Assembly (NCBI GenBank): GCA_000008085.1
Contig: AE017199.1
Location: forward strand, 210,001 to 242,000
Reading direction: 5' to 3'
DNA from: Nanoarchaeum equitans Kin4-M
GTDB taxonomy: Archaea; Nanobdellota; Nanobdellia; Nanobdellales; Nanoarchaeaceae
Length of the DNA: 32,000 bases
The notes under the pieces: generated by a model
Database searches by the model: none
What the model saw: only the letters and a program-made list of their open reading frames with translations
Told to the model about the DNA's origin: nothing
Made by a program: the position numbers and the translations under genes
Part shown: piece by piece, positions 1-32,000 of the stretch
Position numbering within the stretch: the first letter of the stretch is position 1
How the letters are laid out: each line of letters begins with the position of its first letter

Positions 1-422
1 AAATTGATGAAATCGTACCATTTTTAACTAAGCTAATAGTATTTATTTTTCTATTGCAATATTTATCATGGGTTAAGATTAAAGAGTTGCAATTATTATT
101 TATGCTTGTCTCCCTCTATGGAACAATAATATTTTCTTTGGGCCTAGTATTAATAGTTGGTCTAATTTTTGGAGAAATAATAAAGCAATTGATATTAAAA
201 ACCAACATAGATATAAAAGAAAGGCTTGGAGAAAACATAAAACTATTTATTGCCTCTCTATTCGTTGTTTCTTCAATAAATATAATAAGCTATTTACTTG
301 TTTTCACTCCATTTGAAATAGATACTAGTATTGTAAATTTGGTTTTCTTTATTCTAACTCTATTTTTGTTTGCGCCATTATTATTAAGAATAGCCGTAAA
401 AACCTATTATGGTAGGTTATGA
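1..422 (+). CDS. Multi-pass membrane protein, probably 5'-truncated by the window edge (hypothetical)
   Basis: Track ORF 54..422 starts at a TTG. The same frame is stop-free back to nt 3 (IDEIVPFLTKLIVFIFL...), so the gene likely begins left of the window. Several hydrophobic helices, no recognisable family. Confidence 0.5.
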   Translation, partial: IDEIVPFLTKLIVFIFLLQYLSWVKIKELQLLFMLVSLYGTIIFSLGLVLIVGLIFGEIIKQLILKTNIDIKERLGENIKLFIASLFVVSSINIISYLLVFTPFEIDTSIVNLVFFILTLFLFAPLLLRIAVKTYYGRL

Positions 423-936
423 GCCTGCAGAAGACACATTTTTGTTATTAAAATGGGCCAAAAAATTTGCTAAAGGCAAAATATTAGAAATCGGAGTAGG
501 AAGCGGTTACATATTAGAAAACCTATTAAAAAAGGGCTTCGATGCTTATGGAGTAGAAATAGACAAAGATGTTTTAAAATATTTAAAAGAAAAATTTAAA
601 GACAGGGTTTGGTATAGCGATTTATTTAGCAATGTAAATGACAAATACGATCTAATAATTTTTAACCCGCCTTATTTACCAGAAGAAGGTTGGGAAGATG
701 AAAAAACAAAACTATGGACCGTAGGAGGAAAAGAAGGCAACGAAATAATATTAAAATTTATAGAACAATTGCCATTCTATTTAAAGGAGGGGGGAAAAGC
801 CATAATAATAGTAAGCTCTCTATCAAATCCAAATAAAGTGTTTGAAAAAATAAAAGAATTAGGAATGAAATACGAAATATTGGAGGAAATGTCATTGTTT
901 TTTGAAAGGCTTTACGCTGTTCTTATTTATAAATAA
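409..936 (+). CDS. HemK/PrmC-family N5-glutamine methyltransferase (Mtq2-like)
   Basis: N-terminal YEPAEDTFLL, SAM-binding ILEIGVGSGY and catalytic NPPY (IIFNPPYLP). Size (175 aa) is typical of archaeal Mtq2. Start overlaps the upstream ORF by 14 nt. Confidence 0.75.
   Translation: MVGYEPAEDTFLLLKWAKKFAKGKILEIGVGSGYILENLLKKGFDAYGVEIDKDVLKYLKEKFKDRVWYSDLFSNVNDKYDLIIFNPPYLPEEGWEDEKTKLWTVGGKEGNEIILKFIEQLPFYLKEGGKAIIIVSSLSNPNKVFEKIKELGMKYEILEEMSLFFERLYAVLIYK
926..935 (+). promoter_or_regulatory. TATA-like box (TTTATAAATA) upstream of leuS
   Basis: First T is 28 nt before the leuS ATG at 954. Overlaps the stop codon of the methyltransferase gene. Same spacing pattern recurs through the window. 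Confidence 0.5.
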
Positions 937-953
937 TAGTTTTAGTATCAAAG

Positions 954-3887
954 ATGAAAAAGTTCTTTGTAACAGCAGCGTTCCCATATGTAAATGGTTA
1001 TTTACATTTGGGCCATCTAGTAACATACATAAAAGCAGAAATTACAGCAAGATACAAGAAAATGAGGGGTTATGATGTTTTATTCCCAATGGGCTTCCAT
1101 GCTACTGGTGCCCCAATATATGCTGCGGCATATAAAGTATCTATTGGGGATCCTAAACAAATAGAAACTTTAAAGAAAATGGGAATAAAAGACATAGAAA
1201 AATTCAAAGACCCAGCTTATTGGGTTGAGTATTTCTCTAAAGCAGCAAAAGAGGATTTATCTAAATTGGGCTTTATGATAGAATGGGAAAGATCTTTTAC
1301 CACAGTATTCAACAAACCATTCCATAAATTTGTTGAATGGCAATACCACAGGCTTAGAGAGAAAGGTTATATCTATAGAGGGGCACACCCAATTGTATGG
1401 GATCCAAAAGTTAATATGGTTATTGGCGACCACGATAGGCCCGATGATTATGCTGGAATAAGACCAATAGAAGGAGTAATAATTAAATTCTATTCAAAAG
1501 ACTTAGATGCGTATTTGCCAGCATTTACATTAAGACCAGAAACAGTTTTTGGAGTAGTAAACATATGGGTAAACCCAGAAACCGAATATGTATTAGCAAA
1601 GGTCAAAAAAGTATTTTATGTATACGAATTGTATAGTCTATACAAAAAATTTGGAAGGCTCCCATTAAATATAGAAAATAGGGACAAACTAGAAAAACTA
1701 ATTCAAGACTATAATAATCTATTAGATAGGCTAAAGCAATATGAAAAAGGTATAGATTTGATAGCCCACGCTGAAGAGATTGCCTATAAACCAAAAGAAG
1801 AATTTGTTAAAGAATTAAAAGAATTCGCTGAAAAAGAAGGCATTAAAATAGAAGAAAAAGATATAGAATTACTATATGAATATTACAATACAAAAGTAGA
1901 AACCCAAGAAGAAAAATGGATATTACCCAATACTATAGTAATAGAAGAGCTTAAAAACCAAGATTTTGAAATAGAAATAATAGGTAAAATAGATAAACTA
2001 ATAAAAACTCTCGCAGAAAACCCAGTAACAAAAGAATTAGTCCCAGTATTGCCAGCAAAATTTGTAGACCCAGAGGTTGGAACTGGCATAGTAATGTCTG
2101 TCCCAAGCCATGCTCCTTATGATTATGTTGGATTATTAGATTTGATAAAAACCGAACTAAAAGAATTCGCTGAGCAAGCTCTAAAAAATGTTAGACCTGT
2201 AGTAAAAGTAGAAGGCTTTAGTGAAATGCCTGCTAAAGATATAGTTGAATCTATGAATATAACATCACAAGAGGAAAGAGATAAATTAGAAAAAGCCACA
2301 CAAAGATTATATTCTAAAGAATTCTACCATGGGGTATTAACAGAACACGCCCAACAATTCCAAGGCTTACCAGTTAAAGAAGCGAAAATGAAAATAGCCG
2401 AATATCTAATGGAAAATGGTTATGGTTATATCTATTATACCCTTCCTGTAAGGTTTAAATCCAGGTATGGAAACAAAGTTGTAGTTAAACTTGTTAAAGG
2501 CCAATGGTTCATTAAATATAGCGATAAACAATGGAAAGAATTGGCCCACAAAGCTGTGGAAAATATGAAATTCTATCCCCCACAAGTAAAAGAGCTAATA
2601 AAAGAAAAAATAGATTGGTATGATGATTGGGCCTTTACCCATCAAAAAGAATTAGGTACTGCCCTCCCATGGGATCCAAAATGGGTTATAGAATCCCTCT
2701 CTGATTCTACAATATACACAGCTTATTATACAATAGCCCATATATTACAACATCCAGAGAAATATAATATAGACTGGGATAAGCTAACGATAGATGTATT
2801 TGATTATGTATTCCTAGGAAAAGGCGATCCTAAAGAAATAGCTAAAAAAACTGGTATAAGCGAAGAAATATTAAAAGAAATGAGAAACCAATTTGAATAT
2901 TGGTATCCTGTAGATATAAGGTTTAGCGCCCAAGATTTAATAGCAAACCATTTGGTATTCTATATATTCCACCATGTAGCAATTTTCCCAGAAAGTAAAT
3001 GGCCCAGAGGTATAGCAGTTTCTGGCTTCGTTACAGTAAATGGAGAAAAGATGTCTAAAAGCAAGGGCAATTTTATTACAATTAGAGAAGCTATCCAAAG
3101 ATATGGTAGAGACGCTGTAAGGCTTGCTGCAGCATATGCTGGGAATGCTGAATTAGTTGATCAAAATATTGATCTAGAATTTATGGAGAAAGCCAAAAAC
3201 GAAATAATACCAAGGATAGAAAGCTATTTAGATATGGAAGGCTATGATAGAGATGAAAATAGCTTAGATAAATGGATAGTCAATAGAATTAGATTATACT
3301 TCAAAAAATTGGAAGAATACTATGAAAACATAAGACCAAGAGATGTTATTAACGAATTCTTCAAATTAGAAAACGATTTCAATTTCTATAGAGCTTTAGT
3401 ATTAGAAAAACCCCATAAGAGGGCAATAGAATATTTCAAAAAAGCAGTAAAAGCTTTATGGCCTATTATTCCCCATGTTGTTAGAGAACCTGCATGGATT
3501 GGTAAAGAAGAGCCAGACGAACCATGGATTAGGGTAGGACAATATGTAGACCAAGTAATAAAAGATTTGGCTAATACATTAAAATTGGTAAGAATTAGTA
3601 TGGCAAGAAATGTTAGCCATAGGTTAGCAGATTTGGTTAAACTATATTACGAAGGAGCAAAGCTAACAGAAGAAGAAAAGGAAGAAATAAGAGAATTTAT
3701 CGAATGGAAACCTGTCAGGATAAAAATAATATACAAAAACCCCTCAGAATTTGATATATTGAGAGACATAATACCATACATAGAGAAAGTTTTTGGAGGG
3801 AAAGTAGTATTAGAATTGGCTTCCGAATCAAAAGAAGAAAAAGCTAAGAGAGCCAAAGAATTTAAACCAGCCTTCGTTATAGAATAA
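954..3887 (+). CDS. leuS: Leucyl-tRNA synthetase (archaeal type)
   Basis: Class I signatures HLGH (YLHLGHL) and KMSKS (EKMSKSKGN). TLRPETVFG and GTGIVMSVPSHAPYDY flank the CP1/editing insertion. 977 aa. Confidence 0.92.
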   Translation: MKKFFVTAAFPYVNGYLHLGHLVTYIKAEITARYKKMRGYDVLFPMGFHATGAPIYAAAYKVSIGDPKQIETLKKMGIKDIEKFKDPAYWVEYFSKAAKEDLSKLGFMIEWERSFTTVFNKPFHKFVEWQYHRLREKGYIYRGAHPIVWDPKVNMVIGDHDRPDDYAGIRPIEGVIIKFYSKDLDAYLPAFTLRPETVFGVVNIWVNPETEYVLAKVKKVFYVYELYSLYKKFGRLPLNIENRDKLEKLIQDYNNLLDRLKQYEKGIDLIAHAEEIAYKPKEEFVKELKEFAEKEGIKIEEKDIELLYEYYNTKVETQEEKWILPNTIVIEELKNQDFEIEIIGKIDKLIKTLAENPVTKELVPVLPAKFVDPEVGTGIVMSVPSHAPYDYVGLLDLIKTELKEFAEQALKNVRPVVKVEGFSEMPAKDIVESMNITSQEERDKLEKATQRLYSKEFYHGVLTEHAQQFQGLPVKEAKMKIAEYLMENGYGYIYYTLPVRFKSRYGNKVVVKLVKGQWFIKYSDKQWKELAHKAVENMKFYPPQVKELIKEKIDWYDDWAFTHQKELGTALPWDPKWVIESLSDSTIYTAYYTIAHILQHPEKYNIDWDKLTIDVFDYVFLGKGDPKEIAKKTGISEEILKEMRNQFEYWYPVDIRFSAQDLIANHLVFYIFHHVAIFPESKWPRGIAVSGFVTVNGEKMSKSKGNFITIREAIQRYGRDAVRLAAAYAGNAELVDQNIDLEFMEKAKNEIIPRIESYLDMEGYDRDENSLDKWIVNRIRLYFKKLEEYYENIRPRDVINEFFKLENDFNFYRALVLEKPHKRAIEYFKKAVKALWPIIPHVVREPAWIGKEEPDEPWIRVGQYVDQVIKDLANTLKLVRISMARNVSHRLADLVKLYYEGAKLTEEEKEEIREFIEWKPVRIKIIYKNPSEFDILRDIIPYIEKVFGGKVVLELASESKEEKAKRAKEFKPAFVIE

Positions 3888-3905
3888 ATTCTTTGCTTAT
3901 TATAA

Positions 3906-3913
3906 TTTAAACT
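3906..3913 (+). promoter_or_regulatory. TATA-like box (TTTAAACT) upstream of the PolD small subunit gene
   Basis: Lies 27 nt before the ATG at 3933. Confidence 0.45.
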
Positions 3914-3932
3914 CCCATCTCTATAACACCTA

Positions 3933-5513
3933 ATGACTAATAAGGTTTTTTCTATACTAAAAGAATATGGTTTACTCGCTGGCGATAAAAAAGTTATCGA
4001 TTTTTTATCTCAATTGGATGAAGACGAAATTAGAAAGATTCTCCTTAAAGTAAAGAAGAAAAATGTGATGGTTATTAAATTGGAACACGTTAAAATGTTC
4101 AAAGAGACCACAGAAATAACGATAGAAAAGAAAGAAAATAAAATCTCTATATCAAAAAAGAACACCACATCGATTTTACAATTTATTCAAATAAAAGAGG
4201 AATCAAAAGAGATAAAAGAAACTAAAAAGGAAGAAGAAGTAGAAATAATTCATACTACTAAAAAACCCGAAGATGTCGATACCTCTATAGAGATAATAAA
4301 ACCTATAGAAGCTAAGGCAAAAAAATGGACAGTCCAAGATTTTGTTAATTTCTATAAAAACAAATTAGATTTCTATAAAAGATTATTAAAAGGAAGGTTA
4401 AACCCAATAAGCATTAGAAATGTTTTAAATCTAAAAGAAAATACAGAAGTCTCTATAATAGGGAGGGTATTCGAAATAGTGAAAAGGGATAACTACGCTT
4501 CTTTAGTTTTAGAGGATACAACTGGAAGAGTAATAGTAAAATTATTTCCTGATACTCCAGCATGGGAAAAACTAAAAATGATGGTACCAGATGATATAGT
4601 AGGAGTGCAAGGCATAGTTGGTAAAAACGCCTCTATAATAGCTAAAGATATTATTTATCCGGACATACCAACAAAACAAATAAAAAGGGCAAATGATGAT
4701 GTTTACGCTTTGTTTATTACAGATATACATGTAGGTTCCAAATATTTCTTGGAAAACCATTTCAAGAAATTCTTGGATTGGCTAAACCTAAAGAAAGGCG
4801 ATATAGAAATAGCGAAAAAAGTTAAATATCTAATAATAACTGGCGATTTGGTTGATGGGGTTGGTATCTATCCAGAGCAAGAAAAAGAATTAGTTATAAC
4901 AGACATAGAAGAGCAATATGAATATTTCGCCAAACTATTAACCGAATATTTAAATAGAGATGATATAAAAGTAATATTAATTCCCGGTAACCACGATGCC
5001 GTTAGATTGGAAGAACCCCAACCCCCGATACCAAGAGATATAGCTAAATCCCTATATAGAGAAGGTTTCTATTTATTACCTAATCCAAGTTGGGTTAGAA
5101 TACATAAAAAAGATGATTTCGAAGGTTTCGATTTATTGTTATACCATGGTTACGCTTTCGATTGGATTATATCCAATACCGAAGCAGTAATGGATGGTTA
5201 TTTACATCCAGAAAAAGTAATGCAATTGTTATTAGTAAAAAGGCAACTATTTTCAGGCCATGGCTCTAGCCCATATGTACCCCAATTGCCCGATCCATTT
5301 TTGATAGATATAGTACCAGATATATTTGTTACGGGCCATATACATAGAGTTGGGTTAGGAGAATACAAAGGCACTATATTATTAAATGCTGGTTGTTGGC
5401 AGGAAACAACACCATTCCAAAAAAAGGTGGGCCATGTCCCAGATCCTGGTAAGGCGATAGCGATAAACCTAAAAACTAGGGACAAAACTATATTAAAGTT
5501 CTATGAAAACTAA
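3933..5513 (+). CDS. polB: DNA polymerase II (PolD) small subunit DP1
   Basis: Calcineurin-like phosphoesterase motifs (FITDIHVGS, ITGDLVDG, IPGNHDA, VTGHIH), a preceding OB-fold-like region and a K/E-rich linker. 526 aa. No DP2 gene adjacent. Confidence 0.85.
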   Translation: MTNKVFSILKEYGLLAGDKKVIDFLSQLDEDEIRKILLKVKKKNVMVIKLEHVKMFKETTEITIEKKENKISISKKNTTSILQFIQIKEESKEIKETKKEEEVEIIHTTKKPEDVDTSIEIIKPIEAKAKKWTVQDFVNFYKNKLDFYKRLLKGRLNPISIRNVLNLKENTEVSIIGRVFEIVKRDNYASLVLEDTTGRVIVKLFPDTPAWEKLKMMVPDDIVGVQGIVGKNASIIAKDIIYPDIPTKQIKRANDDVYALFITDIHVGSKYFLENHFKKFLDWLNLKKGDIEIAKKVKYLIITGDLVDGVGIYPEQEKELVITDIEEQYEYFAKLLTEYLNRDDIKVILIPGNHDAVRLEEPQPPIPRDIAKSLYREGFYLLPNPSWVRIHKKDDFEGFDLLLYHGYAFDWIISNTEAVMDGYLHPEKVMQLLLVKRQLFSGHGSSPYVPQLPDPFLIDIVPDIFVTGHIHRVGLGEYKGTILLNAGCWQETTPFQKKVGHVPDPGKAIAINLKTRDKTILKFYEN

Positions 5514-5516
5514 AGT

Positions 5517-5524
5517 TTTATAAA
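5517..5524 (+). promoter_or_regulatory. TATA-like box (TTTATAAA) upstream of rpl6
   Basis: Lies 28 nt before the ATG at 5545. Confidence 0.45.
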
Positions 5525-5544
5525 CCATAATATTAAGACGGCGA

Positions 5545-6123
5545 ATGCGTATTCCTATAATAAAATATGAAATACCTATTCCAGAAAATGTAAAGGTTTC
5601 TTACGAAAATAACATATTAAAAGTTTCTGGCCCAAAAGGAGAAGTAGAAAGGAAGTTCTACCACCCATTAATAAAGCTTTCTGTTAATGACAATAAAATA
5701 ATTTTAGAGACATACTTTGCAACAAGAAGGGAAAAAAGACTAATAAATACATGGAGATCGCATATTAAAAATATGTTAGAAGGAGTACAAAACCCATTTG
5801 TTTATAGGTTAAAAGTATGTTATACCCATTTCCCTATGAGAGTAAAGTTAGAAGGCAATAAACTAATTGTTGAAAACTTCTTAGGAGAAAAGGCCCCAAT
5901 TATAAAAGAGTTACCTTATTTAGATAAGGTAAAAGTAAAAATAGAGCAAAACAAAGATGAAACCGAAATAGTAGTGGAAAGCCCTGATAAAGAGAAAGCC
6001 GGTATCGTCGCTTCTATGATAGAACAATCTACAAGGTTCTTACATAAAAGGAAAGATAGAAGAAGGTTTACTGATGGTATTTGGCTATACTATAAAGCCG
6101 GTAAAAATATATTAGAAGAGTAA
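5545..6123 (+). CDS. rpl6: 50S ribosomal protein L6 (uL6)
   Basis: Typical archaeal L6P N-terminus (IPIPENVKVSYENNILKVSGPKGEVERKF) and two-domain length of 192 aa. Confidence 0.85.
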   Translation: MRIPIIKYEIPIPENVKVSYENNILKVSGPKGEVERKFYHPLIKLSVNDNKIILETYFATRREKRLINTWRSHIKNMLEGVQNPFVYRLKVCYTHFPMRVKLEGNKLIVENFLGEKAPIIKELPYLDKVKVKIEQNKDETEIVVESPDKEKAGIVASMIEQSTRFLHKRKDRRRFTDGIWLYYKAGKNILEE

Positions 6124-6126
6124 ATT

Positions 6127-6134
6127 TTTAAATC
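6127..6134 (+). promoter_or_regulatory. TATA-like box (TTTAAATC) upstream of rps7
   Basis: Lies 27 nt before the ATG at 6154. Confidence 0.45.
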
Positions 6135-6153
6135 ACTTTTTACATAGCCATCG

Positions 6154-6750
6154 ATGAAGATGAAGCTATTCGGAAGATGGGATTATGAAGATGTTACTGT
6201 AGAGGATCCTGGACTAAGAGATTATATAAATCTAAAACCCATGTTAATACCATATAGCGGAGGAAGGCATCAAAAACATAGATTTGGCAAAGCAAAAATA
6301 CCAATAATAGAAAGATTAGCTGGAAGGTTAATGACTTCTGGCCATTTAGGGAAAAAACATAAATGGACTAGCGAACACCAAACAGGTAAAAAATATAATG
6401 CTTACAAAATAATAATAAGAACTTTCGAGATTATTGAAAAAAGGACTAAACAAAACCCATTAAAGGTTTTTGTAAAAGCAATAGAAAATGCTGCTCCAAG
6501 GGAAGAAACTACTACTATAGAATATGGTGGTGCTAGATATCCAAAAGCTGTTGATTGTTCTCCTCAAAGGAGGGTTGATTTGGCTATTAGACATATGGTT
6601 TGGGGAGCGTTCCATGGCTCTAGGAAAAAGCCAATATCAATAGAAGAAGCATTGGCGGAAGAAATAATTAACGCATATAACAATTCTCTAAAAAGCTACG
6701 CAATAAAAAGAAAACTCGAAATAGAGAAAACCGCAGAATCCGCTAGGTAA
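6154..6750 (+). CDS. rps7: 30S ribosomal protein S7 (uS7)
   Basis: Archaeal S7P hallmarks: KLFGRWDYEDVTVEDPGL, IIERLAGRLM, ENAAPREETTTIEYGGARYPKAVD. 198 aa. Confidence 0.9.
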   Translation: MKMKLFGRWDYEDVTVEDPGLRDYINLKPMLIPYSGGRHQKHRFGKAKIPIIERLAGRLMTSGHLGKKHKWTSEHQTGKKYNAYKIIIRTFEIIEKRTKQNPLKVFVKAIENAAPREETTTIEYGGARYPKAVDCSPQRRVDLAIRHMVWGAFHGSRKKPISIEEALAEEIINAYNNSLKSYAIKRKLEIEKTAESAR

Positions 6751-7412
6751 TGTATGAACTAATTTTTTCCCCCCAATATATAAACAAAGACAAAAAAATA
6801 TTAATCCCCCTAGGTTTTTTCTTCGTTATACTCTCTTATATAATACAAACCTATTTAGACATTGATTTATTTCGATCGAGAGTTAGCCTATATTTTATTC
6901 TAACATTATTAATATCTCAAATTACGACAAAACTATTTGAAATGTTCGAATTCGAGGAGGAAATAAAAGAATTAAAAATAAGAGATTTTTTAGAAATCTA
7001 CATATTGCTTTCGATAGGTATATTATTGGGCTTTTTAGTTATACCGCAAAATTTCTCTATTAGCTTCTCTCCTACGGGTATAGAGTATATATTAGTTAAT
7101 AACTTAAAATTAGCATACACATTTTTTGTTTTGTCTTTTTTGTTTGGGATCGGTAGCGAATTCTTATTAGCGTATAATTTAGATATTCTGGCTTATGCAA
7201 TAAAACAAAAACCAATACTATTACCATTAGCAATGCTAGAATTTGCAGGCTTTTTGTTGTTTTCGCTAGCAGGGGGTATATTGTCTATAAGTATTATAAG
7301 GAATAGTCTAAATAAATATATTTTAATCGATATAGCGAAAATACTATTATTCGGAACAGCCATTTTAATTACTTCCTATATAATCGAGCTTTCAATGATA
7401 TACTTTTTATAA
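6750..7412 (+). CDS. Multi-pass membrane protein (hypothetical; weak resemblance to the DUF95/SpoIIM-type LEFAG motif)
   Basis: ATG overlaps the S7 stop (TAATG). About 5-6 hydrophobic helices. No firm family assignment. Confidence 0.55.
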   Translation: MYELIFSPQYINKDKKILIPLGFFFVILSYIIQTYLDIDLFRSRVSLYFILTLLISQITTKLFEMFEFEEEIKELKIRDFLEIYILLSIGILLGFLVIPQNFSISFSPTGIEYILVNNLKLAYTFFVLSFLFGIGSEFLLAYNLDILAYAIKQKPILLPLAMLEFAGFLLFSLAGGILSISIIRNSLNKYILIDIAKILLFGTAILITSYIIELSMIYFL

Positions 7413-7415
7413 TGA

Positions 7416-8228
7416 ATGAAAGTTGGTTTAGAGATACATCAACAATTAGATACTAAAAAATTGTTTTGCGAATGTGAATCAAAGCTTAGTGACAATGTTA
7501 GATTTAAAGTAAAAAGATATTTACACCCTGTAGCAGGGGAATCTGGAGAATATGATATAGCTACTCTATTCGAAAAAGCTAAGAACAAATACTATATTTA
7601 CGAAGTTACAGACAATTCTTGTTTAGTTGAATTGGATGAAGAGCCCCCCCATTTAGTAAACGAAGAAGCAATTAAGATCGCTTTAGATGTTGCAGAATCT
7701 CTAAATATGAAGGTAATACCAATAATACAAGTTATGAGGAAAACCGTAATAGATGGTTCAAACACTACTGGTTTCCAGAGAACTATGCTAATAGCCATAG
7801 ATGGTTATTTAGAGATTAAAGGTAAAAAAATTAGAATACAATCTTTATGCTTAGAAGAAGACGCAGCAAGAAAAATAGAAGAAACCGATAAATATGTGGT
7901 TTATAGGTTAGACCGCTTAGGGATCCCCTTATTGGAAATAACAACTTACCCAGATATAGATGATCCTGAATTGGCTAAAAAAGTAGCAGAAAGAATAGGC
8001 CTAATATTAAGACTAACAGGGAAAGTAAAAAGGGGTTTAGGCACAGTGAGACAAGACCTAAATGTTTCTATAGAGGGAGGAGAAAAAATAGAAATAAAAG
8101 GAGTACAAAATTTAAGAGATATTCCTAAAATAATAGAGCTAGAAGTAAAAAGACAGCAAGACTTAAAAAAATGGCAAGAAGAAGTTAAAAAAAGAGGTAT
8201 AGATGGTTTCGAATTAGTAGAGCTTTAG
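7416..8228 (+). CDS. gatE: Glu-tRNA(Gln) amidotransferase subunit E, N-terminal fragment only (split-gene half)
   Basis: MKVGLEIHQQLDT.KLFCEC, LVELDEEPPH, RKTVIDGSNTTGFQRT, LCLEEDAARK, LDRLGIPLLEITT and RGLGTVRQDLNVS match the GatE/GatB cradle domain. The ORF stops after 270 aa, whereas GatE proteins are roughly 600+ aa. Confidence 0.8.
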   Translation: MKVGLEIHQQLDTKKLFCECESKLSDNVRFKVKRYLHPVAGESGEYDIATLFEKAKNKYYIYEVTDNSCLVELDEEPPHLVNEEAIKIALDVAESLNMKVIPIIQVMRKTVIDGSNTTGFQRTMLIAIDGYLEIKGKKIRIQSLCLEEDAARKIEETDKYVVYRLDRLGIPLLEITTYPDIDDPELAKKVAERIGLILRLTGKVKRGLGTVRQDLNVSIEGGEKIEIKGVQNLRDIPKIIELEVKRQQDLKKWQEEVKKRGIDGFELVEL

Positions 8229-8561
8229 GTTGCCAGTTATTTGGTCTATCTTTTCATCTTCGTCAGGGCCTAAAGCAATACAAATTATTGTGCCTGGACT
8301 AACTTGGGTTTTGCCTGCATCTCTTATTATAGAAACAACTATGCCTTTTTCCATTGCTTTTTTCGCTATGTCTAATAATTCTTCTAAGCTATTTACTTTT
8401 AGAACTACTTTCTTTGCTCCTTCTCTATACCATCTATCGAATAGCTCTTTATTATTTCTATAAACCTTTAGTGCTGCATCTAAAGAAGCATGAGCAACTT
8501 GGGCGCAAAGTTTGCCTTTTCCTATATCTAATTTTCTACAAACTATTACTTGCTTAACCAT
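8214..8561 (-). CDS. pth: Peptidyl-tRNA hydrolase, archaeal type (Pth2)
   Basis: [25 protein letters not shown]...KVVLKV...DAGKTQV.PGT..C.ALGP, 115 aa, canonical Pth2. Its 3' end overlaps gatE-N convergently by 15 nt. Confidence 0.88.
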   Translation of the reverse strand: MVKQVIVCRKLDIGKGKLCAQVAHASLDAALKVYRNNKELFDRWYREGAKKVVLKVNSLEELLDIAKKAMEKGIVVSIIRDAGKTQVSPGTIICIALGPDEDEKIDQITGNLKLY

Positions 8562-9196
8562 ACCGCTAATAAATAGTTATCCAAGTTCTTGGCGATTTCA
8601 CAGTTTTCTCTATATTCTATCAAAAAGGTCTTATTATAAGCTATAATGGATTTTACCTCTTTTTTACCACAATAAGTAAAAGAACTATCAATTAAAGAAC
8701 ATTCCTCCAATTTTTTATATATTTCGGGTTTTTCCATACTTGGAGTACAACAAGCTATTTGGTTTTTATATTGGGGGCCGTAAATAATATAAAAACAAGC
8801 TAAAGCGCTATTTAAATTACCAAAATTGGCCATATAATATAGAAAAGCCTTATAACAATCGTATTCTATATATTTTTCCAAAATATTACATTCTAAAGAA
8901 CCATACTTTTTTAGGCAAGCCAATTTTATATCGCTTAAAGTATAATCATCTAATTCCAAATCTAAAAACTTTAATTTATTTAACTCTTTGTTTACAAACT
9001 CTTTGGCCAATTCTTTCACATCTATTGGGTTAACACTACATTTTAGATTCTTTATAGCAGAAATTGTGGTTTCCTCTGAAGCTAAAGAAATAGCTTTTAT
9101 CGATTGAAAAATTGTATTTTTAGCAACAAACAAAGCAATAAAAAGGGATAAGGCTAATAAAATTAAATAATTTACGCTCTCAAGCGCTCTCCTCAT
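8546..9196 (-). CDS. N-terminally membrane-anchored Cys-rich protein (hypothetical)
   Basis: A single N-terminal hydrophobic helix ([15 protein letters not shown]) followed by a domain with about 10 Cys. Overlaps rps4 (17 nt) upstream and pth (16 nt) downstream on the same strand. Confidence 0.55.
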
Positions 9197-9722
9197 TAGT
9201 TTCCTCTTTTTGTTCTAGTTTTCTAGCTGGATGTTCTGGATTAGCTAATGGAGAAAAAGGCACAAACTCAATTTTGTCTTCTTCCTCTTTTTTAACCAAA
9301 TAAGATGGAGCATCTACTACTTCGCCGTTAACCATTATATGGCCATGTACTATAAATTGCCTCGCTTGTTTCATTGTTTTAGCTAAGCCTTTCCTTACTA
9401 ACATGGTTTGTAGCCTTCTTTCTAAAACATCTTTAACAGTCAAATCCAAAACATCATCTAATTCGGCATTTTCGCTTAATACTCCCAATTTCTTAAGCTT
9501 AGTCAAAAATCTTTCTTTTTCTTCGCTAATGTCTTGGCCTGCCGCTTGTTTAGCGTTTAGGTATCTAGCATAAGCACGCCATTTTCTAGCAATTGTTTCA
9601 GCAATCCATAATTCTCTCTTATTTTTTAACCCATATTCTTTCATTAATCTTTTTTCAATTATTAGTCTTTGCTTTTGCCATGGATGAGAAGGCCCTTCCC
9701 ATTTTCTTCTTTGTCTCCACAT
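9180..9722 (-). CDS. rps4: 30S ribosomal protein S4 (uS4)
   Basis: [17 protein letters not shown]-terminus and S4 RNA-binding domain ([32 protein letters not shown]). 180 aa. Confidence 0.9.
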
Positions 9723-9743
9723 TGGATATGGAATAAAAATATT

Positions 9744-9751
9744 TTTATAAA
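9744..9751. promoter_or_regulatory. Shared central TATA element (ATTTTTATAAAT) of the divergent rps4 / rrp41-like pair
   Basis: The spacer is 47 bp. TTTATAAA starts 26 nt before the + strand ATG (9770). The near-palindromic complement lies 26-28 nt before the - strand ATG (9722). Confidence 0.5.
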
Positions 9752-9769
9752 TGTTCTTTCCAAATACAA

Positions 9770-10471
9770 ATGCGTTTTGATGGGAGAGACTATAATGAAA
9801 TAAGAGATACTGAAATGAAAATAGGAGTAATCTCTAAAGCGGATGGTAGCGCATATTGTAGGACTGGCAATACTATTGCTATCGCAGCAGTATATTTAAA
9901 ACCTGGTAGAGAACAATCCAATTTAAAAGTAAGCTATAGGATGCTTCCTTTCGCTGGAGAAGAAAGGAAAGGCCTAGGTTTAACAAGAAGAGAAATAGAA
10001 CTTAGCTATATAATAGCTAAAGCTTTAGAGCCAGCAATTATATTTGAAGAAATACCCTATTTAACAATCGAAGCTTCTGTAGAAATAATTAAAGCTGATG
10101 CCGGAACAAGAGTAGCAGCGATAAATGCTTTGTCCTTAGCTTTAGCCCATGCAGGAATTCCTATGAAAGCTTTGGTTGGAGCCATAGCAGTAGGAAAGGT
10201 TGGAGAAAAAATAGTATTAGATTTGAACAAACAAGAAGAAGACTATGATTCTGAAATAATAAAAAAGGAATTGCCCCAATATTACGAATACTATGGAGAA
10301 GGAAAAGCTGTCGATATACCTATGGCAATGTATAAGAACAAAATTACATTATTGCAATTGGATGGTTCTATAGATAGAAAATCCTTATTAGAAGCAATCA
10401 AATTAGGCAAGGATGGTATAAAGAGAATGATTGATTTACAAAAAATAGCTATAGAGGATTATTATTTTTAA
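9770..10471 (+). CDS. rrp41: Exosome RNase PH-type subunit (Rrp41-like)
   Basis: [21 protein letters not shown] and the phosphate-binding-type [24 protein letters not shown]. 233 aa. No Rrp4/Rrp42 neighbours. Confidence 0.75.
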
Positions 10472-10472
10472 T
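10465..10472 (+). promoter_or_regulatory. TATA-like box (TTTTTAAT) upstream of tRNA-Arg
   Basis: Lies about 26 nt before tRNA position 1 (10492). Overlaps the rrp41-like stop codon. Confidence 0.4.
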
Positions 10473-10491
10473 GCCTATATATTAAAATTTT

Positions 10492-10565
10492 GGGCCCGTA
10501 GCTTAGCTAGGTAAAGCGCCGGGTTGCGGACCCGGAGATCGCGGGTTCGAATCCCGCCGGGCCCG
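10492..10565 (+). tRNA. tRNA-Arg (anticodon GCG)
   Basis: Manual cloverleaf: acceptor GGGCCCG/CGGGCCC, D arm GCTT-AGCTAGGTA-AAGC, anticodon arm CCGGG-TTGCGGA-CCCGG, variable AGATC, T arm GCGGG-TTCGAAT-CCCGC, discriminator G. 74 nt GC-rich island. No encoded CCA. Confidence 0.9.
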
Positions 10566-10567
10566 GA

Positions 10568-11221
10568 TTATTTTTCCTCTATTTCAAGAAGCTTCTTTAA
10601 TACATCAAACATCTTCTTCTTTATATCAGGTTGTTGCTGTTGTTGTTGACTTGTATCGGGAACAGGCCTTGTAGCTAAGTATAACAAACCGACCATTATT
10701 CCAATTGGTAATATTACTGCTAAGAAAGCCAATATATTTTCGTCAATTTTAAATTCGGTCGGTCCTTTCTGCATTGTTGGGAAATTAATCCATGCGATGT
10801 ATATTAGAATTATAAAGGAAATAATTCCAATGAAAGCCGGCATTTTTATTTCTTCTTTGCGTACTATGCTACTAATTACCAAGAAAGAGAAAAACATAGC
10901 CAACAAAATATAAAAGCTTAATCCGAAAACATTTAGAAAAGACATAACCACATTAAAGCTTTCAGGACTTCTTAAATGGTATAAGATAAAGAAAGCAAAA
11001 ACGAAAGATACTAAACCAGCGTATTTTCTTGCTAATTTTTCTTTGTCTTTACCCAATAACGCTCGCATCGTAATGCTTAAAAAGAAAAATGTTACAGCAA
11101 ACACTGCCATAAAGGTAACTATAAAATGTAAAGTATGTGTTTCCTCCAAAACATTATACATATGTTTAAAATTGAGATATTTTATTATGAATTCAATTAG
11201 TTTATTCTCAGATTCGGCCAT
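10568..11221 (-). CDS. Multi-pass membrane protein, paralog A of a 3-member family in this window; contains a Q6 tract
   Basis: Hydrophobic helices. The C-terminal block FKIDENILAFLAVILPIGIMVGLLYLATR matches 24/29 positions in the adjacent ORF 11225..11737. The stop codon lies 2 nt after the tRNA-Arg 3' end. Confidence 0.6.
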   Translation of the reverse strand: MAESENKLIEFIIKYLNFKHMYNVLEETHTLHFIVTFMAVFAVTFFFLSITMRALLGKDKEKLARKYAGLVSFVFAFFILYHLRSPESFNVVMSFLNVFGLSFYILLAMFFSFLVISSIVRKEEIKMPAFIGIISFIILIYIAWINFPTMQKGPTEFKIDENILAFLAVILPIGIMVGLLYLATRPVPDTSQQQQQQPDIKKKMFDVLKKLLEIEEK

Positions 11222-11224
11222 AGT

Positions 11225-11737
11225 TTATTTTGTCGCAATATATAATATACCTACCATGACACCTATTGGTAGTAAAACTGCTAGAAATGCTAATATATTT
11301 TCATCTATTTTGAATGATGTTTGTTCCCCTCCCCCAATAAAAAAGATGGCGAAAATAACTAAAGCTATAATAGTGATAAATCCTAGTTTTACCCATTCAA
11401 ATATTTCTTTCCATTTATCGTCTACATCTATTTTTTGCATAGTTTGATAAACTTTCGAAATCTCTAATATAACAATACCGAAGAACAGAACAACTAACAA
11501 ATATATAATTTTGGGTCCGATGTTGAATAACCTTAATACTAAAGATTTGCTAGAAACAAAAATAAAACCAACCGCAAAGGCTATAACTCTTTTTACTTTT
11601 TGTTCTAGACTGGGATAAGTAATATCTAAAAACATATAAGTAATTATAACCGCTAAAATGAAGGGTACAATAACATCAAAAAATCCAATCGTGTCTAACA
11701 ATTTAATAGTATCGAGTGCATCGTATTTTACTGCCAC
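11225..11737 (-). CDS. Multi-pass membrane protein, paralog B (GTG start)
   Basis: Shares the C-terminal FKIDENILAFLAVLLPIGVMVGILYIATK block with paralog A. Shares the N-terminal motif LLDTIGFFDVIVPFIL with ORF 15113..15577 (VLEHTGYYDFIYSFTL). Confidence 0.6.
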   Translation of the reverse strand: MAVKYDALDTIKLLDTIGFFDVIVPFILAVIITYMFLDITYPSLEQKVKRVIAFAVGFIFVSSKSLVLRLFNIGPKIIYLLVVLFFGIVILEISKVYQTMQKIDVDDKWKEIFEWVKLGFITIIALVIFAIFFIGGGEQTSFKIDENILAFLAVLLPIGVMVGILYIATK

Positions 11738-11754
11738 ATCTAGTTTAATTGAAA

Positions 11755-11776
11755 ATATTTAAAAATTTTTAAATAT
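11755..11776. promoter_or_regulatory. Perfect 22-bp palindrome ATATTTAAAAATTTTTAAATAT carrying two divergent TTTAAATA boxes
   Basis: The + strand TTTAAATA (11768-11775) starts 26 nt before G-1 of the tRNA-His half (11794). The - strand TTTAAATA (from 11763) starts 26 nt before the GTG of paralog B (11737). The palindrome centre is equidistant (28.5 nt) from both. Confidence 0.65.
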
Positions 11777-11793
11777 CATTATATATAATCTCT

Positions 11794-11843
11794 GGCCCCC
11801 GTAGCTTAGTGGCAGAGCGCCGGGCTGTGGCCCCCGATGGGGC
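11794..11843 (+). tRNA. tRNA-His (GUG) 5' half gene: positions -1 to 37 plus a 13-nt GC-rich trailer
   Basis: G(-1), acceptor 5' strand GCCCCCG, TA, D arm GCTT-AGTGGCA-GAGC, G26, anticodon stem 5' strand CCGGG, loop C-T-GTG-G. This is followed by CCCCCGATGGGGC and T6 instead of a 3' anticodon stem or T arm. Confidence 0.85.
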
Positions 11844-11849
11844 TTTTTT
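11844..11849 (+). terminator. T6 run ending the tRNA-His half transcript
   Basis: An oligo-T tract immediately after the GC-rich trailer, the usual archaeal termination signal. The same T-run forms part of the valS TATA box. Confidence 0.5.
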
Positions 11850-11854
11850 AAATA
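11847..11854 (+). promoter_or_regulatory. TATA box (TTTAAATA) upstream of valS
   Basis: Starts exactly 26 nt before the valS ATG (11873). Confidence 0.5.
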
Positions 11855-11872
11855 TGGCAAAACCTAAATTAT

Positions 11873-14128
11873 ATGCCGTATAATCCTAAAGAAATAGAAC
11901 AATGGTATAAAGAGAATTACAAATATTTTTTTGGAGAGGGGGACAAAATATTAATTATTGATACTCCCCCACCTTACCCAGCACCATTATGGCATATAGG
12001 AGCGGCTTTAAGTTATGCTTTACAAGATTTTATTGCGAGGGGTTTTAGAAAATTGGGTTATAAAGTAATATTTCCTGAAGGCTTTGATGGGAATGGTATA
12101 CCAATAGAGATGTATTTAGAAAAATACGAAAAAATACCCTTCGGCTCTATAGATAGAGAAGAATATATAAAAAAATGTAGACAAATTCTAGATAGTTGGA
12201 GAGAAAAAATGGACAAAATCCTAAAAGATCTATTATTATCTATGGATTTTGAGCATAGATACAATACAGACGATCCTGAATATAGGGCTCTAACTCAAAA
12301 AACTTTCGCAGAGTTATGGGAGAAAGGTTTAATATATGAAGCGGAATATCCGATAAACTATTGTCCCCATTGTAAAACAGCAATTGCCGATGCAGAGATA
12401 GAAAGAAAAATCAAAAAAACTAAGCTAGTTTATATTAAATTTAAAATAAAAGATAGCGATGATTATATTACTGTAGCAACTACGAGACCCGAATTGCTAG
12501 GAGCATGTAAAGCTATTATTGTACATCCCGATGATGAAAGATACAAAAAATACCATAACAAAATAGCAATTGTTCCTTATTACAATAGAGAGATCCCGAT
12601 TATACCTCATAAAATGGCAGATCCAAATTTTGGAACTGGCGCAGTAATGATTTGTTCCTATGGAGATTGGGTTGATGTCCAAATATTTAGGGAATTGCAA
12701 CTAAAACCAGAAAAAATAATAGACGAAAATGGTAGGCTAACCATAGAGCCTGTTAAGGGGCTTACTACTAAAGAAGGCAGAGAAAAAATGATTGAAGTAT
12801 TAAAACAATTAGGAGTGGTGGAAAAAATAGAGGAAATAGAGCATTCTGTTCCAGTCCATGAAAGGTGTGAAACAGAAATAGAGATTATTCCAATGAAAGA
12901 GTTTTATTTAAAGCAATTGCCATTCAAAGAGGAAATAAAAAAATTATCTAAAGAGATAGAATTTATTCCTGAAAGGTATAGGAAAAACTTAGAGAATTGG
13001 ATAGATTCTATTACAATAGATTGGCCCATCTCTAGAAGAAGATGGTATGCAACAGAAATTCCATTATGGTATTGTCCCAAATGTGGTTATATACATGTAG
13101 CAAAGGATGGTAAATACCATCAACCTTGGAAAGAAGAAATGGTTTGCCCCAGATGTAATACAAAAATGGTCGGAGAAACAAGAGTACTAGATACTTGGAT
13201 GGATTCCTCTATTACAATCTATTATTTAATTAAAAAATATAGCAAAATACTAGGAATTGATGAAGAGGGATTATTTAACAATTACACTTTAAGACCCCAA
13301 GGCTACGAAATAATTAGGACTTGGCTATACTATACTTTATTAAGAGTATACCAACTAACTGGCAAAAAAGCGTTCGATTTTGTTGTAATCAATGGGATGG
13401 GCTTAGATAAACATGGTAGAAAAATGAGTAAAAGATATGGCAATGTCATAGAACCAGAAACATTGTTGGAAAAATATGGAGCAGATACATTAAGATATTG
13501 GTTTGCAATGGAAATCTCTATTGGAGAAGACTATAGAATTAATGAACAAAAGATAGCTGGAATAATGAAGTTTATGAATAAGGTATGGAACATAGCTAAT
13601 TACATATCGCAATACCAATATAGAGAAACCCAAAACTTAAAGCCTACAGATGAATGGATAATAAACTATGTAAAATATTTGGAAAACAAAGCTATAGAAT
13701 ATATAAGAAATTTCGAGTTTAATAAATTGGCAAGAGAGTTGTATAGATTTGTATGGGATGTATTTGCCAACCATTATATAGAGCTAACCAAGAAAAGGGC
13801 CAAAAATAATGACGATAGCGCTATATATGCGTTGTATTTTGTTTTCGAGAGAGTATTAAATATGCTATCTATATTTTCTCCAGGAATAGCTAAATATTTA
13901 GCTAAAAAACTATATAATAAAGATATAGAAAAGGAAAAACTAAAATACTGGGGCAAAGTTAGATTAGATCTATTATACAAAGGAGAAAAATTAATAGAGT
14001 TTAACAATTATGTATGGAAACTAAAGACTTCCCAAGGGAAAAAACTAAAAGACCCAATATCTATAGAAATACCCAAAGAATTAGAGATTTTCAAAGAGGA
14101 TTTGATATTATTGCACAACATACAGTAG
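11873..14128 (+). CDS. valS: Valyl-tRNA synthetase
   Basis: Class I aaRS: IDTPPPYP...WHIG (HIGH-type), KMSKRYGN (KMSKS). TTRPELLGACKAIIVHPDDERY and GTGAVMICSYGD are typical of archaeal ValRS CP1. Zn-knuckle CPHC...CPKC/CPRC. 751 aa, shorter than most ValRS. Confidence 0.75.
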   Translation: MPYNPKEIEQWYKENYKYFFGEGDKILIIDTPPPYPAPLWHIGAALSYALQDFIARGFRKLGYKVIFPEGFDGNGIPIEMYLEKYEKIPFGSIDREEYIKKCRQILDSWREKMDKILKDLLLSMDFEHRYNTDDPEYRALTQKTFAELWEKGLIYEAEYPINYCPHCKTAIADAEIERKIKKTKLVYIKFKIKDSDDYITVATTRPELLGACKAIIVHPDDERYKKYHNKIAIVPYYNREIPIIPHKMADPNFGTGAVMICSYGDWVDVQIFRELQLKPEKIIDENGRLTIEPVKGLTTKEGREKMIEVLKQLGVVEKIEEIEHSVPVHERCETEIEIIPMKEFYLKQLPFKEEIKKLSKEIEFIPERYRKNLENWIDSITIDWPISRRRWYATEIPLWYCPKCGYIHVAKDGKYHQPWKEEMVCPRCNTKMVGETRVLDTWMDSSITIYYLIKKYSKILGIDEEGLFNNYTLRPQGYEIIRTWLYYTLLRVYQLTGKKAFDFVVINGMGLDKHGRKMSKRYGNVIEPETLLEKYGADTLRYWFAMEISIGEDYRINEQKIAGIMKFMNKVWNIANYISQYQYRETQNLKPTDEWIINYVKYLENKAIEYIRNFEFNKLARELYRFVWDVFANHYIELTKKRAKNNDDSAIYALYFVFERVLNMLSIFSPGIAKYLAKKLYNKDIEKEKLKYWGKVRLDLLYKGEKLIEFNNYVWKLKTSQGKKLKDPISIEIPKELEIFKEDLILLHNIQ

Positions 14129-14154
14129 TAACGGTAATTTTTTATCAAAAAATT

Positions 14155-15156
14155 ATGAGATTAATAATGATATTGCTTTTATTATTACCATTAGCTTTGT
14201 CCGCAGTAGTTTATACTAATACCCTTAACACTCCTTACGGGAGTTTAAACTATACTATAGTCAATGGTAGCACAATAGATTTGGATGGTCAATTCGCTGT
14301 GGTAGAAACTATTAATGAACCAACTGGTTTATGGTTTAGACTAAATTGCTCTAATGGCGATACAAATTGTGAAACCGAAGTACAAAAGAAATATAGGCTT
14401 TTACTAAAATTAGATAACAACCCATATAATTTTAGCTTAAACCAAAGCTGTTTAACTCCAATAGTCTTTATAGAGAATACAACATCATATAATAGTAAAG
14501 TTTTTATTACTAAACCAGAGCAAGGAATATATTATGCTATATGCCCCAAAAGATATTTAGATAGAGTTGTTGCCACAAAGAGTTGTGGGTACTATATGCC
14601 ATTATTTACTTTTTGGGACATAACTAATAGCACTCGCATATCATTAGAAAGTGTAATAAACAATAGCTATGAAGAATATCCATTCGTTTTTTGCGTATAC
14701 CCAGCAAAAGACCAACTAATATTTATTCCCACAACAGAAGTAGTTCTTACAACTTTATATCCTTTTGCCGATATAAATATAATACTAAAAAATTTCGATT
14801 CCAAACCCGTAAATGTTACCCTTACATATAATACAGACCAAAACGCTCTAAACGCCTCTTATTTTATATACAACAATACCGCATCTAATATAGTTAATCT
14901 AACTTTACCTGCCGCAGAGGAAGAACCTGGAAAAGTATCCATTATATTTAGGGTATCCTCTATAGAAGCAGTAAATGGCACAATATATTTCAAACTTTAC
15001 AAAGAGAACAACACTTTAGTTGATACTAAAGTATTAAGAGTAAAAGTAATTACTACAGAGGGCAAATACCAAAAAGCTGGTGCAGAAATTAATTTAGGGT
15101 TATTTTTATTTATTATTTACTTGATATCCAGAGCGCTAAGACCAAAAATATTATAA
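14155..15156 (+). CDS. Exported, C-terminally anchored putative glycoprotein (hypothetical)
   Basis: The track ORF begins at 14014 inside valS. The signal peptide MRLIMILLLLLPLALSAV begins at the ATG at 14155; an alternative ATG at 14167 has TTTATCAA 26 nt upstream. About 14 N-x-S/T sequons by manual count, several Cys, and a C-terminal hydrophobic anchor LGLFLFIIYLI. Confidence 0.6.
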   Translation: MRLIMILLLLLPLALSAVVYTNTLNTPYGSLNYTIVNGSTIDLDGQFAVVETINEPTGLWFRLNCSNGDTNCETEVQKKYRLLLKLDNNPYNFSLNQSCLTPIVFIENTTSYNSKVFITKPEQGIYYAICPKRYLDRVVATKSCGYYMPLFTFWDITNSTRISLESVINNSYEEYPFVFCVYPAKDQLIFIPTTEVVLTTLYPFADINIILKNFDSKPVNVTLTYNTDQNALNASYFIYNNTASNIVNLTLPAAEEEPGKVSIIFRVSSIEAVNGTIYFKLYKENNTLVDTKVLRVKVITTEGKYQKAGAEINLGLFLFIIYLISRALRPKIL

Positions 15157-15577
15157 GAACAATAGTAATTGGTATCCCCAGAATAGGAGATAAAAACATA
15201 TACATTATTGCCGATACAATAAAATAGCCAAATAATTTTGGTTTGTTCTTTGGTTCTTCTATTTTTTCCAAATCTTTTTGTGTTAATTTTTCTAAACCTT
15301 TTGGGGTTTGTATTAATGGGGCTTTAAACAAATAGAAACCAATTATTAGGAATACTATATAAAGCAAATTCTTAGCCAAAAAATGCACATCTATATAATA
15401 TAAAGACAATGCTGCAAACATAAAAGAAAACAAAATATTATCTCTTTTTGTTAACAAATTTAAAGTAGAAAGAGCATAATAATAAATCAAAAATAGCAAA
15501 GTAAAAGAATAAATAAAATCATAGTAACCAGTATGCTCTAAGACATTGCGTATTTCTATTAACTCGCTATATGCCAT
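15113..15577 (-). CDS. Multi-pass membrane protein, paralog C of the family at 10568..11737
   Basis: N-terminal motif VLEHTGYYDFIYSFTL is similar to paralog B. 154 aa, about 4 helices. Its 3' end overlaps the glycoprotein gene convergently by 44 nt. Confidence 0.55.
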   Translation of the reverse strand: MAYSELIEIRNVLEHTGYYDFIYSFTLLFLIYYYALSTLNLLTKRDNILFSFMFAALSLYYIDVHFLAKNLLYIVFLIIGFYLFKAPLIQTPKGLEKLTQKDLEKIEEPKNKPKLFGYFIVSAIMYMFLSPILGIPITIVLIIFLVLALWISSK

Positions 15578-15594
15578 AATTCCCTATAGAAAAA

Positions 15595-15606
15595 ACTTTT
15601 AAATAT
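15595..15606. promoter_or_regulatory. Shared bidirectional TATA element (CTTTTAAATATT) between paralog C and the UAU tRNA
   Basis: The + strand TTTAAATA (15598-15605) starts 26 nt before tRNA nt 1 (15624). The - strand TTTAAAAG (from 15603) starts 26 nt before the ATG at 15577. The TTTAAA palindrome is centred in the 46-bp spacer. Confidence 0.6.
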
Positions 15607-15623
15607 TAACTTAATCTGTCACT

Positions 15624-15716
15624 GGGCCCGTGGCTCAGCCTGGGAGAGCGCCGGCCTTATATGGCGGCCTCTCCTAAGAAAGCCGGAGGTCCCGGGTTCG
15701 AATCCCGGCGGGCCCA
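15624..15716 (+). tRNA. Intron-containing tRNA, anticodon UAU (tRNA-Ile-UAU) after splicing
   Basis: Acceptor GGGCCCG/CGGGCCC, D arm GCTC-AGCCTGGGA-GAGC, anticodon stem CCGGC/GCCGG, spliced loop C-U-UAU-A-A, variable AGGTC, T arm CCGGG-TTCGAAT-CCCGG, discriminator A. 93 nt including a 19-nt intron after position 37. Confidence 0.85.
15662..15680 (+). other. tRNA intron (canonical 37/38 position) in a bulge-helix-bulge fold
   Basis: Central 4-bp helix CTTA (15656-59) / TAAG (15675-78), flanked by 3-nt bulges TAT (15660-62) and AAA (15679-81). The outer helix is the anticodon stem. Confidence 0.75.
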
Positions 15717-15717
15717 C

Positions 15718-15725
15718 TTTTAAAT
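15718..15725 (+). promoter_or_regulatory. TATA-like box (TTTAAATC) upstream of rad50, directly abutting the tRNA 3' end
   Basis: Starts 27 nt before the rad50 GTG (15745). The T-run it contains could also terminate the tRNA transcript. Confidence 0.45.
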
Positions 15726-15744
15726 CTCTAAAACCCAAACAAAA

Positions 15745-18105
15745 GTGGTTATAGTTAAAAAAGTAATACTAAACAATGTAAAAACCCACTCTAAAAGGGA
15801 ATTCGATTTTGAAAAAGGCATAAACCTAATACTAGGCCCAAATGGATCGGGTAAAACCACATTAGTCGAATCTATATTTTTAGCTCTATTTGGAGGAGAT
15901 TTCGCGAGAGTTATAGACTATTTTAAAAAAGGAGAAAAAACTATGGCTATAACTTTAATATTAGAGGACAAAGGCAAAACCTATAGAATAAGAAGGAAAT
16001 GGGTATTAGAGAATAATGCTAAATTAGTAGAAAGCTCGCTAGAATTAATTGATACTATTCCTAAAAAATTGGCTAGTGATCATAATAAATTGTTACAACA
16101 AATAAAACATTTATTTGGCTTAGATAAGAAAATAATCCCATTAATATATTATAAGCAAAATGAAATAACTAAAATAATTGAAATGGATCCGAGAAAGAGA
16201 AAAGAGTGGTTTGATGAAATTCTAGGAATAAAGGATTTGGAAGAATTCTCAGAAAAACTAAAAATGGCAATAAAATTAATAAAAACCGGGAAAATTTCAA
16301 GAATAGAAGATAGGATAAAACTATTAAAAGCAGAATTAAATAAAAAATCCTTATTAGAGAACAAGCTTAAAAACTATAAAGAAAAACTGGTTTTGCTAAG
16401 CAACGAATTAGAGAATTTAGAAAAAGAATATAAAATATTGGAAAACCAGTATAAGGAATATTTAGAATTGAAAGCTAAACTAAAATCTATTGAAGGGCAA
16501 ATAAATAACATAAATGTTAAAGAAATAGAAAGTAAAATCAATAATATTAGAGAAGAATTAAACAATATAGAAGAGCTAACCGATTATGAAAAAGACATAC
16601 TTTCAAAAAAGCATGAAATAATTAGATGTAACGAGATAAAAAATAGACTAAAAGAGTTGGAAAAAGAAATAAAAGATTACGATAAAATAAAAAAGGAATT
16701 TTTAGAGATAGAGTCTAAATACAAACAATACGAAGAGAAAAGACTAGAATATGAAAAAGCTAAGATGTTAGAAAAGGAAAAGGAAAAAGCTAAAAGAGAA
16801 TATTCTTATTTACTAAAAGAGAAGGAAAGTCTGGAAAAAGAGATTGCTGAATTACAAAACAAAATAAACCAAATAAAGGAATTAGAAAAGATGGAACAAG
16901 AACTATTGGAAATACAAGAAAGGATTGGTGTTATTAAGGCTAAACTAAAATTATTAGAAAATATAAAAGATAGGTGCCCATTGTGTGGGGCTAAACTTTC
17001 TAGTGATACTATTGAACATTTGCAAAAAGAAAGAGAAAAATTACAAAAGGAATACTATTATTTAAAAGAAAAGTACAACCAATTGTTAATAAAAATTAGA
17101 GCTTTAGAAAAATACAAAGGATTGGAAAAAGTATTAGAAGCAAAAACCAAACATTTAGAAACTATAGAAAATAGGCTAAAAGAGATAAAACCTATTATAG
17201 AATTGGAAATCCCAAAAATTGAATTAGACGAATCCATCCCTTACAAATATAAACAGTTATTAAATAAAGTTTCTTATTTAGAAGCAAAAATAAAGGAATA
17301 TGAGAGATATAAAAATATAGAATGCCCTTACGATATAGCTATCGAAGAGCTAAAAAGGATAGAAGACAAATACAATAAATACATAAAAAAGCCTGCCTTA
17401 GAGAGAGAACTAAACCTTTTGTTAAAAGAATTAGAGAGATACAATAGTTTGCTAAAAGAGAAAGAAGAGATTTTAAGTAAATTAAACCCAGAAATAGAAA
17501 CGAAATATAAAGAATTAACTAAAAAGAAAGAAAACCTTCTATCAGAGATTTCCAAAGTTAAAGGCATAATTAAAGAGATCGAATCCCAAATAAAAGAGAT
17601 CGAAAAGCATGAAAGTACTATTAAACAATTAGAAGAGAAGAAGAGAAAATGGGAAAAACTAGTTGAAAAACTAAATAGAATAGTGAAAGCTTTAGGCAGA
17701 GACGGTATTCCTAAAGCTCTAAGAGAAGGAGCCATAAACTATATAAATGATATGGCCAATATTTATCTTAGAGAGTTTACCGACAAATATAAACTGAAAG
17801 TGAATAACGATTTATCAATATATGCTATCCCTATAGATAATCCCCATTATGAGATAGAGGCTAAAAACCTTAGTGGGGGAGAAAAGGTTGTGTTTTCTTT
17901 ATCTATCGCTTTAGCTATAATTAGTTGGCTATCCCTTCAAAACATGTTTATGGTTTTAGACGAGCCAACTGCAAATTTAGACAATGAAAGAACATTGGCA
18001 TTAAGAAAAACCTTTGATAAACTAGAAAAAATGGTTGAACAAGCTATAATAGTTACACACAACGAATTATTAGATACTGGGGAAAACCATGTTGTTAGAT
18101 TATAA
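15745..18105 (+). CDS. rad50: Rad50 DNA double-strand break repair ATPase
   Basis: Walker A GPNGSGKTT, long heptad-rich coiled coil, central zinc hook CPLCG, ABC signature LSGGE, Walker B MVLDEP, D-loop/H-loop (VTHN). GTG start. 786 aa. Confidence 0.88.
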   Translation: MVIVKKVILNNVKTHSKREFDFEKGINLILGPNGSGKTTLVESIFLALFGGDFARVIDYFKKGEKTMAITLILEDKGKTYRIRRKWVLENNAKLVESSLELIDTIPKKLASDHNKLLQQIKHLFGLDKKIIPLIYYKQNEITKIIEMDPRKRKEWFDEILGIKDLEEFSEKLKMAIKLIKTGKISRIEDRIKLLKAELNKKSLLENKLKNYKEKLVLLSNELENLEKEYKILENQYKEYLELKAKLKSIEGQINNINVKEIESKINNIREELNNIEELTDYEKDILSKKHEIIRCNEIKNRLKELEKEIKDYDKIKKEFLEIESKYKQYEEKRLEYEKAKMLEKEKEKAKREYSYLLKEKESLEKEIAELQNKINQIKELEKMEQELLEIQERIGVIKAKLKLLENIKDRCPLCGAKLSSDTIEHLQKEREKLQKEYYYLKEKYNQLLIKIRALEKYKGLEKVLEAKTKHLETIENRLKEIKPIIELEIPKIELDESIPYKYKQLLNKVSYLEAKIKEYERYKNIECPYDIAIEELKRIEDKYNKYIKKPALERELNLLLKELERYNSLLKEKEEILSKLNPEIETKYKELTKKKENLLSEISKVKGIIKEIESQIKEIEKHESTIKQLEEKKRKWEKLVEKLNRIVKALGRDGIPKALREGAINYINDMANIYLREFTDKYKLKVNNDLSIYAIPIDNPHYEIEAKNLSGGEKVVFSLSIALAIISWLSLQNMFMVLDEPTANLDNERTLALRKTFDKLEKMVEQAIIVTHNELLDTGENHVVRL

Positions 18106-18646
18106 AGATGTTATAAACGAAGCAAGAGTATACTTTTTTTATAGTACTCTCATTTCCTAAAATATATATACATTTGTTTTCCCTCTTTAATGTGGGAGAA
18201 CCCTTATCTATAATTATATGAATAGTTTTGTTACAATCTATTTTTTCTGTTGGAAATTTCTCGCATTTTTCTAGGCAATAGAATTTTAGATTTTCTAATG
18301 GTATATCATTATAAGCTAAAACTTGCGCCATCTTTATAGCTAAATCGCTTGCCACAATAGTAAAAGCCCCTTTTAGATTAGGGTTAAAATTTATGTGTAT
18401 CTCCCCCTTGAAAAAGTTTCTATCAATATTTATGTTGGGACAATCCAATTCGGTTAATGGGTAATAGATAGAAAAATAGTATTTATTATTGTAATAAACA
18501 TCGTATCCCCCTTTAGAGGGGCAAAACTTATACTCTTTATAATGTATGCAATTATCTTTAGATAAAAATACTAAAACTATACCTAATAGAATTAAACTAA
18601 ATAGCCAAACCTTCTTTCTTAAGTTCTTCATATTTAGAGTCATCAA
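18095..18646 (-). CDS. N-terminally anchored Cys-rich protein (hypothetical)
   Basis: Signal/anchor MKNLRKKVWLFSLILLGIVLVFL, so the likely start is the ATG at 18631 rather than 18646. 8 Cys. Overlaps the rpl24 3' end on the same strand and the rad50 3' end convergently (11 nt). Confidence 0.5.
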   Translation of the reverse strand: MMTLNMKNLRKKVWLFSLILLGIVLVFLSKDNCIHYKEYKFCPSKGGYDVYYNNKYYFSIYYPLTELDCPNINIDRNFFKGEIHINFNPNLKGAFTIVASDLAIKMAQVLAYNDIPLENLKFYCLEKCEKFPTEKIDCNKTIHIIIDKGSPTLKRENKCIYILGNESTIKKVYSCFVYNIFII

Positions 18647-19019
18647 TTTTTAAGGCTTCCCTTCTTTTTTTATCAGATAAATCTAATTTTATTATTGTTA
18701 ACTTAGAGGGATGGAAAGGGTATTGCCTATCAGTATCTAAGCTTAAATAAACCCTATAATATTTAGGATCTATATCGATTACTTGGCCTTCCTTTCCTCT
18801 AAAGTTACCTCTTTCTACTCTAACAACATCTCCAACTTTAATAGGAACATTTCTTATTCCGAGCTTTTCCCTTAATTCTTTAGACAATGGAGAACGCATC
18901 ATCTTTCTTCTTCTATGCAATGGGGCATTAATTATGTATTTCCTTTGCTTTCTGGGTTGTTTAGACCTAACCCAGCTAGGAGACCAATCAGAAGGATTAT
19001 AATTTCTTATTTTAAGCAT
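18597..19019 (-). CDS. rpl24: 50S ribosomal protein L24 (uL24)
   Basis: KQPRKQRKY...APLHRRRK..S.LSKELREK N-terminus and KOW motif (VKVGDVVRVERGNFRGKEGQV). 140 aa. Confidence 0.85.
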   Translation of the reverse strand: MLKIRNYNPSDWSPSWVRSKQPRKQRKYIINAPLHRRRKMMRSPLSKELREKLGIRNVPIKVGDVVRVERGNFRGKEGQVIDIDPKYYRVYLSLDTDRQYPFHPSKLTIIKLDLSDKKRREALKIDDSKYEELKKEGLAI

Positions 19020-19037
19020 TGGGCGTTAAAAATATAT

Positions 19038-19045
19038 AGTTTAAA
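19038..19045 (-). promoter_or_regulatory. TATA box (TTTAAACT on the minus strand) upstream of rpl24
   Basis: Starts 26 nt before the rpl24 ATG at 19019. Confidence 0.45.
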
Positions 19046-19047
19046 AA

Positions 19048-19317
19048 TTATTCTTCCTTTTTAATAGAAACTCTCGCAATAATCATTATATCGCCTATGG
19101 CCCTTACTAAAGTATGGGGTACAATTATACCCTTACCCCTTAAAGCTTCTTTTATTTTTGGGTTTTCTAATCTAACTTGCCACCCATATATTCTGGAATT
19201 GTCTTGTATTAGTGCTTCTTCAACTTTTCCCAAATAAATGCCATCTTCAGTATAAACTTGTTTATCATAAGCTTGGCTAACTCTCATATACCTTTCCATT
19301 AACATAGATTTAAACAA
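19048..19317 (-). CDS. PRC-barrel domain protein (small, hypothetical function)
   Basis: The pattern KQVYTEDGIYLGKVEEALIQ...GWQVRL...GIIVPHTLVRAIGDIMII resembles archaeal PRC-barrel proteins. The track start is a TTG at 19317; the first ATG, at 19305, is more likely. Confidence 0.5.
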   Translation of the reverse strand: MFKSMLMERYMRVSQAYDKQVYTEDGIYLGKVEEALIQDNSRIYGWQVRLENPKIKEALRGKGIIVPHTLVRAIGDIMIIARVSIKKEE

Positions 19318-19334
19318 TGATTTAAAAAATATAG

Positions 19335-19541
19335 ATGTTACATTTTATTGACAAATCCGTAAGACAGCATTTGGGCTATTTTTTAAGATATCTAATAAAA
19401 CTCTTTGGCACACTATTGATAATCTTTTTGCTAGTTTATATGGTATCGAGCAAAGATATAAGGTATTTGGTTTTCTATCTTTATTATTTGGGTGTCCATG
19501 TGGTAGTAAATATTATTCTCTATGAAGAGTTTTTTAAATAA
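19335..19541 (+). CDS. Possible small two-helix membrane protein
   Basis: 68-aa ORF filling an otherwise empty 243-bp gap, with two hydrophobic segments. No well-spaced TATA box at -26, so it may be spurious. Confidence 0.3.
   Translation: MLHFIDKSVRQHLGYFLRYLIKLFGTLLIIFLLVYMVSSKDIRYLVFYLYYLGVHVVVNIILYEEFFK
19533..19540 (+). promoter_or_regulatory. TATA box (TTTAAATA) upstream of the 686-aa surface protein gene
   Basis: Starts 28 nt before the ATG at 19561. Confidence 0.45.
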
Positions 19542-19560
19542 TTAATATAAAATATAGCAA

Positions 19561-21621
19561 ATGAGATGGTTGTCCCTATTGCTAATACCTATAGCTTTGT
19601 CTTTGGTTATTGAAAATAATAGTTGTCTAAAAAATGGTAACCATACTATTTATGTCAAATCCAAATATTTCGATGAAAAAATGAATATTAGTATTGGTGA
19701 TAAAGAGTTTAGCTGCATAAGATCAAAAATAGAAGAAAATTATGTTCTATACAAATGTAATATAAATATAAATTTAAGCGATGGGTTGTATGATCTTAAA
19801 ACTCCCTTAGAGAGTTATACTATATGTATCGATAATCAACCTCCTACAATAGAAATAGGGGGCCAATACATAAATGTTTCTAATAATTATTGTTTCTATG
19901 ATTTCAATCCAAATATAAATGTTAAAGACAATGGTTGCTGTGAGAAAACAGATTTGTATATCTATTATAATGGAGAGCTCGTAAAAGAAATAACCAAACC
20001 TGGTTTCTATATAATAAAAGCTTCTGACAAAGCTGGCAATACAATAGAGCAAAAACTAAACATTTGTTTTCCAGAAACTAATAAGCCAACAATAAAATTA
20101 ATTGATTATAAAGTTGGCACAAACATAAACGCGACATTTTATGTTAAAGACGATAGCTTAATAAAAGAGGTTAGCTATTGTAATATTAATCCAATAAAAG
20201 AGGGTTATATAAATTGTAGTTTACCAAAACAAGAAACTGTAACTATGACTGTAACAGATATTTACAATAATAGTTATAGCGAAACCTTCGTTTTCGATAT
20301 TGAACCCCCCACAATAAAAATAATAGACCCAATTCCAATAGATAATACTATATACCTAAACGCTTCTAAATTGGAAGTAAGTTTATTGGTTTCGCCCGAT
20401 ACTAAAAAATGTTGGTTAGGCAATCAAGAATTGCCTATAGTAAATAACATTGTAAAAGCAATGTTTAGCGATAGCGGCGATTATACTATTGTTTGTGAAG
20501 ATGAAAAAGGAAACAAAGCTCAAAAAACTTTACATGTTATAGTTGATACAATTCCCCCAGAATTAAACATAATAGATTATGGCTATAATGTTGATGACAA
20601 AGGAGTTTACGCATATATTAGATATACAATAAGCCCCGATGCGTATGTAAAAGTATATAAAAATGGAGTATACTTACAAAACTCTTATAGTGGTATAATA
20701 AAGGATTATAATGTTTTTGTTGGGCAAAAATATGTTTATACTTTAGAGCCAATAGATTATGCTAACAACAAAGGAGAATCAAAAGAAGTAGTTATTTATA
20801 TAAAAAGCGATAAAAAATGTAAATTGGATTTCAAAATTTTGCCAAAATATAAATATCATTTATCTAAAAATGTAAAACTATTAATAGAAACGGAACCAAA
20901 AGCTTTTGTTACAGTAACCAACAATAATAATGTTGTATGCATAGGCAATGCTAATGAAGCTGGTACGTATTTATGTAATGTATCTTTAACAAATGGAGAA
21001 AACAAAATAGTTATTAGCTCTATTGACCCTACAGGAGACAAAGCTGAAAAAACTATTGTTTTATACAAAGACGATTTAATAATATATTTGCCCTCTATAA
21101 CATCATTTGAAGGGAAAGCCTTAATAGTATATGATAACAAAATTGAAGAAGAAAGAAGTTCAATAAACTTCTTTGGATTTTATACTAACAATGTTAAGGT
21201 TGACGTCTATGCATCAAACAAATTAGTTTGTTCTAACTACCAAAAACCATTATGTGAAAAAAGAAATAACATATATTTTATAGCGAATACATTATCGGCA
21301 TTGGCAACAAAATACAAAACAGACCAAATAAAAATAAAAGCCCAATTTGGCGATTTAAATAGAGAGATAACTGTGGATTTAAAGAGAGAAAGCGTATCCC
21401 TAGGAAAATACTCTATCGCTCTCGGAGGGGCGCTATTGCCATTCTTTAGACAAAGCAGCGAGAACATATTATTATTCGCTCTAAGCGCCATAATAGTATT
21501 TGGAACCGCTTTAGTCGATTTAAGGAGAATATCCATAGAATTACCTAAAGCAAGAATAGAGTTTAACCTTATAGACAAAATCAAAAATTTATTATCAAAA
21601 ATTAGGAAAGACTTGAAATGA
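19561..21621 (+). CDS. Exported Cys-rich protein with four tandem Ig-like modules and a C-terminal anchor (hypothetical surface protein)
   Basis: Signal peptide MRWLSLLLIPIALSLV. Roughly 80-aa modules each end in D-x-x-(G/N)-N followed by (P/K)P(T/E)-I/L (aa 94, 175, 249, 332). Hydrophobic segment near aa 640-660. Many N-x-S/T sites. Confidence 0.6.
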   Translation: MRWLSLLLIPIALSLVIENNSCLKNGNHTIYVKSKYFDEKMNISIGDKEFSCIRSKIEENYVLYKCNININLSDGLYDLKTPLESYTICIDNQPPTIEIGGQYINVSNNYCFYDFNPNINVKDNGCCEKTDLYIYYNGELVKEITKPGFYIIKASDKAGNTIEQKLNICFPETNKPTIKLIDYKVGTNINATFYVKDDSLIKEVSYCNINPIKEGYINCSLPKQETVTMTVTDIYNNSYSETFVFDIEPPTIKIIDPIPIDNTIYLNASKLEVSLLVSPDTKKCWLGNQELPIVNNIVKAMFSDSGDYTIVCEDEKGNKAQKTLHVIVDTIPPELNIIDYGYNVDDKGVYAYIRYTISPDAYVKVYKNGVYLQNSYSGIIKDYNVFVGQKYVYTLEPIDYANNKGESKEVVIYIKSDKKCKLDFKILPKYKYHLSKNVKLLIETEPKAFVTVTNNNNVVCIGNANEAGTYLCNVSLTNGENKIVISSIDPTGDKAEKTIVLYKDDLIIYLPSITSFEGKALIVYDNKIEEERSSINFFGFYTNNVKVDVYASNKLVCSNYQKPLCEKRNNIYFIANTLSALATKYKTDQIKIKAQFGDLNREITVDLKRESVSLGKYSIALGGALLPFFRQSSENILLFALSAIIVFGTALVDLRRISIELPKARIEFNLIDKIKNLLSKIRKDLK

Positions 21622-22079
21622 ACCTAAGAATTCCTTGGAAAGAAGTATATTATTTGGGCTATAACATGGGTAACTATATAAAAATTAGTGAGCCCGAATT
21701 ATTGTTTGTTCTAAGAAACAAACCTCAGATTAAAGATAGATTAAAATTGGACGAAAAAACTATAATAAAAGAAGGAGTAAAAAAATATAAAAATTTTTGG
21801 GAAATTTATTACACCGTAAAAGATTTGATTTTGAGAGGTTATAGAGTTAGATTTGACGGGTTTTTTATAGAGTTATATGAAAAAGGTATAATCCCTGGAA
21901 CAATAGAGCAAGATTATTTGGTTTATCCCGTTAGTGGTGAAATAAGAATGACTTGGGGAGAATTATTAGATATTTATAATAAAGCAATTGCAAGAAAATC
22001 AAAATTTATGTTAGCAATAGTGGATAGCGAAGGAGATGTCACTTATTACGAATTCCGAAAGCTCCGTTCCAATAAATAG
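21618..22079 (+). CDS. endA: tRNA-splicing endonuclease family (EndA) subunit, probably the non-catalytic/structural type
   Basis: The C-terminal domain aligns by eye with M. jannaschii EndA: VKDLILRGYRVR / YKDLRTRGYIVK, IELYEKG / FRLYERG, DYLVYPV / VYLVKVF, FMLAIVDSEGDVTYYEF / LLIAIVDADGDIVYYNM. The positions of catalytic His and Lys appear substituted (Glu, Ser). The ATG overlaps the upstream stop (ATGA). Confidence 0.7.
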   Translation: MNLRIPWKEVYYLGYNMGNYIKISEPELLFVLRNKPQIKDRLKLDEKTIIKEGVKKYKNFWEIYYTVKDLILRGYRVRFDGFFIELYEKGIIPGTIEQDYLVYPVSGEIRMTWGELLDIYNKAIARKSKFMLAIVDSEGDVTYYEFRKLRSNK

Positions 22080-22435
22080 ATTCCTTCTAGTATTGTGGCA
22101 ATTTTATCTAAAGGCAAACCCAAATAAAAATATGCTGCAGCGAGAATATAAATTATTCCTGTAATTCTGGCCAATAAATTGTTATATTCTAGCAAACCTA
22201 AACCGAAAAAGAAAAACGCTATAACATACAAAGATAATATAACAAAATCCCCTATGTTATATGGCACTAAATAATATTGGGGTAATAGCAATAACATTAT
22301 TGTACCTATATACAACCAAAAGTTTTTGTCTTTCATTGCTATATAAAGCCATACAGCTAGGGCTAAACTATTATTTATTGGTAAAACCAAAGACAAAATA
22401 TCTGTTATGCCTGCTAACAAATATAGATATTGCAT
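22046..22435 (-). CDS. Multi-pass membrane protein (hypothetical)
   Basis: 129 aa, about 4 hydrophobic helices. Its 3' end overlaps endA convergently by 34 nt. Divergent from rpl29. Confidence 0.5.
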   Translation of the reverse strand: MQYLYLLAGITDILSLVLPINNSLALAVWLYIAMKDKNFWLYIGTIMLLLLPQYYLVPYNIGDFVILSLYVIAFFFFGLGLLEYNNLLARITGIIYILAAAYFYLGLPLDKIATILEGIYLLERSFRNS

Positions 22436-22441
22436 AAAATT

Positions 22442-22449
22442 TTTAAACT
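22442..22449 (+). promoter_or_regulatory. TATA box (TTTAAACT) upstream of rpl29
   Basis: Starts 26 nt before the GTG at 22468, which supports that start over the track's TTG at 22450. A second, opposite-strand TTATAAAT (22458-22465) faces the membrane protein gene. Confidence 0.5.
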
Positions 22450-22467
22450 TTGTTTCTATTTATAAGC

Positions 22468-22659
22468 GTGAAAGCTAAAGATCTTAGACAAAAGAGTGTG
22501 CAAGAGTTAAAAGAATTATTGGCCAAATTAAGAGAGGAACTAAGAGTATTAAACACTTTATATATAAATAAAAGACCTTTTAACTATGGTAGGAGAAGAC
22601 AAATAAAAAGAGATATAGCTAGGATTTTAACTGTTCTAAGAGAAAGAAATGAAGCTTAA
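22468..22659 (+). CDS. rpl29: 50S ribosomal protein L29 (uL29)
   Basis: [24 protein letters not shown] is the canonical L29 helix. Start set at the GTG at 22468 on the basis of promoter spacing. Confidence 0.8.
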
Positions 22660-22966
22660 GAAAATAAGCGGAGGTTTTGACGAGTTATTAGAGGAATTAG
22701 AATCGCAGATAGAACAGGAAACTAGAAAAATCAAAGTAGTATTAGATGAAAGAAAGAAGAAAAAGAGAACCCCAAGTAAAGTTACTATAATTTATGGGAT
22801 TCCTGAGGAAGAAGCAGAGGAAGTAGTAAAATATTTAAAGAAAAAAATAGGGACTGGAGGAACATACAAAAATGGCGCTATAGAGCTTAGGGGAGATGTT
22901 AGGAAAAAAATTAAGCCAATCCTTATTGAATTGGGCTATAGGGAAGACCAGATTGAGATAGAATAG
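22649..22966 (+). CDS. sui1: Translation initiation factor aSUI1 (eIF1 homolog)
   Basis: SUI1 domain: KVTIIYGI...[35 protein letters not shown]. 105 aa. Overlaps rpl29 by 11 nt. Confidence 0.85.
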
Positions 22967-24173
22967 AATCAATTATTTCGAAACTCTTCTCTATGGATCT
23001 ATATTCGTAATAGTCTTGTTTAATAAATTCTTTTTCCACCAATTCTGCAAACTTTAAATAGGCTTTATCCTCTTTTGATAGAGAGTCTTCCCCAACTATT
23101 GTTGCTATGTCTCTAGCTTCTAAGCCTTTAGCATAGCTTTTTATTAAGATATCTGCATATTTTTTATGTTTTTTAGACATACCATTTTTAGCTAATCTAG
23201 ATAGGCTTTTTAACAAATCTATTGGAGGATAAATATTTTTAGAATGCAAATCTTGAGATAAAACATATTGCCCCTCTGTAATATAACCGGTTAAATCTGG
23301 CACTACATGGGTTATATCATTACCAGGCATAGTTAGCATAGGTATTAATGTTATAGAGCCCTTTGATGTTAAACCAGATCTTTCATATATAGAGGCTAAA
23401 TCTGTATACAAATAAGCAGGGTATCCTCTCCTAGAGGGGATCTCTTTTCTTAAGGTTGAAATCTCTCTTAAAGCATCGGCATAATTAGTCATATCTAACA
23501 TTAAAACCAAAACATCTCTATTTTTTTCAAAAGCCAGATATTCTGCTAAAGTTAGTGCAACTCTTGGAGTGTAAATTTTTTCTATAGGAGAGCTATCCGC
23601 TTTAGAAATAAATATGGCGCTATTCATTATAGCTTTGGTATTTATGAATTCGTCGATAAACATTTTATATATATCGGAAGGCACACCTATTGCTGCAAAT
23701 ATAATTGTTTTGTCTTTAGCTACATTTCTAGCAATTTGGAGGGCTAGCCTTTCCATAGGCAAACCTGGGGGGGAAAATATTGCTATTTTCTGCCCTTTTA
23801 ATAATGGGTGCGCAACATCTATTGAGGAAATACCTGTATACAATATTTCGTTTGGAACCTTTCTAGCATAGGGGTTTATGGCTAAACCATTAATGTCTCT
23901 ATAATCCTCAGGATAAGGTTTTGGTCCTTTTATTGGCTCTCCAAATCCATTGAATATGCCCCCAATATAATCTTCGCTAACAGCTATTTTGTATGTGTTT
24001 CCTTGTCTATTAATTTGCTTTATTTCTCCTGTATAATAGTCAAACAATAAAGCTAAAGCTTTATTTTCATAAGCAGCAATAACTATGGCTTTAGTTTCTT
24101 CCAAATCTATTACTTCTCCGAGCATTGGGTTTTCTAATTCTACTGCTATTAGTGGGGGTTTAATGGAAGGCAT
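22923..24173 (-). CDS. atpB: A-type (A1Ao/V-type) ATP synthase subunit B
   Basis: Non-catalytic B-subunit pattern: GISSIDVAHPLLKGQKIAIFSPPGLPMERLALQIARN, VLVLMLDMTNYADALREIS, RRGYPAYLYTDLASIYERSG. 416 aa. No other ATPase genes adjacent. Confidence 0.88.
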   Translation of the reverse strand: MPSIKPPLIAVELENPMLGEVIDLEETKAIVIAAYENKALALLFDYYTGEIKQINRQGNTYKIAVSEDYIGGIFNGFGEPIKGPKPYPEDYRDINGLAINPYARKVPNEILYTGISSIDVAHPLLKGQKIAIFSPPGLPMERLALQIARNVAKDKTIIFAAIGVPSDIYKMFIDEFINTKAIMNSAIFISKADSSPIEKIYTPRVALTLAEYLAFEKNRDVLVLMLDMTNYADALREISTLRKEIPSRRGYPAYLYTDLASIYERSGLTSKGSITLIPMLTMPGNDITHVVPDLTGYITEGQYVLSQDLHSKNIYPPIDLLKSLSRLAKNGMSKKHKKYADILIKSYAKGLEARDIATIVGEDSLSKEDKAYLKFAELVEKEFIKQDYYEYRSIEKSFEIIDSILSQSGLPYSPIQ

Positions 24174-24192
24174 TTTGGTTATTTATAGTTTG

Positions 24193-24200
24193 GAGTTAAA
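24193..24200 (-). promoter_or_regulatory. TATA-like box (TTTAACTC on the minus strand) upstream of atpB
   Basis: Starts 27 nt before the atpB ATG at 24173. Confidence 0.4.
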
Positions 24201-24205
24201 TAATT

Positions 24206-24443
24206 TTATTGCGGGGCCCAAATAGCCTCTATGGCAATATCAGAACTGTCTACTATTTTGTTCTTATTCATGTCAATGAAGTAGCCTGGTTTGTAGTGTA
24301 TTATATAATAATTATGAGTTGTTGTTTTAAAGGATGAGTCTACAAGTACTGTGGATCCAGTATCATAAATTATAATATAGCAAACCTGCTTTTTTTGGAA
24401 TACGTAATATTATATATTTATTTGTTTTACAAACAACACTCAT
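24206..24443 (-). pseudogene. Small ORF interrupted by a frameshift at an A7/T7 homopolymer (78 aa if restored)
   Basis: The minus-strand ATG at 24443 has CTATAAGA 27 nt upstream and opens a 26-codon frame. A different frame is stop-free for 67 codons (24409..24209) but has no start. Removing one T from the T7 run at 24390-24396 fuses them into MSVVCKTNKYIILRIPKK-QVCYIIIYDTGSTVLV...EAIWAPQ. Confidence 0.4.
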
Positions 24444-24472
24444 TATCCAACCTTCCCAATGCTCTTATAGTG

Positions 24473-27400
24473 TTACCATTCAACAAAGCGGGTTTCTTCG
24501 CTTTTACTTTTACATTGATAGATACTGCTAGCAATGCAGAGATTATTAACGTTAACTAGTATATAATAATTATAGCCATCGTTTGTTATTATAGGGGAAG
24601 CTTCTTCTCCATCGCTTAATACTACGTTCTCTTTTGGAGCTTTTATTATTGTATATTTATTACTCCCAATAGACACGTTACAAATTAGATAAGGATCGTT
24701 AACTGTAGTAGGAGAACCCGAACCAATTAATTTAACATTTCCTTTATTGTCTATTAGCATTGCAACCCAATTTGTTGAAATAGTTATCCCTCTATAGTTG
24801 GCGCCATCACTACTAGTTTTACATTCTATTTTATTAAAACCTGGAATGAATATTATATGTTTATTATCTGTAGTGTTAACCAAAAATATGTCTGCTGACG
24901 CTGGTTCTTTATATGTATTATGTGCACCATCTTTGTAATAAGAAGCGCTATCATATTTTCCGTATATGGCATAGTTATTTCCTTCTTTAACGATACAAAG
25001 TTTATCAACAGGATTACAATCACCAGGGTTTATTATTTTGTTGTTAGATATAAATATGTTAGCCTCATACTTAAAGCCACCATTAGTGTAGTCATAACAA
25101 TAGGCGTTCTTATAGGAGCATGCATACTGTGAGGGTTTTTGCTTTTCTACATAATTGCCGCCATTATCTTTAATTATCCATTTATCTATTAAATCGATAA
25201 ATACATTATACATTTTACAACTTCCTCCCTCATTTGCAACACACTGCCTGCCCGTACTGTAGTGTTGTACTTCTCCATTTAAAACAGTTACATTTACATA
25301 ATAATATTTGCTATCTGACCCAGCATAAAAAGTGCTGTATTTTCTATACCAGTTATTGTTATCTATAGTGATGGGAGAAGGATGGTCTATCTTTATAGTC
25401 TTTCCAGATCCAGTTTTTGAAACGTATAGTTCCCATCTCTTATTATTTGGATCAATAATTTTTGCTACAGCAACAACTTTACCAATATTTGCTCCACTAT
25501 AAGTAAACTCTGTATCATATAGATCGGGATCAATTCCGCTATTTCCCCAACTAGATCCAGATAGTTTAGAAACTTTTAAAGCACCTCTGTCGCCAATCTC
25601 GCCTTCAACTATCTTATATAAAGTTCCCCCAGTATTATAATAACAAGCTTCCGTAGTACATAATAATTCTCCATCTTCAATAGAGACACTTTCTCCATAA
25701 CTAATATTAACATATTCTATATTATTGTCACTTTTAAGTTTTATAGCCCGTACCGCACGGAAAGTATTGGGGACTGCATGTTCCATTATCCCATTAATAG
25801 AGAAAGAAAAGTTATTTAACACGGGAGCTATAGGTGTTTTCACAGCTTCCCTAAATATCAAATTCCAAAATATTGGCACATTTTGTTGTTTAACTATTGT
25901 ACCATCTTTCATAGTTACAACCTTTAATCCTTCACCATTCTCATTATATATAGCATACCCTGCCTTTGCAAATGGATTTTCAAATACGCATCCAAATAAG
26001 CCCATAATATCTTTAATTTCGTTCTCAGCTTTTATTTCTTTATTGGATACCTCTATAGTAAAGCAATTAGTCTTACTTTTTTCAAAGTTTGGGCTGCTAT
26101 AATAGTTATACGGTTGATAGCAAGCAATTCTATTGCCATAGGCAACAACTTTATTTTCCATATCGTATTCCACATATGGGTACTTACTTATATATATCTT
26201 AGAACCATCGTCATATAACCATACTTTTTTGTTGCCTATTTCCAATAATTTCCATGTATTTGCTGCTAAGTTAATAGAATAAACTTTATATTTTGGAGTT
26301 GGTAGGGATTCTTTTTTTCCACATCCATCAGATAATTTGGGAGTTTTGCTATCACTTATAGCGAAATAAATAGTATTAGAAGAATCTTTAATTTTTATTA
26401 TTCTCAAGTTAGGTATTCCGTTTCCTAGGTTTATTGATATTTTTTCATATGACCCATCGGGATTGCTAATGTTTATATTACAATTAATATTATTAACTTT
26501 TATAGAAGTTTTTCCATTGGTTATTTTGTAGCCTCCATTAGTTGGGTATATAGTTATATATGGATCTATGTCTATAGAAGTTTTATCACACTCAAGCTTT
26601 GCCTTGTTAGGAATACTCTTGTATATTATTGTATAGGTTTTTTTATTTCCATTAATTTGCATAGTAACAAACCCTTCATGAGAATCGCATTTGCCTTTAA
26701 CTAATTTATCATCGAGTGATAGAACTCTTATATCTTTAATGGTTCCACTACTACTATCTACTCCATTGACATAGCAGCTATATGCATAAGAAGTTGGAGT
26801 AACTGTTACTACTTTATTTTCAGTTTCTAATTTCTCTCCTAACATTTTACTTAATATATCTTTCCATCCTTCCAATAGTTTTTTGCAAATATTATCGCTC
26901 CAATTTATATGGATTTCTCCATTAAAGGGTATTAAGAAGGTTTTCGATGGGGTTGCTATGTATATAACTTTCTCTTTAGTCTTATAACTTTCGTTGCAAA
27001 ATATATCTGTTATAGCATACCATCTTTTTATTGATAGAGAGATATTTTCTTCATTACCAAAAATTTCTATTAAGCATTTCCCTATATTTTCCATTACATT
27101 TTCACTATTTGCAGAGATGCTATCAATAGCACATTCGCCCTCCCCCTCAATATTAACACTTGACATCTTTCCTATCAATTTTTGTTGTAGTTTGCTCATT
27201 ATTGTTGGTATGGCATTTGCTGTAACATAAGCGATAATGGGTTTACATGGTTCTTTATTTATTGTGCAGATGTTTATTCTTTTTATATTAGAGTTGGGAG
27301 TGTAAAATAATAATAGGGATCTCAAAATTGGAAAGAATGGCAATTGGTCCAAAAATGCACCAGCAACATATAAGGAATTAAAATTAAATTGATTAGTGCC

Positions 27401-30400
27401 ATTTACATAATTAAAAACATCTTTTGGTAATAACCCAACACCATAACTAACATTAATTTTTATGCTTTTTATTTCCTCTATAGCTTTACTAATATTGTTT
27501 AGCATAATATTATCGATGTCGATTTCATTATATCGATTTATTGCGAGCACTTGAGAGAAATCTACTTTATCACCATTAGCAGTTTCTCCTAAAAATGGAA
27601 ATATTATATTTTCATTTGTTCCAGAACTGGAATCTATAGGTTCTTTTTTGTATTCCTTTCCTGCTAAACTATAAAATAGAGCCTTAAACTCTTTTTTGAA
27701 TGTATCTAATATTAAACCTTTGTCAAAAACAAATTGGTTATTATTGTATATAAATTGATAACCATCTAATATTTCCAAAAGGTTTTTACTCCCTTTCGCT
27801 ATCTTATTGCAGCTATCAACATAGAAATATGCATCTTCAACAATTCTTTTTGGTTGTACCGTTCCTGTTGGGGTTGATAGTACCCCAAAAACCGAACTTA
27901 AAGTGTTTATTATGGTATCAACAGCTTTTCCAACATTTTGTATGGCTTTTTCTAATTGTTTGCTACTCTCTTTACATGTTTTATACCTAGCATATATAGA
28001 GTTAATTATTAATTCTACTTTATTGTCAAACAATGTTAAATAATCATCGACCAACCCAATTAAATCGTTTAGCACAAGCTGGTATGTTCTTAATAATAAC
28101 TCTTCGAACTTTTTATATTCTGCATTAAGAATGGAAGCCAGATTTTCGATACCCTTATTTATATATTCGGTGCTTCCTTTTATAAATTCTTTGTATAGGT
28201 TTATTGTATTGTCCAGGTCTTTTTTGAGAGTACTTTCTTGCTCTTCAATAATTTTTTTGACTTCTTTTACTTTGCTTATTAATTGTTCTAACTGGGCTTT
28301 TTTGTCTGGATAAGAATCTGGGTCGATTCCTTCTATAATAGAAAGATAGCCTTTAAGTTTTGCTAATGCTATCTGGGCATTGGCCGCTTTTGATAGCTTA
28401 GTATCAATACATTCTAATAGAATATTGTATGAAACTTTATTAGTTAGTCTATTGATTATCGCTTGTTCAACAGAGCTTGGTATTAAAGCAATGGCTTTTA
28501 ATGTTTTATAATCTATTAGTTTTATTTCTCCAATTGTACTAGGCAATACCAAAGAGTTAATAGAAGAAACAACCGAACTAAAGTAATTTGTTAATGATGA
28601 GGTGACTTGCGATAAACTATACGCCAAATTATATAAAGAATTGGTTAGTAAAGTGTTTATTATAGGTTCTAATTTGTTATCTAGACTAGACAAACCCATC
28701 TCTAATTGGGATTTTACCATTTCTCTTATGTATTTTACTTCGTTAGAAGAATATATCGACAAAGGTGTTAGGACACTTAATGCTATATAATTTTGTAGCT
28801 CTTGTTGGTATAGTCTTTCCAAATCTATATTAGCTGTTAAAAACATTAATATATCAACCTCGCCCAAGCAATGGGATATACTATTCGATACCCAATTTTT
28901 AATGAGTTCTTTTTTATTATTGTACTGGACAAAGTCATCAATGTTTAATTCATTAATAATTTCATTAACAATATCATTAACAACTTTGTATGCTGCATAA
29001 TGTATTAAATAGTTACTAAGAGTGGCATAACTATTATTTCGTATATTAGAAAGAAGAACGTTTCTAGCATTTCTAGAGAGAAGGTTATTTCTAACATTTA
29101 TTATAACGCTATCACATATAGGAGGAGGCATTGCTTTATAGCATTGATATCTAGTATGCCACATATACCATGTTACACAATTAGTAATGCCATACCATAA
29201 GAAGGATTGGTCTATATCTCCATATAAATAAGCCAAAAATTTCGATATAAAATAGGCCTTGTCTATATTGTTTTCTCCAAAATAGTAAGTTGTTTGGTTG
29301 GCACACTCTTTTAATAATTGTTCATACCTTGGATCATTTGGGTTTGTTTTAGTTAATTCTATACAGCTCTCTAGAGATATATTCATATCAGACAAACCAA
29401 TTATTTTTTGTATTTCATCAATGTTTATTTGCTTATATAATTCGTGCAATACCCTTCTTTTTATTTTAGGTAAAACTTTCTTTAATGCAGGACAAGAATA
29501 ATTAGATATATTCAATGATTCTTTTAATGCTTTTACCGCTTCATCGATTTTTTCTTTAATGAAAGTTAATTGATTTATGCCTACATGGGATAACTCGTTT
29601 TCCAGCCTTTCTATATTTGTTATATTGGCTCTTAATTCTGTAAATGCTTTAAGCTTTAAGGTTTTCCCACTTGAAGTTGCCTCTAAAATAAACCAAGCCT
29701 CGCTTTCTGTTATGTTCCATATGCCCTTTCTCGCTATATATTGGGCTTTAAATATGTTTGAATAGTTGTTAGGTATTAAAGAACCTATAGAAAGGTTTAC
29801 GATTCCATTATCTGGATTCGTATCATAACTAATATTTAAAATACCTATGATATGGGGATTTTCAATTCTTTCTCCATTAGCTTCTAACGATATATTGTAT
29901 ACTGGGTATTTAAAGGATCTTGTCGAGATTTGAGCAATACAATTGTTTATGGTTATGTTTGTACTATACAAAGAAGCAGAAGACCCATCGAATAAAGTAG
30001 CATTTACCCTTAATATTATATTGTTATTATTAAGAAGCTCTGCTATTGATTTTGTATCTAATATAGGATTAAACATATTTATCCAATTGTCTGTAGTAGT
30101 GGTAGAGATATCGGAGATTGTATTATTCTCGCATGTATAATTTAGGTAAACCATGTCCTTATTATTGTATTTAAATGTGACAGTGTAGTTATTCTCCACA
30201 TAGCTTATTGATATATTAAAAGCGCTAATATGCCAATCTAGAGAAGTTTTTGCTGTTATATTAATAGTTTCTAACTTACATGGCACAAGCAAACCATCTT
30301 TGGTATATGTTATATCAGTTATATTTGTATCACATTTAAATTTATCTATAAACAAAGTGCTTTTCAGTTTAACCAAATCTTCATACAATTTGCTGCTATT

Positions 30401-31066
30401 ATCTATTAATTGTTGATAATTTTTAGATAGTTTGACTAATTCTTCTGTTCTCTTTTTTTCCCATTCTATAGATTTACTAATGCCTTTCGATACACAATCG
30501 ATAGCGCTTTCTATTGCTGATACGATGCTGTCCGTTGATGCCATGGTATTCCCAGCAACAGAACAATCAACGGATGGAATATTCCCTTCTATGTTAATTA
30601 ATTTCCCTAAAGAACCCAAATTATTAAGTCTTTCTCTTATTTTTCTTTGGGTTTCATTTAAATAATCTCTTATTTCCCTAACTGGGGATAAAACTAAATT
30701 TGCTATCCTATATTTTAATGCTAAAGCCTTTTGTTCGCCTTGCGATAGTATATCACATACACTAGACAAAAACTGTGAAACCCCTTTTAATGGGTTATTT
30801 GATTCTATAAAGGATTCTACCAATTTAGTATTTGATACAACTCCTGATTTTTTCAAGAAGTTTAGTAAATAATCCAAATCTTTGAATTTATCATCTTTTT
30901 TCGGCAATTCACAAAAACTTTTATAGGTTTGTAATGCTATATGTTCTTCTTCTCCCGTAGCAGTATTTTTTACTTTCCAAACACAACAGCCATAGCTATC
31001 GGAAATAGCAATAGGAATAGAATTTAGCAATAATAAACTTAATAGTAGTGTAAACCTTGTTTTCAC
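24473..31066 (-). CDS. Giant exported protein, 2197 aa, no recognisable domain (hypothetical surface/adhesion protein)
   Basis: GTG start with TTAAAAGC 26 nt upstream. Signal peptide MKTRFTLLLSLLLLNSIPIAIS. An uninterrupted 6.6-kb frame in AT-rich DNA. N-terminal part is mixed helical and N-x-S/T-rich beta, the middle (aa ~500-1130) is long and helical/heptad-like, and the C-terminal ~1000 aa are Y/N/G/K/C-rich and beta-like. No C-terminal anchor. Confidence 0.8.
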   Translation of the reverse strand: MKTRFTLLLSLLLLNSIPIAISDSYGCCVWKVKNTATGEEEHIALQTYKSFCELPKKDDKFKDLDYLLNFLKKSGVVSNTKLVESFIESNNPLKGVSQFLSSVCDILSQGEQKALALKYRIANLVLSPVREIRDYLNETQRKIRERLNNLGSLGKLINIEGNIPSVDCSVAGNTMASTDSIVSAIESAIDCVSKGISKSIEWEKKRTEELVKLSKNYQQLIDNSSKLYEDLVKLKSTLFIDKFKCDTNITDITYTKDGLLVPCKLETINITAKTSLDWHISAFNISISYVENNYTVTFKYNNKDMVYLNYTCENNTISDISTTTTDNWINMFNPILDTKSIAELLNNNNIILRVNATLFDGSSASLYSTNITINNCIAQISTRSFKYPVYNISLEANGERIENPHIIGILNISYDTNPDNGIVNLSIGSLIPNNYSNIFKAQYIARKGIWNITESEAWFILEATSSGKTLKLKAFTELRANITNIERLENELSHVGINQLTFIKEKIDEAVKALKESLNISNYSCPALKKVLPKIKRRVLHELYKQINIDEIQKIIGLSDMNISLESCIELTKTNPNDPRYEQLLKECANQTTYYFGENNIDKAYFISKFLAYLYGDIDQSFLWYGITNCVTWYMWHTRYQCYKAMPPPICDSVIINVRNNLLSRNARNVLLSNIRNNSYATLSNYLIHYAAYKVVNDIVNEIINELNIDDFVQYNNKKELIKNWVSNSISHCLGEVDILMFLTANIDLERLYQQELQNYIALSVLTPLSIYSSNEVKYIREMVKSQLEMGLSSLDNKLEPIINTLLTNSLYNLAYSLSQVTSSLTNYFSSVVSSINSLVLPSTIGEIKLIDYKTLKAIALIPSSVEQAIINRLTNKVSYNILLECIDTKLSKAANAQIALAKLKGYLSIIEGIDPDSYPDKKAQLEQLISKVKEVKKIIEEQESTLKKDLDNTINLYKEFIKGSTEYINKGIENLASILNAEYKKFEELLLRTYQLVLNDLIGLVDDYLTLFDNKVELIINSIYARYKTCKESSKQLEKAIQNVGKAVDTIINTLSSVFGVLSTPTGTVQPKRIVEDAYFYVDSCNKIAKGSKNLLEILDGYQFIYNNNQFVFDKGLILDTFKKEFKALFYSLAGKEYKKEPIDSSSGTNENIIFPFLGETANGDKVDFSQVLAINRYNEIDIDNIMLNNISKAIEEIKSIKINVSYGVGLLPKDVFNYVNGTNQFNFNSLYVAGAFLDQLPFFPILRSLLLFYTPNSNIKRINICTINKEPCKPIIAYVTANAIPTIMSKLQQKLIGKMSSVNIEGEGECAIDSISANSENVMENIGKCLIEIFGNEENISLSIKRWYAITDIFCNESYKTKEKVIYIATPSKTFLIPFNGEIHINWSDNICKKLLEGWKDILSKMLGEKLETENKVVTVTPTSYAYSCYVNGVDSSSGTIKDIRVLSLDDKLVKGKCDSHEGFVTMQINGNKKTYTIIYKSIPNKAKLECDKTSIDIDPYITIYPTNGGYKITNGKTSIKVNNINCNINISNPDGSYEKISINLGNGIPNLRIIKIKDSSNTIYFAISDSKTPKLSDGCGKKESLPTPKYKVYSINLAANTWKLLEIGNKKVWLYDDGSKIYISKYPYVEYDMENKVVAYGNRIACYQPYNYYSSPNFEKSKTNCFTIEVSNKEIKAENEIKDIMGLFGCVFENPFAKAGYAIYNENGEGLKVVTMKDGTIVKQQNVPIFWNLIFREAVKTPIAPVLNNFSFSINGIMEHAVPNTFRAVRAIKLKSDNNIEYVNISYGESVSIEDGELLCTTEACYYNTGGTLYKIVEGEIGDRGALKVSKLSGSSWGNSGIDPDLYDTEFTYSGANIGKVVAVAKIIDPNNKRWELYVSKTGSGKTIKIDHPSPITIDNNNWYRKYSTFYAGSDSKYYYVNVTVLNGEVQHYSTGRQCVANEGGSCKMYNVFIDLIDKWIIKDNGGNYVEKQKPSQYACSYKNAYCYDYTNGGFKYEANIFISNNKIINPGDCNPVDKLCIVKEGNNYAIYGKYDSASYYKDGAHNTYKEPASADIFLVNTTDNKHIIFIPGFNKIECKTSSDGANYRGITISTNWVAMLIDNKGNVKLIGSGSPTTVNDPYLICNVSIGSNKYTIIKAPKENVVLSDGEEASPIITNDGYNYYILVNVNNLCIASSIYQCKSKSEETRFVEW

Positions 31067-31084
31067 TAATATATTGGATAGATA

Positions 31085-31092
31085 GCTTTTAA
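31085..31092 (-). promoter_or_regulatory. TATA-like box (TTAAAAGC on the minus strand) upstream of the giant ORF
   Basis: Starts 26 nt before the GTG at 31066, in the 38-bp gap after the 195-aa ORF. Confidence 0.4.
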
Positions 31093-31104
31093 TCTCTTTT
31101 GTCG

Positions 31105-31692
31105 CTACGACAAAGTGAATAAAACTTTAATTTTCCCTATGTGGCTTTTTAAATATATGCTTTCACTATAAATGGGCCAAGTTTTATAACCATTTTTGTA
31201 TTGGTAACCCCATACAGAGCCATTTAGATAATGTATTTTTATATAATCGTCATAAACTAAAGCACAACCATTGTTTGCATACCATTTATTGTCTATTATA
31301 TCCCCAGAAGTCGCATTTATAAAGTGTGCTTCTATTATTGTCTCTGTATTAGTGCATACTTTTTTGTAATTTCCTATATCGAAATATAGGCATTTATAAC
31401 ATGTAGGGCTTTTACCTGTGGGGACTTCTTTTATCTCATAATAAACATAAATAGTATTATTAAGGCATTGGATTGTAAAGCTATTATTAGTTAAATTGTT
31501 ATAAATGCTATCCCAATTAAAATTGTTATTGCTTAGAAATTTGTATAAACAATAGCGATAAACCATTTTATTGGCAAAATCGTAGCTTTCCAAATAGGCA
31601 CTATAGATATCGTTATAAATATAATGAGTATAGATCATTGAAAGCATAGTGATAAACAAAGAAGAAGAGACTAATAGATCAAACCAGTTCAT
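31105..31692 (-). CDS. N-terminally anchored Cys-containing protein (hypothetical), immediately upstream of the giant ORF
   Basis: N-terminal hydrophobic helix LLVSSSLFITMLSMIY, 6 Cys, Y/N-rich. The ATG overlaps the upstream ORF stop (ATGA). Confidence 0.55.
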   Translation of the reverse strand: MNWFDLLVSSSLFITMLSMIYTHYIYNDIYSAYLESYDFANKMVYRYCLYKFLSNNNFNWDSIYNNLTNNSFTIQCLNNTIYVYYEIKEVPTGKSPTCYKCLYFDIGNYKKVCTNTETIIEAHFINATSGDIIDNKWYANNGCALVYDDYIKIHYLNGSVWGYQYKNGYKTWPIYSESIYLKSHIGKIKVLFTLS

Positions 31693-32000
31693 GGCTTAAG
31701 TATTGTAGTACAAGTGCTTTCTCCGAAATCAGTTTTTATTTTTGCGGTAATTGGTTTGTTAACTTCTAAAGGCAATACTACTTTTCCTGCTATTGCATTA
31801 TAGATTTTATTCCCTATGGTTACTGGGCCTTGGTATGGGTTACCATCAACATATAATGATAATACCATTGTAGATTTAGATTGTTGTGACAGAGTACATT
31901 TTATCGTTGGGGGCAATACAAATAAAGTATAAGCGGTAATACCAATCAAAAACATTATTGATGCATGTTTTATTGTGTCTGCTATGTTACCCCCTACAAC
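31689..32000 (-). CDS. Small exported/anchored protein, probably 5'-truncated by the window edge
   Basis: The track starts at the ATG at 31955, but the frame is stop-free to nt 32000 (VVGGNIADTIKHASI-MFLIGITAYTLFVLPP...). No TATA-like box lies at -26 of that ATG. A hydrophobic segment is followed by a beta-like domain. Confidence 0.45.
   Translation of the reverse strand, partial: VVGGNIADTIKHASIMFLIGITAYTLFVLPPTIKCTLSQQSKSTMVLSLYVDGNPYQGPVTIGNKIYNAIAGKVVLPLEVNKPITAKIKTDFGESTCTTILKP

Follow-up and report, generated by a model that had tools for sequence, protein, structure and literature searches.

Genomic context of the element

The window analysed here, a stretch of 32 kb of Nanoarchaeum equitans Kin4-M, carries a short GC-rich element on the plus strand between NEQ251, which diverges from it, and the gene of the valyl-tRNA synthetase (ValRS, NEQ252). 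Exact protein matches for the genes on either side, the coordinates of the element's own parts and those of the two complete tRNA genes are collected in Table 1. The same 5′ half of tRNA-His, in the same locus, is found in identical form in four independent metagenome/run assemblies that carry N. equitans.

The window as a whole has a GC content of 30.8%, and only three islands in its 32 kb reach 60% GC or more, namely the two complete tRNA genes and the element itself, which takes up 50 nt (11794-11843) and is followed by six thymines. Further upstream, two neighbouring genes, NEQ250 and NEQ251, encode small membrane proteins that are paralogues and have a C-terminal motif in common, KIDENILAFLAV.LPIG.MVG.LY.AT. 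Elsewhere in the window, a single ORF of 2197 aa (24473-31066, minus strand) is very large for a 490-kb genome.

Table 1. Positions, within the window, of the GC-rich element, its parts and the surrounding genes.
Feature	Position	Strand	Basis or remark
NEQ247 (uS4)	9180-9722		Exact full-length match, N. equitans Kin4-M
NEQ248	9770-10471		Exact full-length match, N. equitans Kin4-M
tRNA-Arg(GCG)	10492-10565		ARAGORN/Rfam
NEQ250	10568-11221	-	
NEQ251	11225-11737	-	Divergent from the His half
Box A / TATA-like hexamer TTTAAA of the His half	11768-11773	+	Begins exactly 26 nt before G11794
G-1	11794	+	Inferred transcription start and His-specific extra 5′ nucleotide; sequence, promoter spacing, published start
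tRNA-His body, positions 1-37	11795-11830	+	Sequence, Rfam tRNA alignment, identity to tRNA-Arg
Acceptor 5′ strand G1-G7	11795-11801	+	Sequence
U8 A9	11802-11803	+	Sequence
D arm GCTT/AGTGGCA/GAGC (stem, loop, stem) with G18 G19	11804-11818	+	Sequence
G26	11819	+	Sequence
Anticodon-stem 5′ strand CCGGG	11820-11824	+	Sequence
Anticodon loop CTGTGG (C32 U33 G34 U35 G36 G37)	11825-11830	+	Sequence
Anticodon GTG, positions 34-36	11827-11829	+	Sequence
G37	11830	+	Sequence
GC-rich 13-nt trailer CCCCCGATGGGGC	11831-11843	+	Sequence, hairpin prediction; role from literature
T6, archaeal oligo-T terminator of the half-gene	11844-11849	+	Sequence; terminator rule (PMC3491384)
NEQ252, ValRS	11873-14128	+	Exact match to AAR39104.1 / Q74NF3; Pfam tRNA-synt_1 and Anticodon_1
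tRNA-Ile(UAU)	15624-15716		Intron of ~19 nt after position 37, the same site as the tRNA-His split

A tRNA 5′ portion that stops at position 37

Read on the plus strand, positions 11794-11849 consist of GGCCCCCGTAGCTTAGTGGCAGAGCGCCGGGCTGTGG, then CCCCCGATGGGGC and then TTTTTT, with ctct directly 5′. An initial annotation made from the letters had read the 50-nt island as tRNA positions −1 to 37 with GUG at 34-36, followed by the trailer and T6, and the sequence is exactly as it was stated there. What is found is a contiguous, well-formed tRNA 5′ portion that ends at 37/38, a known split and intron position. Two of the identity elements of tRNA-His are present in it, G−1 (11794) and the GTG anticodon (11827-11829), while C73 would belong to the 3′ half.

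Comparison with the tRNA-Arg(GCG) gene located 1.3 kb upstream returned 30 identical nucleotides out of 37 tRNA positions (81%), a likeness that stops at position 37. In a permissive local scan, the Rfam tRNA model aligned positions 1-37 with high posterior probability and gave a score of 19.3 bits (gathering threshold 29, E = 0.069), which is this low because the T arm is missing. Neither ARAGORN nor Rfam at the gathering threshold called the element in the 32-kb window, where their only calls are tRNA-Arg(GCG) and tRNA-Ile(UAU). A minus-strand reading of the element was rejected, given that the ARAGORN and Rfam scans made no call there. On its own, the 50-nt RNA folds with no greater stability than shuffled sequences do (z = 0.65), as one would expect of a tRNA half, and this does not count as positive evidence.

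The trailer was said from the start to be self-complementary, and it does fold alone as a 5-bp hairpin. A scan for terminator-like sites returned one site here, a 6-pair stem with a T-rich tail at 11829-11844, versus 0.2 expected, and this count is what speaks for taking the GC hairpin and T6 as the intrinsic terminator of an upstream gene, with the tRNA likeness being incidental. Such a reading is extremely improbable: the 37 nt before the hairpin fit tRNA structure and match the neighbouring tRNA to the extent given above. We rejected the terminator of an upstream gene as a candidate because NEQ251 lies on the opposite strand and is divergent, so that there is no co-oriented transcript to end.

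An intron-containing tRNA gene spliced in cis was also considered and rejected. T6 comes directly after the trailer, the ValRS ATG follows 23 nt further on and no matching T arm plus CGGGGGC is present anywhere in the window. Searching the window for a T arm plus acceptor 3′ strand gave matches only in tRNA-Arg and tRNA-Ile, with no CGGGGGC partner for His, in agreement with the initial annotation, which had found neither a T arm nor a 3′ acceptor strand for the element in the 32 kb. The complement of the trailer is likewise found nowhere else in the 32-kb window.

Promoter and terminator geometry

The spacing between the upstream TTTAAA and G11794 (Table 1) is also that of tRNA-Ile, in which TTTAAA lies at 15598 and G1 at 15624, and tRNA-Arg has a near-consensus TTTTAA/TTTAAT at about −26. 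The rule published for N. equitans tRNAs and tRNA halves is the same, namely a TTTAAA that precedes the start by 26 nt and a T-stretch terminator downstream (PMC3491384). Since TTTAAA is found only 48 times on the plus strand of the 32 kb (0.0015 per nt), its exact placement at −26 is unlikely to have arisen by chance. As a split gene would, the element has its own box A, 26 nt before its first tRNA nucleotide; it is without a 5′ leader and runs into an oligo-T directly after the trailer. This spacing supports leaderless transcription from G−1, which agrees with the published finding that N. equitans lacks RNase P; its tRNAs keep the initiating purine at their 5′ ends (PMC3491384).

The 56-bp spacer between NEQ251 and the element (window 11737-11794) contains a second TTTAAA (11758-11763), a palindromic hexamer at a distance of 26 nt from the start codon of NEQ251 on the minus strand. 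Together with the box at 11768-11773, it looks like one of two tightly packed divergent promoters, for NEQ251 and for the His half respectively.

Correspondence with the published tRNA-His half

Chan et al. (2011; Table 1 in PMC3218864) list the tRNA-His(GUG) 5′ half at genome position 221794 (+), with a precursor of ~49 nt and 37 mature nt, and the 3′ half at 409246 (+), with a precursor of ~53 nt and 36 mature nt, the two being joined at 37/38. The former start equals window position 11794 plus 210000 exactly, and the 37-nt tRNA part with its trailer of 12-13 nt agrees with the published lengths of ~49 and 37. By RNA-seq, Randau (2012, Genome Biol 13:R63) detected all 11 tRNA halves. In that account the 5′ half of tRNA-His immediately precedes the ValRS gene and has the −1 base encoded in it, and the trailer and leader stretches of the halves are described as reverse complementary (PMC3491384). 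Podar et al. (2013) give six trans-joined tRNAs for N. equitans: iMet, His, Lys, Gln and two Glu (PMC3655853). The substrates of the NEQ endonuclease include the trans-spliced bulge-helix-loop that split halves make (PMC2761253). A full-text literature search for the sequence of the half or for plausible 3′-end sequences returned nothing relevant.

These records bear out what the initial annotation had proposed. The split-gene architecture holds, as the published 5′ half at 221794 (+) coincides with the element (PMC3218864); the listing of His as a split species was right, His being one of the six trans-joined tRNAs (PMC3655853); and the extra 5′ G, taken then for the His-specific G−1, is the −1 base encoded in the 5′ half (PMC3491384).

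Search for the 3′ half

The partner had been expected to begin with GCCCCATCGGGGG, the reverse complement of the trailer, followed by one nucleotide and CCCGG. This literal form did not hold. As a pattern (GCCCCATCGGGGGNCCCGG), it returned 71 matches in the GTDB representative genomes, among which we assume N. equitans to be included, and none of them is from Nanoarchaeum; all are in GC-rich bacteria or unrelated archaea. The lengths given in PMC3218864 imply a 3′-half leader of ~17 nt, not the 13 nt of the trailer complement. The additional nucleotides, between the duplex and position 38, probably form a helix with anticodon-loop bases and a bulge, and the literal pattern would fail because of them. 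The ~17-nt leader would hold the complement of CCGATGGGGC or of CCCCCGATGGGGC.

A more tolerant pattern was built from the leader core, the T loop and the acceptor 3′ strand (GCCCCATCGG, a gap of 14-32 nt, GTTCRANNC, 4 nt and YGGGGGY). It gave only two bacterial chance matches in the JGI metagenomes and none in IMG/VR, and a looser version was flooded with chance matches. From sRNA coordinates and protein lengths in published tables, we estimate the position of the 3′ half to be between NEQ461 (pyrophosphatase) and NEQ462.

A decayed, truncated tRNA pseudogene followed by a chance hairpin, devoid of function, would be compatible with the silence of the tRNA finders and with pattern scans that returned no N. 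equitans partner. We give this reading next to no credence. Promoter and terminator are perfectly placed, the tRNA breaks off precisely at 37/38, where introns canonically sit, and the element matches the nearby functional tRNAs in GC richness and in how well it is formed. A transcript, a matching 3′ half and six trans-joined tRNAs, His included, have been published (PMC3491384, PMC3218864, PMC3655853), and published RNA-seq already contradicts a functionless remnant.

Relation to the downstream ValRS gene

T6 overlaps a further TTTAAA (11847-11852, plus strand), whose distance from the downstream ValRS ATG is again exactly 26 nt. This hexamer is possibly a separate promoter of a leaderless ValRS mRNA, to be placed beside the published read-through: the T6 terminator is reported to be leaky, with His-half reads that continue into ValRS (PMC3491384). 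Considering ORFs of at least 120 aa on both strands of the whole window, 16 out of 28 are preceded by a box-A-like hexamer (TTTAAA, TTTATA, TTTAAT or TTTTAA) at a distance of 25-29 nt from a candidate start codon; because of this proportion, the data are consistent with leaderless mRNAs being common in this genome.

The reads of the half pass into the ValRS mRNA and are said to 'define its 5′ UTR', for which a regulatory role was speculated (PMC3491384). This observation, along with the short distance (23 nt) from the hairpin and T6 to the ATG and the overlap between T6 and TTTAAA, could suggest that the tRNA-like segment serves the ValRS mRNA, mainly or additionally, as a structured 5′ leader, acting on stability, on termination versus read-through or on translation. 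We regard it as very unlikely. ValRS need not depend on the half, because it has its own box A at −26 of the ATG, as many apparently leaderless genes do. The anticodon is that of His, not of Val, and the trans-splicing role has been documented independently.

The relatives of N. equitans argue in the same direction. The closest ValRS relatives in a large protein collection are 69%, 63% and 62% identical, the next being at ~55%, and upstream of ValRS in these three (62-69%) there is no GC-rich island and no tRNA half. The 69%-identical ValRS comes from the metagenome-assembled genome GCA_054016815.1 (contig JBPMCH010000013.1), which keeps full-length homologues of both NEQ250 and NEQ251 upstream of ValRS in the same order and orientation; its 79-bp intergenic region upstream of ValRS (L198 9922-10000) nevertheless has no half. 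The relatives' loci are without the half even where gene order is kept, so that its placement at ValRS is, as far as the available relatives show, a trait of the N. equitans lineage. In published work, the terrestrial relative Nst1 has no trans-joined tRNAs but full-length orthologues that are ~85% identical (PMC3655853), and Nanopusillus acidilobi is likewise without trans-joined tRNAs (Wurch et al. 2016, PMC4935971).

It is unlikely, though it can be imagined, that the element couples production of the tRNA-His half to ValRS expression in a lineage-specific arrangement. Since T6 overlaps the TTTAAA of ValRS, termination, read-through (which would yield a structured 5′ UTR) and leaderless initiation would compete on the same 9 bp; such coupling would be lineage-specific, the arrangement being missing from the closest relatives that share the gene order. 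Regulatory coupling between the half and ValRS is thus possible and, as yet, unsupported.

Discussion

The element is almost certainly the 5′-half gene of the trans-spliced tRNA-His(GUG) of N. equitans. The locus is already known, having been described in 2005 and verified by RNA-seq in 2012. The split tRNA genes of this organism were reportedly described by Randau et al. in that earlier year (Nature 433:537). Our own analysis provides the organism, the sequence anatomy, the promoter and terminator geometry and the lack of a partner within the window; for the partner's location, for the transcripts and for joining and cleavage we rely on the literature.

On these grounds, RNA polymerase would start at G11794, 26 nt downstream of the TTTAAA box A, and this nucleotide would be kept as the His identity element G−1, because N. 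equitans is without RNase P. The transcript would comprise tRNA positions −1 to 37 plus the 13-nt GC-rich trailer and would mostly end at T6. As an intron-like segment, the trailer would pair in trans with the complementary leader of the separately transcribed 3′ half, which would be encoded ~187 kb away (genome 409246), and the tRNA body would fold across both RNA molecules. The heteromeric splicing endonuclease NEQ205/NEQ261 would then remove trailer and leader at 37/38, at what may be a relaxed bulge-helix-bulge-like (or bulge-helix-loop) junction, and an RNA ligase would join the two halves.

With respect to the published N. equitans tRNA-His 5′ half, coordinate, ValRS neighbour, the 37/38 position, lengths, G−1 and promoter all match, hence both are the same object. 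Similar arrangements are found elsewhere in Archaea. The split tRNA-Asp(GUC) of Aeropyrum pernix and Thermosphaera aggregans and the tRNA-Lys(CUU) of Staphylothermus also consist of two separately transcribed halves with complementary flanks, joined through a bulge-helix-bulge (at 37/38 for Asp) by a heterotetrameric endonuclease (PMC3218864); these are, however, other tRNAs in other lineages, and the distance between their halves ranges from a few hundred bases up to a few kb, versus ~187 kb for His. The tri-split tRNAs of Caldivirga maquilingensis (Fujishima et al. 2009, via PMC3218864) are assembled in trans through complementary leaders and trailers, as for His, but come in up to three pieces, with other split positions and in a free-living crenarchaeon. 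Closest at hand are the tRNAs with a cis intron at 37/38, of which tRNA-Ile(UAU) (15624-15716) is the example in the window. They share the interruption site and the same endonuclease and ligase machinery, the cis intron being equivalent to the His trailer and leader together. In a cis intron tRNA both exons are on one transcript, whereas the 32-kb window contains no 3′ exon for His.

The locus can serve as a positive control, that is, an unusual feature that was read from sequence alone and that standard tRNA finders miss. The mildly new points are only comparative and local, namely the relatives that are without the half at ValRS and the half's terminator overlapping a putative ValRS promoter. 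More generally, split tRNA genes bear on the debates over the origin of tRNA and over fragmentation in reduced genomes.

Follow-up and report, generated by a model that had tools for sequence, protein, structure and literature searches.

A giant exported orphan protein beside type IV filament platform genes in Nanoarchaeum equitans

Results

Gene layout at the locus

The window, that is the whole stretch of 32,000 nucleotides analysed here, belongs to Nanoarchaeum equitans Kin4-M, which has a genome of 490,885 bp. Exact look-up of its open reading frames returned NEQ265, NEQ266, NEQ263 and NEQ261, and positions 22000-32000 are identical to positions 4028-14028 of locus L001. Three co-oriented genes lie at the end of the window (Table 1): NEQ267, of which the window includes the C-terminal 103 residues, the remainder lying beyond its end together with NEQ268; NEQ266; and, after a gap of 38 bp, NEQ265. 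A preliminary description had counted four consecutive genes for exported or anchored products. We retain three, because the last, a 21-aa ORF at 24206..24271, has no annotation, no family match and no box-A-like hexamer; the -27 box ascribed to it was not recovered, as no TTTAAA-like hexamer (one mismatch or fewer) was found at -36..-20. The spacer around this rejected ORF gave a fold z of -0.68 and no Rfam matches above chance. The ORF at the window edge does carry the hydrophobic segment that had been noted, which is a last transmembrane helix, but its product is not simply exported, being the C-terminus of a polytopic platform protein.

The TATA-like box reported in the gap before the giant gene is the hexamer ATTAAA, a single-mismatch variant of TTTAAA, the box A consensus of N. 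equitans (PMC3491384). An exact TTTAAA is present at -26..-28 in 8 of the 27 window genes, compared with 1.6% of random positions, and 18 of 27 have a hexamer with up to one mismatch at the same place, compared with 15%. ATTAAA is likely to be the promoter of a leaderless NEQ265 transcript, and NEQ265 would then be transcribed from a box-A promoter of its own. No promoter box was found for NEQ266, whose ATG overlaps the NEQ267 stop as ATGA, as initially described, and which is translationally coupled to NEQ267.

Table 1. Features of the NEQ267-NEQ265 region, in window coordinates
Feature	Position	Strand	Description
NEQ267, 3' end	31689..32000	-	last transmembrane helix IMFLIGITAYTLFVLP and extracytoplasmic tail of ~70 aa with 2 Cys
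NEQ266, 195 aa	31105..31692	-	candidate leaderless pilin-like subunit, N-terminal hydrophobic segment
Box-A-like hexamer ATTAAA	31088..31093	-	27 nt upstream of the NEQ265 GTG
NEQ265, 2197 aa, GTG start	24473..31066	-	predicted Sec-type exported, Cys-rich orphan
NEQ265 residues 1-24, signal peptide	30995..31066	-	MKTRFTLLLSLLLLNSIPIAIS, cleavage before DS; n, h and c regions MKTR, FTLLLSLLLL and NSIPIAIS; Ala at -3, Ser at -1
NEQ265 residues 25-235	30362..30994	-	predicted helical (low-confidence AF2); heptad in 179-235
NEQ265 residues 236-453	29708..30361	-	non-helical (AF2), N-x-S/T-rich
NEQ265 residues 454-1063	27878..29707	-	predicted helical, including one long helix 923-1059
NEQ265 residues 1064-2197	24476..27877	-	mixed alpha/beta to ~1400, then mostly beta hairpins (AF2, secondary structure only)
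Spacer of 299 bp, NEQ265 to atpB (NEQ263)	24174..24472		contains the 21-aa ORF

NEQ268 and NEQ267 as a type IV filament platform

NEQ267 is a 346-aa protein of the T2SSF/FlaJ-TadC type and the second of two platform genes, both of which carry PF00482 (T2SSF; L001 2421-3302 and 3299-4339). NEQ268 matches the N-terminal half of ArlJ/FlaJ (5e-24) and NEQ267 the C-terminal half (2e-11); the pair also matches BasF, UpsF and GspF, with NEQ268 reaching 3.5e-12 against the bindosome platform BasF; arCOG01811/01812 label both genes 'TadC'. This homology marks NEQ268 and NEQ267 as the membrane platform, of the two-gene FlaJ/TadC (T2SSF) kind, of a type IV filament machine. The locus is a variant of a known machine type, and the earlier proposal of an undescribed, self-contained system is not upheld. 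In the proteome table, normalised spectra were 30/94 for NEQ267 and 84/147 for NEQ268.

No secretion ATPase lies inside the locus. The genome encodes NEQ169 (618 aa, arCOG01817, expressed) and a second ATPase of clade 4, and the ATPases adjoining homologous platform pairs in distant loci measure 536-624 aa. Assembly would be powered by an unlinked VirB11/FlaI-type ATPase, with NEQ169 as the candidate. As for prepilin processing, 'two nanoarchaea' are given as exceptions without an A24 prepilin peptidase (PMC4858521), and the sole prepilin peptidase entry in the examined part of the proteome table belongs to the host (Iho_1405).

NEQ266 is a conserved candidate pilin with no leader

Homologs of NEQ266 follow the platform pair directly in two relatives, L003 and L005 (47% and 45% identity). 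This platform-platform-NEQ266 module is kept in both despite unrelated neighbours, no gene apart from NEQ266 staying with the pair. In the alignment of the three lineages, all six Cys noted in the preliminary description are invariant and the N-terminus M-x-W-F-[DE]-L-L-[VI]-S-[SA]-S-L-F... is kept. In N. equitans, L003 and L005 an in-frame stop is located 2-4 codons upstream of the ATG, which excludes a longer N-terminus.

A class III signal peptide consists of a short basic leader with [GAS] at -1 that is cleaved by an A24 peptidase, and the mature type IV pilin N-terminus comprises ~20 hydrophobic residues, often with an acidic position 5. NEQ266 has no class III signal peptide, its MNWFD start containing no basic residue. 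The N-terminus MNWFDLLVSSSLF is hydrophobic from the start with Asp/Glu at position 5, as in pilins; its hydrophobicity is moderate, the segment being Ser-rich with a maximum Kyte-Doolittle mean of 1.49. The protein was detected with 9 spectra in the proteome table. No known pilin showed significant similarity to it, and a profile match to the filament subunit 8rey_M, a 'flagellin-like protein', was non-significant (E 0.59).

Five distant loci (L006-L010) present the order ATPase-T2SSF-T2SSF, after which come small proteins whose N-termini are class III-like. In L006, L007 and L008 the gene directly after the platform encodes ...[KR][GS][QN]-I-x-[IV]-D-[FL]..., and NEQ266 (MNWFDLL) has a similar motif, as does a later gene of L009; the common motif was defined after the sequences had been seen. 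The motif proteins of L006-L009 carry basic, prepilin-type leaders, unlike NEQ266, whose N-terminus aligns with the post-leader segment of those of L006, L007 and L008, placing D5 on their invariant D. Profile-profile comparison with this post-platform family covered only the 20 N-terminal residues (probability 2.6%), and a five-sequence profile ranked NEQ266 first among 138 ORFs (E 0.014) without recovering the L003 and L005 homologs. The positional counterparts score 25.3, 23.5 and 15.6 bits against DUF7287 (PF23958), for which the Pfam gathering cut-off is 27 bits, L007 and L008 falling just below it. Like DUF7287 proteins, NEQ266 sits right after the platform genes, has a similar size (144-250 aa), contains Cys and shows the N-terminal motif x-x-[IVF]-D-[FL]-[ILV]-x-S. 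Unlike them, NEQ266 and its two close homologs lack a basic leader and miss the model (no match at E <= 1 for NEQ266 and L003_203), and similarity past the first ~20 residues of NEQ266 is not demonstrable.

From these comparisons we infer that NEQ266 is the pilin-like subunit of the filament and is synthesised with no leader. The translated protein would begin where its distant counterparts would after cutting by prepilin peptidase, and carries Asp/Glu as its fifth residue. Such a leaderless start fits a genome reported to be without an A24 peptidase.

NEQ265 is an expressed and exported giant orphan

NEQ265 accounts for 1.3% of the genome and is intact in independent assemblies. Checking published proteomes, as the preliminary description had advised, showed that the protein is detected (56 and 266 spectra; normalised 7.4/37.8), at a level ~200-fold below that of the S-layer protein NEQ300 (normalised 7948/7265). 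In agreement with the initial reading of a classical signal peptide, the N-terminus shows n, h and c regions, which predicts export by Sec, and NEQ265 is marked 'SigP Yes' with no TMD in a published table (PMC3149612 supplement). The [GAS]-Q class III motif carried by the pilin-like genes of related loci is absent from this signal peptide. A single hydrophobic window (residues 3-23) was detected, with no other hydrophobic segment or anchor, as had been described.

The protein is also Cys- and sequon-rich, as first noted: it contains 46 Cys (2.1%, versus 0.86% in the other window ORFs), and residues 25-520 hold 16 N-x-S/T sequons, versus 8.4 +/- 2.5 expected from a shuffle test. Residues 236-453 are probably glycosylated, judging from their sequon content. 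The region 1064-2197 is rich in Tyr, Asn and Gly and has close Cys pairs (e.g. 1267/1274, 1942/1950, 1983/1990, 2017/2024 and 2177/2185). Three composition zones had been proposed. In low-confidence AF2 models the zoning is rougher: residues 25-235 are predicted to be helical, 236-453 to be non-helical, 454-1100 to be helical, 1064-1400 to be mixed and ~1400-2197 to be mostly beta hairpins. Both structure predictions have a pLDDT of 33-36 (32.7 for the model of the C-terminal region), helix 923-1059 being the only part that reaches 55-61. Of the ~600-aa heptad-like middle only helix 923-1059 shows a single-register heptad (z 2.5), whereas no significant pattern was found in 454-923; a stronger heptad is present in 179-235 (z 4.7, 0/500 shuffles).

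No match to NEQ265 was found in Pfam or NCBIfam (E <= 1 / 0.1, beyond noise), PHROG, PADLOC or PDB sequences, and neither a PilY/DUF2341 or related adhesin domain nor an Ig-like domain was detected in Pfam/NCBIfam and PDB sequence searches, in line with the lack of an assignable motif in the preliminary description. A phmmer search of residues 1064-2197 against 1.84 billion representatives returned only a fragment of the protein itself. Its orphan status was confirmed in that no homologs beyond its own fragments were found, even in metagenomes holding NEQ267 relatives. The synteny comparison that had been suggested gave a split outcome: the NEQ268-NEQ267-NEQ266 module is kept in L003 and L005, but the giant gene is absent after the NEQ266 homolog in L003, the one relative whose contig continues, where a convergent FKBP gene directly follows the three-gene module. 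The argument that such a size in a minimised genome implies strong selection is weakened, because L003, the closest sampled relative, keeps the module without the giant gene and no NEQ265 homolog is detectable.

In sum, NEQ265 is genuine: an orphan protein that is expressed and exported. Since the S-layer protein is NEQ300 and not NEQ265, a specialised surface or host-contact role for NEQ265 stays plausible.

Discussion

Layouts of two platform proteins, a pilin and often a large adhesin have been described for archaea (Makarova, Koonin & Albers 2016, clades 1, 2 and 4A/B; Sivabalasarma & Albers 2026 preprint, system 1 and subsystem 4A), the latter authors placing such a filament type in 'some Nanoarchaeota'. 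What the N. equitans locus has in common with these is a pair of T2SSF/TadC genes, downstream of which come first a small protein rich in Cys whose N-terminus is hydrophobic and then a large one with a signal peptide; the genome also encodes a VirB11-family ATPase. It departs from them in that NEQ266 and NEQ265 have no class III signal peptide, the ATPase is unlinked and the A24 peptidase is reported missing; moreover, no PilY/DUF2341 or Ig-like domain could be detected in NEQ265, which is not conserved in the closest relative. We give roughly even chances to the reading that this is the downstream end of an archaeal T4P/Tad-like type IV filament locus, with NEQ266 as a pilin-like subunit and NEQ265 as an adhesin-like accessory. 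NEQ265 would be exported by Sec, then disulfide-bonded outside the cell and glycosylated in residues ~236-453, and would serve in low copy number as an adhesin-like or host-contact protein specific to its lineage. It may appear at the surface together with the NEQ266 filament or be aided by it through the S-layer, as has been suggested for the large signal-peptide 'adhesin' genes of other archaeal type IV filament loci. What ties NEQ265 to the filament system is its adjacency.

That adjacency might be an accident in a scrambled genome, NEQ265 being an independent, lineage-specific surface or host-contact protein and the functional unit consisting of NEQ268, NEQ267 and NEQ266 only. We consider this a realistic possibility, though a doubtful one. 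Pointing to it are the box-A-like hexamer and 38-bp gap of NEQ265, as opposed to the boxless NEQ266; the convergent FKBP gene that ends the module in L003; the Sec-type rather than class III N-terminus; the lack of homologs even where NEQ267 relatives occur; and the description of N. equitans as having no conserved operons (PMC3491384). On the other hand, two of the five distant loci have a large Pfam-less protein downstream of the platform pair (1334 aa in L006 and 768 aa in L010), although both of these carry the class III motif that NEQ265 lacks and show no similarity to it; large signal-peptide 'adhesins' recur in archaeal type IV filament loci; and in normalised counts NEQ265 falls in the same order of magnitude as NEQ267 and NEQ268.

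The machine could instead work like a T2SS: the platform, an ATPase and a short NEQ266 pseudopilus would form a piston, and this would push NEQ265, a folded, disulfide-bonded protein of 250 kDa, out of the pseudo-periplasm and through the S-layer. The classical signal peptide and many Cys recall bacterial T2SS cargo, if only by analogy, and NEQ265 has no anchor; the single pilin-like gene could provide the one pseudopilin-like subunit, the platform is of the T2SSF family as in GspE-GspF-pseudopilin systems, and NEQ268 matches BasF. The BasF system is named for the assembly of the bindosome, a surface protein complex, and not for a pilus. Nothing counts directly against this arrangement, but NEQ265 is missing beside the module in L003, N. 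equitans has neither an outer membrane nor a secretin, and we know of no archaeal T2SS-like secretion of cargo across an S-layer; we regard this arrangement as improbable. Still harder to credit is a structural envelope protein, either a second S-layer or an S-layer-associated component. Export, the sequon excess and the predicted beta-rich region would suit it, and some type IV filament loci come with S-layer-like proteins, but the S-layer consists of NEQ300 and its companion NEQ236 (normalised >7000 and >1000, against 7-38 for NEQ265), and NEQ265 has no C-terminal anchor and no similarity to S-layer families. Co-orientation, tight spacing and the membrane-bound or exported nature of every product would speak for a new self-contained surface system of four genes built around the giant protein; with two genes of a known machine family (T2SSF), a fourth gene reduced to an unsupported 21-aa ORF and a giant protein not conserved with the others in L003, we see almost no room for it.

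Among proteins of other reduced-genome ectosymbionts, NEQ265 resembles the SPEARE proteins of Nanohaloarchaeota in being very large, expressed and predicted to be mostly extracytoplasmic. SPEARE proteins are proposed to mediate host contact and were reported as not found in Nanoarchaeota (PMC6642349); they have protease, laminin-G, toxin and restriction-endonuclease domains and a transmembrane anchor, whereas NEQ265 has no recognisable domain or anchor. Within the same phylum, the Nanobdellota attachment organelle comprises a cone, a portal and a ~6.6-nm intercellular filament, and 'tethers' and a stalk are seen where N. equitans contacts its host. One would expect a filament machine and a giant surface protein to operate at such structures, and the link is hypothetical.

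Taking the type IV filament reading further, NEQ266 could be a naturally leaderless type IV pilin, assembled by a machine without a prepilin peptidase, that builds the tethers or the intercellular filament where N. equitans and Ignicoccus are in contact, as a counterpart of the Nanobdellota attachment-organelle filament, with NEQ265 as its lineage-specific host-recognition or membrane-breaching component. We think this unlikely as a whole. If true, the machine would dispense with a component that, to our knowledge, is otherwise counted as core to all type IV filament systems.

A two-gene platform and its small coupled partner

The window comes from Nanoarchaeum equitans Kin4-M, and the ORF open at its edge encodes the C-terminal end of NEQ267. 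On L001, a contig over the same N. equitans region that is identical to the window over 10 kb, the gene order is NEQ268 (293 aa), NEQ267 (346 aa), NEQ266 and NEQ265, with 4-nt overlaps joining the first three genes. Both NEQ268 and NEQ267 contain a T2SSF domain; the archaellum/pilus platform protein ArlJ/FlaJ matches NEQ268 with its N-terminal half (5e-24) and NEQ267 with its C-terminal half (2e-11), and the arCOG label of both proteins is TadC. The preliminary description had read the edge ORF, with its hydrophobic segment, as an exported or anchored product of an undescribed system. It does encode part of a membrane protein, but one that is a T2SSF platform rather than a stand-alone exported product, and these domain, ArlJ/FlaJ and arCOG assignments place the pair in type IV filament machinery. 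Two platform genes were found in every relative examined (L003, L005 and L006–L010), so that the arrangement is ancestral to the type and not an N. equitans split gene. Beyond its last transmembrane helix, NEQ267 has an extracytoplasmic tail of ~70 aa. The motif G-x-x-T-C-x-x-[IV]-L is conserved close to its C-terminus, and another Cys directly follows the helix; this tail domain is also present in L003 and L005.

Close relatives' loci are found in a MAG (L003, GCA_054016815.1) and a JGI metagenome contig (L005), whose NEQ267 homologs are 63% and 57% identical, respectively. Both have the order T2SSF, T2SSF, NEQ266 homolog (47% and 45% identical) among surrounding genes wholly unlike those of N. 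equitans, and the conserved unit is therefore the three-gene module NEQ268–NEQ267–NEQ266. In L003 the position after the NEQ266 homolog is taken by a convergent FKBP gene, so that no giant gene is found there; the L005 contig stops within the NEQ266 homolog. Synteny thus holds for the platform pair and NEQ266, but not for NEQ265, which is absent beside the module in L003.

Platform proteins of the more distant loci L006–L010 are 26–33% identical to NEQ267. L006 has an ATPase, the T2SSF pair and proteins of 250, 354 and 1334 aa, in this order; in L007, L008 and L009 an ATPase and the pair are followed by several small proteins, and in L010 the pair is followed by proteins of 191 and 768 aa. Most of the flanking proteins, small and large alike, begin in the manner of class III (prepilin) signal peptides, with a basic leader and [GAS]-Q followed by ~20 hydrophobic residues. 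The L008 contig also carries a second filament locus, in which an ATPase of 546 aa, with N-terminal 4Fe-4S ferredoxin-type domains fused to T2SSE, precedes another T2SSF pair.

Coordinates of the features discussed, in the window unless another contig is named
Feature	Coordinates	Strand	Remark
NEQ265 (2197 aa, Q74MS4)	24473..31066	-	Exact look-up
NEQ266 (195 aa)	31105..31692	-	Exact look-up
NEQ263, ATPase subunit B	22923..24173	-	Exact look-up
NEQ261	21618..22079	+	Exact look-up
NEQ267 extracytoplasmic tail	31689-31900	-
Spacer	24174-24472		299 bp
Exact TTTAAA in spacer	24326-24331	both	Palindromic
C/D-box-like Rfam match	24236-24310	-	12.5 bits, E 8.3
686-aa protein	19561-21621	+	17 Cys
183-aa protein	18095-18646	-	8 Cys
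216-aa protein	8546-9196	-	10 Cys
tRNA-Ile, anticodon TAT	15624-15717	+	94 nt
tRNA-Arg(GCG)	10491-10566		76 nt
380-aa ORF	14014-15156	+
Overlapping-start gene	6750-7412		No box
Second filament locus	18642-21200		L008
DUF7287-like protein	6006-6722		L009
Insertion and N-run within NEQ265	10001-13598		L011

NEQ266 as a leaderless candidate subunit

NEQ266 is translationally coupled, with a hydrophobic N-terminus and six conserved Cys. Its family has three members (N. equitans, L003 and L005), which share the invariant N-terminus M-x-W-F-[DE]-L-L-[VI]-S-[SA]-S-L-F and all six Cys. In each of them an in-frame stop lies 2–4 codons 5' of the ATG, and no leader can therefore be encoded.

The genes directly 3' of the second platform gene in L006, L007 and L008 start with MKKAFKNRKSQ-IDVDLLFS, MFKMKGQ-INIDFVVS and MIWKKKEKRGN-INIDFIMS. 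In a profile–profile alignment, Asp5 of NEQ266 (MNWFDLLVS) falls on the invariant Asp of this post-platform family. Assuming cleavage after G/S, the usual site in such signals, the L006, L007 and L008 proteins would have the invariant Asp as mature residue 5. When 2,073 ORF/start combinations from the examined loci were checked, only these platform-adjacent genes had the six-residue motif within the first 25 residues. Because the motif had been defined on the very sequences that carry it, this result shows specificity and not significance. The L007 and L008 proteins score 25.3 and 23.5 bits against Pfam DUF7287, just under the cut-off of 27, and NEQ266 has no match to this family. A profile from five distant proteins ranked NEQ266 first among 138 ORFs (E 0.014) and did not recover the NEQ266 homologs of L003 and L005. 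Homology between NEQ266 and the post-platform proteins is therefore suggested by position and N-terminal motif, and is not statistically established. In L009, an in-frame stop lies 4 codons before the start of a DUF7287-like protein (MTVQIDFILAVGLFF...), which is also almost without a leader; near-leaderless N-termini may thus occur in the DUF7287-like family beyond the Nanoarchaeum lineage.

The absence of a prepilin peptidase from N. equitans is a literature statement: a census of archaeal type IV pili found no pilins in nanoarchaea and the peptidase missing (PMC4858521), and the available part of a proteome table lists the peptidase for the host only (PMC3149612). Our literature search found no paper using "leaderless pilin" or DUF7287.

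NEQ265 is an intact, expressed orphan

The NEQ265 ORF is uninterrupted in the GenBank genome and in independent assemblies from public sequencing runs. An apparent truncated relative of 628 aa was rejected: its contig (L011, JGI 3300014779) belongs to N. equitans, and the gene on it carries a 1-nt insertion (GATATAGA[T]CC) and an N-run. The single inserted base and the N-run identify the short product as an assembly artefact rather than decay in a relative, and account for the calling of NEQ265 as pieces of 628, 170 and 368 aa. The 628-aa piece is also the 90% cluster representative, which hides full-length NEQ265 from cluster-level searches. In the published whole-cell proteome, NEQ265 was represented by 56 spectra in co-culture (normalised 7.4) and by 266 in purified N. 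equitans (normalised 37.8), as compared with 0 and 9 for NEQ266 and normalised values of 7948 and 7265 for the S-layer protein NEQ300 (PMC3149612). The gene is therefore real and expressed, at a level roughly 200-fold below that of the S-layer protein.

Searching residues 1000–2197 with phmmer against 1.84 billion representative proteins gave two matches, a self fragment of 95 aa and P0027; the latter protein is repetitive, and we rejected its match, spanning 60 residues, as chance or compositional. For residues 1–1000, a word-index search returned the self fragment P0002 only, and recovery of this fragment served as positive control. The word-index search with the whole protein gave no match and also missed its own cluster representative, making that negative unreliable. 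Likewise, genome and metagenome peptide-pattern scans with NEQ265 or the NEQ266 alignment found no match and carry little weight, since the positive controls (the source genome and the L005 contig) were missed too. Pfam, NCBIfam, PHROGs, PADLOC, PDB sequences and phage tblastn gave noise-level matches only (DUF1221, IS607, tape measure, LmuB and MERS HR1, all dismissed), in agreement with the earlier statement that no motif could be assigned. NEQ265 appears to be lineage-specific or diverged past recognition.

The signal peptide of the preliminary description was borne out: the N-terminus (MKTR-FTLLLSLLLL-NSIPIAIS/DS) has the n-h-c layout of a Sec signal peptide and contains the sole hydrophobic window of the protein. 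There are 46 Cys (2.1%, versus 0.86% in the other window ORFs, many of which have none), several paired 4–8 residues apart in the C-terminal half. An excess of N-x-S/T is confined to the N-terminal quarter (16 observed versus 8.4 ± 2.5 expected). We found neither internal repeats nor paralogs within the window. Single-sequence AF2 predictions of the two halves had mean pLDDT of 32.7 and 35.9, unusable as 3D models, and were read, with caution, for secondary structure only. At this low pLDDT, residues 25–235 are predicted as helical, 236–453 (the sequon-rich zone) as non-helical and 454–1100 as helical, followed by an alpha/beta region passing into beta hairpins. One long helix (923–1059) is the sole part with pLDDT of 55–61. 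In a single-register test, heptads were significant at 179–235 (z 4.7), weakly so at 923–1059 (z 2.5) and not significant at 454–923. Based on these two analyses, the three composition zones and heptad-like stalk proposed earlier are only partly borne out: the zones match in part and heptads are found at the first two positions, but not over 454–923.

Promoter boxes and the spacer behind NEQ265

The TATA-like box proposed 5' of the giant gene is present as the box-A-like hexamer ATTAAA at -27. Across all 27 window ORFs of at least 100 aa (window GC ~30%), exact TTTAAA was found at -26 to -28 from the start codon in 8 (random, 1.6%), and in 18 when up to one mismatch was allowed (random, 15%). 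These counts suggest that many mRNAs in the window are leaderless or nearly so at the 5' end, and that most genes are transcribed from a promoter of their own. No box-A-like hexamer lies upstream of NEQ266, and genes with overlapping starts lack the box. The small downstream ORF described as a gene with a -27 box did not hold up, being 21 aa long, with no TTTAAA-like box (up to one mismatch) at -36 to -20 and no other support.

The spacer between NEQ265 and NEQ263, among the longest gaps in this dense window, contains an exact TTTAAA and a far sub-threshold C/D-box-like match. It gave no Rfam match above chance and a fold z of -0.68, and no ncRNA was found in it. The spacer could serve as a long leader of atpB or as a terminator region, or could encode a small RNA missing from the annotation.

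Is NEQ265 part of the filament machine?

The established parts of the locus are a two-gene T2SSF platform, a conserved coupled small protein and an expressed orphan with a signal peptide. That NEQ265 is functionally linked to the machine seems to us possible rather than probable. Large Pfam-less proteins also lie 3' of the platform pair in L006 and L010, and large, Cys-rich "adhesin or minor pilin" proteins with signal peptides have been described in archaeal type IV filament loci; however, NEQ265 shows no similarity to the L006 and L010 proteins and is missing next to the L003 module. Its N-terminus is of Sec rather than class III type, and it has its own box-A-like hexamer, whereas NEQ266 has none. 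A role as a giant pilin is unlikely, as the h-region is short, contains Pro, is followed by G-C-C and is without the [GAS]-Q motif of the related loci.

In the mechanism we propose, NEQ266 would be inserted with its N-terminal segment in the membrane, and the platform would pull it out into a short filament, with energy from an unlinked VirB11-type ATPase. The candidate is NEQ169 (618 aa, expressed), since ATPases adjoining homologous platforms are 536–624 aa long. A peptidase step would be unneeded because NEQ266 would be made in "mature" form. NEQ265 would be exported by Sec, oxidised outside the cell and glycosylated at about residues 236–453, and could act as a low-copy adhesin or host-contact protein, either alone or with the filament presenting it or carrying it through the S-layer.

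Other genes in the window

About 3 kb from the cluster and on the opposite strand, the Pfam-less 686-aa protein is apparently a second surface protein. It has a signal peptide (MRWLSLLLIPIALSLV) and, at the C-terminus, a hydrophobic anchor; its sequon density is 1.46 per 100 aa, and repeated "PPT/EPPTI...IID" motifs hint at tandem Ig-like domains. Two other small N-anchored, very Cys-rich proteins of 183 aa (MKNLRKKVWLFSLILLGIVLVFL...) and 216 aa have no similarity to NEQ266 and could be other envelope or pilin-like components. The 380-aa ORF has the top sequon density in the window (3.7 per 100 aa) and overlaps the preceding 751-aa ORF by 115 nt; its start may be mis-set. A tRNA-Arg was also found, and the tRNA-Ile is well over the usual tRNA length, suggesting an intron.

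Discussion

In our view this is a type IV filament locus that lacks a peptidase and has a leaderless candidate subunit and, at its end, an orphan giant surface protein; as a variant of such loci, it is not a categorically new system. The nearest known counterparts are archaeal type IV filament loci with two platform genes and DUF7287-type post-platform proteins, while the likeness to bacterial type II secretion is by analogy only. Giant DPANN surface proteins such as SPEARE also belong among these counterparts, but SPEARE proteins have domains that can be recognised, and Nanoarchaeota were reported not to contain them (PMC6642349).

Cryo-tomography of Nanobdellota has described an attachment organelle with a cone, a portal and a ~6.6-nm filament, and imaging of the N. 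equitans contact site has described "tethers" and a ~30-nm stalk, the constituent proteins being left unidentified in these papers. NEQ268/267, NEQ266 and NEQ265 are obvious candidates for such proteins, as a hypothesis only. For the question of how hosts are bound, recognised and opened by Nanoarchaeota, the locus offers a short candidate list: the NEQ268/267 platform, NEQ266 as a leaderless conserved candidate subunit, and NEQ265 as an orphan surface protein of 250 kDa that is expressed. Should NEQ266 prove to be a filament subunit, its assembly independent of a peptidase would loosen what counts as the minimal core of type IV filament machines; otherwise, the three-gene module would still mark a conserved membrane function in one of the smallest cellular genomes.
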